Assembly (NCBI GenBank): GCA_003838145.1
Contig: QYZZ01000078.1
Location: 25,587 to 89,586 of the forward strand
Length of the DNA stretch: 64,000 nt
From: Tindallia sp. MSAO_Bac2
GTDB lineage: Bacteria; Bacillota; Clostridia; Peptostreptococcales; Tindalliaceae
Reading direction: 5' to 3'
Shown here: positions 1 to 64,000 of the stretch, one piece after another
How the letters are laid out: each line of letters begins with the position of its first letter
Position numbering within the stretch: position 1 is the first letter of the stretch
The notes under the pieces: model-generated
Database searches by the model: none
What the model was told of the DNA's origin: nothing
The model's input: only the letters and a program-made list of their open reading frames with translations
Translations under genes and position numbers: made by a program

Positions 1-983
1 AGGGTGATCAGAATCATTGAAATGGTCCACATCATACTCTGTAAACCACCCCTGGAAAGCAGTCCGTCAACGACTTCAACTCCGCTGTCCATAACAAAAC
101 CATTATCCATGGAGTTCATAATAGCGCCCACGTCAGCTCCCTGGAATATAAGCGCCCAGATGCCTCCAATAATGGCCCCGAGAGAAAGTGCAGCAATGGG
201 AGGAACTCGCTTAAGAATCATGGCCAGTACAATGATCAAAGGCAGCAGCATGATTGGATTAACATTAAAATTCGCCGTGATGGCACCACTGATTTCAGCG
301 ATTTGGCCGGTGTCCAGTTCAGAAGCGGCAAACCGGGACCCTAGTATGCCGAAAAGAACAAGGGCAATGATAAACCCCGGGCCGGAAATTTTTAACATAT
401 GCTTAATATGATCGTAAATGTTAACACCACCCGTACCGGATGCAACAACCGTGGTATCGGATAATGGCGATAATTTGTCCCCAAAATAAGCACCGGATAC
501 AATGGCACCTACCGTCATGCCGCTGGGAACGCCCAGACCTTCACCGATAACAAACATGGCAAGGCCAACAGTACCTAAAGAGTTCCAGGAACTTCCGGTA
601 AAAACGGAAACAAGGGCACAAATAATTAACGTAGCTGCCAGGAAGATCTGAGGTGAAATAATCTGCAATCCATAATAGACAATGGACGGCACAATGCCAC
701 CTTCGATCCAGGCACCAATGAGAATACCAACAATGGTCAGGATTAAAACGGCATCCAGGGCAAAATTGATTCCTTTCAGCATGCCCTCCTGCACGACATC
801 CCATTTATGCCCCATCCAAAATACAGCAATGGCAGCAGTGATGGCTACAGCGAAAAACAGTGGAATATGCGGATAAACACCAAAAACAAGATAAGCAAGC
901 ATAACACAAATTACCAGGACAATCAGCGGTGTAAAGGCTTGTGCAGTTGTCGGCTTGGGAAAATGTTTATTACTTTTTTCCAT
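1..983 (-). CDS. nhaC: Na+/H+ antiporter NhaC family (3' end runs off window)
   Basis: Manual translation from ATG 983: MEKSNKHF... hydrophobic, with GSSWNSLGTVG and GAYFGDKLSPLSDTT NhaC motifs; AGGAGG RBS at 991-996; absent from ORF track because no stop in window. Confidence 0.9.
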   Translation of the reverse strand, partial: MEKSNKHFPKPTTAQAFTPLIVLVICVMLAYLVFGVYPHIPLFFAVAITAAIAVFWMGHKWDVVQEGMLKGINFALDAVLILTIVGILIGAWIEGGIVPSIVYYGLQIISPQIFLAATLIICALVSVFTGSSWNSLGTVGLAMFVIGEGLGVPSGMTVGAIVSGAYFGDKLSPLSDTTVVASGTGGVNIYDHIKHMLKISGPGFIIALVLFGILGSRFAASELDTGQIAEISGAITANFNVNPIMLLPLIIVLAMILKRVPPIAALSLGAIIGGIWALIFQGADVGAIMNSMDNGFVMDSGVEVVDGLLSRGGLQSMMWTISMILIT

Positions 984-1169
984 TAATAACCCTCCTAAGA
1001 TAATAGATAAATTCGACTGACTATTGAATATGCATCGATAGTCTTGGGTATTTCAATTAATCCAGTTTTTTAACCACCTCCTAGAAGAATAGTTAAAGCA
1101 GATGACGGATTTTCAGAAAGATAATTGCGAAATTAAATACCCTGTCATGCACGCTTTATTGTAATTTGT

Positions 1170-1185
1170 TGCAATATTCGTGCCA
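1170..1185 (-). promoter_or_regulatory. sigma54 -24/-12 promoter for nhaC
   Basis: Minus strand reads TGGCAC-GAATA-TTGC. Confidence 0.8.
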
Positions 1186-1616
1186 TTCATCATAAAAACA
1201 GAAAATACTTGTTTATACCTCTCCGAAGCCCTGCCTTGCCCATCGGCACTAAAAGGGAGAGGAGCAGCTTGGTTCATAAATAATGAATTTTTGAATCAAC
1301 ACATATTAAAAAATGTTCCCGTTAAAAGCGGAGAGATTAAAACGGCAAAGCTTCACAGAGTGATTCATTAAAAACTCAACCGATTCAATAATGAATCAAA
1401 AAGAAACGGATTTATAATCGATTATATAAGAACTGTTGGGATTGATAAAAATTGTATACTTAACTCAAATAGTGAAACGAAAATGAAGAATGCGCAATTA
1501 AAGACAATTAATGATAAAATAAAGATAGAGAATTCAAATATCGGCATGTCAGTCTGTTTAGTAAACCGACCGGAGATGAAGAGTATTTCATTTAACAAGT
1601 GAAGGGAGAGAAGCGT

Positions 1617-1955
1617 ATGAAGAAAATCATTGCGTACACCAGCAATACGTGACCACACTGCATCAAAGCGAAGGAGTTTCTTTCGAAAAGCGGATACCTG
1701 TACGAAATTCGGGATGTTGATAAAGATCCGGATGCCAGAGCAGCCTTTACAAAACTGGGAGCCAGAGGAGTGCCTGCCTTCGAGATTGGGGGAGAGCTGG
1801 TGGTGGGTCTGGATCCGCAAAAACTGGAAAAACTGCTGGACTACATCATTAATTCATGTCCAAACTGTCATCGCCGGATGAGAGTTCCAAAAGGAAAAGG
1901 CAAAATACGTGTGACCTGCCCGCATTGTCAGCATAAGTACGTCACAGCAACATAA
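1617..1955 (+). CDS. Selenocysteine glutaredoxin-like protein (UPHC) with C-terminal Zn ribbon, 112 aa
   Basis: MKKIIAYTSNT-TGA(1650-1652)-PHCIKAKEFL...RGVPAFEIGG...CPNC...CPHC in one frame; RBS GGGAGAG; track shows only 1770-1955. Confidence 0.85.
1669..1685 (+). promoter_or_regulatory. Putative bacterial SECIS hairpin
   Basis: CGAAGGA-GTT-TCTTTCG stem starting 17 nt after TGA, G in apical loop. Confidence 0.55.
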
Positions 1956-1988
1956 TTCACAATTCATAATTCGTAATTCATAATTCAA
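1954..1988. repeat. Heptamer tandem array (AATTCRN) x5
   Basis: AATTCAC AATTCAT AATTCGT AATTCAT AATTCAA. Confidence 0.85.
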
Positions 1989-2007
1989 TGAAGCAGGGTG
2001 GTAAACA

Positions 2008-3834
2008 ATGGCTCAAATAAAAATATTATTTATTCAATACGACAAAACAATCAGACTTCCGGCTGGAACGCTGCTATCGGAAGCATGCCGGCAGGCAGGG
2101 CTTCCGATGGATCTGCTGTGCGGCGGTGGCGGAATCTGCGGAAAATGCCGGGTGCTGCTTCAGCAACAGGATCGTTTAGAATCTGTTCTGGCTTGTCAGA
2201 CCCGGGTAATGGAAGATCTGACCGTGGTGATGCCGGAAGGAAAACTGGAAAAACCGGAAAATCAATTCCTGACGGAAGGGGATGGAAGCTGGGAAAAAGG
2301 AAGAAGACTTTTTGTGCCGGCTCTTCGGAAAAAATCCGTCCACAAAGCAGACATAAAGAGGAGTTTGGCCAGCAGCACTGTTGAAGCCATTGAACAGATC
2401 ATCACCCAGGACGACGTTCCCGTCAGTCATTTTGAGGTGCCCTGGCGACAAATGAAACAGTTGGATGAAATGATTTCCAACCCGGAAACCGAAAAGTTTA
2501 CACTTATTCTGAATCAGGGTAAAGTAATGGGGATGCAGGAAGGGGATACTACCAGTCGCTTTTATGGAGCGGCTGTTGATATTGGCACCACATCTCTGGT
2601 GATGTATTTATACGATCTTTTCAGAGGTGAACAGGTAGCCGTATACTCCGGGAAAAATCCTCAGTGCGCCTGGGGTGCAGACGTCATCAGCCGGATTTTG
2701 CATGCTGAAGTTGATAAAGAGGGAGCCCGGGAACTTCAGTTAGCTGTCACCCGGGGAATCAACAGTATGATCGAAGAAGCGGCTGAATCATTTCCGGCAA
2801 TCAGAACGGATCTGTGGCAGCTGGTGATGGGTGGCAACAGTGCCATGCATCACCTGTTACTTGGATTCAACCCGAAAGAACTGGGTCAGAAGCCTTTTAG
2901 AACTCTAAGCCGGCATCAGATAGAAACCAGCGGAAAAGAGTTGGGGCTCTGTGCTCCTGAGCAAACCCGTGTTGTATTTTTGCCCTTGCTGGGAGGATTT
3001 GTGGGGGCAGACATTACAGCGGTACTGCTTTCCATAAAAGAAGATTATCGGCAGAGACTGATAATTGATTTGGGAACCAATGGGGAAATTGCTCTTGGCA
3101 GCGGAACAAAGTACCGGGTTGCATCCACTGCCTGCGGACCGGCGCTGGAAGGTGCAGGCCTAGCCTGTGGAATGCGGGCGACGGCCGGCGCCATAGAAAG
3201 CGTGGATATGAAAAAGGGTCAGGTGAAGGTGGGGGTTATTGGTGGTGGGAAAGCTTCAGGGATCTGTGGATCCGGAGTGGTGGACCTGGTAGCAGAGCTT
3301 CTTCGGAAGGGAATACTGGAAGCTTCCGGCCGCATGCTCGACAGAGACACCTTTGTTCATCAGAACCCCTACAGTCCGCTGGCGGAACGGCTGGTGACGA
3401 TTGGGGATGCGAATGCTTTCATGATTGCTTTTCCTGAAGAAAGCCATAGGGAGGAAGGTGTTTATCTGACTCAAAAAGACCTTCGGCAAATTCAGATGGC
3501 AAAATCCGCCATATATACCGGATGCTTCATGTTGATGGAAAAAGCCGGAATAAGTAAAGAGGATTTAGATGAAATACTACTGGCAGGTGCTTTTGGAAAT
3601 TATATTCATATAGGGAATGCTCAGCAAATAGGCATGATACCATGCTTTGAAGGAGTCGCAGCCAGGTCTGTTGGCAATGCTGCCGGAACCGGCCTGCAGC
3701 AGGTGCTTCTGGACTGCAGGGAAGAAAAATGCGGAGAAGAGCTGGCGAAACAGGCGCTTCACATCGAATTGGCGGAAGATCCTTCCTTTCAGGAACAGTT
3801 CATGAAGCATCTCGAATTTGGGATGCGGAAGTAA
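2008..3834 (+). CDS. ASKHA-domain [2Fe-2S] protein, RACo/RamA-type corrinoid reductive activator (DUF4445)
   Basis: N-terminal CGGGGICGKC..LAC ferredoxin; VDIGTT, IDLGTNGEI, CGPALEG, GICGSG, LAGAFG, GNAAG motifs. Confidence 0.88.
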   Translation: MAQIKILFIQYDKTIRLPAGTLLSEACRQAGLPMDLLCGGGGICGKCRVLLQQQDRLESVLACQTRVMEDLTVVMPEGKLEKPENQFLTEGDGSWEKGRRLFVPALRKKSVHKADIKRSLASSTVEAIEQIITQDDVPVSHFEVPWRQMKQLDEMISNPETEKFTLILNQGKVMGMQEGDTTSRFYGAAVDIGTTSLVMYLYDLFRGEQVAVYSGKNPQCAWGADVISRILHAEVDKEGARELQLAVTRGINSMIEEAAESFPAIRTDLWQLVMGGNSAMHHLLLGFNPKELGQKPFRTLSRHQIETSGKELGLCAPEQTRVVFLPLLGGFVGADITAVLLSIKEDYRQRLIIDLGTNGEIALGSGTKYRVASTACGPALEGAGLACGMRATAGAIESVDMKKGQVKVGVIGGGKASGICGSGVVDLVAELLRKGILEASGRMLDRDTFVHQNPYSPLAERLVTIGDANAFMIAFPEESHREEGVYLTQKDLRQIQMAKSAIYTGCFMLMEKAGISKEDLDEILLAGAFGNYIHIGNAQQIGMIPCFEGVAARSVGNAAGTGLQQVLLDCREEKCGEELAKQALHIELAEDPSFQEQFMKHLEFGMRK

Positions 3835-3841
3835 ACAAACC

Positions 3842-4216
3842 TTATCGGTTCAGATACTTCCGCATTCTCTCCTCGTCATCCTTTTCCAGACCCCGCTCTC
3901 CGGCCAGGCTCTCCAAATGATGGGTAAATTCATGAAACAGAACGTCTTTTACTTTCTCGTAGAGTTTTGCTCTGGATAACCCACGATAAACCTGTCGGAA
4001 AGACCCATAGTAAATGAAAATTTGCCGACCCATCTGATCCCTTCTATATTGACCCATTACATATAAAGGCTGGCCTGGTTTGGAATGCGTATGTTTTTTG
4101 GAACGCTCCAGCAAAACAACGCCCCCGTGCAATTCCTTAAAAAAATCCTGAGGGATTTCATCGGAAATATCGTTTAACATTTCATGAAATTCGTCAACTG
4201 AGGGAAACTTTGACAT
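3842..4216 (-). CDS. Minimal zincin-like metallopeptidase family protein
   Basis: HEFTH Zn motif in 124-aa ORF; I.IYYGSF motif. Confidence 0.75.
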   Translation of the reverse strand: MSKFPSVDEFHEMLNDISDEIPQDFFKELHGGVVLLERSKKHTHSKPGQPLYVMGQYRRDQMGRQIFIYYGSFRQVYRGLSRAKLYEKVKDVLFHEFTHHLESLAGERGLEKDDEERMRKYLNR

Positions 4217-4391
4217 AATAACCTTCCTTTAATCTTTTTTTTCATTGTATGCTATAAGGAGCACTTGTTTCAAGTGCATATCTCTTTCCAAGTTTATGGT
4301 TCATAAACGCCATATTTATGATATGATGAAAAATGGCTGATTTAAAGAACGGCTAAAGATTTAAGCTTTGCAAGAAGGAGAATACTATATT

Positions 4392-5186
4392 ATGCGAATG
4401 ATTAAAAAACTTGTAGGGAGGTTGATTTTTGGCTTTGCCAAAGTGCTTTCCCATACCTTGGATGGTTTGGTTTATGCCATTGAAACAGGGGTACTGCTGG
4501 CGAAAAGTTTTCTGAAAGGCTGCGCTGTGCTGATTAGCATGGGTGGATGTCTTTTTATACTCCTGATGATCGGACCGTTGGGAACTTTGTTGCTTCGCAA
4601 TCCTGTTGCTCTGCCATTATTGTTTCTGATAATGATTTTTCCGGTTATTGGAGCCATTTCGATTGTATATCTAAAATATATTAAGTACATTACCACGAAG
4701 TATCTTTTTCATCTGGCTGAACACCTGATGGACAGCGAGAAGGTGCAATATCGTTCTTTTGGCGAATTCAAAGAAGACTTCAGAAGAGCCGAAGAAGAAA
4801 GAATCAGACGCGAGCAGGAACGGCGTCGGCAACAGCAACGACAGTGGGAAGAACGTTTTCGGCAGTGGCATCAGCAAAGTGGCGGATGGCAGGGAACGTA
4901 TCAAAGAGGTTACAGTGGCGGGTATGGAAGCCAGGGAGGCTTTGGACCAACTGGCGGAAACCCATACGAAGAGTTTAAGCAAAAATACAGGGAAAGCTGT
5001 GAAATACTGGGTGTTTCCGAAGAGGCTGATCAGTATCGGATAAAGCTGGCATATCGAAAAAAAGCCAAGGAATTTCACCCGGATGTCAATAAAGACCCGC
5101 AGGCTACACAAAAATTTCAAAAGATCAATGAAGCTTACGAATTTCTTAACGAAGACAATATTCAGAGATATCAACGTATGCAGTGA
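4392..5186 (+). CDS. Membrane protein with C-terminal DnaJ (J) domain
   Basis: N-terminal TM helices, Q/R coiled region, G-rich linker, [16 protein letters not shown]-domain; start after AAGGAG. Confidence 0.88.
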
Positions 5187-5266
5187 TTGTAGGCGTATGA
5201 AGAAAACTATACATTGAAAAGAATTTTTGATCTACTTAAAGATGTGATGACGAAAGGGAGTTGGCG

Positions 5267-6460
5267 ATGAAAAGAAGTGTAGGGACCGTTGCGAGAGGCA
5301 TTAGAACACCCATTGTATCTCAGGGAGACAGTATTGAAAAAATTGTTATTGACAGCATTCAAAAGGCTGCAGAGCAGGAAGGTTTCTCTATAAGGGACCG
5401 GGATATCATTGGCATTACCGAATCGGTAGTGGCCCGTGCTCAGGGAAATTATGCCAGTGCCGATGACATAGCCATAGATGTTAAAAGTAAACTTGGAGGA
5501 CAGAAACTGGGTCTTCTTTATCCTATCCTTAGCCGCAACCGATTTGCCGTACTGTTGCGTGGTATTGCAAGAAGCACCAGTCATATTGTTCTTATGCTCA
5601 ACTATCCTTCCGACGAAGTTGGAAATCCACTGGTCAGTATCGATGAACTGGATGCCAGAGGGATTGATCCCTGGACAGATCATCTGACGGAAGAAGATTT
5701 TCGCAATGCTTTTGGCGTAACCGTGCACCCCTTTACCGGCGTTGACTATGTTGAGTATTATCGTTCCATTATTGAGGAAAGCGGCGCTGAATGTACGATT
5801 CTTTTTTCTAACCGGCCTGAAACCGTGCTGGAGCATACGGACCAGGTACTTACCTGTGATGTTCATACCCGCTCCCGAACGAAACGCCAGCTTTTAAATG
5901 CCGGGGCAAAAAAAGTATACTGTCTGGATGAAATTCTGACAGAACCTGTTAACGGTAGCGGATACAATCCGGAATACGGGCTGTTGGGTTCCAATAAGGC
6001 AACGGAAGAGACCATAAAACTTTTTCCCCGGGATTGCCAGATGCTGGCAGAAAGAATCCGGAATAAGCTGAAAGAACAGACGGGAAAAATCGTGGAAGTA
6101 TTGGTTTATGGTGATGGAGCCTTCAAAGATCCTCAGGGGAAAATATGGGAACTGGCAGATCCGGTGGTATCGCCTGGCTACACGGAAGGTCTGGAAGGAA
6201 CACCCAATGAAGTAAAGATTAAGTATCTGGCAGACAATGACTTTGCAGATCTGGAGGGGGAAGCCCTGCAGGATGCAATTTCGCAACACATCAGCAGTAA
6301 AAAAGAGAATCTGGTGGGGGCAATGGAAGCTCAGGGAACGACCCCCAGAAAACTGACGGATTTAATTGGTTCACTCTGCGATCTGACATCCGGAAGCGGA
6401 GATAAAGGCACACCGGTGGTGTATATCCAGGGATATTTTGACAGTTACATCGAAAGATAA
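5267..6460 (+). CDS. CofE-like (F420-0:gamma-glutamyl ligase family) protein
   Basis: GIRTPIVSQGD, ITESVVARAQGN, DLIGSLCDLTSGSGDKGTPVVYIQGY motifs. Confidence 0.8.
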   Translation: MKRSVGTVARGIRTPIVSQGDSIEKIVIDSIQKAAEQEGFSIRDRDIIGITESVVARAQGNYASADDIAIDVKSKLGGQKLGLLYPILSRNRFAVLLRGIARSTSHIVLMLNYPSDEVGNPLVSIDELDARGIDPWTDHLTEEDFRNAFGVTVHPFTGVDYVEYYRSIIEESGAECTILFSNRPETVLEHTDQVLTCDVHTRSRTKRQLLNAGAKKVYCLDEILTEPVNGSGYNPEYGLLGSNKATEETIKLFPRDCQMLAERIRNKLKEQTGKIVEVLVYGDGAFKDPQGKIWELADPVVSPGYTEGLEGTPNEVKIKYLADNDFADLEGEALQDAISQHISSKKENLVGAMEAQGTTPRKLTDLIGSLCDLTSGSGDKGTPVVYIQGYFDSYIER

Positions 6461-6538
6461 ACATAATTCAAAAATATGAAATAATTTGCGCAATTCATGA
6501 AAAGTTTTGCGTAGTATAGAGAAAAGCTAAATTATAAA

Positions 6539-6582
6539 ATGGCCTGATTGCTGGTGTTCAGCAATCAGGCCATATATTTTTT
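6539..6582 (+). terminator. Intrinsic terminator-like hairpin
   Basis: Perfect 15-bp IR ATGGCCTGATTGCTG/CAGCAATCAGGCCAT followed by T run. Confidence 0.7.
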
Positions 6583-6583
6583 T

Positions 6584-6599
6584 TGGCACGGTAATTGCT
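6584..6599 (+). promoter_or_regulatory. sigma54 -24/-12 promoter for TRAP-KamA-amidase operon
   Basis: TGGCAC-GGTAA-TTGCT. Confidence 0.85.
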
Positions 6600-6705
6600 C
6601 TAATAGATAAGTATGTCAATCAGCCGATTAAGAAGTTCGGCGGCACTTTAGTAAGATTTGCTGATTTTTCATAAACTTGATTACAACTTGAAAGGAGCTG
6701 AAATA

Positions 6706-7236
6706 ATGGAGGATAAAAACATGGAAACATCTGTTGGAAAACTGGAAAAGATGATTGATAAATTGGAAATGTCGGCAGTTTATCTCAGCAGTCTCGGAGT
6801 CATTGTGATGATGTTTCTTGTGACGGCAGATGTATCGCGACGATATTTGTTCAATCGACCTATTAGAGGTGGCATGGAGGTAACAGAAATTATTATGGTG
6901 ATCATTGTTTTCCTGGGTATTTCATACGCTCAAAAACAAAAGGCACATGTAGGATGTGATGTCTTTTACGACCGGATACCAAGCGAAAAGCTCAAAGCCA
7001 TTATTGCGCTGATTCAATACGTTATTTCCATAGTGATTTCTTTTGCTATGAGTTACTACACATTCATGAGAACCATCGTGGCCCACAGAACCGGAGTTAG
7101 CAGCATATACATGTACTGGCCGCTGTGGCCCCTGCCATTAATTGCAGCGATAGGCTTTGCGCTGTTAGGGCTCAGACTGATGCTGGATACACGCGATCAG
7201 TTTCTGAAAGTAAAGCAGATGAAAAATCAACTGTAG
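6706..7236 (+). CDS. dctQ: TRAP transporter small permease
   Basis: 4 TM; ADVSRRYLFNRPI, HVGCDVF DctQ motifs. Confidence 0.9.
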   Translation: MEDKNMETSVGKLEKMIDKLEMSAVYLSSLGVIVMMFLVTADVSRRYLFNRPIRGGMEVTEIIMVIIVFLGISYAQKQKAHVGCDVFYDRIPSEKLKAIIALIQYVISIVISFAMSYYTFMRTIVAHRTGVSSIYMYWPLWPLPLIAAIGFALLGLRLMLDTRDQFLKVKQMKNQL

Positions 7237-7245
7237 GAAGAAAGG

Positions 7246-8556
7246 GTGAAAGTTGTGGAACATATAGGCTTTATAGGAATAGCGGTGTTGTTGTTATTAG
7301 TTTTTTCAGGAATGAGAGTTGCCTATGCTGTGATGCTGGTTGGTGGTCTTGGTCTGTTTCTTGTAAGAGGATTCTCCGGTGGCGGCGTTGGTGAATTTTT
7401 AGGATATATTCCTACTTCGCTGGCAGGCACCTACACATACAGTGTCATTCCACTCTTTATTCTTATGGGCTATTTTGTTTATTATTCGGGATTAACAGAT
7501 GAATTATTCGAGTGTGCCAGTGCTTGGGTTCGCCATATTCCAGGAGGCCTTCCTATTGCAACAGCACTATCCTGTGGCGTGTTTGCAGCAACCTCCGGAG
7601 CAAGTGTTGCATCATCGGCTATTTTTGCGAAAATTGCCATCCCTAAAATGCTTGATGCAAACGTTGATAAACGGCTTGCGGCTGGAATTGTTGCAACAGG
7701 TGGTACCATAGCGGCACTGATTCCCCCCAGTGCCATTATGGTTATCTTTGCCATACTCACAGAGCAATCTGTAGCTTTTATGCTGATGGCAGGTGTGTTG
7801 CCAGGTATTCTGACTATATTATTTTTGGTTCTCATTATTTATATACGAGCCAAGTTAGACCCAGCTTTGGCTCCTACCCTTCCAGCAGCCAGCTGGAAAG
7901 AACGTTTTCAAACAACGAAAAAAATCTTCGCCATTCCAGCGATTATTGTCATTATTATTGGAGGTATTTATACAGGAATGTTTTCACCCACTGAAGCAGG
8001 AGGGATGGGAGCCTTCGTGGCGTTAATAATGGTTATAGCCAAAAGAAAATTAACGATGAAGGTGTTGATGGAATCACTGGTAGAAACAGTTAAAACGACA
8101 AGCTTTGTGTTCTTTCTGATGATTGCGATAACCATATTTCTCAGATTCTTAGTATTAACAGGTACGGTAGGAGCAATTACAGGATTTGCACTTGACCTAC
8201 CTATTTCTCCCATTGCGGTGCTTACAGTTATTTTACTGATTCATGTTTTACTTGGGATGTTTATGGACGCCATAAGCATGATGATGTTGACGGTTCCAAT
8301 TTTTTTTCCGGTAGTAGTTGCGCTGGGATACAATCCTATCTGGTTGGGTATTCTTGTAGTAAAAATGGGTGAGCTTAGCTTGATTACACCACCTATTGGG
8401 CTCAACTGTTATGTGGTTGCCGGTTCGACGGACAGAGTCTCTGTTGATGATGTTTTCAGGGGAATCCTTCCCTTTACGCTTGCAGATGTTGCTGTGGTTA
8501 TACTGGTTATAATATTCCCGGCATTAGCATTATACCTGCCAAGTATGATGGGTTAA
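7246..8556 (+). CDS. dctM: TRAP transporter large permease
   Basis: IPLFILMG, ALIPPSAIMVIF, FSPTEAG, LITPPIGLN motifs. Confidence 0.93.
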   Translation: MKVVEHIGFIGIAVLLLLVFSGMRVAYAVMLVGGLGLFLVRGFSGGGVGEFLGYIPTSLAGTYTYSVIPLFILMGYFVYYSGLTDELFECASAWVRHIPGGLPIATALSCGVFAATSGASVASSAIFAKIAIPKMLDANVDKRLAAGIVATGGTIAALIPPSAIMVIFAILTEQSVAFMLMAGVLPGILTILFLVLIIYIRAKLDPALAPTLPAASWKERFQTTKKIFAIPAIIVIIIGGIYTGMFSPTEAGGMGAFVALIMVIAKRKLTMKVLMESLVETVKTTSFVFFLMIAITIFLRFLVLTGTVGAITGFALDLPISPIAVLTVILLIHVLLGMFMDAISMMMLTVPIFFPVVVALGYNPIWLGILVVKMGELSLITPPIGLNCYVVAGSTDRVSVDDVFRGILPFTLADVAVVILVIIFPALALYLPSMMG

Positions 8557-8659
8557 GCACTTTATTTAAAGAAAGAGGTGATTTGTTACAAAAAAACTTC
8601 GTTGACAGAAAAATGGAAAAAAAGTTTTTAAAAAGAGCAATTAAAAAAGGAGGATTAGC

Positions 8660-9739
8660 ATGTATAAAAATCGATGGCTAACAATTCTATTGGCAATCAT
8701 GATGGTGCTTACACTTGTTGGATGTGGAGGTGGAAATGGAAACGATCAGGTATCGGGTAACGGTGGAGAAGATAATCCTGAACCAGCAGATGAAATTATT
8801 CACTGGGATGTGTCTATCTATGGAGCGAGCAGAGCCTGGACTAAACCTGTTGAGGAGTGGGCTGATACAATGCATGAAAGAACCGATGGACGCTGGGTTA
8901 TCGAGTTGCACTATGGTGAAGTGCTGGCTCCGGCAGCAGAAAACCTGGAAGGTGCATCTTCAAGACTCTTTGAAGTTGGAGCTGTATGTCCGTTCTATTC
9001 GCCAGGAACATTGCCGCTAAATCAGGTAATGGATTTGCCTTTTCTACCACCTATGAGCAATGAAGATATTGTCACATTCCAAAAGGCAATCTGGGATCAC
9101 CCGGACGTAATTGCAGAATTTGAAAATCATAATGTAGTGCCACTTATACCAACGGGTTTGCCTCAATTGGAAGCCATGTCAAAATCTCCTATCAGAACGG
9201 CAGAAGACTGGGATGGCATTCGAATGGCTGGTATGAGTGCGGAATTAGGTTATGTATTAGAAGAATTTGGCGGAGTGCCGAATCCGATGCCAGCACCAGA
9301 CGTTTATATGTCGCTGGACAGAGGAGTTTTGGATACTGTTATTATGCATAACACGTATGCCTTTGGCTCCTATTCTTTTCATGAAGTTACAGACTACTAC
9401 GTAACGGATCTCGCTCTGGGAACAGTTGCTGCCTTTTATGTAGCGAATAAAGACGCTTGGGAAGAGCTGCCACAAGAATTCCGGGATATTCATATGGAAT
9501 TCTACGACGATATGGAAGCTATCGGAGCGAAGTATTATGCAGAAGCAGATGAAGAGTTCGAACCATTATTTAAGGAAAACATGGAACACATTGCTTTTCC
9601 TGCAGAAGAGAGAGAAAAACTGGAAGCAGAAGCGGAAAAAATATGGCAGGAATGGGCGGAAAGATGGGAAGACAGAGGCGATAGTCATGGCTTACTTGAG
9701 CAAATGATTGAATTAAGCGATCAGTTGGATTCTCAATAA
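8660..9739 (+). CDS. dctP: TRAP substrate-binding lipoprotein
   Basis: Lipobox LVGC; VYMSLDRGVLD DctP motif; follows dctQM. Confidence 0.9.
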   Translation: MYKNRWLTILLAIMMVLTLVGCGGGNGNDQVSGNGGEDNPEPADEIIHWDVSIYGASRAWTKPVEEWADTMHERTDGRWVIELHYGEVLAPAAENLEGASSRLFEVGAVCPFYSPGTLPLNQVMDLPFLPPMSNEDIVTFQKAIWDHPDVIAEFENHNVVPLIPTGLPQLEAMSKSPIRTAEDWDGIRMAGMSAELGYVLEEFGGVPNPMPAPDVYMSLDRGVLDTVIMHNTYAFGSYSFHEVTDYYVTDLALGTVAAFYVANKDAWEELPQEFRDIHMEFYDDMEAIGAKYYAEADEEFEPLFKENMEHIAFPAEEREKLEAEAEKIWQEWAERWEDRGDSHGLLEQMIELSDQLDSQ

Positions 9740-9760
9740 ATAAAATGAGGAGGGCTGTAG

Positions 9761-10906
9761 ATGCCGGACTTTGAATCATTAAACTGGAAGGAAGAGCTTA
9801 AAAACAACATTAAAACCATAGATGAGCTTAAAAATTTCATAGACTTGACGGAAACAGAAGAATCTGATCTCCGCAAAGTAGTGAAGCAGCACCCGATGAA
9901 TATTCCTCGTTACTACATGAATCTGGCTGATCCGGCTGATCCTGAAGATCCAATCAGAAAGCTTTCTGTACCAAGCATTGATGAGTTGTTTGAAAAAAGT
10001 CTGACGGGAAACACAACAGATGATCCATACGGTGATGATAAACACGACAAAGGAAATGGAGTTCTCCATAAATATCCGTACACAGCATTGGTAGTAGCAA
10101 CAGAGTATTGTTCCATGTATTGCAGGCATTGTTTTAGAAAACGCATGGTAGGATTGAGTACCAATCAGACGGTCAAAAATTTTAAAAATGCTGCAGAATA
10201 CATTGCTGATCATTCAGAAATTAAAAACGTTGTGATTTCAGGTGGAGATCCATTTCTACTTGGGACAGAAGCTCTGAGAGAAATGCTGAATGCTTTAAAA
10301 AATATTGATCATCTAAATTATGTGCGAATTGGTTCCAGAGCACCAGTTGTATACCCTCTCCGCTTTATGGATGATGAATTAATGGAAGTGCTGAAGGAAT
10401 TCAATGAATATAAAGCTTTATACGTTCCGACACACTTTAATACCGCTAAAGAAATAACCCCATTGGCGACGAAGGCTGTTGGACGACTTCGGAAAGCAGG
10501 CTTAACAGTCAATAATCAGGCAGTGTTTTTGAAAGGTGTAAATGACTCTGTTGAAAAATTGGTGGAGTTGATGGATGGATTGGTTAGAATAGGAGTGAAC
10601 CCATATTATTTATACCAATGCATGCCGGTATCAAAAGTAAGAAGACAGTTTCAGGTTCCTCTAAAAGAAGGAACAGAGATTGTCAGCGAAGCTAAAAGAA
10701 GATTAGATGGGTATGCGAAACGCTTTAAGTTTATTATGGGAGATGATAGTGGAAAAATCGAAATATGTGGTAGTTCAGGAAATTATTTAGTTATGAGTCA
10801 AATACACTCCAGACCAGAAGAACCGGAACAGGCATCAAAGATTATGATCAAAGAACTGACAGATGATGCCGGCTGGCTGGACGACCTGGGGCAGGATCTG
10901 CTGTAG
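9761..10906 (+). CDS. KamA-family radical SAM aminomutase-like enzyme (substrate unknown)
   Basis: HKYP, CSMYCRHCFRKR, SGGDP, RIGSRAPVVYP, THFN, NQAVFLKGVND, PYYLYQC. Confidence 0.9.
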   Translation: MPDFESLNWKEELKNNIKTIDELKNFIDLTETEESDLRKVVKQHPMNIPRYYMNLADPADPEDPIRKLSVPSIDELFEKSLTGNTTDDPYGDDKHDKGNGVLHKYPYTALVVATEYCSMYCRHCFRKRMVGLSTNQTVKNFKNAAEYIADHSEIKNVVISGGDPFLLGTEALREMLNALKNIDHLNYVRIGSRAPVVYPLRFMDDELMEVLKEFNEYKALYVPTHFNTAKEITPLATKAVGRLRKAGLTVNNQAVFLKGVNDSVEKLVELMDGLVRIGVNPYYLYQCMPVSKVRRQFQVPLKEGTEIVSEAKRRLDGYAKRFKFIMGDDSGKIEICGSSGNYLVMSQIHSRPEEPEQASKIMIKELTDDAGWLDDLGQDLL

Positions 10907-10989
10907 TATAATTGAATGACAAAATATGAGAAGCGGTGGACTACTAAAGTCTGCCGTTTCCCTGCTATTAGAAAACGAGGTGACATGAT

Positions 10990-11820
10990 ATGAGGCTTGC
11001 TCTTGGACAGACAAATCCTATTATTGGTGAGGTGAAAAGCAATTTAAACAAAATAAAAAACGTAGTTAAGGAATCGTCAGAAAAAGGTGCTAATCTAATT
11101 CAGTTTACAGAGTGTGCAGTAACCGGATACTGCTATGAATCAAGAAAGGAAGTCCTCCATTATGTTAAAGAAGGGTTGTCAGAGAAAATCATAAGTGAAA
11201 TCAGCGGTATTTGCGGTTCATCGATGGTGATGCTTGGAACTTTAGAAGTGATTAATGGCACCATCAGGAATTCAATTTTGCTGATTTCTTCGAATGGACT
11301 TATTGCAAAATACTATAAGTGCCACTTGCCCGTTCTGGGTGCTGATCGTTTTGTTACACCCGGTGAAGGACTATGTGAAATAATCGAAACTCCCTTTGGT
11401 AAGATAGGGATTCTGGTGTGCTTTGAGCTTCGATTCCCTGAGGTGGCAAGAATTTTGGCTCTGAAAGGAGCAGACATTATTTGCAACCCGACAAATGTTC
11501 CTGTGGGAGGCGAGGCGGCAGTCGACTATCTTGGTCGTGCCAGGGCACTGGAAAACAGAGTATATGTGTCGTCCTGTAATAGAACAGGAATTGAAAGAAA
11601 TACTCAGTTTATTGGAAAGAGCCAGGTAGTGGATCCTTCCGGTAATTTTATTACAGCAACTGACGACAGGGAAGTAATACTGTATGCAGACATAAACCTT
11701 CAACTGGCACAAAATAAAACGATAGTCATTAAAGCTGGAGAATATGAACTTCCACTTTTTAAGCAAAGAAAAACCCGTATGTACTCGGCGATAACAGAAG
11801 CACAGTATAATGGCAGATAA
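10990..11820 (+). CDS. Carbon-nitrogen hydrolase (nitrilase/amidase family)
   Basis: E-K-C triad: FTECAVTGY, YYKCHL, VCFELRFPE; ARALEN, NRTG. Confidence 0.9.
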   Translation: MRLALGQTNPIIGEVKSNLNKIKNVVKESSEKGANLIQFTECAVTGYCYESRKEVLHYVKEGLSEKIISEISGICGSSMVMLGTLEVINGTIRNSILLISSNGLIAKYYKCHLPVLGADRFVTPGEGLCEIIETPFGKIGILVCFELRFPEVARILALKGADIICNPTNVPVGGEAAVDYLGRARALENRVYVSSCNRTGIERNTQFIGKSQVVDPSGNFITATDDREVILYADINLQLAQNKTIVIKAGEYELPLFKQRKTRMYSAITEAQYNGR

Positions 11821-11925
11821 ATGGTTGAATGTTTCTGGAAATTCTGATAAAAAGAATATATTACAATTAAAACATTTGATTTTTATGAATAAGCAACTTC
11901 TAAGTTGTGATTTGGAGGCAAAAGT

Positions 11926-13278
11926 ATGGCGGAGAAGAAAAAACTGCCCCAAAAAAGCGAGATAAACAAATCTTACAGATTATTAATGGCTGGCACAATA
12001 ACAATTATTGCAGTTCCGGTCATTGTGATTATCTTTTTATTGTTCGAAGTGTTTAATGCCCAACAGGACCTTTCAAAACAGAAAAAACAGCAAATGGAAA
12101 GCATAAGTAACCATGTAATCATGCAGGTTTCACAAAATCATCAAACCGGCACTGTTTATATAGACTGGGAAGAACTCATACAGAATTTGCCTGTTGCCAA
12201 CAACGAAGCTGGCTACCATTGGCTTGTTTTTGATGAAAGAAACGTTAATATATTCAGATCGTCCTGTCTTCCGCAAGAATTGCTAAATGCTGCTGAATTA
12301 ATTAATTTGGAAGGACCTGAAGGGCTTCGGGAGTGGAAACCGGCGGGAGAATGGATTGTTGTTGAAGAACAGGTCGATAGGAATGGTGGCCCCGCTTATT
12401 ATTTGATCTTAGCATCGCAGGAAAGTCTATTCAGTCAATATGTAACAAGAATACAGGTAGTTTCGGTTGTTGGGTTGATTCTGATTGGAATTATTGCTTC
12501 GAAGATCGTATTTAAACTGGCAGATGAAATGATATCGAAATATGCAGACATATCAGAGCGTTACAAAAAAGTTGACTATGAAGATCGATTCAAAGAACAC
12601 CTGATTTCGCAGAAGATGGTTACGATGGAAAATTTTGCGGCTGGAATTGCTCACGAGATTGGTAATCCTTTATCTTCCATTTTAAGTACGATACAAATTC
12701 TTACTGGTTATGAGTTGGATGAAGATGAGACCCGCAATCAATATAATCAGTTAATGAAGGACTCCAGAAAAATTGACAGGATATTGCATGAAATACTGGA
12801 TTATCGAAGGTATAATAATGAAGCAAATATTAAAGTGAACCTTAATGACATTATTAGTGACTCTGTTGGAAGCATAGAAGCTGAATGTGCAACAAAAAAC
12901 ATTGAGTTTGCATTAGAATTATCACCTAATATTCCTGAATTGATTCTAAATGAACCTCAGCTTAGAATTGTATTTTTAAATATTATCCGAAATGCCTGTC
13001 AGGCTATAAATGAACAGGGCTACGTTTATATCAGAACAATAGTTTACGATAATGTGGTGAGGGTTCGAATAGCAGATTCTGGATCGGGAATAAAACCAGA
13101 ACATATGGATAACATATTTGACCCTTTTTTCACAACCAAAGATGTTGGGAAAGGCATGGGAATGGGTTTATATGCTTCGTTTCAAATAATTCATGCTCAT
13201 AAAGGATCCATTTCTGCTGAAAGTAATTACGGAGAAGGTACAATCTTTACTGTCGACTTTCCGTTTGTAGAGGAGTGA
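11926..13278 (+). CDS. Membrane sensor histidine kinase (NtrB/AtoS-like)
   Basis: Two TM; AHEIGNPL H-box; N, G1, FDPFFTTK, GMGMGL boxes. Confidence 0.92.
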   Translation: MAEKKKLPQKSEINKSYRLLMAGTITIIAVPVIVIIFLLFEVFNAQQDLSKQKKQQMESISNHVIMQVSQNHQTGTVYIDWEELIQNLPVANNEAGYHWLVFDERNVNIFRSSCLPQELLNAAELINLEGPEGLREWKPAGEWIVVEEQVDRNGGPAYYLILASQESLFSQYVTRIQVVSVVGLILIGIIASKIVFKLADEMISKYADISERYKKVDYEDRFKEHLISQKMVTMENFAAGIAHEIGNPLSSILSTIQILTGYELDEDETRNQYNQLMKDSRKIDRILHEILDYRRYNNEANIKVNLNDIISDSVGSIEAECATKNIEFALELSPNIPELILNEPQLRIVFLNIIRNACQAINEQGYVYIRTIVYDNVVRVRIADSGSGIKPEHMDNIFDPFFTTKDVGKGMGMGLYASFQIIHAHKGSISAESNYGEGTIFTVDFPFVEE

Positions 13279-14678
13279 TATCGGTGCTTAACAGGATATT
13301 GGTTGTGGAAGATGAAACAAACTTACGCAATAACCTTGTATTCATATTCCAAAAAGAAGGTCTTCAGGTAAGTGCAGCAGAAGATGGCTACACTGCAAAA
13401 GAGATGATTTTATCGAATGAATATGAAATAATACTTCTGGATATAAAACTGCCCGGGTTAAGTGGTTTGGAATTGCTTGAACTTAAGTCCCGGATAAAGT
13501 ATGAATGCAAATTTGTTGTCATGACGGCATATGGCAGCATAGAGTCAGCTGTAGAAGCTATCAAACTGGGAGCGGAAGAGTACATCACCAAACCATTTCG
13601 CAATGACTATATGATCAGGGCTATAAAACGTCTTCTTCACATTCGGAAGCTGGAAAGTGAGAACATTAATTTCAAGACTGAAATAAAAAAACAATATGAA
13701 TTAGAAAAAAGCATTATTGGCTCCAGTGCTGCAATGCAAAAGGTATTTGATCAGGTGAGGATGATTACTGAACTGGATACAAATGTAATGGTTTCAGGCG
13801 AAAGTGGAACGGGAAAAGAATTAATTGCAAAAGCAATTCACTCTTACAGCAATCGTTTTTCGAAACCATTTATTCCGGTAAATTGCGCAGCTATCCCTAA
13901 AGATCTTTTTGAGTCTGAATTTTTTGGTCACGTAAAAGGTTCTTTTACGGGTGCAGATATTGATAAAAACGGTTATTTCTTGGATGCAAATGGAGGAACC
14001 CTTTTTCTCGACGAAATAAGCGAAATGCCGATGCAAATGCAGGCAAAACTCCTTCGAGTCCTGCAGGAAAATAAAGTTAGACGAGTTGGTGACTCAAAAC
14101 AACATTCTTTTGACACCAGAATTTTATCCTCATCGAATAAAGATTTAAAAGTGATGATTGGAGAGGGGACTTTTCGTGAAGACTTATACTACAGGATTAA
14201 AGTAGTAGAAATTAAGCTTCCTCCACTACGGGAACGTGAAGGCGACTTGACGCTGCTTATTGACTTTTTTGTGAATAAATATAACCGCCTGTTTAATCGA
14301 AACATAAAAAAAGTGAGCGAGGAAGCAATGATTTTGTTAAGGAGCCACAGCTGGCCCGGCAATATAAGGGAATTGGAGCATACGATACAATCAGCCATTG
14401 CTTTATGCAGATCAGATGAACTGAGGAAAGAGGACTTTATCGGTCTGGACCAACAGGACGATGGTGTGAAGGTAATAATACCATCGCATCGTACAAATTT
14501 AAAAGAATTACTACAACAAACCAAAGCAACTGTTGAGAAAGAAATGATCAGAAGAGCTTTGGGAAATAGTCGGGGTAATCAGGTTCAGGCTGCAAAAGAG
14601 CTGGGTATGAGCCATCGCAACTTATTATACAAACTGAAAGATTATGGTATTAAAAGTAAGGACGATAAGTATGATTAA
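13275..14678 (+). CDS. sigma54-dependent response regulator (NtrC/AtoC-like)
   Basis: Receiver, GESGTGKE, GSFTGA, LFLDEI, WPGNIRELE, Fis-type HTH. Confidence 0.95.
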   Translation: MISVLNRILVVEDETNLRNNLVFIFQKEGLQVSAAEDGYTAKEMILSNEYEIILLDIKLPGLSGLELLELKSRIKYECKFVVMTAYGSIESAVEAIKLGAEEYITKPFRNDYMIRAIKRLLHIRKLESENINFKTEIKKQYELEKSIIGSSAAMQKVFDQVRMITELDTNVMVSGESGTGKELIAKAIHSYSNRFSKPFIPVNCAAIPKDLFESEFFGHVKGSFTGADIDKNGYFLDANGGTLFLDEISEMPMQMQAKLLRVLQENKVRRVGDSKQHSFDTRILSSSNKDLKVMIGEGTFREDLYYRIKVVEIKLPPLREREGDLTLLIDFFVNKYNRLFNRNIKKVSEEAMILLRSHSWPGNIRELEHTIQSAIALCRSDELRKEDFIGLDQQDDGVKVIIPSHRTNLKELLQQTKATVEKEMIRRALGNSRGNQVQAAKELGMSHRNLLYKLKDYGIKSKDDKYD

Positions 14679-16185
14679 TAAGTATATTGTTATTGGTTTT
14701 ATATCGTTTTATATTGCTATAACGCTTCTGGTGGGAATGATGGCTTCGGTTAAGCGACAAAACATAGAAATGTATTTTCTGGCCGGAAGACGTTTGGGTC
14801 CAGTGATGCTGGCATTCTCTTTTTCGGCTACTGCAATGAGCGGGCTGCTTTTTTTCGGTTTTTCCGGTATGTTCTTTGAAAGTGGACTACAGAATCTGTG
14901 GTTACTAATTTCCAGTGGTATTGTTGGGATTCTACTTTGTTATTATTTGGTCAGCAAAAAGATTCGTCTTTACTCGGAGCGTACTGGAGCATTAACGGTT
15001 ATAGAATTGCTGAAAAATCGGTATGGGGATAGTGAGCGATACCTGGCTAGAATAACAGCCATGATTATTATTGTTTCGACTGTGTTATATGTGAGTGGAC
15101 AATTGATTGCGATGGCAAAATTAATGGATATTTTTATTGGTTTGCCTTATGAGACGTCCATTATCATTTTTGCATCAGTTATTGTAACCTATACGGTAAT
15201 GGGGGGATTTAAAGCGGTATGCTGGACAGATGTGTTTCAGGGAATATCTATGGTGCTGGCCTGTTTGCTGGTGGGTAGCGTTGTGTGGCGCATTAATTCC
15301 GGATTTTCTCAGCTTTGGTTGAACATGACGATTATTAATCAGTCTGACTCGCAGTTTTATATTTCTCCGTTTGCGACCCCTTCGAACATTTTACTGGGAG
15401 TCACGCTATTCCTGGGTGATGGAATTATGAGCTGGATCGGACAGCCTACCTTAATGACCCGATATATGTCTTTAAGAAAAATAGGTGACTTTGGTCAGGC
15501 GAAAAAACTGAGCGTTTTATTCCAAATGATCCTGTTTGCCGGGGTGGTTTTAGCTTCTTTTCACATGAGGACACAATACTTTGAAGCGAGTATGCTGCCG
15601 ATGGGAGAAGATATGGAAACGGTGTTCATACAGTTTTTTCTGACCTATATGAATCCACTTTTGGGAGGGGTTGTACTGGGTGGCATTATAGCGGCTATTA
15701 TATCAACAGCAGACTCGCTGATTATCTTAGCCAGCTCAATATGGGCGAATGATATCTATGGCAGCAAAAATCAACATGCTACACCAGAAAAACTAATATG
15801 GGTCAGCAAGATAACAACATTACTAATTGGACTAATTGTTGTTTTGATATCCTTCAACATTCACACAGTATTGCTTGTGGCCTGGACGGGTTGGACGATG
15901 CTGGGGATTGTTGGTGTTCCTTTAATTGTTGGGATGTACTGGAAAAGGGCAACGCTTCGAGGTGCGATTTGTGCGGAAATTGCCGGGGTTGCTACACTTA
16001 TTCTTTGGGTAGCTTTTGATCTGACAGGTAAGCTAAGTATTTTTTATGCTTTTCCGGCAGGGGTTGTTTCTTACTTGAGCATCTTCCTTGTAAGCTGGTT
16101 CGATAAAAGTCCCCCGGATTATATCCAACAGGAAATAGCTGACTTAAACCGGAATTATGAATATGAAAGCAAAGCGCGGATTTAA
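14671..16185 (+). CDS. Sodium:solute symporter (PutP-like)
   Basis: YFLAGRRLG, SATAMSG, GGFKAVCWTDVFQG, AAIISTADS motifs. Confidence 0.9.
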   Translation: MINKYIVIGFISFYIAITLLVGMMASVKRQNIEMYFLAGRRLGPVMLAFSFSATAMSGLLFFGFSGMFFESGLQNLWLLISSGIVGILLCYYLVSKKIRLYSERTGALTVIELLKNRYGDSERYLARITAMIIIVSTVLYVSGQLIAMAKLMDIFIGLPYETSIIIFASVIVTYTVMGGFKAVCWTDVFQGISMVLACLLVGSVVWRINSGFSQLWLNMTIINQSDSQFYISPFATPSNILLGVTLFLGDGIMSWIGQPTLMTRYMSLRKIGDFGQAKKLSVLFQMILFAGVVLASFHMRTQYFEASMLPMGEDMETVFIQFFLTYMNPLLGGVVLGGIIAAIISTADSLIILASSIWANDIYGSKNQHATPEKLIWVSKITTLLIGLIVVLISFNIHTVLLVAWTGWTMLGIVGVPLIVGMYWKRATLRGAICAEIAGVATLILWVAFDLTGKLSIFYAFPAGVVSYLSIFLVSWFDKSPPDYIQQEIADLNRNYEYESKARI

Positions 16186-16195
16186 AAGCTGTCCT

Positions 16196-17359
16196 CTACT
16201 TTTCGAGGACAGCTTTCCTGATTTCATGCCCTTCATCAAGACTTGTAGTGCGAACAATAATTGCATGATCCCCCATGGCAGCTGCAAAGGCTTGTGGTAT
16301 GAGCCCGCTGAAGACCACGGCCTCCGGGTATAAAGCAGCGATTTCTTCTGCTGATAACGCATAGTGATAATGATTTTTCCGACCGATATAAAAACAGTTG
16401 TATTTGCGGTCTGCTTCCGGGGAAAACGTCCCCCTGACCATCAGTTGAGCATAAAGATCGTAAACATTTATATCGTTGGCATAATTGATCATGTCCACAA
16501 TCATCCCGCCTGGGGGCCGGGCATTGACTTCCAAAGCGATAATACGGTTATCGGAAGTTACGAAGAATTCGATGTGGAAAAACCGCTGATTCAATCTGAA
16601 AGCTTCCACTGCTTTTCTGCCTGCCTCCACAATTCCGGGAGAAAGTTCTTTTGGAATATAGATGAACATATCCAAATTTTCATTGACGGATTCCATGACA
16701 TCGGTGCCGTACACCAGTCCTGATTCCAGCAAAATATTTCCTTGCTGGTCCACCATTCCGTCGTAGGAGTGAATGGTTCCGGTGACGTATTTTTCAAGAA
16801 AATAATCCACTGGAAGTTTGTGCGATAAAAAATTCTCCAGGTCCTGCTGATTATTCAGCTTATATGTGGCGTATGCGCCGACTCCATTATCCGGTTTCGC
16901 AATAACCGGATAATCATGTTTTTTGATAAATTCATACGCCTTTGCCTGGTCCCCGTCCTTCAAGACGGTGCCTGGAACTGTTTCGATACCGGCTTGCTGA
17001 AACACAGGCTTCATGCCGGATTTATACTTTAAGGGGTACATTTCTTCTGTCTTTAAGCCAGGCACATTAAAATCCGTTCTCAGTTTTGCATCTGTTTCCA
17101 ACCAGAATTCATTGTTCGATTCAATGCCATGGATTTTACCGTACCGATGGGTGAAGTACCCGCATGCCCGGAGCAATTGCTGATAATCTGTCATATCGCC
17201 CACCTGATAATATTCTGTCAGGGAAGCTTTAACGTCAGCCGCCAAACTGTCGTAAGCATCTTCGCCAATGCCCAGGGTATTGACGCCCAGGTCTTTGATA
17301 GCGGACCAGAAACGGTGGTAATGTGGTGGAAAATGAGGCGACAGGATAACGAAATTCAT
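16196..17359 (-). CDS. ATP-grasp domain protein
   Basis: IESNNEFWL, PVIAKPDNGVGA, FFHIEFF, EVNARPPGG. Confidence 0.85.
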   Translation of the reverse strand: MNFVILSPHFPPHYHRFWSAIKDLGVNTLGIGEDAYDSLAADVKASLTEYYQVGDMTDYQQLLRACGYFTHRYGKIHGIESNNEFWLETDAKLRTDFNVPGLKTEEMYPLKYKSGMKPVFQQAGIETVPGTVLKDGDQAKAYEFIKKHDYPVIAKPDNGVGAYATYKLNNQQDLENFLSHKLPVDYFLEKYVTGTIHSYDGMVDQQGNILLESGLVYGTDVMESVNENLDMFIYIPKELSPGIVEAGRKAVEAFRLNQRFFHIEFFVTSDNRIIALEVNARPPGGMIVDMINYANDINVYDLYAQLMVRGTFSPEADRKYNCFYIGRKNHYHYALSAEEIAALYPEAVVFSGLIPQAFAAAMGDHAIIVRTTSLDEGHEIRKAVLEK

Positions 17360-17487
17360 GGATTCACCAACTTTCCTTTAAACTAGGGAGAGGCTGTGGA
17401 GCCTCTTGCCGTTAACTCCATCAATACCCAATAAGTATCAGAATAATCAGAAAACCCATGCGGTTCATTCAGGAGGAAGGAACAAAA

Positions 17488-18876
17488 TTATTTTTCCTGG
17501 ATCATCCTGGAAAGCAGTTCTCTTTTTTGCTTAACGCCATACTTTCTATAAATATTTTTCAAGTGAGTTTTCAGCGTATTTTCACTGATGTACAATTTTT
17601 CCGCGATCACCTTGTTAGTGAAACCTTCCAGTAGCAGGGAAATAATTTCTTTTTCCCTGGTTGTCAGGTCCTGTCCCGGAAGCAGAAGGGATTCAGTTAA
17701 GACACTGGGATCATTGTCTAATGCTTTTTCTGTGTTTAAACGACTCTTGATGCGTGGAATCAAAGGGAGTAGCAAAAAAAGTATAGATGCTGAAAGAAAT
17801 GCAGCCATTACCCGGTACATTTCGCTGGAAAGCAAAAGTTGATGCCCAAACCATTCGCCGGCAATAATGCTAAAAAGTTTTCCTCCTAAGGCAATTCCGA
17901 AAAAAAGGTAAGGAGAACCATAAACAGAGGCGAGGGAGCCGATGAGCGTCCAGCTGAAAAGGTCCAGCAAAGCGTAGGAAGATTCCAGTAAAAAGGCTGT
18001 AATCAGCAAAGAGATAATGTTCTTTCCGGCAATGGAAAAAAGAATAAAGGAAAGCCCCAACAGTGATATTCCAAGATAAACAGGTAACTCCCACCGCAGT
18101 TTATATCCCCACAAACCAAGGAAAACTAACACGAGAATATACGGAATATAAGTATAGTCAAAGTAAAGGAAAAGCCTTCCGGACTCAGCCAATGATGGTC
18201 GGATAATTGTGTAGACAAGCCCGGCGCTGAAATAAAGGCCTGCCAAAAGGAAAGTCAGATAGGACAAAACAGGCACCGGCGCACCACTCTCAGTCAAATC
18301 TTCCGGAGACACAGTTTCCTCCGGAGCAGATTCCTTTATGGAACGCAGCAAAATCAGCAGCACAAGGAATAAAGGCAGTATTGAAACAGGCAGCACTGCA
18401 GCATCCTTTAACACTGCTGTTGCGTTTTTGGTCAAAACATATACCAGGTTGGCCAGAATAATGACAGAGGCCATAATCTTCAGCCGCTCCCGGGTTTGAA
18501 TCTTAAAGGAGAAAGGCACAGACCATCCCAGGATGAACAGGGCGGAACAGACGCCCAACGCAGCAAAAACAGGAGGCCATAATGTCGCTGGTGAAAACAG
18601 GATAAAAAGATGCAATATGATAGTCGTTATAAGGGAAGATATCATGAGCTTTTGCCAGGACACAGCTTTAGGCAAAACAAAAGCAGCTACAAAAAAAGCG
18701 AGAGCATGAAAAAAACCGAAAATTAACGGCAGAGAAAAGCCATAAAACTCATCTAGGGGAGCTGTGCTTCTTAACACAGGACCATGAAAAGGAAAAGAGA
18801 GCATCCAGCCAAAGTAAACCCCTTTGATCAGAATAATCCTTAGATGCTGGATGGGACTATGAAATAGTTTGAACAT
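17488..18876 (-). CDS. Multi-TM membrane protein with C-terminal LuxR HTH
   Basis: About 12 hydrophobic segments then LTTREKEIISLLLEGFTNKVIAEKLYISENTLKTHLKNIYRK. Confidence 0.88.
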   Translation of the reverse strand: MFKLFHSPIQHLRIILIKGVYFGWMLSFPFHGPVLRSTAPLDEFYGFSLPLIFGFFHALAFFVAAFVLPKAVSWQKLMISSLITTIILHLFILFSPATLWPPVFAALGVCSALFILGWSVPFSFKIQTRERLKIMASVIILANLVYVLTKNATAVLKDAAVLPVSILPLFLVLLILLRSIKESAPEETVSPEDLTESGAPVPVLSYLTFLLAGLYFSAGLVYTIIRPSLAESGRLFLYFDYTYIPYILVLVFLGLWGYKLRWELPVYLGISLLGLSFILFSIAGKNIISLLITAFLLESSYALLDLFSWTLIGSLASVYGSPYLFFGIALGGKLFSIIAGEWFGHQLLLSSEMYRVMAAFLSASILFLLLPLIPRIKSRLNTEKALDNDPSVLTESLLLPGQDLTTREKEIISLLLEGFTNKVIAEKLYISENTLKTHLKNIYRKYGVKQKRELLSRMIQEK

Positions 18877-19012
18877 AAAAACACTTCCTATAAGACGTGA
18901 CTTAAGACCTATTGATTTCATTATAGCATAGACAAAGCGATTTTGAAAATTCAGAAGGTAAAAACATGAAAGAAACTGACGGATGAGTATAGAATACTTG
19001 AAAAAACCATCC

Positions 19013-19032
19013 CCTCACCTTTTAGGGTGAGG
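19013..19032. promoter_or_regulatory. Palindrome, candidate LuxR-type operator
   Basis: CCTCACC-TTTTAG-GGTGAGG between divergent genes. Confidence 0.35.
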
Positions 19033-19200
19033 AGAAAGGTAAGGTGCTTTTGTAATAAAGTATTATTCAGCGACGTTTTGTCCAAAAGGGTGATAACAAT
19101 AATGGTTTGAGCGTGATAAGTTGGGTCTAGGATATAACAAAAAGCAACAAGGAGAATTGGTTTATCAGAAACTATTTGAACCCGGAAAGGATGATGTGGA

Positions 19201-20748
19201 ATGAAAAAGCAGCGATGGATAGTGATGATTCTGGTAATAATGATGAGTATGACTCTTTTAGGCCCGGGCATGATGACCACCTATGCCAGTGATTTAGCAT
19301 GGGTACACGTGGATACGGTTTACAAGTTCTATCCGGATCGTGAGGATTATAACCATCCCGGCCACTATGCAGAGTTTGACTGGGCAAGAGGTGCTTTTAT
19401 CCGGCTGGAACAAAATGAAATCGAAGCGAATTTTGCCGTCGACGTCTATGAAGAGGCGCTTTATGGTCGTGGACCCTACTCTCATACAGAAGACAGGCAC
19501 GCCAGGTTTACATGGCAGGATCCACCTTCTGTGGTTTCAGGAGATAGTTTTCAGCTACAGGTGGATGTGGATGTTTTGTCCGGCAGACACAGCGAGGCAC
19601 ATCCGGCATCCCGATACCCCTACTTTGAAGTCCATACAGCCAGCACCGGCTGGGTGACAACCTCAAGACGAATCACCATGATTGATCCGGTCAGAATGGA
19701 GCGGGAAAGTGACAATGTAGGTGGAAAATCAGCACCAAGGGTGTCTATCAATCCTTATGGAGAAGCAATGGAAGACAGTTATACAGAAGGACGCTACGCC
19801 TACCTGGATACTGGTGGTTCGGCTACTTTTGGCGTTGGTCTGCCGGAATTAAGGAGCAACCGGGAAGGTGACCAGATTTACGTCGTCCTTCAGGTGAGCG
19901 GTGTTGGCAGAGGTACTGATCGGGCTGCTGTAGCCTATTTATATGAAATGCAGTCTGTGAGTCCGGGAGATGTACCTGGGGTATCAGACGATGACCTACT
20001 GATTACCATGCCGCCGGAGCATTATGAGGATGAGGAAGTAAGGCCTCCGGCGAGTGAAAGCAGGGAAACGGAAGCCACTGCTGCCGGAAACCGGATGGAA
20101 TGGCCCACCGTTAGTGGGGTATTGGGTTACCGGATTTTTCGATCCACAAATCAACGGGAGCTGGGCATTTCAGTCACCGATTTTTACATTACCGCCATGC
20201 CCTTTGTTGACGTCAACATAGAACCGGATACCGACTATTACTATACGGTAAAACCGGTACTGCGGGAGGCAGACCCCTTACGGGGAGTTGACGAAGAACT
20301 GGGTGAGGCTATTACCACCTATACCGTTAGAAGCAGCTCCAGCGTTATTGCCTCCGGTGAGCAGAAAAGTTTTATTGTATTGCAGATTGACAAACCGAAC
20401 ATGGTAGTAAATGGTGTTTCAGAAGAAATAGACCCGGGTCGTGGAACCACTCCACAGATTATCTCCAACCGGACCATAGTACCTATCCGGGCCATTGTGG
20501 AAGCCATGGGCGGCACCGTAGGCTGGGATGGCAGTGAAAGCAAAATCACCCTGAATGCCAAAGGTAACAATGTGGAGATGTGGTTAAACAGTACCAACCT
20601 GCGCGCCAATGGTGCCCCCTCCTCCATGGACGTTGCTCCTGTAGCTATTGGAGGAAGAACCTTTGTGCCGGTCCGGTTCTCTGCAGATAATCTGGATGCA
20701 GAAGCCCACTGGCTGAATTCAACCCGGGAAGTTGTCATTACTTTTTAA
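19201..20748 (+). CDS. Secreted protein with C-terminal copper amine oxidase N-terminal (stalk) domain
   Basis: Signal peptide; Fn3-like segment; RTIVPIRAIVEAMGGTVGWD and RTFVPVRF motifs. Confidence 0.8.
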   Translation: MKKQRWIVMILVIMMSMTLLGPGMMTTYASDLAWVHVDTVYKFYPDREDYNHPGHYAEFDWARGAFIRLEQNEIEANFAVDVYEEALYGRGPYSHTEDRHARFTWQDPPSVVSGDSFQLQVDVDVLSGRHSEAHPASRYPYFEVHTASTGWVTTSRRITMIDPVRMERESDNVGGKSAPRVSINPYGEAMEDSYTEGRYAYLDTGGSATFGVGLPELRSNREGDQIYVVLQVSGVGRGTDRAAVAYLYEMQSVSPGDVPGVSDDDLLITMPPEHYEDEEVRPPASESRETEATAAGNRMEWPTVSGVLGYRIFRSTNQRELGISVTDFYITAMPFVDVNIEPDTDYYYTVKPVLREADPLRGVDEELGEAITTYTVRSSSSVIASGEQKSFIVLQIDKPNMVVNGVSEEIDPGRGTTPQIISNRTIVPIRAIVEAMGGTVGWDGSESKITLNAKGNNVEMWLNSTNLRANGAPSSMDVAPVAIGGRTFVPVRFSADNLDAEAHWLNSTREVVITF

Positions 20749-20783
20749 CATACAAACAATAAACCGAAAAGAAATAAAACTCT

Positions 20784-20820
20784 CAAAAGGGCAGGAAGTT
20801 GTTTTTCCTGCCCTTTTGTT
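20784..20820 (+). terminator. Intrinsic terminator
   Basis: CAAAAGGGCAGGAA/TTCCTGCCCTTTTG. Confidence 0.8.
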
Positions 20821-20887
20821 GTGTTGATAACAGCTTTGCCTTTTCCTGGGTCTGGAGCAATGATATAATCAAAAGGCACTCAATAAA

Positions 20888-21697
20888 ATGAACAGAACGA
20901 AGGTGAAGGGATTGTTACATGCTTTTTCCAGAAGTGAAATGTTGCTGGGCAAACAGGGAATCAAAAAATTATCGGAAAGCCGGGTGGCTGTTTTTGGTAT
21001 TGGAGGAGTGGGCACCTTTGCTGTCGAGGGACTGGCACGATCAGGAGTCGGAAAATTCTTGCTGGTGGATAATGACGATATTTGTTTAACTAACCTGAAC
21101 CGGCAAATTCATGCTACCTGTAAAACCATTGGGAAATCAAAAGTAGAAGTAATGAAAGAAAGAATAATGGATATCAATCCGAAGGTGGAAGTTACTGTGT
21201 GGAAGCGTTTCTACATGGCGGGAAACCGAAATTCCAAATCTGCCTTAGGGCCAGTGGAAAATGCTTTGGCCTGGGATGAAGTTTTGACGTACCATCTAAC
21301 GCCGGGCAATCAGATTGATTATATAATTGATGCCATTGATACAGTGTCAGCTAAAATGGATCTGGTTACAAAGGCGCAGGAAGCGGAGATTAATGTTATC
21401 AGCAGTATGGGAGCCGGAAATAAACTGGACCCTACCCGTTTCGAAGTGGCAGATCTGTTTAAAACCCAAAACTGTCCTCTGGCAAAAGTGATGCGGAAAG
21501 AACTGCGGAAAAGAGGAGTTGAACGCCTGAAAGTTGTTTATTCCCAGGAAGAGCCGATGAAACCCCTGGAAGAAGAGGATTATAGCTGCAACAGTTCATC
21601 ACGAAGGTCTGTTCCGGGAAGTGTTTCCTTTGTGCCTTCCGTTGCCGGTCTTATTCTGGCGAGTGAAGTGGTGAAAGATCTGACTAAAGAACCTTAA
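20888..21697 (+). CDS. tcdA: tRNA threonylcarbamoyladenosine dehydratase (ThiF family)
   Basis: GIGGVG, TNLNRQIHA, DAID, SMGAGNKLDP, CPLAKVMRKELRK, SFVPSVAG. Confidence 0.9.
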   Translation: MNRTKVKGLLHAFSRSEMLLGKQGIKKLSESRVAVFGIGGVGTFAVEGLARSGVGKFLLVDNDDICLTNLNRQIHATCKTIGKSKVEVMKERIMDINPKVEVTVWKRFYMAGNRNSKSALGPVENALAWDEVLTYHLTPGNQIDYIIDAIDTVSAKMDLVTKAQEAEINVISSMGAGNKLDPTRFEVADLFKTQNCPLAKVMRKELRKRGVERLKVVYSQEEPMKPLEEEDYSCNSSSRRSVPGSVSFVPSVAGLILASEVVKDLTKEP

Positions 21698-21731
21698 AAA
21701 AAAACATTCTGCTAAGGAAAGGAAATATGAT

Positions 21732-22061
21732 ATGGCGACTTTTGAAGATTTTATGAAACTGGATATTCGTGTAGGCGAGATTGTCAATGCTCAACATTTT
21801 GAGAAAGCTAAAAAAACATCCTATAAATTGTGGGTGGATTTTGGTGAGGAAATCGGAATAAAAAAATCCAGTGCCCAAATTACAGAGTGCTACCAGCTGG
21901 AAGATCTGGTGGGAAGGCAGGTAATGGGCGTTGTTAATTTTCCTCCCAGACAGATTGCGGATTTTCTGTCGGAGGTTTTGGTGCTGGGGGTATACTCGGA
22001 TCAGGGAGTCGTTCTCATCCAACCGGAAAGAAAAATAAAGAACGGAGATAAGTTAGGCTGA
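21732..22061 (+). CDS. csaA: tRNA-binding/export chaperone CsaA
   Basis: FEDFMKLDIRVG, KKSSAQIT, VVNFPPRQIA, SEVLVLG. Confidence 0.9.
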   Translation: MATFEDFMKLDIRVGEIVNAQHFEKAKKTSYKLWVDFGEEIGIKKSSAQITECYQLEDLVGRQVMGVVNFPPRQIADFLSEVLVLGVYSDQGVVLIQPERKIKNGDKLG

Positions 22062-22121
22062 GAGAATTCTGCTAAGAAGCTTCATTATGGTCTGCTGAAA
22101 AAACGGTTGACAATTATTTAG

Positions 22122-22134
22122 TTGCATGATACAA
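22122..22134. promoter_or_regulatory. Putative MarR operator 1
   Basis: TTGCA-TGA-TACAA just downstream of TTGACA (22107-22112); near-identical site at 22672. Confidence 0.55.
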
Positions 22135-22155
22135 ACAAATAAAGAGGTGATATGT

Positions 22156-22647
22156 ATGTCTAAAACATGTGGCGACTGCTCTGTGGTTTCCGACCCGGCC
22201 AAATATGACTGTTGTGTTGAGGAAGTAGGAAATACGATTCAGCATCTGGTTCGTATCATGCAGTTGTTTGAGAGGGATCAGATTAAGCCGCAGGGATTTA
22301 CAACTTCACAGGCTTATGTACTGACACAGCTATACAAAACACCTGGCATAACGATGAATGAGCTTAGTGAAAAGCTGAATGCGAAAACCAGTACCATGAC
22401 ACGAATTGTTAATACACTGGTCCGTGATGGCTTGATTCAAAGAAAACGGGATGATGCTGACCGACGGGTGGTAGTGGTTGAATTGACGGAAATTGGGAAA
22501 GAAGCCGCCGGTTTGCTGGAGAAAGCCATCAAAGCATATTACCGGAAGATAGTCGACCATTTGCCGGAGGGACAGGTTCAGGAAGTGCTGAAAGCGGTTA
22601 ACCTATTAGTGGAAGCATTTGATGAAGTAAACCCTAACTGCTGCTAA
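22156..22647 (+). CDS. Cys-rich MarR family regulator
   Basis: MarR wHTH (TMTRIVNTLVRDGLIQR..D..DRR); CGDC, CC near N-terminus and terminal CC. Confidence 0.9.
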   Translation: MSKTCGDCSVVSDPAKYDCCVEEVGNTIQHLVRIMQLFERDQIKPQGFTTSQAYVLTQLYKTPGITMNELSEKLNAKTSTMTRIVNTLVRDGLIQRKRDDADRRVVVVELTEIGKEAAGLLEKAIKAYYRKIVDHLPEGQVQEVLKAVNLLVEAFDEVNPNCC

Positions 22648-22671
22648 AGAGAAAAAAATCTTACCTAATAA

Positions 22672-22684
22672 TTGTAATATACAA
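22672..22684. promoter_or_regulatory. Putative MarR operator 2
   Basis: TTGTA-ATA-TACAA upstream of permease. Confidence 0.55.
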
Positions 22685-22747
22685 ATAATGCATATTACAA
22701 TTAAAAAAGTTTTCAGAAGCAGTTGGATAAGACTGGAGGAAAAAAAT

Positions 22748-23677
22748 ATGACAGAGACAGTCAGATATGTGATGCAGTTTGTTTATCGTGCTTCATTCAG
22801 CCTGGCACCATTTTTTTTTATGAGTGTGGCAGTTGCTTCGATTATCAAAACTTTCGAGCTGGAAAAAAACCTTAAAAAAGCATTTGACGGGAAACAGAAA
22901 ATTTCCGTGACATTAGCGGCTGGAACCGGTGCACTAAGTCCGTTGTGCTCCTGTGGAGTTATACCAGCCGTCGCAGCTATGCTGGCAGCCGGAATCCCGC
23001 TGGCACCCATTATGGCCTTTTGGATTACTTCGCCGTTGATGAGTCCGGAATCTTTCGTTCTGACATATAGCTTGCTGGGCCGAGACCTGGCAGTGGCAAG
23101 GTTGATTGCCACGCTGATGATTGGGTTGGCGGCAGGGTATGGAACCATGTATTTGGTACGGAACGGATTTCTTAACAGCGGTGTTTTGAGAAATAATGCG
23201 GGATTAAAGAAATCTGATCCCTGCTGTAAAAGGGCAGAAGCGGAGATGAGTCGTAAAGAAAAATGGATCGCCAAAAGCATTCAACTTGCAAGAAATATGA
23301 AGGATATGGGAATATTTATCGGAAAATATATTTTGTTGGCATTTGTTCTTGAAGCAATGATAGTTCGTTATGTGCCTGTGGAATGGGTTGGAAAGATATT
23401 GGGAAGTGGAAATAATGCAGGACCTATCCTTGCTGCCATGCTTGGAGTTCCTGCCTATTCCAGCAGTATATCAGCAATTCCTGTAGTACGGGGATTGATG
23501 GACTTGGGTATGGATAAAGGGACGGCTCTTGCGTTTTTGATTGGAGGAGCAGCCACTTCCATTCCGGCTATGGCAGCCGTGTTTTCGATCGTAAAGGGAA
23601 AAGTATTTATTCTCTATTTAGTTTATAGTATGTTAGGAGCTGTAACTGCAGGTTATTTGTTTCGATTAATCCGATGA
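22748..23677 (+). CDS. DUF318/ArsP-like permease
   Basis: SPLCSCGVIP, FWITSPLMSP, GAATSIP motifs; central DPCCK. Confidence 0.85.
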   Translation: MTETVRYVMQFVYRASFSLAPFFFMSVAVASIIKTFELEKNLKKAFDGKQKISVTLAAGTGALSPLCSCGVIPAVAAMLAAGIPLAPIMAFWITSPLMSPESFVLTYSLLGRDLAVARLIATLMIGLAAGYGTMYLVRNGFLNSGVLRNNAGLKKSDPCCKRAEAEMSRKEKWIAKSIQLARNMKDMGIFIGKYILLAFVLEAMIVRYVPVEWVGKILGSGNNAGPILAAMLGVPAYSSSISAIPVVRGLMDLGMDKGTALAFLIGGAATSIPAMAAVFSIVKGKVFILYLVYSMLGAVTAGYLFRLIR

Positions 23678-23820
23678 CTACCACCGCTAAGACTCCCTCT
23701 TCTTTAAGAGGGAGATAAGCGGTGCTACGTCCCTGGATAACGCATTCTAACCTTCTGATGGAGTTAAAACTCCACCAGAAGCTAAGAATCCTGTTTATGT
23801 AAACAGTGAAAGTATGGAGA
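23678..23820 (+). mobile_element. Possible non-coding IS200/IS605-superfamily remnant (end hairpin/OMEGA-RNA-like)
   Basis: Nested hairpin CACCGCT..CTCCCTCTT-CTTT-AAGAGGGAG..AGCGGTG, then CTACGT, a second hairpin and TAAACAGT; no ORF. Confidence 0.35.
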
Positions 23821-23826
23821 TGCAAA

Positions 23827-23862
23827 AAATAAACCGCGGGGACTGTCCCCGCGGTTTATTTT
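23827..23862. terminator. Bidirectional intrinsic terminator
   Basis: AAAATAAACCGCGGGGA/TCCCCGCGGTTTATTTT. Confidence 0.8.
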
Positions 23863-23874
23863 CAACTGTTTTTT

Positions 23875-23988
23875 TTACTGCGGTTTTTCATACGCATTCA
23901 TTAATACGTAACCCATTCCATAAAATAGTAGTGGTATTAATGAAGTAATTCCTATTGTTAATATAATGCTAAACAGCATTTCTCTCAC
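23875..23988 (-). CDS. Small single-TM membrane protein, 37 aa
   Basis: GTG start after GGGAGAGTG RBS; MREMLFSIILTIGITSLIPLLFYGMGYVLMNAYEKPQ; terminator follows. Confidence 0.6.
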   Translation of the reverse strand: MREMLFSIILTIGITSLIPLLFYGMGYVLMNAYEKPQ

Positions 23989-24121
23989 GATTATCACTCT
24001 CCCTTGTTGTCATAGTTGAAAAGGGGGGGCGCGGCTCTTTCGAAATCAAGGCTTGGAAAGAGCCGGCAATTTAAGGAGGTTTTGCGAACAAACAACTTGC
24101 TTAAAACAAATCTATCAAAAC

Positions 24122-24141
24122 AGAATGAACTGAATGTGAAC
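24122..24141 (-). promoter_or_regulatory. HssR-type direct repeat
   Basis: Minus strand GTTCACATT-CA-GTTCATTCT. Confidence 0.55.
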
Positions 24142-24229
24142 AAAACAAATAAAACAAAAAAAGATTTTACCCTTGTCGAAAAAACATGTAAAACGTACAA
24201 TAGTCATGCAGAAGGCTGTGTTGATGCCA

Positions 24230-24249
24230 GTTCATAGTCAGTTCATTTT
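24230..24249 (+). promoter_or_regulatory. HssR-type direct repeat upstream of RND operon
   Basis: GTTCATAGT-CA-GTTCATTTT. Confidence 0.6.
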
Positions 24250-24412
24250 AATAGCTTACAATAAGTTTCGTTTACCTGAAAAGGGAAAGCGTCGGGAAAC
24301 GGTTATTTCTCTAATCAATGATGAGTAGTTAGTGAAACAAAATAAAGTCAATAACGTAGGCTTTAGGAGATGAAGGAAGAATACATAGTGAAGGTAAAAT
24401 GGAGGGAAAAGA

Positions 24413-25621
24413 ATGAAGAAGAAAGCAGTAATAGCCGTATTGCTTGGAGTCGTAGCAGTTGCAGGGTTGATTGCTCTGCGGCTTAGCGATAGAGGAGCGG
24501 AAGAAGTGGCAGAGGAACAGTATGTACCCGTAGAGGTTGAGGCCTCTGCCCTGGAAACAATCAGTGACCGTATCCTTCTCAATGGAACGATTCGGGCTAA
24601 CGATGAGGCAATGGTAATGCCAATGGCTCAGGGACGGGTGGATACCCTTAATGTTCGGCTGGGAGATTATGTGCAAAAAGATGAAGCTTTAATGGTTATT
24701 GACCAGGCTAACAGCCGTCGAAATCTGGAACAGGCGGAAAAATCCCTGGAAATGGCGCGGCAGGATGCGGAAAGAGCAGAAGCCGGAGTGGATCAGGCAC
24801 TTATAGGCGTTGAGAATGCCAGAGATCAGTATGAAGATGCTCAGGCAACGCTGTCTCGGGTGCGGGCTTTATACGAAGCTGGTGCTGCCAGTCAGACAGA
24901 GCTGGAGCAGGCAGAACTGGCGGCCACCAGCCGTCAGGTTGAAAACGCAGAAAGCCAACTGAGGCAGGCGGAAATTGGGTATCAACAGGCATTGAATCAG
25001 GTATCCCAGGCAGAAATAGGATATCGCCAGGCCTCTGAGGCTTTGGATGATACCATTGTCCGCGCACCCATGAGCGGCATTGTGTCCACGCTTAACGTTG
25101 TTGCCGGTGAAATGGCCGGTGGGTCTCAGCCAGCAGCTATTATCTCGGATATTGATACCATTTTTTTTCAGGCAAATGTAGCTGAAAATACCATCAACAG
25201 CCTGGAAACAGGCCAGGAAGTTTCCATTAATATTCCTGCAGCCGGCCGGGAATTAAACGGAACCATTGACTTTATAAGCTCTACACTGAATCCGGAAACA
25301 CAACTTTATATGGTCAGGGCCTACCTGAATAATGAGGATCGACAGATTCGGGCCGGCATGAGCGCAACAATAGAGACAGCTCTCAACCTTCGGGAAAATG
25401 TTCTTGCCATTAACCGTCGAGCCGTAATGGAAAGAGATGGAGAAGTTTATGTTTTTGTGGCTGAAGATGATAAAGCTGTACGGAAAAACCTTACCCTGGG
25501 GATGGAAAGCGACAGGACGGTTGAGGTGATCGATGGATTGGATGTGGGAGAATCCGTAATCGTTAAAGGTCAGCATTATCTTTCTGATGGTGATGAGATT
25601 CGAATTGTGGGAGGGGAGTAG
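24413..25621 (+). CDS. RND efflux membrane fusion (adaptor) subunit
   Basis: N-terminal TM, lipoyl halves (GRVDTLNVRLGDYV; VRAPMSGIV), long coiled hairpin, RAGMS. Confidence 0.92.
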   Translation: MKKKAVIAVLLGVVAVAGLIALRLSDRGAEEVAEEQYVPVEVEASALETISDRILLNGTIRANDEAMVMPMAQGRVDTLNVRLGDYVQKDEALMVIDQANSRRNLEQAEKSLEMARQDAERAEAGVDQALIGVENARDQYEDAQATLSRVRALYEAGAASQTELEQAELAATSRQVENAESQLRQAEIGYQQALNQVSQAEIGYRQASEALDDTIVRAPMSGIVSTLNVVAGEMAGGSQPAAIISDIDTIFFQANVAENTINSLETGQEVSINIPAAGRELNGTIDFISSTLNPETQLYMVRAYLNNEDRQIRAGMSATIETALNLRENVLAINRRAVMERDGEVYVFVAEDDKAVRKNLTLGMESDRTVEVIDGLDVGESVIVKGQHYLSDGDEIRIVGGE

Positions 25622-25624
25622 TAC

Positions 25625-28600
25625 ATGAATTTATCTAAACTTGCTGTTAAACGCCCCGTTACCACTGTAATGGTAATGCTTGTCATCATTTTGCTGGGAG
25701 CTGTTTCTCTTACCCAGCTGCCTCTGGATTTAATGCCGGACATTGAAATCCCGGTTGCTCTGGTGAGCACTTCTTACTCCGGTGTTGGACCGCAGGAAAT
25801 GGAAAATCTGGTTTCCAGACCCCTGGAAGATGCGGTGGCTACTGTGTCGGACTTGGATGGGATGATGTCGGTCTCCTCCCAGGGAAGCTCTATGGTGGTG
25901 GCTCAGTTTGACTTTGGCACAGATATGAACTTTGCCACCCTGAAAATGAGAGAAAACATCGATATGGTCAGCGGTATGCTTCCGGATGGAGCTTCGCAGC
26001 CTATGGTATTTCAGCTGGATCTGGATGCTATGCCTATTGTCATGCTTTCCCTGTCCGGTGAGGAAGACCTGTTTCAGCTACAGGAAATGGCTGAGGACGT
26101 GGTTAAACCAAGGCTGGAGCGTATCGCAGGAGTTGCCTCGGTAGATATTGTCGGAGATTATGTTCATGAAATAGAGGTGAAGGTTAATGAACAAAGATTA
26201 AATGCTTATGGTATTGGGACGGATCGGGTTGCCCAGGTGATTCAGGCATCAAATGTCAACATGCCGGGTGGTACCGTGGAAAGAGGATTCGACAAACTGA
26301 CGGTCCGCACCATTGGCGAATTTAATACAGTGGAAGAAATCGGACAACTTCCTGTAACGCTGCCCAATGGTTCTCTTATCCAGGTGAATGATGTGGCAGA
26401 GGTTCAGCGGATTCCCAGGGAAGTAACATCCATATCCCGAACCAATGGACAAAACGGTATCGGGATCCTGGTGCAAAAACAGTCCGGAACCAACACGGTA
26501 CAGGTGGCAAATGCAGTGGAGAGCGAAGTTCAAAAGCTTCGGGCAGAATATGAACAGACAAACATAACCACTATTTTCGACCAGTCGGAATTTATCCGGG
26601 AAGCCATTTATAATGTAGGAAGAAATGCCATTTTCGGAGGACTGCTGGCGGTTCTGGTTCTTTATCTGTTCCTGCGGAATATCCGCTCCGTATTTATTAT
26701 TGCAACGGCGCTTCCTATTTCGGTTATTGCAGCTTTCGTCCTTCTATATTTAAATGATTTAACGCTTAACTTGATGAGCCTTGGTGGACTGGCCCTGGGG
26801 ATAGGAATGCTGGTGGACAACTCCATCGTTGTACTGGAGAATATTTATCGTTTCCGGAGTGAAGGGCGGTCACGGATTGATGCAGCTGTTGATGGCGCCA
26901 GTGAAGTTTCCATGGCGGTAACCTCCTCCACCTTAACAACTATTGCTGTATTCATACCGGTTGTTTTTGTGGGCGGGCTGACGTCTATACTCTTTGGTGA
27001 GTTTGCATTGACCGTTACCCTGTCTCTGATCGGCTCTTTGGTAGTGGCGCTGACTCTGATTCCCATGCTCAGCTCAAAAATACTGAAGGTGGAAAAAGCC
27101 AGGCTTTCCCAGAGAACAGGAAAGGCAAAGCTGACTACGAGAGCTCACGATGCATTTGACAGAGCATTTCATAATATTGAAACCAATTATCGGTCGATTC
27201 TCAGCTGGGGACTGGTTCATCGTAAAACAATGATCATTGGAGCCGTGCTGGTGTTTTTAGGAAGTGTCAGCTCTGTTTTTCTGGTGGGTGCTGAGTTTTT
27301 TCCTTCGGCAGATCAGGGGCAGATTGAAGTTAATGTTTCCCTGCCGAGAGGTTCTCAGATTCATGAAACGGATGAAGTGTTTCAAAGAATTGAAGCTAAG
27401 CTGATGGAGATCGAAGAACTGGAGGTTATTTCTTCCACTATCGGAGCGAGTATGGGTTTTGGCATGGGTGGCACAGGCGAGCATGAAGGAAATCTGACTC
27501 TGGCTCTGGTGGATTTGAATCAGAGGGATCGAAGCTCGGCAGAAGTAGCAGCGGATATCAGGCACCGGGTTCGTGATATTGCCGGTGCAGAAATAACCGT
27601 TTCCTTAATGGACGATATGGCTATGGGAGGTACTGGCGGAGCACCGGTGGAAGTGAAAATAAAAGGTGATGACCTGGATATGCTGGAGGAGATTACGGAT
27701 GATCTGCGACGAATCATCGCAGGCGTAGAAGGCACCCAGGATGTGGAAACCAGCTTTACGGAGGGCGCGCCGGAGCTTCAGGTTCACATAGACAAATATA
27801 TGGCTTCCACTTACGGGTTGACAACGGCTCAGGTGGCTGAAACCATCCGCAGTTATGCACAAGGCACTACGGTATCTTATTTCCGGGAGGGAGACGGAAA
27901 TGAATTGGATATTGTCCTGCGTGGTGAGGAAAGAATCCGGGAAGACCTGGCAAACCTGCAGCAAATTAGTATACAGACACCAATGGGTAGTTCGGTGCCC
28001 TTGTCCCAGGTAGCTTCTATTCAAATCGCTGAAGGGCCTATCTCCATACAAAGGGAAGATCAGCAGCGAACAGCAACGGTTACAAGCGAGCTGAGCGGCC
28101 GCGATCTGGGAAGCGTTATGGGGGATATTCAGGAAAAACTGGAAGACTATATTCTGCCGGAAGGTTACTTTATCGAACTTGGCGGGGAATTTGAACAAAT
28201 TGAAGAGGTTTTTGCTGATATGGCACTGGCCATCACCATGGCAATTATCCTGGTCTACATGATCATGGCCTCTCTGTTTGAATCACTGATGCATCCCTTT
28301 ACCATCATTACTTCATTGCCGCTGGCTTTTTCAGGTGGATTCCTGGCACTCTTTGTGACAGGAAGAACCCTTAATGTCCCTGCGCTGATAGGATTTCTGA
28401 TGCTGTCGGGGATTATCATTAATAACGGGATTGTACTGGTGGATTACATTAACACCCTGCGCTCCCATGGAAAAGAGCGGAGGGAAGCCATTGAAACAGC
28501 AGGCCCTATAAGATTAAGGCCTATTCTGATGACCACTCTCACCACGGTTCTTGCCATGTTGCCCATGGCCCTGGGAATTGGTGAAGGCGCAGAGGTGCAG

Positions 28601-28738
28601 GCTCCCATGGCCACTACGGTTATCGGAGGATTGCTGCTCTCTACAGTCCTGACTTTGCTGGTGACGCCGGTAATCTATACCATCACAGATGACATCTCAG
28701 CAGCTGTTAAGGATAAGTTTCGAAAAATTAGAGAATAA
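25625..28738 (+). CDS. RND efflux permease (AcrB/SwrC family)
   Basis: AVKRPVTT, GMLVDNSIVVLENI, GIIINNGIVLVD, RLRPILMTTLTT; 1037 aa. Confidence 0.95.
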   Translation: MNLSKLAVKRPVTTVMVMLVIILLGAVSLTQLPLDLMPDIEIPVALVSTSYSGVGPQEMENLVSRPLEDAVATVSDLDGMMSVSSQGSSMVVAQFDFGTDMNFATLKMRENIDMVSGMLPDGASQPMVFQLDLDAMPIVMLSLSGEEDLFQLQEMAEDVVKPRLERIAGVASVDIVGDYVHEIEVKVNEQRLNAYGIGTDRVAQVIQASNVNMPGGTVERGFDKLTVRTIGEFNTVEEIGQLPVTLPNGSLIQVNDVAEVQRIPREVTSISRTNGQNGIGILVQKQSGTNTVQVANAVESEVQKLRAEYEQTNITTIFDQSEFIREAIYNVGRNAIFGGLLAVLVLYLFLRNIRSVFIIATALPISVIAAFVLLYLNDLTLNLMSLGGLALGIGMLVDNSIVVLENIYRFRSEGRSRIDAAVDGASEVSMAVTSSTLTTIAVFIPVVFVGGLTSILFGEFALTVTLSLIGSLVVALTLIPMLSSKILKVEKARLSQRTGKAKLTTRAHDAFDRAFHNIETNYRSILSWGLVHRKTMIIGAVLVFLGSVSSVFLVGAEFFPSADQGQIEVNVSLPRGSQIHETDEVFQRIEAKLMEIEELEVISSTIGASMGFGMGGTGEHEGNLTLALVDLNQRDRSSAEVAADIRHRVRDIAGAEITVSLMDDMAMGGTGGAPVEVKIKGDDLDMLEEITDDLRRIIAGVEGTQDVETSFTEGAPELQVHIDKYMASTYGLTTAQVAETIRSYAQGTTVSYFREGDGNELDIVLRGEERIREDLANLQQISIQTPMGSSVPLSQVASIQIAEGPISIQREDQQRTATVTSELSGRDLGSVMGDIQEKLEDYILPEGYFIELGGEFEQIEEVFADMALAITMAIILVYMIMASLFESLMHPFTIITSLPLAFSGGFLALFVTGRTLNVPALIGFLMLSGIIINNGIVLVDYINTLRSHGKERREAIETAGPIRLRPILMTTLTTVLAMLPMALGIGEGAEVQAPMATTVIGGLLLSTVLTLLVTPVIYTITDDISAAVKDKFRKIRE

Positions 28739-28744
28739 TATAAA

Positions 28745-28776
28745 GAAATCCCCTCTCGGTTAAGAGAGGGGATTTC
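28745..28776. terminator. Terminator between convergent genes
   Basis: GAAATCCCCTCTC/GAGAGGGGATTTC. Confidence 0.75.
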
Positions 28777-28793
28777 AGATTGAAGATAAAAAT

Positions 28794-29543
28794 CTACAAA
28801 TTATCTCCGAATAACATGGACAGGTAATTAATGGAGAGGTGCTGCATATGTTTTTCGGGAGACCCATTGGATTGCATGGATTCCCGATCATTTGTCATTC
28901 TCAGTTCCTGCATTTCTTTATGAATTTTCTCCATTTTTTTATCCAGAGCTGAGATGGTGTCGGCAGCTTCTTTTAAGTCGTCACGAAGTTTCTGAGGGAC
29001 AGCCTTATCATATTTATAATATATTTTATGCTCCAGGCTTGCCCAAAAATCCATGGCGATGGTTCTGATCTGCAGTTCCACAAAAACCTTTTCCATTCGG
29101 TCCGACATAAATACCGGCACCTGAATAATCAGGTGGAGGCTTTGATAGCCGTTGGGCTTTGGTTTTTCAATGTAATCCTCATAATCTACAACCGTAATAT
29201 CCTTTTGCTGCATTAGCATGCCGGCTACCCGATAAATATCTGAAGTAAAGGAACAGACAATTCGAATTCCGGCAATGTCCCGGATGTTTTCCCGAATAGA
29301 ATCAATGGTCAGATCGTAATCCTTTCGCTGTGCTTTTTCCAGTATGCTTTGCGGACTTTTAAGCCGGGACTTGACGTGCTCAATGGGGTTATAGGAATGG
29401 ACGTACTGGAACTCCTGCTTCAATATATCGATTTTTGTACTGACCTCCTGCATCCCAAATTTATAGTACATCATGAACCGCGCTAAAGAATCACGAAAAG
29501 CTTTGAGTTGTTCTAAGTCTGGAGTTCTTGGATTATTTTCCAT
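28794..29543 (-). CDS. Small alarmone synthetase (RelP/YwaC-like GTP pyrophosphokinase)
   Basis: RLKSPQSI, DIAGIRIVC, GYQSLHLI, ELQIRTIAMDFWASLEH. Confidence 0.92.
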   Translation of the reverse strand: MENNPRTPDLEQLKAFRDSLARFMMYYKFGMQEVSTKIDILKQEFQYVHSYNPIEHVKSRLKSPQSILEKAQRKDYDLTIDSIRENIRDIAGIRIVCSFTSDIYRVAGMLMQQKDITVVDYEDYIEKPKPNGYQSLHLIIQVPVFMSDRMEKVFVELQIRTIAMDFWASLEHKIYYKYDKAVPQKLRDDLKEAADTISALDKKMEKIHKEMQELRMTNDRESMQSNGSPEKHMQHLSINYLSMLFGDNL

Positions 29544-29585
29544 ATCCTGGCTTTCTCCTCCCTGTTGATGTATAGATAAGGAAAT

Positions 29586-30284
29586 TTACCTTCTTCCCCG
29601 AATAATCAGCAACCGCAGAAGTTGAGCCATACCTGCGGCCATGGCGGCAACGTAGGTAAGAGCCGCCGCATTCAGCACTTTTTTGGCTCCTCCAGCCTCG
29701 CTGGCAGTAATAAAACCGTGAGTGTCCAGCAGCTGCATGGCCCGGTTACTGGCGTTAAACTCAACGGGAAGGGTAACTACCTGGAAGAGGACAGCAGTTG
29801 CAAAGAGTAGGATGCCTACGTCCAACAGGCTGGTAAATGCCGGCAACAGCAAACCGATTATGATAAAGAACCAGGCGGCAGAAGACCCGAATCGGGCAAC
29901 GGGAAATATTTTATTTCTCAAGGTAAGGGGTATATAACCCATGTCATGCTGAATTGCATGACCCACCTCGTGGGCGGCAACGCTGACAGCGGCGACGGAG
30001 CTTCCCCGGTATACATCCGGTGACAGCCGGAGTACCTGCTTGACCGGATCGTAATGGTCGCTCATCTGACCTGGAGTCACTTCAATAGGAATGTCATTGA
30101 GGCCATGTTCGTTCAACAGCATTCGTGCCACCTGGGCGCCGGTATAATTTTTTCTTGTCTGAACCCGCAAATATTTTGCAAAACTGGTTTTTACCTTTCC
30201 CTGTGCATAGAGGGTCAGTAATATGGCGGGGATCAGAATTAGCATGGTAGGGTCGAAAAAACCAAATCCATAGGGATACATCAT
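29586..30284 (-). CDS. YugP-like membrane zinc metallopeptidase
   Basis: SDHYDP, VAAHEVGHAIQH, TLPVEFNASNRA, AAALTYVAA. Confidence 0.92.
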   Translation of the reverse strand: MMYPYGFGFFDPTMLILIPAILLTLYAQGKVKTSFAKYLRVQTRKNYTGAQVARMLLNEHGLNDIPIEVTPGQMSDHYDPVKQVLRLSPDVYRGSSVAAVSVAAHEVGHAIQHDMGYIPLTLRNKIFPVARFGSSAAWFFIIIGLLLPAFTSLLDVGILLFATAVLFQVVTLPVEFNASNRAMQLLDTHGFITASEAGGAKKVLNAAALTYVAAMAAGMAQLLRLLIIRGRR

Positions 30285-30350
30285 AGTGATTCCTCCTCGT
30301 CTCAAAATAATATATGATCAATAGATACTTTTAATCCAGTGTAAGCCTTT

Positions 30351-30370
30351 AATATGAACTTATCATGAAC
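30351..30370 (-). promoter_or_regulatory. HssR-type direct repeat facing yugP-like gene
   Basis: Minus strand GTTCATGAT-AA-GTTCATATT. Confidence 0.65.
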
Positions 30371-30410
30371 TTCCCGTTATTTTGAAAATGATAGAGATTT
30401 CCAGCCGATA

Positions 30411-30430
30411 ATTCATATTTAGTTCACAGT
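30411..30430 (+). promoter_or_regulatory. HssR-type direct repeat facing the two-component operon
   Basis: ATTCATATT-TA-GTTCACAGT. Confidence 0.5.
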
Positions 30431-30526
30431 TGAAAGATATCTTATCATCTGAGATATTAACCTGAAGTAATAGATTAACCTTTTTCCCGAAAGATTTATG
30501 ATCTTTGCCTGACTTCCTTTGAACTT

Positions 30527-30561
30527 AATTCATAATCCATAATTCATCATTCATAATTCAA
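30527..30561. repeat. Heptamer tandem array (AATTCAT-like) x5
   Basis: AATTCAT AATCCAT AATTCAT CATTCAT AATTCAA. Confidence 0.8.
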
Positions 30562-30581
30562 TAATAGTTGGAGGGATAGAC

Positions 30582-31262
30582 ATGTTTCGTATTCTTGTGG
30601 TGGAAGACGATAAAAATCTGCAAAAACTGATGGAGGCGGTGCTGAAGCAAAATGGATATCAGGTACTGAGTGCTGCCAATGGAGAAGAAGCGCTGGGAAT
30701 GCTGGACCAACATCATGTTGATCTTATGATCAGTGATATAATGATGCCGGAAATGGATGGCTACGAGTTGACAGATTCCCTGCGCAAGGCAGATTACCAG
30801 CTTCCCATACTAATGGTGACGGCAAAAGAAAGTATGGAAGATAAAAAGAAAGGTTTTATGTCCGGAACGGACGATTATATGGTGAAGCCTATCGATATGG
30901 ATGAAATGCTCCTCAGGGTAGCGGCCTTATTACGACGGGCAAGAATTATGAATGAACATCGAATTACTGTGGGAAAAACGGTACTGGATTATGACACTTT
31001 AACCGTTACCCGAAACGGTCAGCAGGTAACGCTGCCCAACAAAGAATTCTCCTTGCTGTTTAAATTGCTGAGCTACCCACGCCAGATATTTACCAGGCAG
31101 CAGCTGATGGACGAAATCTGGGGGCTGGAAGCAGAAAGTGATGAACGAACGGTAGACGTACATATAAAGCGGTTACGGGAAAGATTTTCCGAGTGGCCGG
31201 ACTTTGAGATTGTTACCGTTCGGGGGTTAGGATATAAGGCGGAAAAACAGGAGACTATATAA
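30582..31262 (+). CDS. OmpR-family response regulator, HssR-like
   Basis: ISDIMMP, GTDDYMVKP, LPNKEFSLLFKLLSYPRQIFTR, DERTVDVHIKRLR, VRGLGY. Confidence 0.92.
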   Translation: MFRILVVEDDKNLQKLMEAVLKQNGYQVLSAANGEEALGMLDQHHVDLMISDIMMPEMDGYELTDSLRKADYQLPILMVTAKESMEDKKKGFMSGTDDYMVKPIDMDEMLLRVAALLRRARIMNEHRITVGKTVLDYDTLTVTRNGQQVTLPNKEFSLLFKLLSYPRQIFTRQQLMDEIWGLEAESDERTVDVHIKRLRERFSEWPDFEIVTVRGLGYKAEKQETI

Positions 31263-32575
31263 TGAAACGAATTTCGGTAAAACTGGCGATTGCCTTTATT
31301 TTTTTAATACTGATATCTTCACTGCTGTCTTTTATCACCTCTGCCGTTTTTATGCCCAGCCTGCACCATGAAATCAGGCAGAATCAGGAAGCCATTGGCA
31401 TTTTGATCCGGGATCTTTCTGAAAGAACGGATCTGTCGAATGAAGAAATTGCAGAGATTACCTCCTGGTTTACTTATGAAACCAGGATATTTGAACCGGA
31501 CGAAGTGTTAGAACTGGATGAGGAAGAACTGCAAAGAGTTCGGGACGGAGGTGTCGTGGAAAAGCCTGCAAGAAGGTTTAGGGGTATCAGCACTTATTTT
31601 CTTCTTGGCAATGACCTAATGAGAATTCAGCTGCAACCGGATCATACAGTCTGGAAAATGGCCGCATCCCGTATCTGGTTTTCTGGCATTTCTTTTGTCA
31701 TGATAGGTTCTATTTTAATCATTTTTGTTGTACGCCATGCAGTGAAGCCTATCATAAAACTGACGAATGCTACGCGGGAGATAGCTAACGGAAATTTTGA
31801 CGTGTCCATCGATCATCATAGCAAAGATGAAATCGGTCAGCTTACCAATCATTTCAACCAGATGGCTAATGAGTTGAAGCAAATGGAAACACTTAGAAAA
31901 GACTTTGTCAGCAATGTTTCCCATGAATTCAAGACGCCTATAGCGTCTATCCAGGGCTTTGCCCGTCTGTTGCAAAAAGATGATTTGCCGGAGGAAGACC
32001 GGAAGGAATATGCTCGCATTATTGTTGAAGAGTCAGGACGCCTTTCTCACCTGACCAGTAACATGCTAAAACTGTCAAAACTGGAAAACCAGGAAATTAT
32101 TCAAAAATATGAGCGTTTTTATCTGGATGAACAAATCCGAAAATCCATTTTATTGTTGGAACCGGAATGGGAAAAAAAAGAAATTAAATGGGATATTGAG
32201 CTGGACAGGGCCATGATCTGTGGTGATGAAGAGTTACTGCAGCAGGTCTGGATTAATTTGATCGGTAACGCCATTAAGTTCTCCGAAGATGGAGGAAGGA
32301 TACTTGTTGAACTCCAGCATCCGCTGGATGGTGTGCAAATAAAAGTTAGGGACAGTGGAAAAGGAATGTCCCGGGAAACCAAAGAACGGGTTTTTGAAAA
32401 GTTTTACCAGGGTGAAGAAGCCCACGGCATTGAAGGCAGTGGGCTTGGGCTTTCATTGGTTAAAAGGATTGTGGAACTCCACGGAGGGGAAGTGGAAGTG
32501 GATAGTGAGCCGGAAAAAGGCTCCGAATTCACGGTGTTGCTGCCGGTGAATGAATCCATTACGGACCAAAAATAA
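31262..32575 (+). CDS. HAMP sensor histidine kinase, HssS-like
   Basis: Two TM, HAMP, SNVSHEFKTPIASI, NAIKF, EKFYQ, GSGLGL. Confidence 0.93.
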   Translation: MKRISVKLAIAFIFLILISSLLSFITSAVFMPSLHHEIRQNQEAIGILIRDLSERTDLSNEEIAEITSWFTYETRIFEPDEVLELDEEELQRVRDGGVVEKPARRFRGISTYFLLGNDLMRIQLQPDHTVWKMAASRIWFSGISFVMIGSILIIFVVRHAVKPIIKLTNATREIANGNFDVSIDHHSKDEIGQLTNHFNQMANELKQMETLRKDFVSNVSHEFKTPIASIQGFARLLQKDDLPEEDRKEYARIIVEESGRLSHLTSNMLKLSKLENQEIIQKYERFYLDEQIRKSILLLEPEWEKKEIKWDIELDRAMICGDEELLQQVWINLIGNAIKFSEDGGRILVELQHPLDGVQIKVRDSGKGMSRETKERVFEKFYQGEEAHGIEGSGLGLSLVKRIVELHGGEVEVDSEPEKGSEFTVLLPVNESITDQK

Positions 32576-33050
32576 GGTTGGCCAGGAATCCGGCTACCGT
32601 TGGAAACAGAATGTAGATACTGTATTTCAGCATGATGAAGCGGGGACCTAAAAAAGCGGCCTCATAGGGCAGGTGGCCAACGTTAATCATTCCCCAGGCG
32701 GTAATCATGGCGACGGCAGTTCCGGTGGTTACAGAGTCCCGGAACACAGAGTCGAAAAGAGGGAAAAAAGCAAAGGGGCCGCCCTGAACCAAAGCTCCGA
32801 TGGCCGGGCCGATAAACAGACCTTTCCAGCCGGCTTCTTCTCCCAACCAGCTTTGCAGCACTTCTTTGGGCAGCAGCAGATTTAAATAGCCTACCAGAAT
32901 AAAGGCAAGAAGCAGCAGGGGGAGGATATTTAAAAACATGCGAAAACCACCCCGCAGTCCTTCAACATGCAAACCCTTACGAAAGGCCAGGATTAAAAGC
33001 AGCGCTGCCATACCGGATAAAACCACTAAAGTATCAGTCAATGGAATCAC
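32559..33050 (-). CDS. Permease half (DUF318-related)
   Basis: Hydrophobic; QSWLGEEAGWKG..GGPFAFFP. Confidence 0.7.
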   Translation of the reverse strand: MIPLTDTLVVLSGMAALLLILAFRKGLHVEGLRGGFRMFLNILPLLLLAFILVGYLNLLLPKEVLQSWLGEEAGWKGLFIGPAIGALVQGGPFAFFPLFDSVFRDSVTTGTAVAMITAWGMINVGHLPYEAAFLGPRFIMLKYSIYILFPTVAGFLANLIFGP

Positions 33051-33603
33051 CCCGATTCCTTGACTGTTTTTTTTGTTGAAGAAGTTGAATGTCCTGCTTT
33101 ATTTTTTCCGCCAGATTCGGAAAAAAAACATTGACAAAGGTTCCTGCCAGCACAGGGAAAGGCACGGTGACAAGAAAACGGATAACTGTAAGCTCCACTC
33201 CAACAAAGGCAATTTCAATGGGGAGTCTTGCTACGTTCCATAAAGTTTTGGCAGCAACAAAGCTGATCATGGTGCCAACACTGGCGCCGGACATAATGAG
33301 CGTAGCCATGAGAGGATAAAAAAAGAAAGGCCCGCCTGGAACCATGGCACCAATGACGGTTCCGTAAAAAGGTCCTTTCCAGCCGGCTTCTGATCCCAGC
33401 CATTTAGAGACGGAATCTTTGTTGATGAGAACAGATACCAGACCGGCCACGGCAAAAGCTGCAATGAGAATGGGAAAAATACCAACCAGGGTTTTCATTC
33501 CAAGGAATATTCCTTCAGCCACCATGGATAATCCGCCCTGGATATAAGCGATGACGGCCATGGTGAATGCAACTGAAGCCATCCCGATAACGGTTTTATT
33601 CAC
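33034..33603 (-). CDS. Permease half (DUF318-related)
   Basis: SKWLGSEAGWKG..PGGPFFFYP, paralogous to neighbour; GTG start after AGGAGG. Confidence 0.7.
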   Translation of the reverse strand: MNKTVIGMASVAFTMAVIAYIQGGLSMVAEGIFLGMKTLVGIFPILIAAFAVAGLVSVLINKDSVSKWLGSEAGWKGPFYGTVIGAMVPGGPFFFYPLMATLIMSGASVGTMISFVAAKTLWNVARLPIEIAFVGVELTVIRFLVTVPFPVLAGTFVNVFFPNLAEKIKQDIQLLQQKKQSRNRGDSID

Positions 33604-33784
33604 TTTAAGCGCCTCCTGAACTGTCAGATACATGACCCACCCATTTTGTGTGGGTCATATCCAAGATTCCAGTATAATCCTACCCATTTTGTGTGTGTTT
33701 AAATATGATTGATTGTGCTATGTTTATGATTAAACGGAATAGAAAACTTATATCTCGTTGTGTAAAGTGAATAGGAGGGGAACT

Positions 33785-34531
33785 ATGAGTGCAGAATGGT
33801 ACCTGGCAAAAAATGGACAGTCTTATGGTCCTTATACATGGGAGCAAATGCTTCAGTACGTGGCAGAAAAAAGAATTACTTCTCAGGACTATGTGCGAAG
33901 TCAACAAATGAATGAATGGAAAATAGCCTCTGAAATACCAGGTTTGATAAGAGGCACTGCAGGTTTTGGTGGAAAAGCAACACCGGGGGCTGCCTCCCTT
34001 GGCGTTCGGCAGTCCGCAGACGGACTTGGAGCAAGCCCGACTGGCTGGGATGCAGCCCGGGGAGATGGAGGAAATCGGGAAATACGAATCTCGGGAGGGT
34101 TGGAATATGTCGGACTGGGGCCGAGAATAATAGCACAGCTAATAGATTCGGTCATTTTCCTGGTTTTAGGAGGGATTGTTATGTACATCTCTTTTCAGCG
34201 AATGATCGCCAGCTATCAATATGGAATGCAGCCCAGCTTTCCCTTTATGACTTACTTTCTATTGATGGTGGCTGGCGTTTTGTATTATGTGCTGATGGAA
34301 GGACTTGTGGGAGCGACGCTGGGAAAAATGGCCATGGGTATTCAGGTCAGAAAACTAGATGGAAGTCTTTGTGGAATAGGCCCTGCTGCGGTCAGAAATG
34401 TGCTGCGTATTGTGGATGCATTACCAACCCTTTACATTGTAGGGATTATTTTGATCTCTAACTCTCCCATGAATCAAAGGCTGGGAGACAGAGTAGCGAA
34501 TACGGTGGTAGTGAAAAAAGACAGTATTTAG
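33785..34531 (+). CDS. RDD family protein with N-terminal GYF_2-like domain
   Basis: WYLAKNGQSYGPY..WKIA; RIIAQLID, TLGKMAMGIQV, QRLGDRVANTVVV. Confidence 0.85.
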   Translation: MSAEWYLAKNGQSYGPYTWEQMLQYVAEKRITSQDYVRSQQMNEWKIASEIPGLIRGTAGFGGKATPGAASLGVRQSADGLGASPTGWDAARGDGGNREIRISGGLEYVGLGPRIIAQLIDSVIFLVLGGIVMYISFQRMIASYQYGMQPSFPFMTYFLLMVAGVLYYVLMEGLVGATLGKMAMGIQVRKLDGSLCGIGPAAVRNVLRIVDALPTLYIVGIILISNSPMNQRLGDRVANTVVVKKDSI

Positions 34532-34607
34532 CAATTAATGAAAAAACGATGTAATTTGTTGATTGAAAACGTAAAAGGGTAATTAGTCTGTGAGGAGGGA
34601 ATATCTC

Positions 34608-36437
34608 ATGGACAAAAGAAATCAACAGATTATGACAGGTAATCAGGCAGTAGCCCGGGGGTTTTATGAAGCCGGAGGTCTGGTGGCGGCCAGCTATCCC
34701 GGATCCCCGACGGTGGAAATACTGGAATCCGCCCAACAGTACCCGGAAGTGGATGCTCAGTTTTCCACAAATGAAAAAGTGGCTCTGGAAACAGCAATTG
34801 GTGCTTCTTTTGCCGGAGTCAGAGCTCTTGCCAGTATGAAACATGTAGGGGTGAACATTGCGGCAGACCCGCTGATGACCTTTACACAAACACCGGTTAG
34901 GGGTGGTTTTGTGCTGGTTTCCGGAGATGATCCGGGTATGCACAGTTCGCAGAATGAGCAGGACAACCGAAATTTGGCAAAATTCGCCAATATGGCTGTG
35001 TTGGTACCGGGGGACAGCCAGGAGGCAAAGGACTACACGAAAACGGCGCTTGAAATAAGTGAAAAATATGCTATGCCGGTGATGCTTCAAATCACCAGTC
35101 GAATCTGCCATAGTCGATGCCTGGTGGAAACCAGCGAAAGAGAGGAAGCTATCCAGGATGAATTTCCGCGGAATGTGCCATCTTATGCCATGATTCCGCC
35201 CAATACCTTTGACAAACAATATGCCATGAAAGAACGACTGGAAAAACTGTCTTCCCACAATGATGCTATCCGGATGAACGCTCTGAAAGAGGAGGATGGA
35301 GCCGATACGCTTATTGTTACAACGGGCTTAACTTACTACAATTTTAAAGAGGTGGAAGAAAAGATAAAGCCAGTCAGCATACTGAAGCTTGGTATGGTAT
35401 ATCCATTGCCGGAACAATGGCTTAAGGGTCTGGCGGATAAATACAAAAATGTGCTGGTTATTGAGGAAATGACTCCTTTTATTGAAAACGAACTGAAACT
35501 GATGGGCATCACCTGCAAAGGGAAAGAGTATTTTTCCTTCACCGGTGAACTTCAAAGCGAAGATATTTTAGAAGGTCTTCGCGAGGCAGGGCTGACAAAG
35601 GAAGAATTCGCTGTACGCAGCTCAGATGATAAAACGGAAAAACATGTGACACCAAGACCCCCTTTGTTTTGTCCCGGGTGTCCGCATCGGCCGGTATTTG
35701 ATATACTGAAAAAAAGCAAGGTGATGGTTAATAACGATATCGGCTGTTATTCCATGGGACTGTTTCCGCCTTTTGAAGCTGCTCATTCCCTGATCAGCAT
35801 GGGAGCCACCCTTGGCATTTCCACCGGTATGCTAAAAGCTAACCGAAAGGCAGGAAGGAACACACCATTGGTGTCGGTCATTGGAGACGGAACATTCTTT
35901 CACTCAGGAATGCCGGGAATGGTGAATCTAATCAATACCCTGCATCCGGAAGATAATTTGACGATCCTGTTACTGGATAACGGAACCACTGCCATGACAG
36001 GAGGGCAAAAAAATGCCTCCACCGGAAAAAGGCTTTCGGAAGAGGAAAAGCATGTGGATATACCCCAATTGGTAAAGGCTATGGGAATTGAAGATGTGCA
36101 GGTGCTGGATCAGTTCCGGTATAAGGAAACCAGTGAAGTCGTTAAAAAAGCCATCAAGACACCTGGCCTTTCAGTACTGGTGATGAGTCGACCATGTGCC
36201 CTGCACTTTAAAATTAAGGAACCGGTATTTCAGGTAGATCCGGATGTGTGCATCGCCTGCCGGACGTGTATCAGAACCAACTGCCCGCCCCTTAGAATGA
36301 AAGAATACGAAGGTCAGGAGAAGTTAAAATCTTCTATTGATCCTTCCATGTGTGTGGGATGCTCCATTTGTGCTCAAGTATGCCCGGTGGATGCCATCAA
36401 GCGACCTGAAGGAGGTAAGCGGAATGAAAACGATTAA
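34608..36437 (+). CDS. iorA: Indolepyruvate:ferredoxin oxidoreductase alpha
   Basis: GNQAVARG, YPGSPT, NEKVALE, MKHVGVN, CPGCPH, GDGTFFHSG TPP motif, two C-terminal 4Fe-4S motifs. Confidence 0.95.
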   Translation: MDKRNQQIMTGNQAVARGFYEAGGLVAASYPGSPTVEILESAQQYPEVDAQFSTNEKVALETAIGASFAGVRALASMKHVGVNIAADPLMTFTQTPVRGGFVLVSGDDPGMHSSQNEQDNRNLAKFANMAVLVPGDSQEAKDYTKTALEISEKYAMPVMLQITSRICHSRCLVETSEREEAIQDEFPRNVPSYAMIPPNTFDKQYAMKERLEKLSSHNDAIRMNALKEEDGADTLIVTTGLTYYNFKEVEEKIKPVSILKLGMVYPLPEQWLKGLADKYKNVLVIEEMTPFIENELKLMGITCKGKEYFSFTGELQSEDILEGLREAGLTKEEFAVRSSDDKTEKHVTPRPPLFCPGCPHRPVFDILKKSKVMVNNDIGCYSMGLFPPFEAAHSLISMGATLGISTGMLKANRKAGRNTPLVSVIGDGTFFHSGMPGMVNLINTLHPEDNLTILLLDNGTTAMTGGQKNASTGKRLSEEEKHVDIPQLVKAMGIEDVQVLDQFRYKETSEVVKKAIKTPGLSVLVMSRPCALHFKIKEPVFQVDPDVCIACRTCIRTNCPPLRMKEYEGQEKLKSSIDPSMCVGCSICAQVCPVDAIKRPEGGKRNEND

Positions 36438-37014
36438 TGTAATGATTGCCGGCATTGGCGGCCAGGGGCTGGTAATGACGACGGAATTCATCTGTCAGGC
36501 TGCTTTTCTGGAAGGTTATGATATAAAAAGCAATGATGTTATTGGTTTGGCTCAACGAGGTGGTCGGGTGTGGGGATCTGTCAGGATTGGAGAAAAGATC
36601 CAATCACCTAACATTCCGGAAGGCGAGGGAGACCTGCTATTGGGCATTGAACCCATGGAAGCCCTCCGATGGCAGGAAAGTATGAAATCGGAGGCGAAAA
36701 TGGTACTGAACCGACATTTGGTGTACCCTACTAATGTTCAGCAGGAACAGGAAGCCTATCCTCAGGATGAAATTCAGCACATGCTGGAAAGCTTTGACAG
36801 CCTGGAACTGGATGCACTGATGGAAGCCAGGAAATGCGGCAACGAAAAAGCTGCTAATACGCTGATGGTGGGATGCGTGTCTCATTTTCTTCCTATAAGT
36901 GAAGAAAGCTGGATGGAAGCCATCAGACGCACTTACCCGGAAAAAGTACGGGAGGTTAATGAGAAAGCCTGGAAAAAAGGACGTGATCTGGCGAAAGAAG
37001 CAGAATTTATTTAA
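36424..37014 (+). CDS. iorB: Indolepyruvate:ferredoxin oxidoreductase beta
   Basis: GIGGQG, GLAQRGGRVWGSVRIG, EPMEALR. Confidence 0.93.
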   Translation: MKTINVMIAGIGGQGLVMTTEFICQAAFLEGYDIKSNDVIGLAQRGGRVWGSVRIGEKIQSPNIPEGEGDLLLGIEPMEALRWQESMKSEAKMVLNRHLVYPTNVQQEQEAYPQDEIQHMLESFDSLELDALMEARKCGNEKAANTLMVGCVSHFLPISEESWMEAIRRTYPEKVREVNEKAWKKGRDLAKEAEFI

Positions 37015-37073
37015 ATCAAAAAGTTGTTTTTTTCGCATTGGTGTGTTATAATGCCTTGATGTGAGAAAATCAT

Positions 37074-37120
37074 TTCTCTGCCCTGTTAAAACAGGGCCGT
37101 TTTTAGTCCAGAGGGAGGTG
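37074..37120 (+). ncRNA. Ribosomal S6:S18 leader RNA
   Basis: CTCTGCCCTG-TTAAAA-CAGGG-CCG..CAGAGGGAG structure sequestering RBS directly upstream of rpsF; TATAAT at 37047. Confidence 0.7.
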
Positions 37121-37126
37121 AAAAAA

Positions 37127-37414
37127 ATGAATAAGTACGAATTAATGTACGTGCTGAAACCCGCTACGGAAGAGGCGGAAAGAGAAACGTTGCTGGAAAA
37201 ATACAAGGGCATTATTGAAGGAGAAGGCGGTCAGGTGGACAACATTGAAGAATGGGGTCTGCGTAAACTTGCTTACGAAATTCAGAAAGAAACAGAAGGT
37301 TTCTATATGCTCATGCAATTTCAGTCTGACGTTGACGTTCCGACAGAGCTGGATCGAAACATGAAGATCGCAGATGCTGTTATCCGCCACATGATCACCA
37401 GAATCGAAGAGTAG
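37127..37414 (+). CDS. rpsF: 30S ribosomal protein S6
   Basis: MNKYELMYVLKP, WGLRKLAYEI, VIRHMI. Confidence 0.97.
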   Translation: MNKYELMYVLKPATEEAERETLLEKYKGIIEGEGGQVDNIEEWGLRKLAYEIQKETEGFYMLMQFQSDVDVPTELDRNMKIADAVIRHMITRIEE

Positions 37415-37426
37415 GGGGTTTTTTGC

Positions 37427-37867
37427 ATGAATTCAGTAATACTAATCGGAAGACTAACCAAAGATCCTGAACTGAGATACACCAACACAGGGAAGGCAGT
37501 AGCCAACTTTACCGTAGCCATCAACCGTAGCTTTGGAAAAGACAGCGAAGCTGACTTTATTCCTGTGGTGGTATGGGAAAAACAGGCGGAAAACTGTGCC
37601 AACTACCTGAGTAAAGGAAGCCAGGTTGGGGTGCAGGGGCGTATTCAGGTCAGAACCTATGAAGCGAAAGACGGTGGAACCCGTTATGTGACAGAAGTGG
37701 TGGGCAATAATGTTGAATTTCTTAGTGGAGGAAGCTCCTCTGGAAGTTCTGCGCAAACACCTCAACGTTCCGGTAGTTCCTCAGCTCCTGCGGATTTCAA
37801 TCCGGAGGAAGAGATTAATGTGGATGATTTTAAAGCAATGGATGATGACGAAGACTTACCGTTTTAA
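37427..37867 (+). CDS. ssb: Single-stranded DNA-binding protein
   Basis: [22 protein letters not shown], acidic tail DDEDLPF. Confidence 0.97.
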
Positions 37868-37933
37868 TAGCTTAACAAGTTTAACAGTTTAATGGAAAAA
37901 AGGAATATTTTGTATAAAGGAGGGATTACCCTT

Positions 37934-38164
37934 ATGATGAACCGTAAAAAAAGAAGAGGCAAAAAGAAAATTTGTACTTTTTGCGCCGATAAAAAAGCGA
38001 CGATCAACTACAAGGATATTGGACGACTTAAAAAATATCTTACTGAAAGAGGTAAAATTTTACCTCGCAGAATCAGTGGAAACTGCGCTATTCACCAGCG
38101 AGATGTTACTCAGGCCATCAAACGTTCCCGATTCATGGCGTTGCTGCCATACATCGTGGACTAA
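37934..38164 (+). CDS. rpsR: 30S ribosomal protein S18 (Zn-binding form)
   Basis: [23 protein letters not shown]. Confidence 0.97.
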
Positions 38165-38239
38165 TTAGTGAATATAACGTATATAGCAACATGATAATTT
38201 CATAAAGCGAAAATCAAGTTTGAAAGGAGTGAGAACACT

Positions 38240-38884
38240 ATGGCAGTCCCACAACTGACATTGGTTCCCCGAGAAACCATACAGGATAAAAATGTAAAAG
38301 CCGCTCGTAAGGAAGGGAATATTCCGGCGGTTGTTTACTCCAAAGGCAAACCAACCAAAGAGGTGTTTGCTGACGAGAAAGAAATAATGCGACTCTTGAA
38401 TGAGTTCGGAAGCAATCGAAAAATTACACTTAATTTAGGTGGCGAAAAAACCTTCGCTATCATCAAAGAGATCCAGAAGGACTATATGAAGAACCAGCTC
38501 ATTCATTTGGATCTGCAGTCTCTTGATGAGAATGTTAAACTGACTATGACAATGAACATTCATATTCTTAACCGGGACTCAGTGGAGCAGGGTGACTATG
38601 TGCTTCAGGTACAGGCAAATGAAGTAGAGCTTGAGATGTTCCCGCGGCATATGCCGGAAAGTGTTGAGGTTGACGCAGCTCTGCTGAAAGATCAGGACAA
38701 CCTGACTATGGCAGATCTGAACATTGCCAGCGATGAAAACATCGAAATACTGGATGATATGGAAACAGTTATTGCAACCCTGTCCTACATTCAGGAAATC
38801 TCAGAAGAAGAAGAAACAGATGAAGAAGTGGATGCAGCAGATGTTCCGACGGTTGATGAAACCGAAGAGGACGAAGAAGAATAA
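38240..38884 (+). CDS. rplY: 50S ribosomal protein L25/CTC
   Basis: ARKEGNIPAVVYSKG, IHLDLQ, acidic C-tail. Confidence 0.9.
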   Translation: MAVPQLTLVPRETIQDKNVKAARKEGNIPAVVYSKGKPTKEVFADEKEIMRLLNEFGSNRKITLNLGGEKTFAIIKEIQKDYMKNQLIHLDLQSLDENVKLTMTMNIHILNRDSVEQGDYVLQVQANEVELEMFPRHMPESVEVDAALLKDQDNLTMADLNIASDENIEILDDMETVIATLSYIQEISEEEETDEEVDAADVPTVDETEEDEEE

Positions 38885-38897
38885 TTTTCTGTTTAAA

Positions 38898-38930
38898 GGA
38901 TCTGAAATTGATAACAACAATTTCAGATCC
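38898..38930 (+). terminator. Intrinsic terminator
   Basis: GGATCTGAAATTG/CAATTTCAGATCC. Confidence 0.75.
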
Positions 38931-39048
38931 TCTTCATTTTTTGACTGAAAAAAAGGAATTCATCCATGGCTGTCGAATACTAAAAATAAGTATGAAGGAA
39001 AGCTGACTTTTGTTAACGGGACTGGGAGACAAAAAGGAAGTGAAATGA

Positions 39049-39219
39049 GTGGACGGCAAAGTAATTCCTCTGCGTAGCTTTAAAAACCGGGAAAGCAGCA
39101 ATAAAAAAAATAATGCCAATGATGTGATGGCTGAGAATTATGAGAGAGAGAAGACGCTGGCCTTGGTTTTGCAGGTAGCCAAAAGCATAAAGCGGGAAAA
39201 AATGGATGGAAAACGCTGA
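39049..39219 (+). CDS. Small hypothetical protein, 56 aa
   Basis: GTG start after AAGGAAGTG; MDGKVIPLRSFKNRESS...LALVLQVAKSIKREKMDGKR. Confidence 0.45.
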   Translation: MDGKVIPLRSFKNRESSNKKNNANDVMAENYEREKTLALVLQVAKSIKREKMDGKR

Positions 39220-39271
39220 AAAAAGTCTGGAAGGTGCCTAATCAAAGAAGAGGCCTTTCCAGACTTTTGTA

Positions 39272-39910
39272 TTAAAACTGCGAAATGTCCTTATAATAAA
39301 TCAGATCCGTAAAGGTTTCGCCAATATAATCCTCGTATCGGACCCCTGCCAGCAGATAATGCTGCTTTTTGCGGAAAGCCAGTGAAGCAAAATTAGGCGT
39401 TGGGCTGATGATTGTCTCTGCTAAAATGGTTTCGATATCCTTGGCCCGGATATCGGCAATCAGCCGCTTGTACAACTCGCTTCCAATACCGTGTCCGGTA
39501 AGGTAAGACTGAATGGCTGTTTTGTCGACAACAACAAAATCATTGAGCCGGTCCTGGTCAAAGGAGGGGTGCCAGTGCACATCTTCCAGCCAGGTTGGAT
39601 TATCCTCCAGCCATTGTTGTTTTGTATAAGCGATCAGAAAACCTACAATTTGTTTTCGGGATTTTCCGGTAACATTTTCCGCCACATAAAAGTGTTCCAA
39701 CCGCTGAGATAGCTGTAGAAACTTTTCTTTATAGTATGCTGGATCTGAAGCATAATTATCAACGAGGAAACCCTGAGAAGAGTCTTTTTCGCCTGTTCCT
39801 ACTGAAGCTGCTATCTGAAAAACAGAGTCAATATCCTCCGCCTTAACACGACGGACTTTTATATAACTCCGAAATATGATTTTTTCTTTGCCAGCAGAAC
39901 CTGGAATCAT
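39272..39910 (-). CDS. GNAT family acetyltransferase
   Basis: VDKTAIQSYLTGHGIGSELY acetyl-CoA motif; TPNFASLAF. Confidence 0.75.
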   Translation of the reverse strand: MIPGSAGKEKIIFRSYIKVRRVKAEDIDSVFQIAASVGTGEKDSSQGFLVDNYASDPAYYKEKFLQLSQRLEHFYVAENVTGKSRKQIVGFLIAYTKQQWLEDNPTWLEDVHWHPSFDQDRLNDFVVVDKTAIQSYLTGHGIGSELYKRLIADIRAKDIETILAETIISPTPNFASLAFRKKQHYLLAGVRYEDYIGETFTDLIYYKDISQF

Positions 39911-40032
39911 TGGAGCCCCTCCTTTATCGAATTAATTAATGCATCAGGGACCTCGGGCGGCTCCCTTTAGAGCATAACAGTACAATAATTATAGTATATG
40001 AAGGAAAATCTGTCAATCTGCCAATTCTTTAC

Positions 40033-40054
40033 ATACCATAGGGGGGTATGGTAT
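40033..40054. promoter_or_regulatory. CsoR operator overlapping sigmaA promoter
   Basis: ATACCATA-GGGGGG-TATGGTAT between TTTACA and TATAAT. Confidence 0.8.
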
Positions 40055-40078
40055 AATAATTCTGAAGGAGGCGAGGGA

Positions 40079-40369
40079 ATGGATTCATCTAAGAAGCCGT
40101 CAATGCACTCGGCTGAAGTTCAAAAAAGTCTGTTGCACCGACTTAACCGGGTAGAAGGCCAGGTGAGGGGCATAAAAAAACTCATTGAAAGCGAAGCCTA
40201 TTGTGATGATATTCTGCATCAGCTGGAAGCATCAAGATCAGCGCTGAAAGCAATAGAAATGGTATTGTTGGAGAGTCATATGAAACATTGTGTGATGCAC
40301 CAGCTTCAGGAGGGCGACATGTCTGTTGTGGATGAAATCCTCACAACACTGAAGAAAATCGCCAAATAA
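40079..40369 (+). CDS. csoR: Copper-sensing repressor CsoR
   Basis: RLNRVEGQVRGI, YCDDILHQL, HMKHCV. Confidence 0.92.
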   Translation: MDSSKKPSMHSAEVQKSLLHRLNRVEGQVRGIKKLIESEAYCDDILHQLEASRSALKAIEMVLLESHMKHCVMHQLQEGDMSVVDEILTTLKKIAK

Positions 40370-40423
40370 TGAAGAGGTAAAAATGAAAGACAATAACAAG
40401 AACTTGCAAAAGGAAGGGTTCTC

Positions 40424-42904
40424 ATGGAAAAAACAGAAATAAAAATAAACGGAATGAGTTGCACCAGTTGTTCAGCAGCCATCGAAAAAAAACTTTCAAA
40501 ATGGGACAGTGTTGAAACTGCCAATATTAATTTTGCGACAGAAAAGCTGCATATTTCCTATGACGAAACCAGGGTTTCTCTGGAGGAAATTGCAGAAGCC
40601 ATTGAAGACTTGGGTTATCAGCCAATGGAAACGGAAAAAGAAACAGATGACAATGAAAAGCCGGTACGAAAAACCGTAAAGGTTTCCGGCATGACTTGTA
40701 CTGCCTGCTCGGCGGCCATCGAAAAAGGGCTTAATAAAATGAAGGGCATCGAAGAAGCTACCATTAATTTTGCTGCAGAAAAGCTGACGGTTACTTTTTG
40801 GCCCGGGGAAGTCCGTATGGCTGAAATCAGCCGGAAAGTATCGGACCTGGGATATGAATTGCAGATGGATGAAAGTCCGGATGAAAAGGTGGATGAAGAT
40901 GAAGCGATGATGCACCGATCGTGGAAACGAATGATTCAGTCAGCCGTGCTATCAGGAACCATAATGCTTTTGATGATTTTCCACATGGTCCTTGGCGTTG
41001 ACATACCTTATTACCTCGTTATCGTTAATCTGCTGGCGCTGCCAAACATATTCTGGCTGGGCCGGTCCGTTCATAAAGCAAGTTTTAATGCGCTGAAAAA
41101 CGGAAGCCCCAATATGGATGTTCTGGTATCGCTGGGATCTCTTCCGCCCTATCTGATAGGGCTGAGTGCTTTCTTCTTCCCTCTGCAGGCATTCACGGAA
41201 ATGGCCAGTAGTATTATGACCTTTCACCTGATTGGTAAATACCTGGAAAGCAGGGCGAAAGGACGTGCCTCTCAGGCAATAAGAAAACTGGTTCAGATGG
41301 GGGCGAAAACAGCAAAGATTATTCTAAAGGGTGAAGAAGTGGAAGTTTCCGTTGATGAATTGCAGCCAGGAGATGTGATGGTAGTAAGGCCTGGCGAAAA
41401 AGTCCCGACGGATGGAGAAATAATAGAAGGTTCCAGCACTTTGGATGAATCTATGGCAACAGGTGAATCCATGCCGGTAAAACGGGAAAAGGGGGATCCG
41501 GTAATCGGTGCAACTATTAACAAACAAGGCCTCCTGAAGGTGAAAGTCACTAAAGTTGGAGATGAGACATTCCTGTCGCAGGTTATTCAGCTGGTAGAGG
41601 CTTGCCAGGGTTCAAAGGTTCCCATTCAGGAATTTGCCGACCGCATTACCGGATACTTTGTTCCGGCTATACTGGTGATTACGGCTCTGGTCTTTACATC
41701 AAATATACTGTTTCCTGACTTTCATCAGGGAATTCTTAAGTGGGGAGCTGAATTTCTTCCCTGGGTGAATCCGGACGCTGGGACCCTATCCATTGCCTTT
41801 GTGACAGCAACCGCCGTATTGGTTATTGCCTGCCCCTGTGCACTGGGTCTGGGAACGCCTACAGCATTAATGGTGGGAAGCGGAATGGGAGCAGAGAACG
41901 GAATACTGATCCGAAATGGAGAAGCTGTTCAGACTTTTAAAGATCTGAAAATGATTATCTTCGATAAAACCGGAACCTTAACCCATGGTAAGCCGGCAGT
42001 AACCGACACTATTGCCGAAGCCGGAGTTGATGAGCATACGTTAATGAATGTTGCCGGATCTCTTGAAAAAGGATCGGAGCATCCGCTGGCTCATGCAATA
42101 ATGGAAGAAGTCCAAAAAAAGAATATCAAGCCGGATGAGATTCAGGGATTTAATGCGGTCACAGGCTTTGGGATTGAAGGAATATTGGATGGGCGCCAGG
42201 TTTTTATGGGAAATCGAAAACTGATGGAAAAATATGGAGTGAAATATCAGCACCTGGATGAAGAAATCCGCAAATTAGAGGAAGAAGCTAAAACCGTTAT
42301 GATGGTGGCACGTGAAGATCAGCTATTAGGACTGATTGCTGTTGCGGATCCGGTGAAGGAAGATTCCTCGAGAGCTGTTAAAGAATTGCAGGAAATGGGT
42401 ATTCAGACAGCGATGGTAACAGGGGACAACCAGCGGACGGCCAATGCCATTGCGGAAAAAATCGGCATTGATTATGTGATAGCTGAAGTACTGCCTGAGG
42501 GCAAAGTGGACGAGGTGAAAAAGCTTCAAAAAGAATTTGAAACCGTAGCCATGGTTGGTGATGGGATTAATGACGCTCCGGCGCTGAAACAGGCAAATAT
42601 CGGCATAGCTATCGGAACCGGAACAGATGTTGCCATTGAAGCTGCGGATGTGACGCTGGTAAAAGGAGATCTGGGTGGTATTATTTCATCAATTCTTCTG
42701 TCGAGAGGCACATTCCGGAAGATTAAGGAAAATTATTTCTGGGCCTGGTTTTATAATGCCATTGCAATACCGGTAGCGATGATGGGTCTGCTTCATCCAA
42801 TGATTGGAGCTGCTGCCATGTCAGTCAGTTCCCTCAACGTAGTTTATAATTCGCTGCGACTTAAGAAAACAGATATTAAGCCGTCCTTTAAACAAGCGCA
42901 ATAA
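40424..42904 (+). CDS. copA: Cu(I)-translocating P1B-1 ATPase
   Basis: Two CxxC HMA domains, TGES, CPC, DKTGT, SEHPL, GDGINDAP, YN..AIP. Confidence 0.95.
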   Translation: MEKTEIKINGMSCTSCSAAIEKKLSKWDSVETANINFATEKLHISYDETRVSLEEIAEAIEDLGYQPMETEKETDDNEKPVRKTVKVSGMTCTACSAAIEKGLNKMKGIEEATINFAAEKLTVTFWPGEVRMAEISRKVSDLGYELQMDESPDEKVDEDEAMMHRSWKRMIQSAVLSGTIMLLMIFHMVLGVDIPYYLVIVNLLALPNIFWLGRSVHKASFNALKNGSPNMDVLVSLGSLPPYLIGLSAFFFPLQAFTEMASSIMTFHLIGKYLESRAKGRASQAIRKLVQMGAKTAKIILKGEEVEVSVDELQPGDVMVVRPGEKVPTDGEIIEGSSTLDESMATGESMPVKREKGDPVIGATINKQGLLKVKVTKVGDETFLSQVIQLVEACQGSKVPIQEFADRITGYFVPAILVITALVFTSNILFPDFHQGILKWGAEFLPWVNPDAGTLSIAFVTATAVLVIACPCALGLGTPTALMVGSGMGAENGILIRNGEAVQTFKDLKMIIFDKTGTLTHGKPAVTDTIAEAGVDEHTLMNVAGSLEKGSEHPLAHAIMEEVQKKNIKPDEIQGFNAVTGFGIEGILDGRQVFMGNRKLMEKYGVKYQHLDEEIRKLEEEAKTVMMVAREDQLLGLIAVADPVKEDSSRAVKELQEMGIQTAMVTGDNQRTANAIAEKIGIDYVIAEVLPEGKVDEVKKLQKEFETVAMVGDGINDAPALKQANIGIAIGTGTDVAIEAADVTLVKGDLGGIISSILLSRGTFRKIKENYFWAWFYNAIAIPVAMMGLLHPMIGAAAMSVSSLNVVYNSLRLKKTDIKPSFKQAQ

Positions 42905-42926
42905 AATCACCTGAAGGAGGATGAAA

Positions 42927-43142
42927 ATGAAAAAACGTATTAAAATTGAAGGAATGACCTGCGGACACTGCTCAGCCCGTGTGGAGAAGCAGCTTAAAAA
43001 ACTGGAAGGGGTAGAGGAAGTGGTGGTGGACCTGGAAGCTAAGAACGCAATGATTACCCTTTCGGCAGCAGTTGACAACGAAACAATAGCAGAGGCGGTT
43101 GATGATGCCGGCTATGATGTAACAGACATATCAGATGTATAG
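42927..43142 (+). CDS. copZ: Copper chaperone
   Basis: IEGMTCGHC. Confidence 0.93.
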   Translation: MKKRIKIEGMTCGHCSARVEKQLKKLEGVEEVVVDLEAKNAMITLSAAVDNETIAEAVDDAGYDVTDISDV

Positions 43143-43171
43143 AAAAAGCGGATCCGAGGATCCGCTTTTTT
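43143..43171 (+). terminator. Intrinsic terminator
   Basis: AAAAAGCGGATC/GATCCGCTTTTTT. Confidence 0.85.
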
Positions 43172-43186
43172 GATAGTGAGGTTCTT

Positions 43187-43234
43187 GTGCCCTGCGGGTA
43201 CGAGTGCCCCGTGGGTACGAGTGCCCCTTGGGTA
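43187..43234. repeat. 17-bp tandem repeat, about 2.8 copies
   Basis: GTGCCC-NNN-GGGTACGA units. Confidence 0.85.
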
Positions 43235-43243
43235 TTTGAACTG

Positions 43244-43278
43244 AATTATCCATTATCAATCATCAATTCTCAATTACA
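43244..43278. repeat. Heptamer tandem array (AATTATC-like) x5
   Basis: AATTATC CATTATC AATCATC AATTCTC AATTACA. Confidence 0.7.
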
Positions 43279-43549
43279 ACTGACGCGAAGTGTCTTTGTT
43301 CATGCTTTAAAATGATGATGCAATTATTTTGAATAGATTCAAAAATTTTGATTGATTTCTACGTGGAAATAATGTATGATGAGTTAAGGAAAAGGTTATC
43401 CTAAGCGTACATATATATCAAAACCCCTGTTTATGCGAATGCTGACTGATTTGTTTAAGGGTATATTCGATATTCTAAGCGAAATATCAGAAATTGCTAA
43501 GGTAAATCATTAAGTGTCAGTACCGCATCACGAATTTTTTTGATCAAGT

Positions 43550-43567
43550 TTGTCTTATATTTCACAA
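43550..43567. promoter_or_regulatory. Possible Rex box
   Basis: TTGTCTT-ATAT-TTCACAA vs TTGTGAA-N4-TTCACAA; right half perfect. Confidence 0.35.
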
Positions 43568-43666
43568 GCGCTGATTTGGATTAAAGATATTTAAAATCAT
43601 TAGCTAACTTGTGACTTAATAAAGAAAATAAAAAAACATTTAAAAAGGAGAAGGAGGAGTTTTTTA

Positions 43667-44635
43667 ATGAAACAACATAAGTTATTAAGTTTATTACTTG
43701 CATTACTACTTGCTCTGTCATTACTTGCTGGGTGTGGATCACCGGCAGACGAGCCAGCAGAAACAGAAGAACCAGCTGTAGAGGAAACTGTGGAAGAGCC
43801 GGCTGAAGAGCCTGAAGAAGAAGAAACGGAAGAACTGGATGAAGCGGCTGTTATATGGGATGCGACAACAGCGTATTTCGATTCCATTACCGAAGAAAAC
43901 AGTACTTGGAACATGGTGCCTTTTGCAGATGCACTGCCTATGATCGAAGACAATCCGGATGCAGTATTTATCGTTGATATGCGTGGCGCAGATGATTACG
44001 CAGAGGGTCATATCCCTGGAGCCGTTCACATCCCCTACGCAGAAATTGGAGAAAAGATGGACGTACTTCCTGCCAATCGTCAAATTATGGTTTATTGCTT
44101 TACCGGTCAAACCTCTGGCCAGGCCGTTGCAGCTATGCAGTTGATGGGCTTTAACGCAGTATCCCTGCAAGGTGGAATGAACTTTGGCTGGGCACCACTG
44201 GAGTTAGACGAAGACACCCTGGAAACAGAAGCAAATGAACTGCCTGAAGCAAACGCAGACTGGACTCCCGAACAGGAAATCCTGCTAGCTGCCATTAACG
44301 ATCATTTCACCCAGGGAACCAACCATATCGTTCGGCCGCCAGAAGTACATGACTTAATTGAAGGTAGTCCTGAAGCTATCCAAATTGTAGATATTCGTAA
44401 CCAGGAAGCTTATGATGAGGGTCATATAGAAGGTGCTGTATTGATTCCTTTCCCGGAAGTTGGAGAGCGTATGGATGAGTTTTCAACAACCAAGCCGGTT
44501 TATGTTACCTGCTTCTCAGGACAAACTGCCGGTCAAACCATCTTGAATCTTCGTCTCAACGGTATTAATGCAATGCCGATTTACCGAGGTATGAGAGGCT
44601 GGACTGGTGATGAAATGCCAGTAGTAACTGAATAA
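43667..44635 (+). CDS. Lipoprotein with two rhodanese domains
   Basis: Lipobox LLAGC, acidic linker, GHIPGA/GHIEGA, active-site loops CFTGQTS and CFSGQTA. Confidence 0.9.
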   Translation: MKQHKLLSLLLALLLALSLLAGCGSPADEPAETEEPAVEETVEEPAEEPEEEETEELDEAAVIWDATTAYFDSITEENSTWNMVPFADALPMIEDNPDAVFIVDMRGADDYAEGHIPGAVHIPYAEIGEKMDVLPANRQIMVYCFTGQTSGQAVAAMQLMGFNAVSLQGGMNFGWAPLELDEDTLETEANELPEANADWTPEQEILLAAINDHFTQGTNHIVRPPEVHDLIEGSPEAIQIVDIRNQEAYDEGHIEGAVLIPFPEVGERMDEFSTTKPVYVTCFSGQTAGQTILNLRLNGINAMPIYRGMRGWTGDEMPVVTE

Positions 44636-44678
44636 AGTAAGTATTCATTTTGTATATCCCCCTAAATTGCTTCGTTTC

Positions 44679-44705
44679 CCATCCGGTCTTATTAACCGGA
44701 TGGGA
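44679..44705. other. Intercistronic stem-loop
   Basis: CCCATCCGGT/ACCGGATGGG. Confidence 0.6.
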
Positions 44706-44750
44706 CGGAGTATTTTTACACTTAAATCAGCGGAGAAAGGAATGGAATAA

Positions 44751-45821
44751 ATGGACAAAGAGCAGATTGTAGCAATCCTGGTCCTGGTAGTTTTGAGCGT
44801 AGGCATACTCTTTGGATGTAACGCCATTGGCGAGACTGATATGGCTGACGTGACCAGCTATGAAGTAACAGCGGAAGGCTACGGAGGACCTGTTCGTCTA
44901 CTGGTGCATGTAGATGGAGAAGAAATAGCAGATATTGAAGTACTGGAACAAAATGAAACCGAAGGACTGGGAGACACGGCAATCGAAGCTATGATCGCAA
45001 AAATTATTGAAAACCAGTCTGTGGATGTGGATGTGCACTCCGGTGCTACCGTTTCTTCCAAGGCAGTAATTGAAGCAGTAAAGAGTGCGCTGGAGGAAGC
45101 CGGTATATCTCTTGGAGATGCTGTAGCAGGAACGGATGAAGCCGATGAAGAATCAGCCCCGGTTGAATATGAAGCAGAAGGTACTTTGGCTATTGCATCC
45201 GGTTATGGTGGAGACGTTGTACTGGACGTCATCATGGACGGTGATGAAATAGTTGATATTAAGGTGCTGGATCAAAGCGAGACTCCAAATCTTGGAGATG
45301 TAGCCATTGATGCTATGATCGCAAAAATACTTAGTGCCCAGAGTCCGGATGTAGACGTGGAATCCGGAGCCACAGCTTCTTCAGAGGCTGTTATGAAAGC
45401 AGTAGCAGAAGCTACCGGACAAAACGTAGCAGAAAGGGAAGCGCCTGAAGATCCTGCGGCACAATATGACCTGGAAACTTATGAACCGGAAGGCATTATG
45501 GTATCGGGAAAAGGATTCCAGGATCGTTACGACATTTATTTGGATGTCATATTTGATGGAAATGAAATTACAGAAATTCGTGTCATCGAACATGGAGAAA
45601 CCAAAGGCTTTGGTGATGGTGCGCTTAGGGCTGTCCCTGAGAGAATTATTAACCAGCAAAGTGCTGAGGTAGATGTACAAACCGGTGCTACCTGGACATC
45701 AAATTCTACCATGGAACTGGTCCGACAGGCCGTTGAAGAAGCAGGAATTGAACTGACAGAACGTGAAGCTGCAGAAGCGGATGAGCCAGCTCCTGCTGCG
45801 GCACCCAGCGCTGGCGGCTGA
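44751..45821 (+). CDS. Membrane-anchored protein with three FMN-binding (flavinylation) domains
   Basis: Three repeats ending VHSGATVSS, VESGATASS, VQTGATWTS; GYGG and ET.GLG motifs. Confidence 0.9.
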   Translation: MDKEQIVAILVLVVLSVGILFGCNAIGETDMADVTSYEVTAEGYGGPVRLLVHVDGEEIADIEVLEQNETEGLGDTAIEAMIAKIIENQSVDVDVHSGATVSSKAVIEAVKSALEEAGISLGDAVAGTDEADEESAPVEYEAEGTLAIASGYGGDVVLDVIMDGDEIVDIKVLDQSETPNLGDVAIDAMIAKILSAQSPDVDVESGATASSEAVMKAVAEATGQNVAEREAPEDPAAQYDLETYEPEGIMVSGKGFQDRYDIYLDVIFDGNEITEIRVIEHGETKGFGDGALRAVPERIINQQSAEVDVQTGATWTSNSTMELVRQAVEEAGIELTEREAAEADEPAPAAAPSAGG

Positions 45822-45947
45822 GGTTAGTAAATTGATATCTGCGGGACGCAGATAAATTAAGTTGATTTATTTAGATATAAGATTTGACTCAGGATGTAAT
45901 ATATCCTTTAAGGAATCGAATATATTCTTGGAAAAAGGAGGACTATC

Positions 45948-46616
45948 ATGAACAAGGAAGCAAAAAACAACAGTGAAAACAAAAGCCTGAGCCGTAAAGA
46001 TTTTTTAAAGGGAATGGGAACCACTTTGGCAGGTGTTACGCTGTTTGGAGGAATGGGAACAGTCCTGGCCTCATTCAACGAAGCAGAAGCTGCGGAAAAG
46101 TCTGGCATGGAGCATCCGCTTCCCTATAAAAGAATCGATCCTGACAAAGCTGCCGAGAGAGCTTACAAATACTACAAAGAAAAAGGTGGCTGAGGCGTCG
46201 GTACAGCCGAAGGTCTTTTCGGCTACTTAGCAGCAGAAGCAGGATACCCCTACAACCAAATTCCAACGACCATGTACCGTTCCTTTGCAGGAGGCTTTGC
46301 GCTTGAAGCTTCTTTGTGTGGAACTCTGGCCGTTGCATCCGGTTTTATCGGATTATTTACAGTAGACAAGCAAAACCAACTTGTAAAAGAACTGTTTGAC
46401 TGGTACAAACAAGCAGAACTGCCTATATACAACCCGGACTTTCCTGACCATGCAGTAACGGTTGCAGAATCAACTATGTGCTATGACTCAGTTTCTAAGT
46501 TTATTCGGAAAGAAGACGTAGCGTTTCAGTCTCCTGAACGATCCAGTCGTTGCGCCGGGGTTGCCGCTGAAGTTGTGAGGACTACTGCAAAAATCCTTAA
46601 CCGTGAGTTTGCTTAA
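45948..46616 (+). CDS. Tat-signal C-GCAxxG-C-C family selenoprotein (split-Soret cytochrome-like), Sec82, 222 aa
   Basis: Track ORFs 45948-46193 and 46272-46616 share a frame; TGA 46191-46193 in KGG-U-GVGTAEG; open frame after; SLCG, TMCY, SRCAG; SRKDFLK signal. Confidence 0.85.
46205..46224 (+). promoter_or_regulatory. Putative bacterial SECIS hairpin
   Basis: AGCCGAAG-GTCT-TTTCGGCT starting 12 nt after TGA; G first in loop. Confidence 0.7.
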
Positions 46617-46649
46617 ATAATAATCGTTTTTAAAAATGAAGGTTAATAG

Positions 46650-46700
46650 AGAACCGCCCAAAACTATCGTTGAATTATAGAAGCTTTGGGCGGTTTTCTT
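46650..46700 (+). terminator. Intrinsic terminator
   Basis: AACCGCCCAAA/TTTGGGCGGTT followed by TTCTTT. Confidence 0.65.
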
Positions 46701-46774
46701 TGAAATACATAGTATGCGGAAAGAGAGTATTATATTCTAATGTTTGTTAATGATCAAAATGAGGGGATGAGTGG

Positions 46775-48352
46775 ATGGATAGCCGCATCCGTTTTCGGAA
46801 TTCGCTTCGGTTTAAAATAAGTTTAGTGTCCTTTGCGGTGGTGATCCTCATCATGGCTGTAATGTTATTCCGGTCCCACCGTGAAAGACTGGAACTGATT
46901 CGTATGCAGGAAGAGGTACTGAATGAACTTGCTGTATCCACCATAGATCGCCGGTTTAAAGTAAGCTATGAAATTCTGGAGACAGGACTGACTCAGGTGC
47001 TTGCAAATCCAGCCATCGCAGAAGCTTTTTACCAGAGAGACAGAGAAAGTCTTGAAAAACTTGTAATGCCATCCTTCGAAAGGCTTGAAGCAGTAGGCGT
47101 GTGTCGATTTCATTTTCATCTGCCTGATCAGACAACTTTTCTCAGGGTACATGACCCGGAAGATTACGGAGATGACCTTAGTACTTTCAGGGAAATAGTT
47201 GTCAGTATTAATGAAGATCCTCAGCGGAAGCCCATCAAAGGCATTGAAAAAGGAGAGGGAGGCACCTCTCTTCGTTATATATCGGCTGTGTATCACGGTG
47301 GGGAATACGCGGGGACGGTGGAACTGGGAATGTGCCTTGGGCCAAGAATCTTAGGCATTTTTCAAAATGTAAGTGGTGGGGACTGGTTTTTAATGCAGTT
47401 CAATGAATGGGGAGCCCGGAGAATTCATGGTACGGATTCATCCCCCTTTCCCATTAGCCTTAACGAAGAGCAACTTCTATATTTAGGCAATGGGCGGGTG
47501 TTGACAGAAACAGATCCGCCTTATGTTATTCAGCGGGTTCCTATAGCTGACTTTAAGGGTGATTATAATTACTACCTGAAAAGAATCTTCGACAACAGTG
47601 AACTGATTGGCCTGCAGCAACAGTACACAAGAGACAGTTTGATGTTTGGATTTTCCATGGCAATTGCCGGATCCATAGCTTTGTGGGCTCTTTTGCGCAG
47701 GCTATTGCAGCCGCTCCTATATCTGGAACAAAAAGTTAGACGCTTCGAGGCGGGAACCCTGGATGAAAGCATAGAAGTTACCTCAAAGGATGAAATAGCA
47801 TACCTGGCACGCGCTATGGAAAAAATGAGACAGTCAATTCATCGACGGGAAGAAAGGCTAAAGCGCATGAGCTTTCAGGATCAGTTAACGGGCATTCACA
47901 ATCGGCATTATTTTGATCAGATGATTAACGAAATGGAAGAAAAAAAGGTTTATCCTATTTCCATCATTATCGCGGATGTGGATAATCTGAAGTTTATTAA
48001 CGATAGGATTGGCCATGCGGAAGGCGACCGTCATATTGCTGACAGTGCAAAAGTACTGAAACGGGCAATGCGGCAGTCGGATTTGGTCTGCCGCATTGGT
48101 GGAGATGAATTTGCGGTTTTGCTTCCGGGCACCTGTGAAGAGGCTGTGATAAGGATCATAGAACGTATTCAGCAAGAGATTGACCTATATAATGAAGCAA
48201 TAGAAAATAATCACAGGAAAATGGAAATATCCCTGGGATTTGCAACCTGCTATGATGATAATGAATCTTTGGAAACCATGATGCAAACTGCAGATAAGAA
48301 CATGTACCGCAACAAAATGAAACGAAAAAAGGAAAAAGCGAGCAGTTTTTAA
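46775..48352 (+). CDS. Diguanylate cyclase (Cache-like sensor, HAMP, GGDEF)
   Basis: Two TM, HAMP, DQLTG, RQSD I-site, RIGGDEF. Confidence 0.92.
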   Translation: MDSRIRFRNSLRFKISLVSFAVVILIMAVMLFRSHRERLELIRMQEEVLNELAVSTIDRRFKVSYEILETGLTQVLANPAIAEAFYQRDRESLEKLVMPSFERLEAVGVCRFHFHLPDQTTFLRVHDPEDYGDDLSTFREIVVSINEDPQRKPIKGIEKGEGGTSLRYISAVYHGGEYAGTVELGMCLGPRILGIFQNVSGGDWFLMQFNEWGARRIHGTDSSPFPISLNEEQLLYLGNGRVLTETDPPYVIQRVPIADFKGDYNYYLKRIFDNSELIGLQQQYTRDSLMFGFSMAIAGSIALWALLRRLLQPLLYLEQKVRRFEAGTLDESIEVTSKDEIAYLARAMEKMRQSIHRREERLKRMSFQDQLTGIHNRHYFDQMINEMEEKKVYPISIIIADVDNLKFINDRIGHAEGDRHIADSAKVLKRAMRQSDLVCRIGGDEFAVLLPGTCEEAVIRIIERIQQEIDLYNEAIENNHRKMEISLGFATCYDDNESLETMMQTADKNMYRNKMKRKKEKASSF

Positions 48353-49224
48353 ATTTTCTGACGCAGTTTATCTTTGTAGGCACACCCGGTGGGAGTTGCA
48401 GCAACGCCGCCCAGAGCGGTTTCCCGGAGAGACTCCGGCAGGCTTCGGCCAACATGACCCATGGCTTCTACAACTTCATCAAAGGGTATAAGACTGGGTA
48501 TACCGGCCAGAGCCATTTCGGCACTGATAAGTGCATTGGCAGCCCCTATCCCATTCCGTTTCTGGCAGGGTGCTTCCACAAGACCTGCAATGGGGTCGCA
48601 TACCTGACCCATGACGTTCTTTAAGCAAATGGCGGCAGCATGAAGGCTGATCTCCGGTGTTGCCCCCATCAGTTCGCAGATGGCGGCTGCCGTCATGGCG
48701 GCGGCAGAGCCGGTCTCTGCCTGACACCCGCCTTCAGCTCCGGCTACAGTTGCTTTTTCTGAAATGATAAGACCGATGGCAGAGGCACAAAAGAGGGCAT
48801 CTGTCATTTGTGAATCATTCCAATGGTACTTTTCCTGCAAGGCTTTTAATGTACCCGGCAGGATGCCGGAAGAACCGGCGGTGGGGGCGGCAACGATGAC
48901 ACCCATGGAAGCATTGACTTCCAGCACACCCATGGAATACGCTACTGCCTTTGCAGTGATATCCCCGCAAACGGAAGTTCCTTCTTTTTGTCGCTTCATC
49001 AGTTTTTTTGCCTCACCTCCAATGAGTCCTCCCATTGAAGTCAGGTTCTTACTAAGTGCATCCTCCACAGATGACTCCATCACTTGCCATTGCCGGAGCA
49101 TACACTGCTGAACCTCATCAGCGGTGGTTTCGAAAAGATCACATTCGCGACGAATCATAGCATCGGAAATGCTTATATTCTCTTTCTGGCAGAATGCCAG
49201 CAATTCCTGTCCGTTTCCAAACAT
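48349..49224 (-). CDS. sdaAA: L-serine dehydratase alpha subunit
   Basis: APTAGSSGILPG, GAEGGCQAE, CDPIAGLVEAPC, RETALGG. Confidence 0.95.
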   Translation of the reverse strand: MFGNGQELLAFCQKENISISDAMIRRECDLFETTADEVQQCMLRQWQVMESSVEDALSKNLTSMGGLIGGEAKKLMKRQKEGTSVCGDITAKAVAYSMGVLEVNASMGVIVAAPTAGSSGILPGTLKALQEKYHWNDSQMTDALFCASAIGLIISEKATVAGAEGGCQAETGSAAAMTAAAICELMGATPEISLHAAAICLKNVMGQVCDPIAGLVEAPCQKRNGIGAANALISAEMALAGIPSLIPFDEVVEAMGHVGRSLPESLRETALGGVAATPTGCAYKDKLRQKI

Positions 49225-49300
49225 AGTCTCATTCCTTTCTTAGTATTATTACCAATCATTTTTTGTTCAGATATTAAGCTAAAATGCAACTTATGATATA

Positions 49301-49383
49301 AACCACGAAGGACACGAAGGACGCAAAGGGAAAGGCCCAGACCCTGATTGGTTTTCTTAGTGCCCTTTGTGTCCTTTGTGGTT
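49301..49383. repeat. Imperfect long hairpin built of 9-mer repeats
   Basis: AAC-CACGAAGGA-CACGAAGGA-CGCAAAG ... CCCTTTGTG-TCCTTTGTG-GTT. Confidence 0.75.
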
Positions 49384-49453
49384 ATCCACTGTTTAAAGTT
49401 TTAAGTTCAAAAGCTACCTGTACTCTTTAGGGTATTAAAAGGATAAGAGCAGT

Positions 49454-50119
49454 CTAATTAATCATGAAAACATCATAAATATTTTTGTTTTCCAGTATTC
49501 TGTCCACCAGATCGGAGCTCAGTTTTTCATCGGTTTCCAGAATGGTAAAGGCTCGGTTGCTCCGACTTTCCCGATACATCCGAATGGTGCCGATATTCAC
49601 ACCTGCGCTGGCTAAAATGCTGGTGATGTGAGCAGCAACTCCGGGACGGTCCTGCTGTTGCACAATGAGAGTTGGATACTCGCCTGTAAAAGCCACATCA
49701 ATGCCATTGATTACATTAACAATAACCTCGCCGCCGCCAATGGAGGCTCCTGTTAAGGAAAGCTTTTTACCTGAAGACCCAACCACTTCAATGGACACTG
49801 TGTTTGGGTGCATCCCTTCTTTAAGGGTTGCGGGGATAAACTGGTATTTAAGTTGTTGTTCCCGGGCAATATCATAAGCGTTTCGTATATCCGGATGGTC
49901 TGTGGGATAACCCATCATACCTGCCAACAGAGCTCGGTCTGTCCCATGTCCCTGGTAGGTTTCGGCAAATGAGCCATAAAGATAAAAAATAACTTCATCG
50001 GCAGGTTCTTTTAAAATATGTGCAGCTATCTGTGCTATTCGTAAAGCTCCGGCTGTGTGCGAACTTGATGGACCAATCATCACCGGTCCCATCACCTGAA
50101 AAGCGCTTATACGTTTCAT
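49454..50119 (-). CDS. sdaAB: L-serine dehydratase beta subunit
   Basis: GPVMIGPSSSHTAGA, YGSFAETYQGHGTD, HPNTV, SIGGG, ACT domain. Confidence 0.95.
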   Translation of the reverse strand: MKRISAFQVMGPVMIGPSSSHTAGALRIAQIAAHILKEPADEVIFYLYGSFAETYQGHGTDRALLAGMMGYPTDHPDIRNAYDIAREQQLKYQFIPATLKEGMHPNTVSIEVVGSSGKKLSLTGASIGGGEVIVNVINGIDVAFTGEYPTLIVQQQDRPGVAAHITSILASAGVNIGTIRMYRESRSNRAFTILETDEKLSSDLVDRILENKNIYDVFMIN

Positions 50120-50297
50120 AAATATCCCTCCATTGGGTAATAGATTAATTCCATTATAACTCAAATCACAGGTTGAATACGATCATTAATTGTAAGCCTT
50201 ATGGAGCTGGCTAATGATCAATCACCTGTGAACCTGTCATATTTGTGGGTATTATTGATATAGATGTTCAGACAAAAATCGGGAAAGGTGGAGTAGA

Positions 50298-51365
50298 ATG
50301 GACTGTAAACGCTGTACCGTTATTCCGGAAAAAGATATACAAGCCTCCTTTGCGTATTTGATTTTACCGACTCACCATCACATTGAACCCCTGAAGGAAG
50401 CAGTAAATAGACTTGGCCTTACATACAGCCGGAAGGCTGAAGGGTACCTGATTGAAACTTCCGACTTTGAGGAACTGGCTTTAACCCTCTGCAAGGACTA
50501 CTTCAATTCAATGGAACAACAGGATATCTATATGATGCCAATGAAGGATCAATGCCTTTCCTTTGGTTCCCTGAATCAGTTTAAACCCTTAAAGTACTGG
50601 AAGGATCTCTACCTTGGTGGTGAGTTGCTGCATATATTATCAAAAAAAAGCATAAAAACCTTGTTCCAACCGATAATGGATGTAAAAAAACGCAAGGTAT
50701 ATGGTTATGAGGCGCTTAGTCGCGGAATTAAAAAGGATGGAAGCATAATGGCACCCTTCGAGATGTTTCAGCGTGCCCGGGATATGGATCTGCTTTTTCA
50801 CCTGGACCGGCTGTGCCGCGAAAAGGTAATTAAAAATGCGGCTTTGAAGGGCATTAAAGAAAAGTTGTTTATCAATTTTATTCCGACGGCGATCTATGAC
50901 CCGGATAAATGCTTGCAGACGACGGATGCTGCTATTCGAAAATATGATCTTAACTCCAGTCAGGTGGTTTTTGAAGTGGTAGAGACGGAAAGAGTCGATG
51001 ATTATGATCACCTGAACTATATTCTTAATTACTATAAAGAAAAAGGATACGCAACGGCTCTGGATGATGTAGGAAGTGGTTTTGCATCCCTGGGATCCCT
51101 GCTTCAGCTAAAGCCTGAGTATATGAAAATTGATATGAAGATTATTCGCGGAATACATGAAAATAACGATCAGCAACGAGTTTTAAAGAATTACATAGAA
51201 GTTGCCCGGGAAAACAGTATTGCTGTATTGGCAGAAGGTGTGGAATCGGAAGAGGAGGTTCTATATTTAAGAGAAGCCGGCGTTGATTTACTTCAGGGAT
51301 ACTATTTTGGAAAGCCTGCAGACGAACCTGCGACAAATGCTGAAATAAACTGTCCGATGTTATAG
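50298..51365 (+). CDS. EAL-domain c-di-GMP phosphodiesterase
   Basis: FQPI, YEALSR, FINF, DDVGSG, KID, AEGVE, QGYY. Confidence 0.92.
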   Translation: MDCKRCTVIPEKDIQASFAYLILPTHHHIEPLKEAVNRLGLTYSRKAEGYLIETSDFEELALTLCKDYFNSMEQQDIYMMPMKDQCLSFGSLNQFKPLKYWKDLYLGGELLHILSKKSIKTLFQPIMDVKKRKVYGYEALSRGIKKDGSIMAPFEMFQRARDMDLLFHLDRLCREKVIKNAALKGIKEKLFINFIPTAIYDPDKCLQTTDAAIRKYDLNSSQVVFEVVETERVDDYDHLNYILNYYKEKGYATALDDVGSGFASLGSLLQLKPEYMKIDMKIIRGIHENNDQQRVLKNYIEVARENSIAVLAEGVESEEEVLYLREAGVDLLQGYYFGKPADEPATNAEINCPML

Positions 51366-51484
51366 CGTTTATGCCGCTCCGGTCATATAGCCTAATTGAG
51401 TATTTGTGATTGACTGGAGAAAGCGAGTATGGGATAATGAGCGCTATAATTAATTTGCATCTTGATTATTGGAGGGAACTATTC

Positions 51485-53404
51485 ATGGACTGGGGCAAGA
51501 GACTGGAAAAACCAGATTCACAAATCATAAGCATCATTTCCATTTTTGTGATCACATTATTGGCTAAAATAATGATTCTGCATTGGATAATGGGAGTGCG
51601 GCAATATTTTATTCACGCTGCTTTAATGAACTTTGTCACCTTAACCGCATTATATCTTCTTTTTTTGTTTCTGTTTCCCGGAAGATATCTGAAAGCCTTC
51701 TGGTGGGTGCACTTGGTAGTCACCGGGCTGATTTTTGTCAATACGGTGTACTTCAGTCATTTTTTTACTTTGGTACCAGTCGGCAGTGTTTTTCAGGTTG
51801 GACAGCTGGGAGGAGTTTCCGAGAGCATTTTTGCGTTAATGAGGCCTCTCTATTTTCTGTACTTTGCTGATACCATCTGTCTTAGAATTTGGGTCAATAA
51901 AAAGAAAAGAAAAGAGAATTCGCTATCATTGTATGAAGAAAAACCCCGAAGAAATGGAATATATGCCCTCGCTTTTATTAGTTTGTCTGTTGCATTGGTA
52001 GGAGCAACGCAACTGATTGCCTTCAGTACAGAAGGTAACTTGAGACCGGCAAATCTTGGAATGATCAATTATCACATTTATGATGCCTTCCGTATAACCA
52101 GACCGGCACCCATTGTAGATCCGGATCAGGCGGAAGAGGCAGTGCAGGCCATAGAAACGGAAGAGGCAGACAGAAGATATGAAGGACTGCTGGAAGGCAG
52201 AAATATTATCGTCATTCTGGCGGAATCGTTGCAGACTTTTCCGATGGAACACCAGCTGGGCGGCCAGGACATAACACCGGTGCTGAACGACCTGACCAAT
52301 CAGGAAACCCTTTATTTTTCCAACTTTTATGAACAGGTTGGATGGGGGAATACATCTGACTCGGAGTTTGTGATACACAACGGTTTTTACCCGTCAACCA
52401 CCACTTTCAGTTACCAGGCCTATGAAGGAAATGACTTTTATACACTGCCTATGCATCTAAAAAAGCATGGCTATAGCACGATGGCTTTTCATGGCAATGA
52501 TCCTGACTTTTGGAGCCGGAAATCCGCTTATCCGGGTCAGGGGATCGACCAGTTTTATAGCAGTGATGAATTTGACATGAATGAAGTCATTGGCCTTGGA
52601 CTAAGTGATTATGAGTTGTACAAGCAGTCCATCCCATGGTTAAAAGAGACACCGGAGCCATTTTATGCTTTTTATATAACCCTGACCTGCCACCATCCGT
52701 TTATTTTACCGGAACAGTACCAATGGCTTGACCTGCCGGCAGAGTATGATGATACGTATTTAGGGCACTATCTGCAATCAGTTCATTATATGGACCAGCA
52801 AATCGGCTACTTTCTTAACCTGTTGAAAGAAGAAGGATTATATGATGATTCGGCCATTATCATTTATGGAGATCATCAGGGAGTTGATATGCGGAATGTA
52901 GAGATTGAAGAACAGGTCAGCCGCTTTATTGGAAAACCCTACGAAGAGGACGAAATGTTCAGGGTTCCTCTGATGATTCACGTTCCAGGCAGTGATATAG
53001 GTGAAGAAATAACCCTGGCTGGAGGACAGATTGACTTCTTTCCCACCATAGCAAATCTGATAGGCGATCCTCTGGATCCTGGTGCAGTTTTGGGGCAGGA
53101 CTTGTTAAACATTAAGGAAGGATTTGTGGCAAAGCAGGTTCATGTTTCTGCAGGATCTTTCATTGATAACGAGAATATATTTATAATGTCGCCGGAAGGT
53201 CTTTATGATAACAGCCGTGCCTGGAATTATAAAACCGGAGAGCCTGTTTCATTGGAAGAAACGAGAAAAGGATATGAGCGGGCCCTGGCAGAAATAACCC
53301 TTTCTGAATACGTAATGGAAAACAACCTGATCGGAAGGGTTCAGGAACATGGGCTGGGAGGAATACTGGACAATATTCGTTTCTTGCTGGAATTAGGAAA
53401 ATAA
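51485..53404 (+). CDS. LTA synthase family (sulfatase-like)
   Basis: N-terminal TMs; ILAESLQ, GNTSDSEF, TLTCHHP, YGDH. Confidence 0.92.
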   Translation: MDWGKRLEKPDSQIISIISIFVITLLAKIMILHWIMGVRQYFIHAALMNFVTLTALYLLFLFLFPGRYLKAFWWVHLVVTGLIFVNTVYFSHFFTLVPVGSVFQVGQLGGVSESIFALMRPLYFLYFADTICLRIWVNKKKRKENSLSLYEEKPRRNGIYALAFISLSVALVGATQLIAFSTEGNLRPANLGMINYHIYDAFRITRPAPIVDPDQAEEAVQAIETEEADRRYEGLLEGRNIIVILAESLQTFPMEHQLGGQDITPVLNDLTNQETLYFSNFYEQVGWGNTSDSEFVIHNGFYPSTTTFSYQAYEGNDFYTLPMHLKKHGYSTMAFHGNDPDFWSRKSAYPGQGIDQFYSSDEFDMNEVIGLGLSDYELYKQSIPWLKETPEPFYAFYITLTCHHPFILPEQYQWLDLPAEYDDTYLGHYLQSVHYMDQQIGYFLNLLKEEGLYDDSAIIIYGDHQGVDMRNVEIEEQVSRFIGKPYEEDEMFRVPLMIHVPGSDIGEEITLAGGQIDFFPTIANLIGDPLDPGAVLGQDLLNIKEGFVAKQVHVSAGSFIDNENIFIMSPEGLYDNSRAWNYKTGEPVSLEETRKGYERALAEITLSEYVMENNLIGRVQEHGLGGILDNIRFLLELGK

Positions 53405-53427
53405 GATCACAATATAATATTTTGAAG

Positions 53428-53458
53428 AAAAGCGGCGATTTTACCATCGTCGCTTTTG
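53428..53458 (+). terminator. Intrinsic terminator
   Basis: AAAAGCGGCGAT/ATCGTCGCTTTT. Confidence 0.65.
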
Positions 53459-53484
53459 ACTTTTTTGAGGTAACGTGGTATTAT

Positions 53485-53503
53485 TAATGATAATCAATAT
53501 CAA
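53485..53503. promoter_or_regulatory. Fur box
   Basis: TAATGATAATCAATATCAA. Confidence 0.7.
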
Positions 53504-53530
53504 TAAAACGCCGACAGGAGGCGATTCCAC

Positions 53531-54121
53531 ATGAAACAATGTTATTACCACGATCTAAGCGATCCGAAAGGATTTCAGTACTGGCTGACAGAGAAGCTGG
53601 CTCCTGTGCTTTTAGCTGCTAAGCCGGCTGAACTCCTTTGCTTTTCCGGTGACGATGAGGAGGGTGCCAGACGGGTTCTTATGATCCAGCAGTATGTCAG
53701 TAAAATTTCCTGTGTTGATTTTAAGAAATTTTCCCTGAAAAATGGAAGGCAAAAGATACTGTTTTTTCATCGTGGTGCCCTGGAAAAAACGCTCAGGGAC
53801 TCCCGGAACCATCGTTTTCTTCTGAAACAAGGATACCCGGAGACAGTAAACATGGAAGCATATCTGGATTTACTGGTTCTGAAGATTTCTACCGGTAAGA
53901 TACCTCACGAAATAGGCGTTTTTCTGGGATATCCATTGAAAGACGTGCTGGGTTACATTGGTCACCCTTCACTGAAGCTTACTAAAGTAAATGGCTGGAA
54001 AATTTATGGCAACCCAATGGTTTCTGACCGAACTTACGAAGCCATAGTAAAAGCGAAAGAAACCATTAGGCAGCAATTGGCGAAACTGGATCCGGATCAG
54101 GTGATCAGTCAGTTTTGCTGA
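53531..54121 (+). CDS. DUF3793 family protein
   Basis: LAPVLLAAKPAELL, IPHEIGVFLGYPLKDV, GWKIY. Confidence 0.88.
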   Translation: MKQCYYHDLSDPKGFQYWLTEKLAPVLLAAKPAELLCFSGDDEEGARRVLMIQQYVSKISCVDFKKFSLKNGRQKILFFHRGALEKTLRDSRNHRFLLKQGYPETVNMEAYLDLLVLKISTGKIPHEIGVFLGYPLKDVLGYIGHPSLKLTKVNGWKIYGNPMVSDRTYEAIVKAKETIRQQLAKLDPDQVISQFC

Positions 54122-54142
54122 CGGACAGCGTAGATAGAGTAT

Positions 54143-54177
54143 AATCAATCCCGCGGCTTTTAGCTGTGGGATTGATT
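54143..54177. terminator. Hairpin after DUF3793 (terminator or IS605-like end)
   Basis: AATCAATCCCGCGGCT-TTT-AGCTGTGGGATTGATT. Confidence 0.5.
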
Positions 54178-54258
54178 GTGTATATCCTGCGAGGCACCCG
54201 CTTTATTCCCTGTTAAATAAAGAGAAAACTAAATAAAGAGAAAATGGGACAACCCACA

Positions 54259-54320
54259 TTGACATTCAATTAATAAAATGCTATTATAATTAAGAAGATG
54301 CTTAAATAGAATAGCATTTT
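54259..54320 (+). promoter_or_regulatory. sigmaA promoter with nested palindromic operator (ArsR-type candidate)
   Basis: TTGACA-N17-TATTAT; TTAAG-N6-CTTAA inside AAAATGCTATT/AATAGCATTTT. Confidence 0.6.
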
Positions 54321-54407
54321 CTATTGGAAAAAAACAGATATGTGGCTTTCGGCTGCCATTGTTTCATTACTAAGACGCTTTGCGTCTTTGACCGGGAGGG
54401 AATATGA

Positions 54408-54548
54408 ATGAGTGAAGCAAAATGCGAGCACCCGGAAAGACTAAAAGGAAAAAAACCAGGTGAGTGCAGTGAAAAGCAGAAAGAAGTTTGTCACGGCCAT
54501 GAATCCAAGCAAGATCAACACAGCTGCGAAGGAGAACAGACAAAATAA
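54408..54548 (+). CDS. Small Cys/His-rich peptide, 46 aa
   Basis: GGGAGGG RBS; MSEAKCEHPERLKGKKPGECSEKQKEVCHGHESKQDQHSCEGEQTK. Confidence 0.7.
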   Translation: MSEAKCEHPERLKGKKPGECSEKQKEVCHGHESKQDQHSCEGEQTK

Positions 54549-54606
54549 AAATCAGCCAAAACCGTCTGGTCTCGGATCAGACGGTTTTGGTATGGGAGGT
54601 GAGCCG

Positions 54607-54975
54607 GTGGAAAAGCTGGTAAATCGTCTGCGAGCTCTGGCGGATGAAAATCGACTAAAAATCATTGTATTATTGCTGGAAAAAGATTATTGTGTAGGGG
54701 CTCTTTCGAAAAATCTGGGTATATCCAAAGCTGCTGTTTCTCAGCACATGAAAATCTTACGGGAAAATGGGATTGTAAAAGGAGAAAAGAGAGGATATTT
54801 TACCCACTATGAAGTTCAAAAACATCAGATAAAGGGAATCTCTGAGGAGCTGGAGGAAATATCCCGGCGTGAGTTTAAGAAGGACAGGCTGGTTCATTCC
54901 TGCCAGAAAAATGGAGACTGTCATGAAGCAAAATCTGGGGAAGATGGAAAAGAAAATAAGGGTGAAAGCATATGA
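54607..54975 (+). CDS. ArsR/SmtB family regulator
   Basis: ALADENRLKII, CVGALS, SKAAVSQHMKILRENG; GTG after GGGAGG; C-terminal HSC..CH. Confidence 0.9.
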   Translation: MEKLVNRLRALADENRLKIIVLLLEKDYCVGALSKNLGISKAAVSQHMKILRENGIVKGEKRGYFTHYEVQKHQIKGISEELEEISRREFKKDRLVHSCQKNGDCHEAKSGEDGKENKGESI

Positions 54976-55925
54976 AGGCTATAAAGGTACAGGCATTATC
55001 TAAAAAATATGGCGAAAAAGAAGCGATAAAAGGCATTGACTTCATGGTGGAAGATGGAGAAATCTTTGGATTTCTGGGTCCTAATGGAGCCGGAAAAACC
55101 AGTACCATCAATATGCTCATTGGTTTATTGAAATCAACAAGTGGGACTATAGAGATACTTGGCAGGAATCTGGAAACACAAAAAGAAGCGATTCAGGCAG
55201 AAATCGGTGTAGTTCCGGATGAAAGCAATTTATACCCGGAAATGAGCGGAATTGACAACCTAACCTTTTGTGGCAGTCTTTACGGAATGAGAAAGCATGA
55301 CCGGGAAAAGAGAGCCCTGGAACTGCTGAAGATATTTCAATTAGAAGATGTGAAACATAAAGCCTTTAAGGCTTACTCCAGAGGAATGAAACGAAAGCTG
55401 ACCATCGCAGCAGCCATGATGCACCAGCCTAAAATATTATTTCTCGATGAGCCAACTTCAGGAATTGATGTGGCCAGTGCCCGGCAAATCCGAAAAATGA
55501 TAGAAGATTTGCATCAAAAGGGAACCACTATTTTTTTGACAACTCATTATCTTGAAGAGGCGGAAAGGCTTTGTCAACGCATTGCTTTTATTGTCGATGG
55601 AAAAATTGTGAAAACCGGCAGCGTAGAAACCCTGAAAGCTTCTTTGCATGATCAGTCAGGACTCCTGTTAAAGCTGGATCAGAATATGGCAAATCTTAAA
55701 CAATCACTGCAGGAAGAGCTAAAACTGACGAAAGTAGAAGAAATAAACGAAAGATCACTGAAGATCGTCTGGCCGCCGGATCAGGAGCTTACGCCTCTGT
55801 TTACTTTTTTTCGGCAAAAAGAGGTTCACATCCTCGAAGCTAAAAGAATGGAACCAACCATGGAAGAAGTGTTTGTTGCCATCACCGGGATTGAGCATTC
55901 GGAAGAAAAAGGAGGGGAATCATGA
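54972..55925 (+). CDS. ABC-2 type exporter ATP-binding subunit
   Basis: GPNGAGKT, YSRGM, LDEPT, TTHY. Confidence 0.95.
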   Translation: MKAIKVQALSKKYGEKEAIKGIDFMVEDGEIFGFLGPNGAGKTSTINMLIGLLKSTSGTIEILGRNLETQKEAIQAEIGVVPDESNLYPEMSGIDNLTFCGSLYGMRKHDREKRALELLKIFQLEDVKHKAFKAYSRGMKRKLTIAAAMMHQPKILFLDEPTSGIDVASARQIRKMIEDLHQKGTTIFLTTHYLEEAERLCQRIAFIVDGKIVKTGSVETLKASLHDQSGLLLKLDQNMANLKQSLQEELKLTKVEEINERSLKIVWPPDQELTPLFTFFRQKEVHILEAKRMEPTMEEVFVAITGIEHSEEKGGES

Positions 55926-56656
55926 ACAAAGGTATTGCGCTGCTAAGCATTTTGAATAAAGACATCAGAAATTACTACTTAAAACCGCCCAATATCAGTT
56001 GGGGTATGATTTTTCCTCTGGCCTGGACGCTAATGTTTGTATTGCGAAGCGAAACAGAAGTGGATCTTATCGAGATACTGCCTGGTGTCATGGCGCTGTC
56101 CATTCTTTTTGGCACCACATCCATGCTGGCGGTAACCATTACCTTCGAGAAAAAGCAAAAATCCTTTGAACGATTGATGTTAGCTCCTGTCAGTCTCTAT
56201 TCGCTGATGCTGGCTAAAACCGGAGGAGCCATTATTTTTGGGATACTGAATGCCATGGTACCCTTGCTTCTGGGAATTGCATTAACGGGTTTAAGGGCCA
56301 TAAACTGGCCGGTTTTAATGGGGGCAATTATACTGATTGCAGTAACCAGTACTTTTTTGGGGCTCATGATTGCAGTGGCAGCAAAAGAAGTGTTTGAAGC
56401 CCAAACCTTTTCCAATTTTTTTCGGTTTCCCATGATTTTTTTATGTGGCCTGTTTATACCCATTCAGGAATTGCCGGCATTGATTCAGCCTATATCCTAT
56501 GTGCTGCCGTTAACCTATGGAGTGGATCTGCTGAAAGTGGCCGTCGGGGCTGAAGGTATCCTGTCTGTATTTTTGAATTTTACTTTACTGCTGGTATTTT
56601 CTTTTGGTCTCTTTCGATATAGTATCCATAGAATGGAACGTAACTGGATGAACTGA
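55922..56656 (+). CDS. ABC-2 type exporter permease
   Basis: Six TM; FERLMLAP, LPLTYGVD. Confidence 0.9.
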   Translation: MNKGIALLSILNKDIRNYYLKPPNISWGMIFPLAWTLMFVLRSETEVDLIEILPGVMALSILFGTTSMLAVTITFEKKQKSFERLMLAPVSLYSLMLAKTGGAIIFGILNAMVPLLLGIALTGLRAINWPVLMGAIILIAVTSTFLGLMIAVAAKEVFEAQTFSNFFRFPMIFLCGLFIPIQELPALIQPISYVLPLTYGVDLLKVAVGAEGILSVFLNFTLLLVFSFGLFRYSIHRMERNWMN

Positions 56657-56665
56657 TGAAAAAAA

Positions 56666-56685
56666 AGAGGCAGCTTTCGCTGCCT
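56666..56685. terminator. Terminator between convergent operons
   Basis: GAGGCAGC-TTTC-GCTGCCTC. Confidence 0.7.
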
Positions 56686-56708
56686 CGAAGTTAAGAGAAA
56701 AACAGACC

Positions 56709-56987
56709 CTATTCGGCGCTGGAGTCAGCTAATGGCTGAGAATCTTCCAGGGCCATTTCTTTTTCAGCAATTAAATCTTCGATGGTTTCTTTTTTTAGCA
56801 TCAGTTCCTCCAGGGTCAGCTTGCTCAAATCTCCCTGTTCTGGCTGTGGGACGCGTATTCCATAATTGGCCAGCATCTCATCAACCTGCTCCTTGTTTTT
56901 CAGATATACATAGTATCCGGCGGCAGCGACACCCACCCCTACAACAAATCCTGTTACATGGTCTCTTGTGATTCCGAATTGATTCAT
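56709..56987 (-). CDS. Small GxxxG membrane protein (Fez accessory-like)
   Basis: GFVVGVGVAAAGYY helix plus acidic coiled tail. Confidence 0.7.
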   Translation of the reverse strand: MNQFGITRDHVTGFVVGVGVAAAGYYVYLKNKEQVDEMLANYGIRVPQPEQGDLSKLTLEELMLKKETIEDLIAEKEMALEDSQPLADSSAE

Positions 56988-57010
56988 TTACATTCACTCC
57001 TTTGTTTGTT

Positions 57011-57841
57011 CTAATGGTCAAGCCGCAGATAAATGCGACCTGAATGAGATTCCAGACTTTCCAGCAAATGGTGATGACGGGAAGCCATTTGAGATATGCT
57101 CTCCAGCAAGTCATTTTGCTGTGAGCGTGACTGCATTCCAATACTGGCTGATAATGCAGAAATCAATACGTTAAGGGGATTAGCGGGCTTGGACGGATCT
57201 CTTCGAATCACCACATCCAGATAATGATTGTCTGTTCCCTGGGAGCCAGGGTCAGCTCTTAGCAGGCATGCATTCCCGGAGTGCTCCACCAGGTGCCTGC
57301 CAAAGGTCACCAGCCAGGTAATGGCCGAAGCTCTGAGAGGATGCCCGGACATAAGAGATCCCAACAGGTAAATAAGTGAGAAAACTTCCGGGTGATACTC
57401 TTGGTTTTCCTGCCATTCCTGCCAGGCGTGATCCACAACAGCTAAGGCTGTCAGCCCGCCGGCGCCGTTGACCAAAGCTTTGTGGAAAGGGCTGGTTTTC
57501 ACTGCGTTGGTTAGAGCCGCCATCACAATGGATCCGGCAGCACTGTAAGCCATTAATCCGGGAGGATGGGTGGAATCGGGTCTTGATATTCGTACAAAGG
57601 ATTGCTGATAATCCAGAGAAAGCCGCACGCCTACCCGAACCACAATTTCCACATCGCTTACCTCTGTTGGCTGATAATGAATCAGCAAGGAACGGGTTCG
57701 GGGCTGGAAAACAACAGACTCAATGCCATCGTGCTGTCGTACTGCTTCGGTAAAGGCCGGGGCGTCCGTTGGTGGTCGGAACAATCGCAGGCGCAGCCTT
57801 CCTGGCAGTTCATGCACAATGGAAATATCTACCGGTATCAT
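57011..57841 (-). CDS. HMA2-domain membrane protein (FezC-like)
   Basis: VHELPGRLRLR, RTRSLLIHY, central TMs. Confidence 0.75.
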   Translation of the reverse strand: MIPVDISIVHELPGRLRLRLFRPPTDAPAFTEAVRQHDGIESVVFQPRTRSLLIHYQPTEVSDVEIVVRVGVRLSLDYQQSFVRISRPDSTHPPGLMAYSAAGSIVMAALTNAVKTSPFHKALVNGAGGLTALAVVDHAWQEWQENQEYHPEVFSLIYLLGSLMSGHPLRASAITWLVTFGRHLVEHSGNACLLRADPGSQGTDNHYLDVVIRRDPSKPANPLNVLISALSASIGMQSRSQQNDLLESISQMASRHHHLLESLESHSGRIYLRLDH

Positions 57842-60063
57842 TCGAAAGTCCTCCTTTCAAAGTCGTGGATGAGCAATCGGCCGGAGTTCATAACCACTAA
57901 AATAGTGGAAGAGTTGTGCAGCACAGATCCCCATACCACCGGAAGCCATCCCATTGCTGAAAGAACGATTCCCAGGGCATTGAGACCAACAGCCATCCGG
58001 AAGTTATTGCGGACGGTTTCCATGGTTCTTCGGGACAGCTGAATTGCTGAGGGAATCAGCAACGGGTCATCATTGGTGATGGTTACATTGGAAGACTCAA
58101 TGGCTACATCTGTCCGGGTATTTCCAATGGCGATGCCTACATCGGCGTAAGCCAGCGCCGGAGCATCATTAATCCCGTCGCCAATCATGATAACTCTGGA
58201 ACCACTGCCTTGCATGGAAAGAAGCGTACGAACCTTATCTTCCGGCATGAGTTCTGCGCTGAAGTCATCCATATGCATGCGGCTGGCTACTTTTTCCGCC
58301 TGGAAAGCTATATCACCGGTTAACAGGCGAATATCATCGATGCCGAGATGTCTCAACCGGTTAAGGGATTTTTTCATATTTTCCTTCAGTGCATCATGAA
58401 CCCCGATAACACCTGCCAGTACCCCGTTTTGGGCGACATAAATAATCATTTCCCCTTTTTGCTCCAGGGAATGGATGACATTTTGCAGTTCGCTGACGTC
58501 AACTCCGTTTTCTTTCAGATATTTTCGGTTACCAACCAGTATTTCATATTCCTGGATGGTAGTACGTACTCCCCGACCTGTCACAACCTCTGTCATGCCG
58601 TGAGCCGGAATGGCAATCCCGTTTAAACGGGCATAATCCAGAATGGCGTGAGCCAGCGGGTGGGAAGAGTCTTCCTCGGCAGCGGAAGCCATCTGGATAA
58701 TATCCTTTTGGGCAAAGCCGGTGGTGGGATGAAGACTGATGACCCGTGGACGTCCTTCCGTAACGGTGCCGGTTTTATCTAAAATGAGGGAATCTGCTTC
58801 AGCCAGGGCTTCAACGTAATTTCCGCCTTTAATCAGTACGCCATTCCGGGCTGCGTTGTGTATGCAGGCGGAAAGTGCTGTAGCAGTAGACAGGCGAACA
58901 CCGCAGGAAAAGTCGATAATCATCATGCTGAGGGCGCGGTTGATGTTTCGGGTCAGGCCATAAATCAGAATAGCCAGGGCAAAATTCATGGGAATCAGAT
59001 GTGCGGAAAAACGGTCAGCGAAGGTCTGAATGGCTGCCTTGCGTCCGGCAGCGCTCTCAACCATATGGACGATCCGGGCTACGGTGGTGTCGTCTCCCAC
59101 CTGCTCAGCACGGATTCTCAGATTGCCTGATTTAATAAGGGTGCCGGCAAAAACCCGGTGGCCGGGCCGTTTCTCAGCCGGAAAAAATTCGCCGGTGATG
59201 GGCGATTCGTCCACAAATCCTTCTCCTTCCGCTATTTCTCCATCTGCCGCAATTTTATCTCCGGACTGGACACTGATGATATCCCCCGGCTGCAGCTCAC
59301 TACTTTTTTTCTTAACCAGAGTATTTTCAGCGGTTACAACAAACACCATTTCATCTCCGGCCTGCAGCATATCACCGATGGCTTTTCTGGTTTTTTCCAT
59401 GGTGTAGGCCGTCATAAATTCAGCGATGTCTGCCAGCAGAATGGTGACCAAAGCGGAAAGGGATCTTCCGCTTAATAAAGCAGTTAGGATGGCACTGGCG
59501 GTTAAGGTGTCTGCGTTGGGCCTCCTGGTAGTAGCCAAAGAGTGCCACCCACTTTTAAAGATGGGAACAGAAAGTCCCGCACTAATCAGTGCCGGTGGTG
59601 TGAAAAGGCGTCGGTGCCAATAGCGATGTCCCAGGGAAGCGGCTCCCATTCCCGGCAGACTTTTAAACATGCCAAAAGCTATCAGGGATATACCGGAAAC
59701 CAAAACACGCTTCAAAAGATGCTCCGCCGGCTCTTCCTGAAGACGCCGCTCATTAACCGTCAGCGTGTTGCTGGCTTCTCTCTCAGCCTGATAGGCCAGC
59801 AGGGAAAAGGCAGCCATCTGATCCTCCACATAAGTATAAAGATCCTGGCTGTCTAAAACCGTGTGGTCATAGATGATCAGCATACTACCGGTAATGGGCT
59901 GATAATCAACCTGATGAATGGCCTTATGAAGTTGCAGCGCTTCAATCATTTCATTTTCTACTGTTTTTAAAAACGTAAAGGATCGGGAACGAAGACGTAT
60001 GCGGCCAGGCAGCTGGTGAGCAATTTCCAGCCGCATCAGTTTCCTGTTTTTTCGTTTTATCAC
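57838..60063 (-). CDS. P1B-6-type heavy-metal ATPase (FezB-like)
   Basis: N-terminal HQLPGRIRLR; DFSCG instead of CPC; DKTGT; GDGINDAP; HNSST. Confidence 0.85.
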   Translation of the reverse strand: MIKRKNRKLMRLEIAHQLPGRIRLRSRSFTFLKTVENEMIEALQLHKAIHQVDYQPITGSMLIIYDHTVLDSQDLYTYVEDQMAAFSLLAYQAEREASNTLTVNERRLQEEPAEHLLKRVLVSGISLIAFGMFKSLPGMGAASLGHRYWHRRLFTPPALISAGLSVPIFKSGWHSLATTRRPNADTLTASAILTALLSGRSLSALVTILLADIAEFMTAYTMEKTRKAIGDMLQAGDEMVFVVTAENTLVKKKSSELQPGDIISVQSGDKIAADGEIAEGEGFVDESPITGEFFPAEKRPGHRVFAGTLIKSGNLRIRAEQVGDDTTVARIVHMVESAAGRKAAIQTFADRFSAHLIPMNFALAILIYGLTRNINRALSMMIIDFSCGVRLSTATALSACIHNAARNGVLIKGGNYVEALAEADSLILDKTGTVTEGRPRVISLHPTTGFAQKDIIQMASAAEEDSSHPLAHAILDYARLNGIAIPAHGMTEVVTGRGVRTTIQEYEILVGNRKYLKENGVDVSELQNVIHSLEQKGEMIIYVAQNGVLAGVIGVHDALKENMKKSLNRLRHLGIDDIRLLTGDIAFQAEKVASRMHMDDFSAELMPEDKVRTLLSMQGSGSRVIMIGDGINDAPALAYADVGIAIGNTRTDVAIESSNVTITNDDPLLIPSAIQLSRRTMETVRNNFRMAVGLNALGIVLSAMGWLPVVWGSVLHNSSTILVVMNSGRLLIHDFERRTFE

Positions 60064-60461
60064 CTGCGGTCATCCTTTCTGGATGGTGGTTCCGGGCACA
60101 GATGCTGCCGAACCAGCTGAATAAGATAAAGCCTTGCGGCGGCCGGCTCTTGTTGCCGGGAAATCTGCTTTATTTCCTGCCGGTGCTGTGTCAGGACTTT
60201 ACCGATATGTCTGAAAGTGGCAATGATTTCTTCTTCGCTGATGACAGAAGGATTATAATGGATCAGGGCATTGCCTGTTATATAAGAAAAAGAAAAATCA
60301 CGAATGCCATCAATCTGCCTTAGAAAATCCAGCTCACTGTCATCCGGCTTCCATTCCGCCGGGATTTTGGAGGCATGGGGAATATTGATCCGAAGTCTTC
60401 CCGGTATGGAATGAACCACCCGAAAACGCAACAGAATATTAAACAGTATTTCTTCAATCAA
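60060..60461 (-). CDS. HMA2-domain protein
   Basis: VVHSIPGRLRI, TGNALIHY; TTG start after AAGGAG (track start 60575 overlaps upstream gene). Confidence 0.75.
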   Translation of the reverse strand: MIEEILFNILLRFRVVHSIPGRLRINIPHASKIPAEWKPDDSELDFLRQIDGIRDFSFSYITGNALIHYNPSVISEEEIIATFRHIGKVLTQHRQEIKQISRQQEPAAARLYLIQLVRQHLCPEPPSRKDDRR

Positions 60462-60493
60462 GTGTGAGACAACTCCTTTCAGCAGGGGAGGAT

Positions 60494-61057
60494 CTAACGA
60501 TGAAGACCCATCATGCGGTAAGCCCAGTAAAGTAATGTTATGGGGGCTGGTGTTCCAAGAGTACCCTTTTTCCAATACTCTTTTATAGCTACGGCTGTAA
60601 ATCCTCCGGCCAGCAAGGTGGGAACATCAACAGCTCCGTTGGTTTTCTGCATCAAGGCATGATTGGCGGCTCTGTGCATTAACCGGACTTCCTGGGAGAT
60701 TTTAGCAGAATCCTGAGCGGCTGAAAGATCACCATATCCCAGCAGTTGATAAATTGCTGCTGTCAGGATTTCTTCTTTCATTACCCGGTTATCGTAGGCA
60801 ATAAGCAGAGAACCGGTAGTCTGGTTAACAGAAACGTGGCGGATACCCTGCACCTGCTGTAAGCGCTCTGTCAGCACTTTACCTGACTGAGGATGGGCAA
60901 ACTTGCTGTGGTAAAGACGGATGCGGCCTGGAATGGCGTGAGAAATCTGCAGCTGCTTTTCAGCGATCCCAAGGGTATAGGAACGACTTTTCTGTTTTTT
61001 GCTTTTTGTAAATAAGGAACTTAATAAAATGCCTGCTATAATATGCACGGCATACAA
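60494..61057 (-). CDS. HMA2-domain protein with C-terminal TM
   Basis: SHAIPGRIRL, TTGSLLIAY, TLLYWAY; true start may be GTG 61048. Confidence 0.78.
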   Translation of the reverse strand: MYAVHIIAGILLSSLFTKSKKQKSRSYTLGIAEKQLQISHAIPGRIRLYHSKFAHPQSGKVLTERLQQVQGIRHVSVNQTTGSLLIAYDNRVMKEEILTAAIYQLLGYGDLSAAQDSAKISQEVRLMHRAANHALMQKTNGAVDVPTLLAGGFTAVAIKEYWKKGTLGTPAPITLLYWAYRMMGLHR

Positions 61058-61117
61058 CTCCTTTCCGGATTTCCATCCATCGTCATCTTTCTCCTAAGTA
61101 TAGCATAAGGCAGAATG

Positions 61118-61135
61118 AATGAGAAGCATTATCAT
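61118..61135. promoter_or_regulatory. Fur box upstream of fez-like operon
   Basis: AATGAGAAGCATTATCAT. Confidence 0.65.
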
Positions 61136-61187
61136 ATATAGATACCTTTATACCGGTGCATTTTTGTGAATTAACAACAAAAAAAGA

Positions 61188-61216
61188 TTGACAACAATAC
61201 AATTTGAATATAAAAT
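61188..61216 (+). promoter_or_regulatory. sigmaA promoter for marR-MATE
   Basis: TTGACA-N17-TAAAAT. Confidence 0.7.
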
Positions 61217-61252
61217 AATTTTAGAATAAAACAATTTGAAAGGGGAAATAAA

Positions 61253-61744
61253 ATGCCTATAAAAGAAAATAGTCAGGATCATTTGAGATCTGAAGCGGAA
61301 AAAATGATGGAATTGTTAAACCTGTTAACCTTATTTACCAGAAAAACCTTATTGGAATGGCTGCCAGCGGTGACGGAAGCTTTTGGCATTAGTGAAGAAC
61401 GGTTCATGGTGTTATATGAACTGGAGCTGCAACCCAATATCAGTTTGAAAGACCTGGCGAGAAACTTGATGGTATCCTCCTCCAGCTTATCCATTATGAT
61501 CAACTCGCTGGTGGAGCAGGAGATGGTGGAGCGTGTTACAGACCCGAAAGACAGACGAAGGGTACTGCTAAAACTGAGTCGGCAAGGCGAAGAGATCCTT
61601 AGCAAGGCCAATGAACATTTAATTCGGTCTTTTCAGGATTACCTGTGCCGGCTGTCGGAAGAAAGCCGAAGAGATCTGGAAAAAACCGGTGATGCCATGA
61701 CGGCTGTTATAAAACAGGTTATGAAAGAATCCATGAAAGGGTAA
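61253..61744 (+). CDS. MarR family regulator
   Basis: SSLSIMINSLVEQEMVER..DPKDRR. Confidence 0.9.
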   Translation: MPIKENSQDHLRSEAEKMMELLNLLTLFTRKTLLEWLPAVTEAFGISEERFMVLYELELQPNISLKDLARNLMVSSSSLSIMINSLVEQEMVERVTDPKDRRRVLLKLSRQGEEILSKANEHLIRSFQDYLCRLSEESRRDLEKTGDAMTAVIKQVMKESMKG

Positions 61745-61756
61745 GGTGTAAAAGGT

Positions 61757-63130
61757 ATGAACAGGGAATCATTTTTAACAGAGCCACTGGGAAAGCTGAT
61801 TGGAAAAAATGCAGCACCGGCAGTGGCATCCATGCTGTTTATGGCATTGTATCAAATCATTGATGGAATTATGGTGGGTAGACGGTTGGGGCCGGAAGCA
61901 CTGGCATCGGTAAACTTGCTGTATCCGGTTATAGCGCTGCTGGTGGGTCTGGCAGTGATGCTGGGTGTCGGAGGAAATGCCCGTATTGCAATACTACTGG
62001 GTGAGGGGAATTCTCATCGGGCATCCCGGGTATTGGGGTTAATATTGATTCTGGGCTTTGGGCTGGGAATAGTGGGCAGCCTTTTATCAGTTCTTTTAAT
62101 GCCCAACATCCTCAGTTTTCTTGGTGCCTCAGGAGAGCTGGGCGCACAGGCAGGCCAATACCTGAGGGGAATGTCACCCTACTTTGCTTTCATGATTGCC
62201 ATTTTCATTCTTGAGCAATCCCTTCGAAATGATGGACAGCCAAATCTGGCCAGTGGTGTTATGGCTGCAGCTGCAGTGCTGAATATTGCCTTGGACTATC
62301 TTTTTTTATATGTACTGGATTTTGGGATCAGAGGAGCAGGAATGGCCACCGGGATTTCCCAAAGTCTTGGAGCCCTGGTTTTCATCCTGTACTTTATCGG
62401 GAAAACCAGTCGGAAGGAAGAAGGTCTGTGTTTTGCAAAACCGGATGGGAGTCTTCGAACCGGAAAAACCATTGTCATCAACGGGGCTTCGGAATTTTTT
62501 AACAGTCTGGCCATGGGCGTGGTGACCTTTCTCATTAACAGAAGTATTTTGATGTATATTGGTGGACTGGGTGTAGCCGCGTTTACTTTGGTGCAGTATG
62601 TAATGGTAATGGGTGTAATGATAATAACCGGCATTGGAAACGGGACTCAGCCGGTTTTCAGCTACAACCACGGTGCCGGATTTTCAGATCGTGTCCAGGG
62701 GACTCTGTGGCGAACAATCATGATTGGAACAGCAATCGGAGGAATCTTCTTTGTTCTGATGTCCTGGCAAATGAAGCCCATTGCAGAACTATTTCTGCCG
62801 GGGCAGCCCGAGGCTGTAGCCCTGACTCTGGAAGCAGCCAGCTTCCTGCGATGGACTATGTGGTTTATGCCAACGGCCATTCTGGGGTCCATTTACTTTA
62901 CGGCACTGGAACAGGCCTCCAAGTCTCTGGCAATAGCTATTTCCAAAGGATTGTTGCTGCCAGTCATGGGATTGTTGCTTTTTCCTTTATGGCTGGGAGC
63001 AGACGGTATTTGGGTGGCACTGGTGGCAACGGATATTTTGGCGGTCATTGTAGTGGCCATCTGTTACGGTTTTCAGATGGCAGATAACAAGGAAAAAACA
63101 AACCTGAACTTATCCAAAACCATACTTTAG
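61757..63130 (+). CDS. MATE family efflux transporter
   Basis: YQIIDGIMVG, LNIALDYLF, GAGMAT, SYNHGA. Confidence 0.92.
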   Translation: MNRESFLTEPLGKLIGKNAAPAVASMLFMALYQIIDGIMVGRRLGPEALASVNLLYPVIALLVGLAVMLGVGGNARIAILLGEGNSHRASRVLGLILILGFGLGIVGSLLSVLLMPNILSFLGASGELGAQAGQYLRGMSPYFAFMIAIFILEQSLRNDGQPNLASGVMAAAAVLNIALDYLFLYVLDFGIRGAGMATGISQSLGALVFILYFIGKTSRKEEGLCFAKPDGSLRTGKTIVINGASEFFNSLAMGVVTFLINRSILMYIGGLGVAAFTLVQYVMVMGVMIITGIGNGTQPVFSYNHGAGFSDRVQGTLWRTIMIGTAIGGIFFVLMSWQMKPIAELFLPGQPEAVALTLEAASFLRWTMWFMPTAILGSIYFTALEQASKSLAIAISKGLLLPVMGLLLFPLWLGADGIWVALVATDILAVIVVAICYGFQMADNKEKTNLNLSKTIL

Positions 63131-63167
63131 TCAGGCTGTTTTTCGGGGAATCCAGTTTATTATAAAA

Positions 63168-63197
63168 AAGAGAGTCTCAGTTTTCACTGAGACTCTC
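63168..63197. terminator. Bidirectional terminator
   Basis: GAGAGTCTCAG/CTGAGACTCTC. Confidence 0.75.
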
Positions 63198-63215
63198 CGG
63201 GTAAAACTTATTTTG

Positions 63216-63416
<201 letters not shown>

Positions 63417-63517
63417 TTATACTTCATTAATTTCTCTAATGATAAATTCAGTATACCAAGATTCTTTGGGGCAAGACAAGAAAAGCAATACAGATATTCA
63501 AAAAAAAGAGCATAATG

Positions 63518-63535
63518 TAATGAGAATCATTCTAT
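63518..63535. promoter_or_regulatory. Fur box between fdx and ABC permease
   Basis: TAATGAGAATCATTCTAT. Confidence 0.6.
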
Positions 63536-63687
63536 TTGCACTGATGGAATCCCTGAATCTGATATGAAAGCCCTTAAGGGTGGTTCGAAAGAAAATATGA
63601 TAAAATGTGAAACAAATATCAAAATGCCACGTAAATGATAATGATAAAGGAAAAAGTTAGTCAAAAACGTAAAAAAAGGCGATGACG

Positions 63688-64000
63688 ATGGGCATTATTA
63701 TTAAGTATATCCTGAAAAATATATGGGAGAAGAAATTCCGAACCTTTCTGATTGTGATTTCCGTTACCTGCTCAGCAGCACTGTTTTTTGCGTCCAGCGG
63801 AATATCCGGTACGCTGACAGCCATGTATGAAGATCAGCTGAGAATGGCCTCCGGGAATGCGGACCTGATCATCCGTGCCAATGAGCGCTCTCCGTCTTCA
63901 ACCTTCCGCCTGGATCCCGGTGAAGTGTCAGGCGCAGCCTTAGTTGCCGGCGAGATTTCCATGGGGGCGTCCTATCGGCTTCCTGACGCCAATGGCAGAG
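63688..64000 (+). CDS. FtsX/MacB-type ABC permease (5' part only)
   Basis: MGIIIKYILKNIWEKKFRTFLIVISVTCSAALFF...GNADLII; open to window end. Confidence 0.75.
   Translation, partial: MGIIIKYILKNIWEKKFRTFLIVISVTCSAALFFASSGISGTLTAMYEDQLRMASGNADLIIRANERSPSSTFRLDPGEVSGAALVAGEISMGASYRLPDANGR

Follow-up and report, generated by a model that had tools for sequence, protein, structure and literature searches.

Glutaredoxins with a UxxC active site are among the experimentally verified prokaryotic selenoproteins (PMC9312934, PMC13188914). The closest described system, glutaredoxin 1 (cGrx1) of Clostridium oremlandii, is natively a selenoprotein (U13/C16) and regenerates the selenoprotein MsrA of that organism (PMC4479559). 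Its structures (PDB 7C10, 7C12, and 7C13) are those of a single-domain protein, with a PDB chain of 84 residues, and it bears out the statement, made in a sequence-only reading of the DNA studied here, that UxxC glutaredoxin-like selenoproteins occur in anaerobes. Work on cGrx1 of Clostridium (Alkaliphilus) oremlandii OhILAs was reportedly carried out by Kim et al. in 2011 (Mol Microbiol 79:1194). Two further groups of small reductases invite comparison. The YruB/NrdH-like redoxins, such as BC3987 (PDB 3ZIJ) and Cp9 of Clostridium pasteurianum, are reduced by thioredoxin-reductase-type enzymes. Bacterial thioredoxin-2 (TrxC; PDB 2PPT, 3P2A, and 7D6L) carries an extra domain with two CXXC motifs that binds zinc and is thought to mediate interaction with targets (PMC8615215).

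We analyzed a stretch of 64,000 nucleotides from Tindallia sp. MSAO_Bac2 (the window) and found that an apparently stop-interrupted gene near its start almost certainly encodes a genuine selenocysteine glutaredoxin that ends in a conserved zinc ribbon. With TGA read as selenocysteine, positions 1617 to 1955 of the plus strand encode a 112-residue predicted selenoprotein, MKKIIAYTSNT-U-PHC...GARGVPAF...INS-CPNC-HRRMRVPKGKGKIRVT-CPHC-QHKYVTAT, that has a single in-frame TGA at codon 12 (1650-1652) and ends at a TAA (1953-1955). Residues 1 to 76 (1617-1844) form a glutaredoxin domain of the thioredoxin fold, and residues 77 to 112 (1845-1952) form a predicted C-terminal Cys4 zinc ribbon. A ribosome-binding site, AGGGAGAG (1603-1610, plus strand), ends 6 nt 5' of the ATG at 1617, and AGGAGG-type sites lie 5' of the same upstream start in those homologues of the genome collection whose upstream sequence was read. 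Conservation at the protein level covers the 11 codons 5' of the TGA across all homologues. The stop codon is overlapped by a tandem array of the 7-nt unit CATAATT (5.3 copies, 1951-1987), which precedes the gene that follows.

The U-P-H-C redox motif (U12-P-H-C15, 1650-1661) and the GVP cis-Pro motif (G51-V52-P53, 1767-1775) that the sequence-only reading had picked out are both there, and the latter is invariant in the family. Codon 12 aligns with Cys or TGA in the homologues and corresponds to U13 of cGrx1, with which the window protein shares its fold and a T-U/C-P-H-C site with Sec first (U12/C15 here). Both proteins come from anaerobic Clostridia encoding a selenoprotein MsrA, but cGrx1 lacks the 36-residue zinc ribbon.

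Residues 5 to 62 matched Pfam Glutaredoxin (PF00462) with an E value of 7e-16 and 58.6 bits, above the cutoff of 22.9, and a profile of the family searched against the PDB matched 7C10/7C12, "Dithiol cGrx1," with an E value of 4e-27. An AlphaFold2 model was confident in both domains (mean pLDDT 94.6, pTM 0.81, 107 of 112 residues above 90), and Foldseek aligned it to 7C10 with a target-normalized TM score of 0.87 to 0.88, an rmsd of 1.3 Å, and 44% identity over the glutaredoxin domain. The next structural neighbors were the thioredoxin-like protein BC3987 of Bacillus cereus (target-normalized TM score of 0.82 to 0.85) and NrdH redoxins. The catalytic half thus belongs to a selenoprotein class that is already known and characterized.

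Finer classification leaves the protein below the cutoffs of its nearest NCBIfam families. The best NCBIfam match, the YruB family TIGR02196 (E value of 3e-20), reached 72.5 bits against a cutoff of 88.55, and the protein likewise falls outside the UXX-star families, with 36.3 bits against 66 for NF041212, 21.8 against 72 for NF041114, 19.2 against 100 for NF041211, and 22.2 against 97 for NF047338. We take the UXX-star name to denote a U-x-x-stop layout, whereas the Sec of the window protein sits in U-x-x-C. NCBIfam has no dedicated model for the glutaredoxin-ribbon fusion. Elsewhere in the genome, a separate single-domain glutaredoxin of 75 residues (G000:C49:13177-13398, minus strand) has a T-C-P-H-C site and is very similar to cGrx1 (7C10), so this organism has a Cys-type cGrx1-like gene as well as the Sec-type ribbon fusion.

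The four cysteines of the ribbon, C81 (1857-1859), C84 (1866-1868), C101 (1917-1919), and C104 (1926-1928), are invariant in the family. They are laid out as C81-P-N-C84, a basic R-V-P-K-G-K-G-K-I-R-V-T loop, and C101-P-H-C104; the CPNC-x17-CPHC ribbon described in the sequence-only reading therefore exists, but with a spacer of 16 residues between C84 and C101 rather than 17. Almost the whole loop between the knuckles is constrained, P91 being invariant and K92-G93-K94-G95 nearly so. In the model, four short strands (residues 76-80, 87-91, 96-100, and 107-111), all with pLDDT above 90, and two CxxC knuckles make up a Cys4 ribbon, which is joined to helix 3 by only two residues at a conserved L-L-D-Y junction. 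Every Pfam zinc-ribbon family that matched (Zn_ribbon_4, Zn_ribbon_6, IBR, and others) did so below threshold, as with the 18.2 bits against 30.3 for Zn_ribbon_4, and a search of the PDB found no solved structure spanning both the glutaredoxin domain and residues 77 to 112. From its sequence, the ribbon most likely holds a structural zinc.

Thioredoxin-2 likewise pairs a disulfide reductase of the thioredoxin fold with a small additional domain, which has two further CXXC motifs and binds one zinc. There, however, the zinc domain is N-terminal and is attached to a thioredoxin with a WCGPC site and Cys, whereas the window protein has its ribbon at the C terminus of a glutaredoxin fold with UPHC. 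These differences, with the domain order reversed, place the window protein outside thioredoxin-2; no sequence relationship was found between the two zinc domains, and the likeness is an analogy only.

The ribbon does have close relatives of another kind. With identities of up to 75% across some 28 residues, the basic loop among them, and often with the CPHC knuckle, the same ribbon is the cytoplasmic C-terminal tail of two-helix membrane proteins of 120 to 165 residues. In these proteins (e.g., P0043 to P0050) the ribbon reads (R/L)-V-P-K-G-K-G-K-I-(R/K)-(V/I)-T-C, and two transmembrane helices take the place of the redox domain. They belong to no curated family, and their ribbons likewise scored under every curated Pfam cutoff. 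Their general layout is G-R-x-G-x-D-x-L-S, the two transmembrane helices, R-x-L-S-(K/R)-N...R-x-x-E-N, and, at the C terminus, a ribbon that is almost the same as in the fusion. One such gene is found in the same genome (G000:C74:6260-6664, plus strand), about 19 kb upstream of the start of the window. The ribbon motif occurs in more than 580 species genomes, including those of Clostridia, Collinsella, and spirochaetes; the best 80 loci in a search for it comprised 67 of the membrane type and 13 glutaredoxin-ribbon genes. An obligate pairing of the two proteins is not supported, their co-occurrence in related genomes being weak (both in 8, the glutaredoxin-ribbon gene only in 7, the membrane-ribbon gene only in 6, and neither in 20).

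To judge by thioredoxin-2, the ribbon probably docks a partner. A broader proposal is that it constitutes a portable module, shared by membrane proteins and a rare soluble selenol reductase, that docks to one conserved partner or surface (membrane or nucleic acid), or else a thioredoxin-2-like, oxidant-sensitive zinc switch. We put this forward tentatively and think it unlikely; if true, either form would make the protein part of a targeted Sec-dependent repair or signaling system, not a general-purpose glutaredoxin. For the switch on its own, which the sequence-only reading had suggested, oxidants would oxidize the four ribbon cysteines and release the zinc, and the Sec-containing site would sense or repair this state, switching activity or binding. 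E. coli thioredoxin-2 does free its zinc and change conformation when its two extra CXXC motifs are oxidized by H2O2 (PMC8615215). The gene order in Fusibacter (mutY, the glutaredoxin-ribbon gene, a lipid kinase gene, and genes for hemerythrin, 6-phosphogluconate dehydrogenase, and glucose-6-phosphate dehydrogenase) would also fit a setting of oxidative stress, but this neighborhood is not kept in other lineages. Docking is favored over the switch, which we regard as unlikely, because the most constrained residues of the ribbon, beyond the cysteines themselves, lie on the surface basic loop, as expected of a binding surface, and because the same ribbon sits on membrane proteins without a redox center.

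The Cys4 site might instead hold rubredoxin-like iron and pass single electrons to or from the glutaredoxin site. Two CxxC knuckles are compatible with this in principle, and the best NCBIfam match is to YruB, reportedly first cloned from a rubredoxin operon. We nevertheless consider it quite improbable: the best 25 of 51 Pfam matches (E value of 1 or less) were to zinc-ribbon families and included no Rubredoxin family, the knuckles have neither the CxxCG signature nor an aromatic core, the 16-residue spacer speaks against it as well, and on the membrane proteins the ribbon has no redox partner domain at all. Docking through a zinc ribbon remains our preferred reading of the C-terminal half.

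We next turn to codon 12, which four independent lines of evidence mark as coding for selenocysteine: the Sec machinery, the pairing of Sec with Cys among homologues, the hairpin, and the comparison with the orthologue. TGA ends 5 of the 25 long open reading frames of the window and so is a normal stop codon elsewhere in it. Cysteine homologues with the same fusion, which the sequence-only reading had proposed to look for, do exist, and Cys and UGA forms share one glutaredoxin-plus-ribbon layout: among 13 full-length loci in the species-genome collection, codon 12 is TGA in 5 and TGT or TGC in 8, and among 41 genomes of the order to which the window belongs, the fused gene has TGA in 14 and a Cys codon in 1. 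The selenocysteine machinery on which that reading hinged is complete, with selA, selB, the tRNA-Sec gene, and selD (itself with an in-frame TGA) clustered on one strand (G000:C34:60103-64685) and all scoring above curated cutoffs. In seven full-length database proteins (P0005, P0007, P0010, P0013, P0015, P0017, and P0035), Trp takes the place of Sec (T-W-P-H-C). We checked one of them, P0010, against its contig: the product matches only if TGA is read as Trp, so the residue is a mistranslated TGA. All seven seem to be selenoproteins to which a TGA=Trp code was wrongly applied.

Bacterial SECIS elements typically have a guanosine in a small apical loop, which is their recognized hallmark (PMC1088965). 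The hairpin at 1669-1685 on the plus strand, CGAAGGA-GUU-UCUUUCG, begins 16 nt after the UGA and has this form, with a 7-bp stem (1669-1675 paired with 1679-1685) and the loop GUU (1676-1678). Here the sequence-only reading, which had noted a SECIS-like hairpin, was borne out by comparison: the 16 UGA forms examined all have a hairpin of 6 to 8 bp that starts 18 to 20 nt downstream of the U of UGA and has a G-containing apical loop of 3 to 4 nt (GUU, UGUA, or AGUU). The 9 Cys forms examined all lack it, and mean local folding energies are −7.5 and −0.8 kcal/mol, respectively. Formal covariation in so short a hairpin is modest: the basal pair is C-G in 5 sequences and G-C in 4, but the sequences accommodate a one-base shift of the register to about the same degree. 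The contrast between Sec and Cys forms is for this reason the stronger argument. The fold of the whole region was no more stable than that of shuffled sequence (z score of 0.23), and an Rfam search with the hairpin gave no match. The other recoded UGA in the window (46191-46250, plus strand) is followed by an 8-bp hairpin of similar form with a GUCU loop. The two hairpins are consistent with recognition by one SelB.

The closest relative, P0004 at locus L192, is 76% identical; its codon 12 is TGT, and only 4 bp of the hairpin are left. The two loci share the gene order NhaC, glutaredoxin-ribbon protein, zincin-like protein, and DnaJ, and their fused genes differ at 52 codons synonymously and at 28 nonsynonymously. 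The family tree requires about six changes between Sec and Cys labels overall and places this Cys form inside a clade in which Sec forms number 12 of 13. A recent TGT-to-TGA nonsense mutation that left only an 11-residue peptide or a reinitiated tail would require a single base change from the orthologue's codon, but it can be set aside as very unlikely because the genome encodes all of the Sec machinery along with further genes that contain a UGA (selD and msrA), Sec and Cys are paired across homologues, the 7-bp hairpin common to all other UGA forms is kept in the window and lost in the Cys orthologue, the reading frame is open before and after the TGA, has a ribosome-binding site, and shows a synonymous excess, and the nesting of the window gene and its Cys sister among Sec forms makes Sec the likelier ancestral state.

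The best explanation of the whole, which we hold to be very probable, is a functional selenoprotein gene with hairpin-directed Sec at position 12, encoding an oxidoreductase of the cGrx1/YruB branch of glutaredoxin-like proteins that docks through its zinc ribbon. The hairpin, lying within the coding sequence, would recruit SelB and Sec-tRNA-Sec, and UGA codon 12 would be decoded as Sec. The 112-residue product would act as a thiol/selenol-disulfide oxidoreductase with a chemistry homologous to that of cGrx1: Sec12 would be the nucleophile attacking an oxidized substrate (disulfide, sulfenate, or selenenylsulfide), Cys15 would resolve the mixed intermediate, and the resulting Se-S bond would then be re-reduced. 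The rigidly attached Cys4 ribbon, with its basic R-V-P-K-G-K-G-K loop as the docking surface, would direct the reductase to its partner or target.

Re-reduction would more likely depend on a thioredoxin-reductase-type enzyme than on glutathione, because the genome has two thioredoxin-reductase-like genes (G000:C82:44290-45204 and G000:C6:90969-91859) and, in a search with two Pfam families of this 97% complete genome, neither a glutamate-cysteine ligase gene (gshA, PF04262) nor a glutathione synthetase gene was found above cutoff. The YruB/NrdH-like proteins are small CxxC redoxins, as is the glutaredoxin domain of the window protein, and the window organism likewise has no detected glutathione synthesis gene; they differ in having Cys rather than Sec and no ribbon. 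This hints, if weakly, at a reductant of the kind that serves NrdH, BC3987, and Cp9.

We compared gene neighborhoods across lineages and found no conserved operon partner that would point to a substrate. In the window, the gene directly downstream (2008-3834, plus strand), between the glutaredoxin-ribbon and zincin-like genes, encodes a RACo-type corrinoid reductive activator of 608 residues (2Fe-2S ferredoxin, RACo middle, and ASKHA domains), in which Fer2 and RACo domains were matched, and no terminator was found between it and the glutaredoxin-ribbon gene. A functional link to this gene was considered and rejected: it is absent from all 13 homologous loci, lies elsewhere in the related genome G005, and is missing at the syntenic locus L192. 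Since it is absent from the same position at that otherwise syntenic locus, its presence in the window looks like a lineage-specific insertion or loss. In another clade a divergent Pol IV gene lies beside the glutaredoxin-ribbon gene, and the remaining neighborhoods are unrelated; together with the Fusibacter gene order, this is a hint of oxidative or DNA damage stress that does not hold in general. In two Bacillota metagenome-assembled genomes (L018:3178-5004 and L019), a 608-residue protein that joins a MutY-like part (HhH-GPD and NUDIX_4) to a C-terminal GNAT acetyltransferase is encoded upstream of a Cys-type glutaredoxin-ribbon gene. The MutY-like and GNAT parts are separate genes in Fusibacter.

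Selenoprotein MsrA, the substrate of cGrx1, was also considered as a partner. The MsrA gene of this genome lies outside the window (G000:C15:12565-12975, minus strand) and carries a TGA in frame at the codon of the catalytic residue (G-L-G-U-F-W-G), as does the selenoprotein MsrA of C. oremlandii. Within the order, the 9 genomes with Sec-containing MsrA all belong to the window's own family (its own genome and all eight others sampled), and this form was not found in the other families. It is present in 6 of the 14 genomes with a UGA-type glutaredoxin-ribbon gene, the eight others having only Cys-MsrA; the UGA-type gene also occurs in four other families that have only Cys-MsrA, and three genomes of the same genus have Sec-MsrA without the fused gene. 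The fused gene thus does not track Sec-MsrA across genomes, whereas cGrx1 reduces selenoprotein MsrA, and a specific partnership with it is not supported.

The family consists of proteins of 112 to 116 residues with the same two-domain layout. Of 399 genomes sampled from the class, 9 have the fused form. In a set of 1.84 billion cluster representatives (50% identity), about a dozen clusters matched over the full length and a similar number were truncated. The architecture that the sequence-only reading had called unusual is therefore rare, yet other genomes share it: it characterizes a small conserved family, the Cys members of which are present in databases as "glutaredoxin family protein." Our literature search found no description of a selenocysteine glutaredoxin fused to a zinc ribbon, and recent selenoproteome catalogues (including PMC9312934 and PMC13188914) contain the UxxC glutaredoxin and not the ribbon fusion. 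The fused tail is thus a recurrent variant, found described nowhere in the papers and catalogues searched, of a selenoprotein type already known and biochemically characterized.

Annotation has obscured the UGA-bearing members. In the public protein collection this gene is represented by P0003, which is 97 residues long and begins immediately 3' of the TGA, and gene callers elsewhere yield fragments of 65 to 91 residues of the UGA homologues or translate TGA as Trp. The claim that standard callers truncate the gene to a 61-residue tail was therefore right as to truncation and not as to length, the 61-residue tail (from a GTG at 1770) being the outcome of an ATG/GTG/TTG open reading frame listing.

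Because the UGA-bearing genes are stored as fragments of 65 to 97 residues or with Trp in place of Sec, selenoproteome counts for the order miss the half of the protein that contains the active site. What this locus offers is a reliable annotation correction with a putative targeting domain, rather than a system of a new kind. The experimentally characterized class of selenoprotein glutaredoxins gains a two-domain form, which the nearly identical ribbon ties to a large uncharacterized family of small membrane proteins. Lying in conserved synteny, with the hairpin gained or lost, the Sec and Cys orthologues are a clean natural pair for studying Sec/Cys exchange.

Follow-up and report, generated by a model that had tools for sequence, protein, structure and literature searches.

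A possible uptake-and-conversion island around an atypical KamA-family aminomutase in a soda-lake Tindallia

Introduction

What compound is sensed, imported and converted by a gene block in which a KamA-family radical-SAM/PLP 2,3-aminomutase lies between a TRAP transporter and a C-N hydrolase, followed by a two-component system and a Na+ symporter? To our knowledge, substrates have been assigned in the KamA family only for the lysine, glutamate and arginine enzymes and for EpmB. The block occurs in Tindallia sp. MSAO_Bac2, a haloalkaliphilic, amino-acid-fermenting soda-lake bacterium, whose habitat is presumably hypersaline, judging from the origin of the metagenome-assembled genome (MAG) of its closest relative. 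It belongs to a stretch of 64,000 nucleotides (hereafter the window), from whose first letter all positions are counted. An earlier note on this DNA had described a sigma-54-controlled catabolic cassette, in which an amide would be imported, hydrolysed and subjected to a 2,3-amino shift.

Results

A discrete gene block under sigma-54 control

The three TRAP subunits, the KamA-family enzyme, the C-N hydrolase, the kinase, the activator and the symporter named in the earlier note are all present, each on the + strand (Table 1), and our analysis supports a discrete cassette controlled by sigma-54 and a two-component system. The genes overlap or are closely packed, and we found no internal terminator. 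The start of the activator gene overlaps the kinase stop by 4 nt, and that of the symporter (ORF 14644-16185, likely start ATG 14671) probably overlaps the activator stop by 8 nt. The hairpin directly 3' of the symporter stop overlaps the end of a convergent ATP-grasp gene.

Table 1. Features of the block, with positions in the window and the evidence for each
Feature	Position	Strand	Evidence and remarks
Candidate upstream activator sites, two direct repeats ATGAAAnnnTTTGCG	6476-6490, 6497-6511	+	21 bp start-to-start
Bidirectional terminator hairpin	6539..6573		15-bp arms and T tract; closes the upstream gene and insulates the cassette
Sigma-54 promoter TGGCAC-N5-TTGCT, TGGCACGGTAATTGCT	6584..6599	+	GG at -24, GC at -12
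DctQ, TRAP small membrane subunit	6706..7236	+	PF04290, 83 bits
DctM, TRAP large membrane subunit	7246..8556	+	PF06808, 269 bits; TIGR00786, 280.6 vs cut-off 268.5
DctP-type lipoprotein solute receptor	8660..9739	+	PF03480, 109 bits; NF037995; lipobox LVGC; pI 4.2
KamA-family radical-SAM/PLP 2,3-aminomutase	9761..10906	+	TIGR00238, 281.5 bits vs cut-off 199.2
Nitrilase-superfamily C-N hydrolase	10990..11820	+	PF00795, 149 bits
Sensor histidine kinase	11926..13278	+	HisKA and HATPase_c
NtrC-family response regulator / sigma-54 activator	13275..14678	+	REC; Sigma54_activat (AAA+, GSFTGA loop); HTH_8 (Fis-type HTH)
Na+/solute symporter (SSS), PutP-like	14671..16185	+	Equivalog 275.7 vs cut-off 515.5, far below
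Hairpin AAAGCTGTCCTC/GAGGACAGCTTT	16185..16216		12-bp arms; read directly from the sequence

In the closest relative, a Tindallia sp. MAG (G001), the genes flanking the block (6461-16195, 9.7 kb) lie 63 bp apart, and the block is also absent from two further members of the genus. Since the flanking genes are adjacent in G001 and orthologue searches for the KamA-like gene recovered none from 40 relatives and none from 400 genomes of the phylum Bacillota (~440 in total), the whole block is an island; we give an even chance to its being a horizontally acquired, self-regulated uptake-and-conversion island. Homologue searches showed that relatives of DctP and of the C-N hydrolase are both rare, and recovered no close relative of the symporter from our collection of genomes and contigs. 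The combination of genes was not found in any other genome or contig searched, so that comparison lends no support to functional coupling; the island is a mosaic unmatched in that set, and "catabolic cassette" therefore stays a label that we infer.

The promoter had rightly been called a consensus one: it conforms to GG-N10-GC, rpoN is present in the genome (482 bits), and an activator is encoded in cis. It lies 107 nt 5' of the dctQ ATG, which is preceded by AAAGGAG within an ORF that opens at 6658. Exact TGGCAC-N5-TTGCW sites number 13 genome-wide versus 1 for the reversed control pattern, which places the promoter beyond chance; about 1.7 such sites would be expected from base composition. 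Within the window alone, one-mismatch sites are no more frequent than chance predicts (4 vs 4.2 expected). The genome encodes about 20 sigma-54 activators, several of which adjoin consensus promoters. The two ATGAAAnnnTTTGCG repeats lie about 75-110 bp 5' of the -24 element, and their motif has three matches in the window against 0.64 expected, a count that 0 of 100 shuffles reached; they are the putative binding sites of the activator.

The sensor kinase has two membrane helices (residues about 20-45 and 172-200) flanking an outside domain of ~125 aa, for which no Pfam family was matched. Of the proposed "NtrB/NtrC-type pair", the two-component pair holds, while the assignment to NtrB/NtrC proper does not: the proteins are AtoS/AtoC- or ZraS/ZraR-like and fall below all equivalog cut-offs.

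A third aminomutase in the genome

The KamA-like enzyme keeps the CSMYCRHC motif, the Arg after the third Cys equivalent to R134 of lysine 2,3-aminomutase (LAM), SGGD and the PLP lysine K332; C117/C121/C124, G161-G162-D163 and K332 are invariant in alignments A1, A2 and A4. Its AlphaFold model (pLDDT 83.8) has LAM (2A5H) as its only strong Foldseek match in the PDB (TM 0.76, E 2.5e-28). With an intact ORF, all family-invariant motifs and a LAM-like model, the enzyme looks functional.

The substrate side of the pocket is not that of LAM. From the literature on 2A5H, we take Asp293 and Asp330 of LAM to bind the epsilon-ammonium group of lysine, and the conserved Arg to bind its alpha-carboxylate. 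Met288 occupies the Asp293 position in both A1 and A2, and the Asp330 position is taken by Ile325 (A1) or Gly327 (A2), depending on the placement of a gap in a loop that is two residues shorter. At the Zn site, Ser stands in the Cys268 column, there is no LAM_C hit and the tail holds one Cys; in the predicted model a small beta-sheet domain replaces the Cys-rich LAM_C tail.

Four family assignments were tried and rejected: lysine 2,3-aminomutase (TIGR03820; 272.8 bits vs cut-off 525.4, with Met at Asp293 and the Zn-site Cys lost), arginine 2,3-aminomutase (TIGR04468; 263.7 vs 600), glutamate 2,3-aminomutase (TIGR04368; 247.2 vs 650, with Met and Ile/Gly where the genome's own glutamate enzyme has Lys/Asn) and EpmB (TIGR03821; 216.7 vs 369.3). 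The same genome carries a genuine LAM (627.1 bits) in a kdd-kamA-kamDE cluster on contig C124, and a genuine glutamate 2,3-aminomutase (691 bits) on another contig. The earlier note was thus correct that this is not the canonical lysine enzyme and that kdd/kce/kal/kamDE are absent from its vicinity, these genes being on another contig with a KamA of their own. The KamA-like enzyme is a third specificity in this genome, beside the two genuine aminomutases.

The solute receptor and the hydrolase

The TRAP set is complete, with Q, M and P subunits. An Arg of TRAP receptors sets their specificity for carboxylates (PMC4646407; PMC11668362). In alignments at 23-45% identity, this clamp Arg (SiaP Arg147 type) is replaced in DctP by the Ala of GIRMAG; the site is Arg in 4NAP, 4PGN, 4N6D and 5IM2 and in five sequence homologues, and Thr and Ser in the two nearest homologues. 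The nearest solved structure matches only at E 4e-17. The nearest homologue of all (45% identity, Ser at the clamp site) belongs to an amidase-dctPQM-CoA ligase-beta-oxidation cluster, where dctP follows the amidase gene.

The Glu41-Lys110-Cys144 triad of the C-N hydrolase is intact, and its residues are invariant among 12 homologues. The best model is that of the archaeal nitrilase (146 bits vs cut-off 500), all equivalogs being far below cut-off, and in the PDB the hydrolase comes closest to PH0642 / P. abyssi nitrilase. The closest relatives adjoin Liv-type amide/amino-acid ABC importers, and some are labelled 5-aminopentanamidase by JGI.

The KamA-like clade and its neighbourhoods

The KamA-like enzyme belongs to a clade with more than 3000 matches, whose sampled members come mostly from marine and soda-lake Desulfobacterota and Proteobacteria. 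Among the matches listed that carry the motif, Met stands at the LAM Asp293 position in 119 of 119. In our tree, a branch with 100/98 support separates the clade and its sister from LAM, AblA and the glutamate enzyme. Surveying about 80 other clade loci, we found no TRAP genes except a single distant DctM match, and a C-N hydrolase adjoined the clade gene in only one, where it is partial and lies downstream of a proteobacterial member. The usual neighbours are osmolyte genes, not amidases. In another Bacillota genome, a member of the sister clade adjoins an unrelated amidase and an S58 peptidase: the juxtaposition of an aminomutase and an amide hydrolase recurs, with hydrolases that are non-homologous.

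Discussion

A possible route for a neutral amide

Our best reading, to which we give about equal chances of being right or wrong, is that an extracellular amide is sensed, taken up by the TRAP system, hydrolysed and subjected to an amino shift between the beta and alpha positions. The membrane kinase would sense the compound through its outside domain and phosphorylate the activator, which would bind the tandem ATGAAAnnnTTTGCG sites and open the promoter at 6584, driving dctQMP and the genes of the KamA-like enzyme and the hydrolase; co-transcription would probably extend further, read-through into the kinase, activator and symporter genes being likely as no terminator precedes the kinase gene. 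Because the receptor lacks the Arg that normally clamps a carboxylate, the imported ligand may be a neutral amide-type compound: a primary amide, or an amino acid carrying a carbamoyl or acyl group. The hydrolase would free the carboxylate and release ammonia, and the aminomutase would shift the amino group between C3 and C2 of a non-basic amino acid, most likely from beta to alpha, which would let the product enter ordinary fermentation; since the aminomutase keeps the Arg for the alpha-carboxylate, an order with hydrolysis first fits. The symporter may import the free amino acid or a related form.

The import, hydrolysis and 2,3-shift proposed in the earlier note are thus favoured by the receptor without its clamp Arg, by the position of its nearest homologue after an amidase and by the Arg kept in the aminomutase, and disfavoured by a hydrolase pairing that recurs in one of about 80 loci. 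An amide ligand is further favoured by the Liv-type importers beside the closest hydrolase relatives and the 5-aminopentanamidase label of some of these, and by the hydrolases that adjoin the sister-clade member and the one proteobacterial member. Several points speak against our best reading: it is not obvious how Met would bind an amide side chain, the clamp site was assigned from alignments of low identity, the window enzyme departs from its clade at near-invariant positions, no other genome or contig searched has the combination of genes, and the usual context of the clade is osmolyte-related, with TRAP and C-N hydrolase genes near-absent from the other loci.

Alternative explanations

This osmolyte context suggests a different role, which we regard as unlikely but the foremost of the alternatives: scavenging of a beta-amino-acid compatible solute, its free carboxylate kept, released by neighbours in hypersaline soda-lake sediment. 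The best candidate would be beta-glutamine (3-aminoglutaramate), converted by the KamA-like enzyme to L-glutamine and by the hydrolase to glutamate, or by the hydrolase to beta-glutamate; N-epsilon-acetyl-beta-lysine would instead be turned by the mutase into N-epsilon-acetyl-lysine and by the hydrolase into lysine, for the kam pathway of contig C124. Both are known solutes of halophilic methanogens (PMC1224877), the host owns a full lysine fermentation cluster, and the cluster of the nearest DctP homologue might fit a glutaramate-like ligand. Six Desulfuromonadales-type loci have a clade member immediately next to ablA-ablB (ablA, TIGR03820, 707-776 bits in the five full-length genes; ablB, TIGR03827, 314 bits), and clade members also occur beside BCCT and OpuAC transporters, polar-amino-acid ABC systems, sucrose-phosphate synthase and a recurrent MarR regulator. 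However, ablB is above the family cut-off in only two of the five clade genomes tested, and the GlnA or GS-like and glutaminase genes found near clade members adjoin a second KamA paralogue, not the clade gene itself. Moreover, both solutes carry a carboxylate, which the receptor has no Arg to clamp, Met in place of Asp293 would pair poorly with an amide, N-acetyl-beta-lysine would need just a deacetylase to join the pathway, and the window enzyme departs from the clade at five near-invariant loop residues.

These departures could mark a change of function or decay, and they bring up an improbable alternative, that TRAP genes, a hydrolase and a KamA paralogue that is drifting and may be inactive came together in a mosaic island by joint transfer or by chance, as neighbours that share no pathway. 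The window copy is the longest branch in the clade (0.7 vs median 0.19) and deviates at 12 of 190 columns conserved at >=95%, including FNH to FNT, whose His is near-invariant across the family alignment; the absence of the gene combination from the other genomes and contigs searched also agrees with such an origin. Against it, the ORF is intact with all cofactor motifs kept, gaps are short (21 and 83 nt) and terminators absent, a strong promoter comes with its own regulator, and an aminomutase beside an amide hydrolase is seen elsewhere with non-homologous hydrolases. Furthermore, the deviations cluster in two substrate-side loops, adjoining Met288 and Lys332 (five observed vs about one expected, in a post hoc comparison).

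The hydrophobic pocket positions, Met288 and Ile325 or Gly327, would also suit a carbamoyl compound such as 3-ureidopropionate, cleaved by the C-N hydrolase to beta-alanine, which a natural alanine 2,3-aminomutase would convert to L-alanine; the Asp330 equivalent has been removed in engineered alanine aminomutases. The best solved relative of the hydrolase bears its depositors' name "nitrilase / beta-ureidopropionase", and two genomes of Sedimenticola have the clade gene after an Lrp-type regulator gene that diverges from one for a DadA-like D-amino-acid dehydrogenase. We nevertheless consider this route quite improbable: 3-ureidopropionate carries a carboxylate, the hydrolase scores far below carbamoylase models, pan and pyrimidine-degradation genes were not found among the recurrent clade neighbours, and panD coexists with the clade in two of five genomes, so that the clade is not simply the missing source of beta-alanine. 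Finally, a biosynthetic island that turns an imported precursor into a beta-amino-acid solute, which may also be what the clade does in Desulfobacterota, would agree with the osmolyte-type neighbourhoods and the presumed habitat, but is very improbable given the nutrient-acquisition pattern of outward-facing kinase, sigma-54 activator, two importers and hydrolase, the cassette's lack of any acetyltransferase, exporter or osmosensing element by profile scores, and a survey of Clostridiales sigma-54 regulons that is said to have found them mainly catabolic.

Significance

Taken at its widest, the reading of a sensed and imported amide would have the island encode the entire pathway for a neutral amino-acid amide or carbamoyl compound whose catabolism has not been described. 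It would pair an Arg-less, amide-binding TRAP receptor with the first 2,3-aminomutase from nature to act on an uncharged amino acid, such as alanine, leucine, methionine or glutamine, and the clade of more than 3000 matches would make an unrecognised beta-amino-acid solute in marine and soda-lake bacteria; we regard all this as possible, though somewhat unlikely. The clade is strongly supported, comprises thousands of sequences and has a pocket that fits none of the KamA-family enzymes with assigned substrates. This is the only locus found in which one of its members comes with its own receptor, outward-facing sensor and hydrolase, so that ligand screens on three soluble proteins could identify the substrate. 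An Arg-less TRAP receptor coupled to amide hydrolases would mean that TRAP transporters take more kinds of substrate than is currently accepted; should the clade produce a beta-amino-acid solute, this would be relevant to where the beta-amino acids of saline sediments come from, and would offer a natural catalyst for the synthesis of such amino acids.

Comparison with known systems

The KamA of Clostridium subterminale (PDB 2A5H; TIGR03820) has in common with the KamA-like enzyme the fold, CxxxCxxC, SGGD, the PLP lysine and the Arg after the third Cys, and presumably also its 1,2-amino-shift chemistry; at 33% identity, the island enzyme differs in lacking Asp293, Asp330, Cys268, LAM_C and neighbouring kdd/kamDE. 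Glutamate 2,3-aminomutase and EpmB likewise share family and cofactor motifs with it, but it has neither the Lys/Asn pair of the genome's own glutamate enzyme nor the Asp/Glu pair of E. coli EpmB. [quoted passage not shown] With DctPQM/SiaPQM-type TRAP transporters, the island shares the Q-M-P gene set, family-level scores and a receptor of the lipoprotein kind that Gram-positives are expected to have, whereas the receptors of those systems are restricted to carboxylates by an Arg filter (PMC4646407) that the island receptor lacks. The sigma-54 regulons of Clostridiales have been reconstructed and surveyed, and response regulators make up only about 10% of their activators (PMC6615313), whereas the activator of the cassette is one; common to these regulons, to NtrBC/AtoSC/ZraSR-type sigma-54 two-component operons and to the island is an activator gene beside its -24/-12 promoter.

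Gene content and layout

The earlier note had listed, on the plus strand between 6584 and 16185, a sigma-54 promoter followed by genes for a TRAP transporter (dctQMP), a KamA-like radical-SAM enzyme, a C-N hydrolase, a two-component pair and a Na+ symporter, and every item is present as it described. The genes are tightly spaced, with 21 nt between dctP and the KamA-like gene, 83 nt between the latter and the hydrolase gene, and a 4-nt overlap of kinase and activator, and no convincing terminator was found in the sequence inside the block.

Features of the block and of its surroundings (window coordinates)
Feature	Position	Strand	Remarks
Exact sigma-54 consensus TGGCACGAATATTGCA	1171-1185	-	second exact site
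CofE-like protein	5261-6460		399 aa; F420-0:gamma-glutamyl ligase family, PF01996
Terminator hairpin	6539-6573		15-bp arms; closes upstream gene, promoter directly after
Sigma-54 promoter TGGCACGGTAATTGCT	6584-6599	+
dctQ	ATG 6706	+	preceded by AAAGGAG
dctM	after dctQ	+
dctP	after dctM	+	lipoprotein
KamA-family radical-SAM protein	9761-10906, after dctP	+	381 aa
C-N hydrolase	after KamA-like gene	+	276 aa
Histidine kinase	after C-N hydrolase	+
Sigma-54 activator	after kinase	+	REC-AAA+-HTH with GSFTGA loop
SSS-family Na+/solute symporter	probable ATG 14671	+	overlaps activator stop
Hairpin	3' of symporter stop		12-bp arms
ATP-grasp gene	16196-17359
LuxR-type membrane protein	17488-18921
Gene	19201-20748

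Promoter and sensing

Exact TGGCAC-N5-TTGCW sites number 13 in the whole genome, against one for the reversed control pattern; within the window, the count of one-mismatch matches is not above chance. The same genome encodes rpoN (482 bits) and about 20 sigma-54 activators, several of which adjoin exact consensus sites. Upstream of the promoter, ATGAAAnnnTTTGCG occurs twice at a spacing of 21 bp, and these copies are candidate activator sites; the window holds three matches of this type against 0.64 expected, and none of the shuffles reached three. Two membrane helices of the kinase flank an outside domain of about 125 aa, for which no Pfam family was matched, and given this arrangement the signal is probably extracellular. 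Apart from the block, a second exact consensus lies on the opposite strand (Table), and another sigma-54 activator gene is found just upstream of the window start (G000:C74:24046-24549).

An acquired island

The block is an acquired island. In the closest relative, a Tindallia of the same genus (G001), the upstream CofE-like and downstream ATP-grasp genes are convergent neighbours only 63 bp apart, and the block is also missing from two other members of the genus. No orthologue of the KamA-like gene was found among 40 genus-to-order relatives nor in 400 genomes sampled across the phylum, where the best matches have 37-44% identity. Likewise, only two DctP homologues exceed 40% identity among 5.8 billion proteins, few relatives of the C-N hydrolase exceed 45%, and a search of the genome-contig collection gave no close symporter relative. 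In Clostridiales, moreover, only about 10% of the sigma-54 activators are of the response-regulator type (PMC6615313). GC content is only slightly lower in the island (roughly 0.37-0.44) than in its flanks (0.41-0.50). Since the intergenic DNA of G001 does not align, the boundaries are defined at gene level only.

The adjoining region (16196-20748) is variable too, as its genes are patchy among relatives: the ATP-grasp gene is present in G001 and missing at the same site in two further relatives (G002 and G003), and the LuxR-type and 19201-20748 genes have no match in the stretches compared from these three genomes. The CofE-like protein on the other side is conserved (63-85% identity) in many Clostridia and Bacilli, in which F420 use is not known.

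A non-canonical aminomutase

The KamA-like protein passes the KamA-family model (281.5 bits, cut-off 199.2) and falls under every equivalog cut-off: lysine (272.8/525.4), arginine (263.7/600), glutamate (247.2/650) and EpmB (216.7/369.3). Genuine enzymes are encoded elsewhere in the same genome, a glutamate 2,3-aminomutase on contig C6 (691 bits) and a lysine aminomutase on contig C124 (627 bits), the latter within a PAS-activator-kdd-kamA-kamD-kamE cluster. This canonical lysine-fermentation cluster (L111, G000:C124:6000-20000) has its own PAS-type sigma-54 activator, followed by a kdd-like gene, kamA, two accessory genes (one MutS-like), kamD (914 bits) and kamE.

We aligned the window protein with the lysine and glutamate paralogues of the genome and with E. 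coli EpmB. The cluster cysteines, the SGGD motif and the PLP lysine are kept, as is the Arg two residues past the third cluster Cys, which serves as the alpha-carboxylate ligand in lysine 2,3-aminomutase (LAM, 2A5H). However, the position of LAM Asp293 is occupied by Met, that of Asp330 by Ile or Gly depending on gap placement in a loop two residues shorter, and a Zn-site Cys by Ser, and a small beta domain is predicted in place of the LAM_C tail. The AlphaFold model (pLDDT 83.8) has 2A5H as its sole strong structural match (TM 0.76), with low confidence in both substrate-side loops (78-95 and 289-293). Equivalog scores, pocket residues and genuine paralogues elsewhere together rule out a canonical lysine or glutamate function. 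The interpretation of the earlier note is partly supported.

The protein belongs to a clade of more than 3000 homologues, and we found no paper assigning it in the literature searched. The 119 matches listed besides the window's own protein have 65-69% identity and stem largely from marine or soda-lake organisms, among them Desulfuromonadales, Desulfobulbia, Sedimenticolaceae and Campylobacterota; one contig with the sample prefix ML8 may originate from Mono Lake. Met occupies the Asp293 position in all 119 motif-bearing proteins of the 120 listed, in which the following loop reads PV[SEAT]RVRHHF and the PLP loop GHDIGK. In a maximum likelihood tree, a branch with 100/98 support separates this clade and a sister clade, which has Arg at the Asp293 position and 43% identity to the window protein, from LAM, AblA, the glutamate enzyme and a further paralogue.

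The window protein is nested within the clade, where no other terminal branch is as long (0.7, the median being 0.19), and deviates at 12 of the 190 columns conserved in at least 95% of members. Five of these deviations (K292, R295, Q296, D328 and S330) lie in two loops flanking Met288 and Lys332, and another changes FNH to FNT, at a His near-invariant across the family alignment. A shift in specificity or a relaxation of constraint would each fit such a pattern.

Genomic context of the clade

At 79 other loci, which derive from related MAGs and are not independent, the clade gene mostly stands by itself. Genes that recur near it encode a MarR regulator (13 loci), components of polar-amino-acid ABC systems (7-12 loci), GntR or RpiR regulators, and BCCT and OpuAC transporters, with a sucrose-phosphate synthase once. 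[quoted passage not shown] These neighbourhoods point to salt adaptation and beta-amino-acid solutes (PMC1224877). Osmoregulation by the MarR neighbour is a lead, for which no curated CosR/EctR-type model was matched. The neighbourhood analysis proposed in the earlier note yields osmolyte-like contexts, and does not name the substrate.

The second paralogue (L053:6451-7527, L064:12176-13252, L092:12182-13258 and about 12 more) has some 358 aa and Thr at Asp330, falls under all equivalog cut-offs, and lies one or two genes from the clade gene, regularly adjoining a GntR or RpiR regulator. The ablA-ablB pair occurs in both gene orders (L054:783-4228, L067:9965-13371, L082:922-4378, L069, L056 and L058), and L054, L069 and L056 also have a MarR-type regulator like that beside stand-alone clade genes. 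In Sedimenticola (L045:7788-11140 and L051:7584-11137) the clade gene comes after one for an Lrp/AsnC-type regulator, which is transcribed divergently from a gene for a DadA-like D-amino-acid dehydrogenase; the arrangement recalls alanine-responsive dad operons.

Two specific roles were rejected: that of strict AblB partner, as ablB is present in two of five clade genomes tested, and that of missing beta-alanine source, as panD is also present in two of the five, so that there is no clean complementarity.

Hydrolase and receptor

The C-N hydrolase keeps the Glu41-Lys110-Cys144 triad and in structure most resembles archaeal 'nitrilases' and Nit2. In sequence, the nearest relatives are encoded in clusters of the type RpiR-GS-like-Liv ABC-hydrolase-peptidase M55, and remoter ones are found paired with a gene of the cyclase family (PF04199); some relatives bear the JGI label 5-aminopentanamidase.

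In TRAP receptors, an Arg acts as selectivity filter and restricts them to carboxylates (PMC4646407; PMC11668362). It ends the motif G-x-x-[IVM]-R in four solved and five sequence homologues, and is replaced by Ala (GIRMAG) in the window DctP, an apparent loss that was unexpected; the two nearest homologues (44-45% identity) have Thr and Ser. The nearest (45%), with Ser, is encoded in L118 (203-11219), where an amidase-signature gene precedes dctPQM and an ADP-forming acyl-CoA synthetase and a complete short-chain beta-oxidation set (Hbd-Crt-Acd-thiolase) follow. Such a gene set would be expected if a neutral aliphatic amide is taken up, and this TRAP system is a candidate for that role.

In another Bacillota genome (L109, G334:C57:44300-64200), a sister-clade gene adjoins an unrelated amidase (NF005899, 640 bits). 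The run, on the minus strand (2396-12535), continues with genes for a PlsC/OlsF-like acyltransferase, an NAD-dependent epimerase-like protein and an S58 (DmpA/BapA-type) peptidase, ends with two acyl-CoA dehydrogenase-like genes, named from sequence alone, and may represent a pathway for N-acyl or beta-amino-acid lipids or peptides.

Searches from the KamA-like protein, the hydrolase, DctP and the symporter found no such cassette conserved elsewhere. Around clade members (80 loci), no TRAP genes were found beyond one distant DctM match, and at one other locus only is the clade gene followed by a C-N hydrolase gene, partial and at a contig end. Searches from the hydrolase led to the Liv ABC-peptidase M55 and PF04199 contexts instead, that from DctP to its two homologues only, and that from the symporter to nothing.

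Proposed function

In the best-supported reading, an extracellular amide-type compound would be sensed by the kinase, taken up by the Arg-less TRAP system and hydrolysed to an amino acid and ammonia, and the resulting non-basic amino acid would undergo a radical 2,3-amino shift; the Na+ symporter would offer an additional way into the cell. We would place hydrolysis before the shift, given that the carboxylate-binding Arg of the mutase is retained and that of the receptor lost. The shift would run from beta to alpha, a direction favoured by the host being an amino-acid fermenter and by a regulation resembling nutrient acquisition. Specific substrate candidates are guesses, each in line with some observations and at odds with others.

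The system is unusual in a gene combination seen nowhere else in the data searched, in a receptor without the carboxylate clamp, and in an orphan aminomutase clade, and its main value is in soluble binding proteins with which experimenters could identify the substrate of this clade. The sigma-54 two-component operon, the TRAP transporter and the KamA-family mutase each belong to a known type of system.

Follow-up and report, generated by a model that had tools for sequence, protein, structure and literature searches.

A KamA-family clade with Met and Gly in place of both lysine-binding aspartates: candidate 2,3-aminomutases for a glutamine-like amide

To our knowledge, the radical-SAM, PLP-dependent aminomutases cover only four substrate specificities: lysine in two stereochemical versions, glutamate and arginine. 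Work attributed to Lepore in 2005 and to Ruzicka and Frey in 2007 is said to have assigned Asp293 and Asp330 of lysine 2,3-aminomutase (LAM) to the epsilon-ammonium group of the substrate, and Ruzicka and Frey reportedly described glutamate 2,3-aminomutase (Eam) in 2007. IdnL4 of incednine is an Eam-type enzyme (PMC11284099), and engineered LAMs acquire activity towards a neutral amino acid when the second Asp is replaced by Gly or His (PMC9850924). Here we describe a KamA-family gene of Tindallia sp. MSAO_Bac2 and the clade to which it belongs, which we call QCMP. The gene lies in a 64 kb stretch of DNA, referred to below as the window (Table 1).

The open reading frame is intact and starts with ATG, 6 nt downstream of the strong ribosome-binding site GAGGAGGG, within a tight operon. 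Its product scored 281.5 bits against the KamA family model TIGR00238 (curated subfamily cut-off 199.2) and matched the LAM structure 2A5H in HMMER with an E value of 1.8e-69. An earlier note on this DNA had suggested comparing an AlphaFold model with LAM. The AF2 model (pLDDT 85.9, pTM 0.88) had 2A5H as its top PDB match (Foldseek TM 0.77, E 1e-29, 34% identity), and the product is predicted to have a LAM-like fold. CSMYCRHCFR (10,109–10,138) aligned with C125, C129, C132 and R134 of LAM, with R126 in the R134 column in both HMMER and MAFFT. K332, equivalent to the PLP-binding K337, was invariant across all alignments, so that the cluster motif and the SGK lysine are kept, as first noticed by eye. 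The reported lack of C-terminal zinc cysteines likewise holds: Ser occupies the Cys268 column and no Cys follows C336, and the inter-subunit zinc site is therefore absent. Judged by these motifs, the product is predicted to be a radical-SAM, PLP-dependent amino-acid 2,3-aminomutase with intact catalytic machinery and LAM-like chemistry. SAM bound to the [4Fe-4S] cluster would yield a 5'-deoxyadenosyl radical, which would take a hydrogen from the PLP aldimine of the amino acid; the amino group would then shift between C2 and C3.

Table 1 Features of the aminomutase gene and its surroundings in the window
Feature	Position	Strand	Evidence
Intrinsic terminator closing the upstream unit; 16-bp stem and T-run	6539..6573	+	
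Exact sigma54 -24/-12 element TGGCACGGTAATTGCT, about 107 nt 5' of dctQ	6584..6599	+	
DctQ, TRAP small membrane subunit	6706..7236	+	PF04290, 83 bits
DctM, TRAP large membrane subunit	7246..8556	+	PF06808, 269 bits
DctP, TRAP solute-binding lipoprotein	8660..9739	+	
KamA-family radical-SAM/PLP aminomutase, QCMP clade, 381 aa	9761..10906	+	TIGR00238, 2A5H, AF2/Foldseek
Clade-specific insertion, residues 79-97, consensus GxMGETTxDPYGDDKHDKGNG	9995..10051	+	Alignment, AF2 model
CxxxCxxC [4Fe-4S]/SAM motif (CSMYCRHC; C117, C121, C124), then R126	10109..10132	+	Translation, alignment
Met288 codon, at the LAM Asp293 / Eam Lys position	10622..10624	+	HMMER, MAFFT, translation
G327-D328-D329-S330-G331-K332; Gly at the LAM Asp330 position; loop 2 residues shorter; clade consensus GHDIGK	10739..10756	+	Alignments
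Carbon-nitrogen hydrolase (nitrilase-superfamily amidase), directly 3' of the aminomutase gene	10990..11820	+	PF00795, 149 bits
Membrane sensor histidine kinase with periplasmic domain	11926..13278	+	
NtrC-type sigma54 activator (REC-AAA+-Fis HTH)	13275..14678	+	
Sodium:solute symporter (PutP-like, under cut-off)	14644..16185	+	

The product fell below every NCBIfam equivalog cut-off of the family: 272.8 against 525.4 for TIGR03820 (lysine 2,3-aminomutase, EC 5.4.3.2), 247.2 against 650 for TIGR04368 (glutamate 2,3-aminomutase), 263.7 against 600 for TIGR04468 (arginine 2,3-aminomutase) and 216.7 against 369.3 for TIGR03821 (EpmB). A scan of the controls and of 301 genomes from the phylum found no protein above the TIGR04468 cut-off, and neither epmA nor efp occurred across 80 neighbourhoods of QCMP genes. 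The Tindallia genome encodes a true LAM (TIGR03820, 627 against 525) and a true Eam (TIGR04368, 691 against 650), which we used as alignment controls. Since the product misses these cut-offs and the genome already carries both enzymes, it appears to be neither a lysine enzyme nor a glutamate enzyme of the Eam type. The true LAM sits within a kamBC/kdd operon, and the host is a fermenter of lysine.

We then compared the substrate pockets. Direct translation yields the motifs quoted in the earlier note, YLYQCMP (10,607–10,627) and FIMGDDSGK (10,730–10,756). At the first pocket position LAM has YQC-D, Eam FHA-K and the product YQC-M; at the second they have VV-D-APGGGGK, IL-N-APKGQGK and IM-G-DD--SGK, with MAFFT on the in-genome controls and HMMER against 2A5H giving the same alignment. 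Met288 and Gly327 thus stand where LAM has Asp293 and Asp330, and the loss of both lysine-side-chain aspartates, first proposed by eye, is seen against 2A5H as well as against the true LAM and Eam. Asp329 lies close by. The search for a realigned Asp came out less cleanly at the second position: Gly falls in the D330 column in HMMER and in two MAFFT alignments, while another MAFFT run shifted the indel. With a PLP loop short by two residues, the placement of this indel is not unique, and Asp329, invariant in the clade, follows two residues after the Gly.

Met288 is approximately isosteric with the Lys of Eam and with the Arg that the nearest sister groups (QCRP) carry, yet uncharged; being larger than Asp, it disfavours a bulkier ligand. 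The basic patch SRVRHH, invariant in the clade, lies just past position 288, Arg294 is itself clade-invariant, and the insertion of residues 79–97, a low-confidence loop in the AF2 model, carries invariant K94, H95 and K97. On sequence grounds, charge in the pocket could come from D329, R294 and the K94/H95/K97 insertion, and with the shorter loop, invariant Asp329 and invariant Arg294, an uncharged pocket stays unproven. One alternative, which the earlier note had itself raised through the DD of GDDSGK, takes this further: Asp329, together with Asp328 in the Tindallia copy, would replace Asp330 on the shortened loop and keep the pocket anionic, and the substrate would be cationic, for instance ornithine, 2,4-diaminobutyrate or a differently posed lysine. 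It draws on the invariance of Asp329 and the ambiguous indel, but Gly at D330 by HMMER and two MAFFT alignments, Met in place of Asp293, and the absence of recurring diamino-acid genes other than ablAB near the QCMP gene make it highly improbable.

The QCMP clade is tight, with 59–70% identity and the signature YLYQCMP plus GHDIGK, and comprises thousands of sequences. Met288 and Gly327 are invariant among about 175 members, and 140 positions are at least 97% conserved across these sequences from many phyla. Thousands of sequences at about 65–70% identity across phyla imply a strongly selected reaction. The hosts are anaerobes of many phyla, almost all known as marine or saline MAGs; cultured ones include Malonomonas rubra DSM 5091 and Sedimenticola selenatireducens DSM 17993. 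Orthologs of the QCMP gene, of DctP and of the hydrolase were absent from 40 genomes sharing genus, family or order with Tindallia sp. MSAO_Bac2, and we rejected vertical inheritance of the QCMP gene accordingly (0 of 40). We found no paper on this clade, which is uncharacterised and horizontally spread. EpmB-type paralogs in its hosts keep the Asp/Asp pair. The part of the earlier note that proposed a probable new specificity, neither lysine nor glutamate, gains from the missed cut-offs, the resident LAM and Eam and the invariance of Met and Gly; its further step to a neutral or bulky substrate was not established, given the size of Met relative to Asp, the possible charges and a gene context of glutamine type.

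In the window, the gene lies in a cassette preceded by one of just two zero-mismatch sigma54 sites in the 64 kb. DctP is of a rare type: 5.8 billion proteins held just two homologs, both at about 45% identity, and the closest of them adjoins an amidase. Its best PDB relatives, 4NAP and 4PGN, are weak (E 4e-17); we take both to bind aromatic acids. The C-N hydrolase fell below all equivalog cut-offs, with 1J31 and 3IVZ as best PDB matches, and its nearest relatives co-occur with an ABC importer of the amide type and with a member of the GS family. The hydrolase, the context of its relatives and the amidase beside the DctP homolog together point to an amide substrate. No Rfam or riboswitch match was found 5' of the QCMP gene in seven loci or in window positions 1–20,000. 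Among the loci examined there was no second example of the TRAP and C-N hydrolase context, and this cassette is unique to the Tindallia genome. That uniqueness, the Thr or Ser that replaces LAM R116 throughout the clade, and the departure of the Tindallia copy at two otherwise conserved histidines (H228T and H328D) would suit an inactive copy, a decaying gene of horizontal origin, or a different radical reaction of a PLP-bound substrate. We consider this very unlikely: the frame, ribosome-binding site and operon are sound, the copy keeps the 140 clade-invariant positions, and the cluster, SAM and PLP motifs are all present. The two histidine changes do mean that the Tindallia copy may differ in specificity or activity.

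In most of the other genomes the QCMP gene is solitary, with unrelated neighbours; at the annotated Desulfobulbales-type loci these were housekeeping genes, and no linkage to ectoine genes was seen there. The glutamine context described next therefore rests on a minority of loci. Among the 80 loci, GlnHPQ was adjacent in 8, while 5 had GlnA or a GlnA-like protein and 1 had glutaminase, most loci being uninformative; those with this context come mainly from Desulfuromonadales and Desulfobacteraceae, related genomes that are not independent observations. The eight ABC transporters were assigned from GlnH (331 against a cut-off of 303) and GlnQ (401 against 379), and the best PDB match of GlnH was the E. 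coli glutamine-binding protein (E 2.6e-79). One operon (L082) runs glnHPQ, QCMP gene, rpiR, a second KamA paralog and glutaminase A (481 against 368), and clusters L005 and L035 contain GlnA or GlnA-like ligases. A type B KamA paralog is physically linked to the QCMP gene in 17 of the 80 loci. The recurrence of glutamine in independent arrangements (GlnHPQ, glutaminase, GlnA-like ligases) hints at a glutamine-like substrate.

The same neighbourhoods fit equally well with a second, non-orthologous glutamate 2,3-aminomutase (L-glutamate to and from beta-glutamate), in which Arg292/Arg294 or the K94/H95/K97 insertion, and no longer position 288, would offer the positive charge for the gamma-carboxylate, in marine sediment bacteria that make or consume beta-glutamate. 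Sister groups have Arg at 288, where the QCMP clade instead has its invariant SRVRHH just downstream; no canonical Eam was found in the QCMP-bearing genomes tested, the Tindallia genome excepted; and marine microbes contain abundant beta-glutamate (PMC8269262). This explanation is nevertheless unlikely, as that one genome does have a canonical Eam, a carboxylate is disfavoured by invariant Asp329 near the pocket and by the change of His328 to Asp in the Tindallia copy, and an amidase and a glutaminase as partners speak for an amide.

Other uncharged amino acids were also weighed, with the glutamine context then incidental: L-alanine (giving beta-alanine), methionine, or amides of the asparagine or citrulline type. 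The Gly-His of the clade matches the D-to-G or D-to-H change that turns LAM into an alanine 2,3-aminomutase (PMC9850924), the DctP relatives 4NAP and 4PGN could be read this way, and PanD (PF02261) was absent from three of the five QCMP genomes tested. PanD is present, however, in the Tindallia genome and in one other host (G004), and the 80 neighbourhoods show no recurring genes for beta-alanine, pantothenate or methionine; as far as sequence tells, Met288 enlarges the pocket wall without closing the pocket. We judge such a substrate decidedly unlikely. A role in supplying beta-alanine for CoA was rejected, PanD and the QCMP gene showing no consistent complementarity.

There is also a link to osmolytes and the marine setting, in the saline hosts, in ablAB next to the QCMP gene at 6–7 loci, in MarR regulators at 13 and in OpuA or BCCT transporters at single loci each. 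With ablA-ablB co-operonic at L038, L045, L049, L058, L060 and L072, the enzyme might be the third member of ablAB osmolyte clusters, interconverting N-epsilon-acetyl-lysine and N-epsilon-acetyl-beta-lysine or acting on another acylated diamino acid, with the window hydrolase as deacylase. The loss of both amine-binding aspartates would suit an acetamide, and lysine fermentation by the Tindallia host would fit. Yet AblB occurs in just 3 of 10 QCMP genomes, gammaproteobacterial hosts lack LAM altogether, Asp to Met narrows the pocket and does not lengthen it, and the GlnHPQ and glutaminase contexts are left unexplained; we judge this proposal highly improbable.

We tentatively read the gene as encoding a 2,3-aminomutase for an amino acid of glutamate length with an uncharged distal amide, possibly interconverting L-glutamine and beta-glutamine (3-aminoglutaramate); substrate, direction and order of steps are what we infer from context. 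That the whole QCMP clade consists of natural glutamine 2,3-aminomutases, an activity new to description, is slightly less probable still, and the co-clustered type B paralog, with its Glu/...Asn signature, might instead be the glutamine enzyme. In the Tindallia cassette, under sigma54/NtrC control, the TRAP system would bring in an amide-bearing carboxylate, the aminomutase would move its amino group and the C-N hydrolase would strip the amide nitrogen, leaving glutamate, or beta-glutamate for the separate Eam of this genome. We know of beta-glutamine as a documented solute in methanogens only (see PMC1224877).

If glutamine or another neutral amino acid is the substrate, the clade would bring an additional EC activity and a catalyst for obtaining beta-amino acids, and would matter for where beta-glutamate-type solutes come from and what becomes of them. 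Marine archaea contain such solutes in great abundance, as sediments reportedly do. With glutamine as the substrate, marine anaerobes could pass between L-glutamine and beta-glutamine in a single step and, given the type B paralog, glutaminase and GlnA-like ligases, would have a beta-glutamate/beta-glutamine network not seen before in sediments; the Tindallia window would be its catabolic version, with import, amino shift and deamidation. More generally, a beta-amino acid that has so far escaped notice may be the product or the substrate of the enzyme, and the natural pocket with Asp replaced by Gly/His and by Met could serve as a template for engineering alanine-type aminomutases.

Compared with described enzymes, the QCMP clade shares with LAM (KamA of Clostridium subterminale, PDB 2A5H; AblA, TIGR03820) the fold, the CxxxCxxC, SGGD, NQ and PYY motifs, the PLP Lys and the Arg for the substrate carboxylate; the radical/PLP 1,2-amino shift is presumably common to both. 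QCMP differs in both pocket aspartates (Asp293 to Met, Asp330 to Gly), the PLP loop shortened by two residues, the missing zinc site (C268 to Ser, no C-terminal CxCxxC), the 19-residue insertion and a distinct C-terminal beta domain ending in W..DD. Like Eam, it is a KamA-family enzyme retargeted at the same two positions in a Glu/Gln-centred gene context, but Eam has Lys and Asn there and an N-terminal extension. The engineered alanine 2,3-aminomutases (Cargill, US7309597; PMC9850924) carry at the second Asp the Gly or His that is natural in QCMP (G327-H328); they are laboratory mutants of LAM that retain Asp293 and the long loop, whereas nothing in QCMP points to beta-alanine metabolism. EpmB (YjeK) and BlsG-type arginine 2,3-aminomutase are likewise short KamA members lacking the C-terminal zinc domain of LAM, and unlike them QCMP has no EF-P/EpmA or blasticidin context. 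Closest are the 'QCRP / MSHxxGK' sister groups, found in 3 of 200 genomes beside YheC/D ATP-grasp and WYL-regulator genes that are uninformative for function: at 35–41% identity they resemble QCMP in the C-terminal domain, the HKY motif and the shortness of the loop and differ by Arg at 288, where type B (YCE / ATNIGK) has Glu.

The aminomutase gene encodes a 381-residue protein, with its ATG 6 nt downstream of a GAGGAGGG ribosome-binding site. In profile searches the protein matched Pfam Radical_SAM and scored above the cut-off of TIGR00238, the NCBIfam model of the KamA subfamily (281.5 against 199.2). It fell far under the cut-off of every function-specific NCBIfam model: lysine 2,3-aminomutase (273, cut-off 525), arginine 2,3-aminomutase (264, cut-off 600), glutamate 2,3-aminomutase (247, cut-off 650), AblA-like-2 (238, cut-off 396), and EpmB (217, cut-off 369). 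The sole relative with a solved structure is the lysine 2,3-aminomutase (LAM) of Clostridium subterminale (2A5H, E 1.8e-69). Its relatives carrying YLYQCMP and GHDIGK, here called the QCMP clade, are covered in NCBIfam by the subfamily model alone. Databases label them "KamA family radical SAM protein" or mislabel them "lysine 2,3-aminomutase", and literature searches found no published study of the clade.

The assembly, 2.48 Mb long and 97% complete, contains two KamA-family genes besides the query. One passes the lysine model (627 against 525) and, because it lies between kdd and kamB/kamC, is the enzyme of lysine fermentation; the second passes the model for glutamate 2,3-aminomutase, Eam (691 against 650). 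The host is an anaerobe that ferments amino acids and has three KamA paralogs. Two loci of this genome, L115 and L116, hold the kdd, kamA, kamB, kamC operon and a separate bona fide Eam.

We read the pocket signatures from a joint alignment of the three proteins. The lysine enzyme has YQC-D and VV-D-APGGGGK, the glutamate enzyme FHA-K and IL-N-APKGQGK, and the query YQC-M and IM-G-DD--SGK. Direct translation recovers CSMYCRHCFR together with YLYQCMP and FIMGDDSGK, the two pocket motifs of the earlier note. The note had placed methionine and glycine at the two LAM aspartates, as the alignment confirms; the Lys/Asn code it gave for Eam is reproduced by the in-genome sequence. Its remaining observations also held: the [4Fe-4S] cysteines of CxxxCxxC and the PLP lysine (K332) are conserved, and the zinc cysteines are absent, with serine in the Cys268 column and no cysteine beyond residue 336. 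R126, the counterpart of the α-carboxylate-binding arginine of LAM, and the motifs SGGD, NQ, and PYY are conserved as well. The chemistry of the query is very probably that of LAM. Judged from sequence, its pocket is without both ammonium-binding aspartates.

An AlphaFold2 model computed from a 70-sequence alignment (pLDDT 85.9, pTM 0.88) fell under pLDDT 50 only in a clade-specific insertion (residues 79–97) and at residues 129–132. Foldseek ranked 2A5H first (TM 0.77, E 1e-29), with other radical-SAM barrels far behind. The note had named an outcome that would refute it, in which an aspartate of GDDSGK stands in for Asp330. The query has two residues fewer in the loop ahead of the PLP lysine, with the gap put elsewhere by one MAFFT run, and D329, invariant in the clade, lies two residues past the pocket glycine. 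In the model K332 opens a strand directly after a tight D329–S330 turn. An anionic pocket may have been rebuilt around D329.

Searching proteins with the query gave more than 100 matches of 64–69% identity. A library clustered at 50% identity contains a single full-length representative of the clade, with the next relatives at about 40%. YLYQCMP (or QTMP) is present in 80 of 80 loci from species-representative genomes, and GHDIGK in all of them save the window's copy. Pairwise identity among 175 non-redundant members has a median of 68%, and 140 positions are at least 97% conserved and common to the window's protein, which deviates at just six positions of that conservation (L53M, G80S, M82T, H228T, R292K, and H328D). 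Histidine is lost at two of the six, one of which, H228, is conserved throughout the KamA family; with both gone, the window's copy is possibly of reduced or altered activity.

The hosts comprise Desulfuromonadales, Desulfobulbales, Desulfobacteraceae, Sedimenticola, Thiodiazotropha, Neptuniibacter, Campylobacterota, Nitrospinota, Fibrobacterales, Kiritimatiellae, Planctomycetota, and Denitrovibrio, nearly all of marine or saline origin. Phyla are freely intermixed in the clade tree, and the window's protein lies close to the base. Across 40 genomes from the same genus, family, and order as the window, we found no ortholog of the aminomutase, the adjacent DctP, or the hydrolase. This marks the cassette as accessory and probably gained by horizontal transfer. 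Among 122 family representatives surveyed for specificity signatures, 63 were Asp/Asp, about 30 belonged to an Arg-type sister assemblage (QCRP / MSHxxGK), two each were Lys/Asn and Glu/Ala, and only a few were Met types.

Clustering covered every ORF of the 80 loci. In most genomes the QCMP gene is solitary, its neighbours unrelated or merely a regulator (MarR in 13 loci; GntR, RpiR, or AsnC in others). None of the annotated loci showed ectoine genes. The minority of informative loci is coherent in content. Eight have a flanking GlnHPQ transporter (GlnH 331 against 303, GlnQ 401 against 379), divergent in Desulfuromonadales and co-directional in Desulfobacteraceae. Among PDB entries this transporter best matches the glutamine-binding protein of E. 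coli (E 2.6e-79). The GlnH adjoining the aminomutase in locus L082 keeps most ligand contacts of that protein (D10, F13, F50, A67, R75, K115, H156, and D157). It carries G68A, T70F, and G119A around the alpha-amino/carboxylate site, substitutions that may suit a ligand with a shifted amino group.

True ablA-ablB is co-operonic with the QCMP gene in 6–7 loci, and OpuA-type or BCCT betaine transporters lie nearby in single loci. An N-epsilon-acetyl-lysine isomerase would account for the ablAB linkage, leaving unexplained both the Met-shrunken pocket and the hosts without lysine aminomutase; the gammaproteobacterial hosts lack any lysine 2,3-aminomutase besides EpmB-like genes. Genome-wide among 10 hosts, AblB occurs in only three and a second orphan KamA paralog, "type B", in one, and the QCMP enzyme is therefore independent of both.

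Type B (358 aa, YCE.. / ATNIGK) has glutamate in the Asp293 column and ATNIGK leading into the PLP lysine, and is under all NCBIfam equivalog cut-offs. It lies at most 4.3 kb from the QCMP gene in 17 of the 80 loci, in both gene orders. The gene after it usually encodes a GlnA-like ligase, with a true GlnA (483 against 429) present as well in L005; in L082 the following gene encodes glutaminase A (481 against 368). The type-B-bearing genomes examined have no canonical Eam, their other paralogs all being Asp/Asp. Two Desulfuromonadales genomes, G250 and G251 (hosts of loci L035 and L055), have five KamA paralogs each (three Asp/Asp, type B, and QCMP), and neither has the canonical Lys/Asn enzyme. 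The same gene context would fit a second kind of glutamate aminomutase, its charge relocated to R292/R294 or the K94/H95/K97 loop, as would the fact that beta-glutamate is abundant in marine microbes (PMC8269262), but the co-resident Eam and D329 weaken this reading.

The window cassette runs dctQ, dctM, dctP, aminomutase, C-N hydrolase, membrane histidine kinase, NtrC-type sigma54 activator, and sodium:solute symporter, and no strong terminator was found between these genes. The hydrolase scores under the cut-off of every equivalog model; its nearest relatives (47–54% identity) are found beside a GS-family protein, an M55 peptidase, and an ABC importer of the amide/branched-chain type. The DctP is of a rare kind: among 5.8 billion proteins, just two homologs come near 45% identity. 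The operon of the closest (45%) also contains dctQM and encodes an amidase-signature amidase, four beta-oxidation enzymes, and an ADP-forming acyl-CoA synthetase, and looks like a route for the amide of a dicarboxylic acid. These two neighbourhoods suggest that the TRAP system imports an amide-bearing carboxylate. Two ligase homologs border the cassette. The match of the CofE-like protein (399 aa) to a 218-position Pfam profile covers its whole length, and a large insertion is therefore implied; the ATP-grasp protein gives weak D-Ala-D-Ala ligase and carbamoyl-phosphate-synthase-like hits.

Coordinates of the features discussed
Feature	Location	Coordinates	Strand	Remark
Exact TGGCAC-N5-TTGCW sigma54-type element	window	1170-1185	-	only other in window
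CofE-like F420-0:gamma-glutamyl ligase homolog	window	5261-6460	+	just upstream of cassette, terminator between
Strong terminator	window	6539-6573		ahead of sigma54 element
Exact sigma54 -24/-12 element	window	6584-6599		64 kb window has just one other perfect match
Aminomutase	window	9761-10906	+	
ATP-grasp ligase	window	16196-17359	-	convergent with symporter at cassette end
L115 (in-genome KamA paralogs)	G000 (window's genome), contig C124	9000-18000		
L116 (in-genome KamA paralogs)	G000, contig C6	19000-28000		
Type B	L035	13003-14076	+	14 other loci besides these three
Type B	L027	2269-3357	+	
Type B	L082	12182-13258	+	
GlnH	L082	7449-8201	+	adjoins aminomutase
Operon of closest DctP homolog	L131	203-11219		

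We judge it likely that the query is an active 2,3-aminomutase of new specificity, for neither lysine nor glutamate in the manner of Eam. Other neutral substrates, alanine or methionine, may be turned over, but lack contextual support; PanD (PF02261) is present in the window's genome and one other QCMP host and absent from three further hosts, with no consistent pattern. Taken together, the pocket, the recurrent glutamine importer, glutaminase, GlnA-like ligases, and the window amidase lead to the most economical reading, put forward tentatively: the substrate would be of glutamate length and end in an amide, L-glutamine being interconverted with beta-glutamine. On the glutamine reading, the Desulfobacterota clusters would draw on the Glu/Gln pool to produce beta-amino solutes, and the amino shift in the window would come between the uptake and the deamidation of an inducible route. 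The pocket methionine of the QCMP clade is similar in length to the lysine of Eam and the arginine of the sister group, but uncharged. The second pocket position of the clade is Gly-His, the same two substitutions as in engineered alanine aminomutases, where Gly or His at this position converts LAM to a neutral-amino-acid enzyme (PMC9850924).

Follow-up and report, generated by a model that had tools for sequence, protein, structure and literature searches.

What might a rhodanese lipoprotein, a flavin carrier and a selenoprotein, all three exported and encoded side by side, do together at the surface of a Gram-positive bacterium? The window, a 64,000-nucleotide stretch of a contig from the soda-lake anaerobe Tindallia sp. 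MSAO_Bac2, holds three + strand genes at 43667-46616, referred to here as g1, g2 and g3, and all of their parts were confirmed in the sequence at the coordinates given below. A first-pass annotation had described them as three co-oriented genes flanked by terminators, and this description is borne out by a hairpin with a U-run on either side. The upstream one (43143..43171, +) is an intrinsic terminator with an 11-bp G+C-rich hairpin; it closes a csoR-copA-copZ unit and forms the upstream boundary of the cluster. The closing intrinsic terminator (46650..46701, +) is a hairpin of -27.7 kcal/mol (z -4.9) followed by UUUUCUUU. Between g1 and g2 lies a further terminator-like hairpin with a U-run (44670..44717, +; fold -34 kcal/mol, z -3.4), which had been missed. 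Terminators were judged by RNA folding after a consensus promoter/terminator scan had given matches no more frequent than in shuffled sequence, and an Rfam search of 43000-47000 at E up to 1 gave only chance matches on the terminator hairpins, with no riboswitch or known leader. Copper-efflux genes alone lie upstream of the cluster; a GGDEF gene and serine dehydratase genes lie downstream. No membrane electron-input protein is encoded within the cluster.

The first two genes match their initial descriptions. g1 (43667..44635, +) encodes a 322-aa lipoprotein in which an acidic linker tethers a pair of catalytic rhodanese domains (Pfam PF00581, 2 stretches, E 1.6e-30). The lipobox is LLAG-C23, and both catalytic cysteines are present, in the active-site loops CFTGQTSG (C144) and CFSGQTAG (C282). 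The best NCBIfam matches of g1 are GlpE/PspE-type thiosulfate sulfurtransferases, every one below cut-off, and no equivalog cut-off is reached. g2 (44751..45821, +; 356 aa) contains three FMN_bind domains (Pfam PF04205, 3 stretches, E 2.8e-50). Its three flavinylation motifs follow the pattern Dxx[S/T]GAT: DVHSGAT (T100; 45030-45050, +), DVESGAT (T208; 45354-45374, +) and DVQTGAT (T314; 45672-45692, +). The N-terminal hydrophobic segment ends in LFGC, and because this Cys is missing from orthologues, "membrane-anchored" is the safer wording. With its motifs, N-terminal anchor and extracytosolic targeting, g2 belongs to the ApbE-type multi-flavinylated class, covalent FMN being a prediction. 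It shows domain-by-domain orthology with proteins of Anoxynatronum and of soda-lake MAGs; a tree of FMN_bind domains had too few columns to reveal a dedicated partner subfamily.

The machinery that such proteins would need is encoded in the genome. There is one ApbE with an N-terminal anchor (G000:C58:50910-51953, 299.7 bits), whose neighbourhood of potassium and phosphate transport genes offers no electron-input candidate. TatC and three TatA are found on contig C121, and selA, selB, selD and tRNA-Sec all lie on contig C34 at ~60-64.7 kb, selD itself having a TGA. Only 7 FMN_bind ORFs occur in the 2.48 Mb genome. A decahaem cytochrome with an FMN_bind lipoprotein (EET-like parts) is also encoded, together with ResB/ResC, and we rejected on this basis the idea that flavins are used instead of haems by a host unable to produce c-type cytochromes.

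g3 (45948..46616, +; 222 codons, 222 aa with Sec82) encodes a putatively Tat-exported protein with a UGA at codon 82 (46191..46193, +) that is in frame with the downstream ORF. By the criteria available from sequence comparison, g3 is a true selenoprotein, as several observations indicate: conservation of the TGA, Cys in other forms, a SECIS element with compensatory changes and the Sec machinery described above. The TGA occurs at the same codon in all 76 split homologues, and Sec is kept in 76 of the 86 homologues overall. Cys occupies this column in P0044, P0048, P0051, P0054, P0065, PDB entry 1H21 and the fusion proteins described below. A SECIS-type hairpin (46206..46223, +) with a 7-bp stem and a GGUC loop lies 12 nt 3' of the UGA (+16 to +33). 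In an RNAalifold consensus of 75 distinct sequences, its pairs are 87-100% canonical, the loop reads GGUY, and three pairs show double (compensatory) changes (CG>UA, AU>GC and GC>UA/AU); in Cys forms the hairpin is weaker and has fewer pairs. A true stop between two genes was considered and rejected: no ribosome-binding site precedes the second ORF, the TGA recurs in 76/76 homologues with the SECIS 3' of it, and Cys forms are continuous. General TGA recoding in this genome was likewise rejected, as g2 ends in TGA and the codon is an ordinary stop elsewhere.

The C_GCAxxG_C_C pattern originally seen in g3 has a match in Pfam (PF09719, 36.3 bits, above the cut-off of 27); against the NCBIfam model TIGR01909 "(seleno)protein" the score is 20.2 bits, below the cut-off of 47.4. 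Judged from these matches, g3 is a divergent Tat-exported subfamily of C_GCAxxG_C_C. Its signal reads S-R-K-D-F-L-K, compared with the Tat motif S/T-R-R-x-F-L-K; R16 is invariant among the 86 homologues, of which 72 have K at position 17, 9 have R and 5 another residue. U82, C124, C178 and C202 mark four Cys/Sec columns that are invariant in the same set. A further identity of g3 had been missed by the first-pass annotation. g3 aligns with positions 2-217 of 275 in NF047622 (split-Soret cytochrome c) at E 9e-36, with a score of 124 bits that is far under the family cut-off of 400. It also matches 1H21 over ~170 residues by phmmer (E 3e-23), and 1H21 is the sole PDB match in Foldseek (E 9e-10, TM 0.67, rmsd 2.8, 171 columns). 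There is no CxxCH, and the protein ends at profile position 217/275 with the C-terminal dihaem domain missing; g3 is therefore not a cytochrome. By homology, it is a haem-less relative of the iron-centre domain at the N-terminus of split-Soret cytochrome c.

Comparison with split-Soret cytochrome c (Ssc) of Desulfovibrio desulfuricans ATCC 27774 defines what is shared and what has changed. The N-terminal domain is homologous with all four Cys positions, and both proteins have a Tat-type signal, putative in g3, and a periplasmic or extracytoplasmic location. Unlike Ssc, g3 stops where the dihaem domain starts, and Sec82 replaces the first of the four invariant Cys. The four cysteines of 1H21 are said, in work by Abreu et al. 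from 2003, to bind an iron-sulfur cluster. By homology, the most likely cofactor of g3 would be an iron-sulfur centre with the four invariant Cys/Sec positions as its ligands. Also unlike Ssc, its electron carrier would be a separate flavinylated protein or, in gut Clostridia, a fused FMN_bind domain.

This last difference is drawn from the genomic surroundings of the family. FMN_bind genes lie within 5 kb of a g3 homologue in 22 of 86 cases, and this adjacency is scattered over the family tree with at least 14 changes of state. TatA/TatC genes lie within the same distance in 49/86, and in Tissierellia ApbE and TatA/TatC are found within the same clusters as the g3 homologue and FMN_bind. Natural fusions also exist, in which a Tat signal, the split-Soret-type N-terminal domain homologous to g3 (SscN, in its Cys form) and an FMN_bind domain with an intact flavinylation motif form one protein (P0077, P0078, P0080, P0082 and P0085). 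At least 137 SscN-FMN_bind fusion loci were found in gut and rumen Clostridia, and in them FMN_bind takes the C-terminal place of the two CxxCH haems of split-Soret cytochromes. Given the adjacency and a fusion at the very position where the cytochrome bears its haems, it is very likely that g2 and g3 work together as a redox pair. The same observations bear on whether the cluster is simply three unrelated exported proteins with no joint function. The terminator-like hairpins between g1 and g2, the unrelated flanks (copper efflux and a GGDEF protein) and the 16/86 homologues that have none of the recurrent neighbours would fit such an arrangement; against it stand the g2-g3-type fusions, the adjacency repeated across the g3 tree and a trio that stays together in three genomes despite different flanks. 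We regard chance proximity as very improbable.

The tie of g1 to this pair is looser. A rhodanese gene adjoins the multi-FMN gene in the window and at L030, L032 and L108, each time between different flanking genes, and only these four closely related soda-lake genomes show the linkage. Most g1 orthologues stand alone; an orthologue search added one further rhodanese/multi-FMN pair, that at L108, which has no g3 and whose other neighbours were uninformative. Canonical terminators follow the rhodanese gene at L030, L032 and L108 in the same place as the window's g1-g2 hairpin, which may itself be a partial terminator or attenuator. With a terminator 3' of the rhodanese gene both in the window and in each of the three relatives inspected, the three genes probably do not form one simple operon, and the arrangement suggests that g1 is probably transcribed largely separately from g2-g3. 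As to the neighbourhood conservation sought at the outset, synteny of the g2-g3 pairing reaches well outside this genome and extends to gene fusion, and the rhodanese is restricted to the four soda-lake genomes.

The reading that best fits the whole is an extracytoplasmic g2-g3 redox pair acting on a sulfur or selenium substrate, with g1 as a carrier; taken in its entirety, we give it an even chance of being right. In this scheme ApbE would attach FMN covalently to the three threonines of membrane-anchored g2, and g3 would fold with its cofactor in the cytoplasm before Tat export. A membrane electron donor would feed g2, and electrons would pass from its flavin chain to the Sec/Cys centre of g3, a direction that we infer. 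The selenol of g3 could then attack a chalcogen-chalcogen bond, with the adduct subsequently reduced. The substrate would most likely be sulfane sulfur (polysulfide or thiosulfate-derived persulfide) or a selenium species, and g1 may capture sulfane sulfur or selenium and hand it over. A bolder version can be proposed tentatively, and we doubt it more than we credit it: a hitherto unrecognised haem-free, molybdenum-free reductase of Gram-positive anaerobes, whose catalytic subunit would be the Tat-exported, haem-less split-Soret-type protein. Covalently bound flavins would supply electrons to its iron-sulfur-type Cys3/Sec centre, where extracellular S-S, S-Se or Se-O bonds would be cleaved.

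Precedents exist for individual parts of this scheme. In Wolinella succinogenes, the Sud/Psr system places an exported rhodanese-type protein beside an extracytoplasmic chain that reduces polysulfide. ExtH, of the Geobacter ExtHIJKL cluster, is rhodanese-type and implicated in selenite/tellurite reduction (PMC5877670). As in both systems, exported g1 sits beside extracytoplasmic electron-transfer proteins; unlike either, the cluster has no molybdopterin subunit, porin or cytochrome, and g1 is a Gram-positive tandem-rhodanese lipoprotein. MccSep of Geobacter sulfurreducens is a periplasmic pentahaem selenoenzyme that reduces polysulfide and selenite, in which Sec works with metal-ligating Cys (Sci Adv 2026, PMC13510729). 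g3 is analogous in being an extracytoplasmic selenoprotein with Sec beside the Cys of a predicted redox metal centre, putatively fed by covalently bound cofactors. Unlike MccSep, it would rely on flavins and a Cys4-type centre in place of haems, and there is no sequence or fold relationship. g1-g3 contain no CxxCH and the cluster no molybdopterin domain, in contrast to MccSep and Psr; the resemblance is functional only and the activity of g3 putative. In its several FMN_bind domains with the motif, extracytoplasmic anchor, ApbE in the genome and Gram-positive host, g2 resembles both the Listeria EET protein PplA and the multi-flavinylated proteins described by Meheust et al. (2021, PMC8238504). 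It differs in having a C_GCAxxG_C_C selenoprotein as its neighbour, and the cluster, unlike the Listeria locus (Ndh2, EetA, EetB, FmnB, PplA), has no EetA/EetB/Ndh2-type membrane partner.

The proposed coupling to sulfur or selenium, which the first-pass annotation had drawn from the rhodanese, fared unevenly: the rhodanese linkage is narrow, and a separate link appears in other lineages. Split YedE/FdhT-like permease halves, TusA-like genes and a selenium-type LysR adjoin g3 homologues in ~20/86 loci; L082, for example, reads SscN-TatA-TatC-FMN_bind-HMA/DsbD_2-TusA-YedE-TusA-YedE on one strand. YedE, YedF and LysR_Se are candidate selenium-metabolism genes tied to selenium use (Lin et al. 2015, PMC5322559), a study that reports no Tat-exported C_GCAxxG_C_C/FMN_bind partner. 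The same three families, which also recall FdhT/FdhU of Campylobacter, thus stand beside g3 homologues, unlike in the window's own cluster, where they are missing. These neighbours suggest an alternative role in selenium acquisition or homeostasis, in which a flavin-fed Sec protein would reduce or bind extracellular selenite, Se(0) or selenotrisulfide and supply a YedE/FdhT-type permease and TusA/YedF-type carriers feeding SelD, the rhodanese carrying perselenide. The best NCBIfam models of the neighbours are indeed selenium-annotated, with YedE-like proteins scoring 110-169 bits against selen_YedE_FdhT (TsuA, 79-98) and LysR proteins 185-240 bits against LysR_Sec_metab (next best ~148), all of them under curated cut-offs. 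FdhD and MoaA adjoin the L026 copy, the hosts are selenoprotein-rich amino-acid fermenters, MccSep reduces selenite too, and in a profile search g1 gives a weak match (E 2.6e-4) to ExtH, from the selenite/tellurite cluster of Geobacter. Set against this, no clear YedE/TusA set was found in the window's genome, a three- or four-flavin chain seems oversized for a trace-element task, and requiring a selenoprotein to acquire selenium is circular. The adjacency could also reflect selenium-dependent regulation of a selenoprotein gene and give no clue to substrate, as the Sec/Cys paralogue pairs at L057 and L060 suggest. Selenium acquisition is a possibility that we consider unlikely.

Evidence from the fusions may point away from chalcogens. 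In gut Clostridia, the only genes that recur beside the fused SscN-FMN_bind genes are Tat genes, with none for sulfur or selenium among them, and a g2-g3-type pair may therefore serve other acceptors. It could be a general extracytoplasmic electron-transfer pair whose partner is Fe(III)/humics, quinones or flavin shuttles, oxygen or peroxide, or protein disulfides, with the rhodanese and S/Se genes being neighbours that have no mechanistic connection. Split-Soret cytochrome mutants of D. alaskensis showed no phenotype, multi-flavinylated proteins have been proposed as general long-range electron carriers (PMC8238504), and the EET-like cytochrome and lipoprotein are encoded elsewhere in this genome. 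Such a role, which we hold to be quite unlikely, would leave unexplained both the recurrence of rhodanese, TusA and YedE-like genes beside the gene in separate lineages and the retention of Sec in most homologues.

Judged from comparison across hundreds of genomes, the flavin and selenium proteins probably form a recurring and previously undescribed redox pair, whose likely targets are extracellular compounds of sulfur or selenium. The suggestion that no such system had been described stands for the pairing and its context, for which no description was found, and not for the components: the selenoprotein family of g3 was already catalogued (PMC9312934; TIGR01909), and multi-flavin proteins were known on their own. 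The main text of PMC8238504, the accessible part of its supplement and a 2024 follow-up make no mention of a C_GCAxxG_C_C/FMN_bind pairing; the main text contains no GCAxxG, PF09719, Soret or rhodanese, and that part of the supplement only incidental PF00581 rows. If correct, the pairing would provide a defined terminal partner for the Gram-positive multi-flavinylated proteins, now without known function, and a function to test for the split-Soret iron-centre domain, whose structure has been known since 2003 and which has had none assigned so far. It would also supply a candidate surface enzyme for sulfur/selenium reduction where classical molybdenum/cytochrome systems are missing; its hosts would include amino-acid fermenters that depend on selenium, with the Sec form, and many Clostridia of gut and rumen, with the fused Cys form. 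Were the haem-free reductase to exist, multihaem MccSep would have in it a flavin-based counterpart, with Sec either binding an iron-sulfur cluster or lying next to one. Soda-lake anaerobes would use it to reduce polysulfide or thiosulfate, and fermenters rich in selenoproteins to capture selenium. Cultured hosts include Anoxynatronum sibiricum, A. buryatiense, Alkaliphilus spp., Sedimentibacter spp. and Faecalibacterium gallinarum, which makes the idea directly testable. If the reading holds, the existence of haem, fused-flavin and separate-flavin forms would mean that the domain stays the same and that one electron-carrying cofactor can be exchanged for another. P0071, whose gene neighbourhood, like that of P0065, was uninformative, is a haem-bearing Sec form.

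The cluster comprises three genes on the forward strand. The first, g1 (43667-44635), encodes a lipoprotein with the signal LLAG-C23, an acidic linker and two Pfam Rhodanese domains (E 1.6e-30), both of which retain the catalytic loop (C144FTGQTSG and C282FSGQTAG). The product of the second, g2 (44751-45821), is anchored by an N-terminal hydrophobic segment; its three FMN_bind domains (E 2.8e-50) carry one ApbE motif apiece (DVHSGAT, DVESGAT and DVQTGAT), with T100, T208 and T314 as the predicted sites of FMN attachment. The third, g3 (45948-46616), is a single reading frame broken by TGA at codon 82; its product carries the signal S-R-K-D-F-L-K and is a Pfam C_GCAxxG_C_C match. Strong intrinsic terminators at 43143-43171 and 46650-46701 bracket the three genes. 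The first-pass annotation had described these co-oriented genes with their signals, motifs, in-frame TGA and flanking terminators, all of which are borne out by an ORF listing and direct reading. Its proposal of a single three-gene module is weaker for the rhodanese, since a terminator-like hairpin and U-run lies between g1 and g2 (44670-44717), and a terminator also follows the rhodanese gene at three related loci (L030, L032 and L108). Transcription of g1 is at best attenuated into g2 and g3.

Directly upstream lies a copper-efflux unit (39998-43142) encoding a CsoR-like repressor, a CopA-type P1B ATPase with two HMA domains, and a CopZ-like chaperone, which ends at its own terminator. Just past that terminator, positions 43172-43250 form a nested palindrome of very high stability (z -9.2), composed of 17-nt units that include GGGTACGAGTGCCCC. 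Contigs C15, C18 and C90 of this genome carry these units too; they look like a small REP-like repeat family.

We surveyed the codon at the position of the g3 TGA across 80 genome loci. TGA occurs at the identical codon in all 76 split homologues, and nine or ten homologues have Cys in a continuous frame. Metagenome gene calls with "W" at the Sec position are translatable only if TGA is read as Trp; TGA is an ordinary stop in this genome, because g2 ends in TGA. Genes for tRNA-Sec, selB, selA and a Sec-containing selD are grouped on contig C34. Twelve bases 3' of the UGA there is a hairpin whose 7-bp stem bears a GGUY loop and is 87-100% paired among 75 distinct sequences. Three of its pairs show paired two-sided changes, including GAA/TTC to GAG/CTC at the price of a Phe-to-Leu change in the protein, and Cys forms pair more poorly at the same positions. 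On this comparative sequence evidence, g3 is a genuine selenoprotein. The C_GCAxxG_C_C family has previously been catalogued as a predicted selenoprotein family (PMC9312934), and the NCBIfam name of TIGR01909 includes "(seleno)protein". Judged by this locus, the host is a relative of Anoxynatronum from a soda lake, with g3 at 77-79% identity; A. sibiricum Z-7981 and A. buryatiense Su22 have the g2-g3 pair as well. A second Sec-containing paralogue, 42% identical and with TGA at the same place, lies on a 1.1-kb contig of the genome (C24, 182-997), too short to retain its gene neighbourhood.

Export of g3 is very probably by the Tat pathway. R16 of its signal is invariant, position 17 is Lys in 72 of 86 homologues, and 49 of the 86 have TatA or TatC genes no more than 5 kb away. 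RK-type signals with a dedicated Tat translocase are found in PhoD and EfeB of Bacillus. The invariant Arg, the common Lys and the nearby Tat genes make it very likely that the RK signal of g3 functions in Tat export and is served by a dedicated translocase. The genome's only TatC is encoded with three TatA genes on contig C121 (44326-47943). These adjoin an ORF for a putative TorD/DmsD-like chaperone and another twin-arginine protein (NRRNFLK), which we would guess to be a molybdoenzyme subunit.

Among NCBIfam models, g3 scores best against that for split-Soret cytochrome c (E 9e-36), aligning with positions 2-217 of the 275-position profile. Its sole PDB relative, whether judged by sequence (E 3e-23) or by Foldseek comparison of folds (E 9e-10, TM 0.67, nothing else below E 1), is 1H21, an entry whose title includes "a novel iron centre". 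g3 contains no CxxCH and ends at the start of the dihaem domain; the true cytochrome forms P0054 and P0071 extend into a region with two CxxCH. U/C82, C124, C178 and C202 are invariant among the 86 homologues, and 1H21 has Cys at all four matching positions. In work attributed to Abreu et al. in 2003, the four Cys of the split-Soret cytochrome reportedly hold a [2Fe-2S]-type centre; by analogy, Sec82 would therefore be a ligand of such a centre or adjoin it. At locus L118 (5740-6498), and also at L119 and L120, a split-Soret cytochrome with both CxxCH is called as two ORFs (75 and 165 aa), so the L118 protein is probably a Sec-containing true cytochrome.

Of the 86 g3 homologues, 22 have an FMN_bind gene no more than 5 kb away; these fall in many separate clades, with at least 14 changes of state on the tree. 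The Tissierellia clusters additionally carry ApbE, TatA and TatC. A HMMER search of 1.84 billion representatives returned only 796 relatives, several of which are single-chain proteins in which a Tat signal and the Cys form of the split-Soret iron-centre domain (SscN) are followed at the C terminus by an FMN_bind domain whose flavinylation motif is intact. Such fusions are common among Clostridia of the rumen and gut, with no fewer than 137 loci, one of the hosts being Faecalibacterium gallinarum JCM 17207, and the flavin domain is joined where the cytochrome bears its haems. TatC often adjoins the fused genes of Christensenellales, Oscillospiraceae and Faecalibacterium (L124-L203); apart from Tat genes, the fusions of gut Clostridia have no recurrent neighbours. 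One iron-centre domain thus occurs in three arrangements: Desulfovibrio-type proteins add two haems to it, gut Clostridia fuse it to a flavin domain, and the window and its relatives encode the flavinylated protein as a gene of its own. This interchange is strong comparative evidence that g2 passes electrons to g3. The g1-g3 cluster itself has no gene for a membrane electron donor.

The available portions of Meheust et al. 2021 (PMC8238504) and its 2024 follow-up do not mention the g3 family. In the literature searched, we found no account of a haem-less split-Soret-type selenoprotein paired with flavinylated proteins, of the fusion form, or of the sulfur/selenium context; the parts are each of known kinds.

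An unannotated lipoprotein of some 350-400 aa, which contains an internal repeat and matches nothing in Pfam or NCBIfam, is found repeatedly next to ApbE and the SscN/FMN_bind pair, both in Tissierellia and in one deep-branching Bacillota MAG (L049 2588-5106, L051 3918-5051, L057 2431-3624, L072 7660-8757 and L070 5719-6768); it could be an additional subunit, or a flavinylation target that has escaped notice. The window's genome, that of a Clostridium-like anaerobe, also has a hybrid locus of cytochrome and flavin genes at C58 31321-35168, where the gene for a 357-aa decahaem cytochrome c (10 CxxCH motifs) adjoins ResB/ResC-like cytochrome-maturation genes, an FMN_bind lipoprotein (VSGATGSS) and a two-component system.

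In the window, L030, L032 and L108, which represent four related soda-lake genomes and have differing flanks, a rhodanese gene sits beside a multi-FMN gene; three of these also have g3. At about 20 other loci, a g3 homologue adjoins a YedE/FdhT-like permease split into two half-genes (PF04143; selen_YedE_FdhT is the best model), with a TusA-like gene (PF01206) between them. The best model by far for the divergent LysR at these loci is the selenium-metabolism LysR (185-240 bits vs a cut-off of 250). This context shows at least 11 changes on the tree, and Lin et al. 2015 (PMC5322559) tied all three families to selenium use. L082 carries SscN-TatA-TatC-FMN_bind-HMA/DsbD_2/cupredoxin-TusA-YedE-TusA-YedE on one strand. 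The context may be regulatory rather than related to substrate: Sec/Cys paralogue pairs in L057 and L060 fit a selenium-responsive switch. The window's genome has no clear YedE/TusA set. The periplasmic selenoenzyme MccSep, in which Sec acts beside a metal-ligating Cys, reduces polysulfide and selenite, as a paper of August 2026 shows (PMC13510729). Because of the rhodanese, the YedE/TusA/LysR neighbours and this precedent, we favour the inference that g3 and g2 would form a reductase that relies on Sec to act on sulfane sulfur or selenium, and that g1 would be the carrier. Sud is an exported rhodanese of the carrier type that works with polysulfide reductase. The role of g1 may be likened to that of Sud or of ExtH in Geobacter (PMC5877670). 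Two earlier proposals gain comparative support, the surface electron relay from g2-g3 adjacency and fusions, and its chalcogen link from sulfur/selenium neighbour genes in other lineages.

The membrane protein of L082 (10343-11686), which fuses HMA, DsbD_2 transmembrane and cupredoxin-like domains, recurs in 7 loci (for example L045 8937-10280). Its gene separates the FMN_bind gene from those for TusA and YedE, and the protein is a candidate for carrying electrons, or chalcogen or metal, across the membrane.
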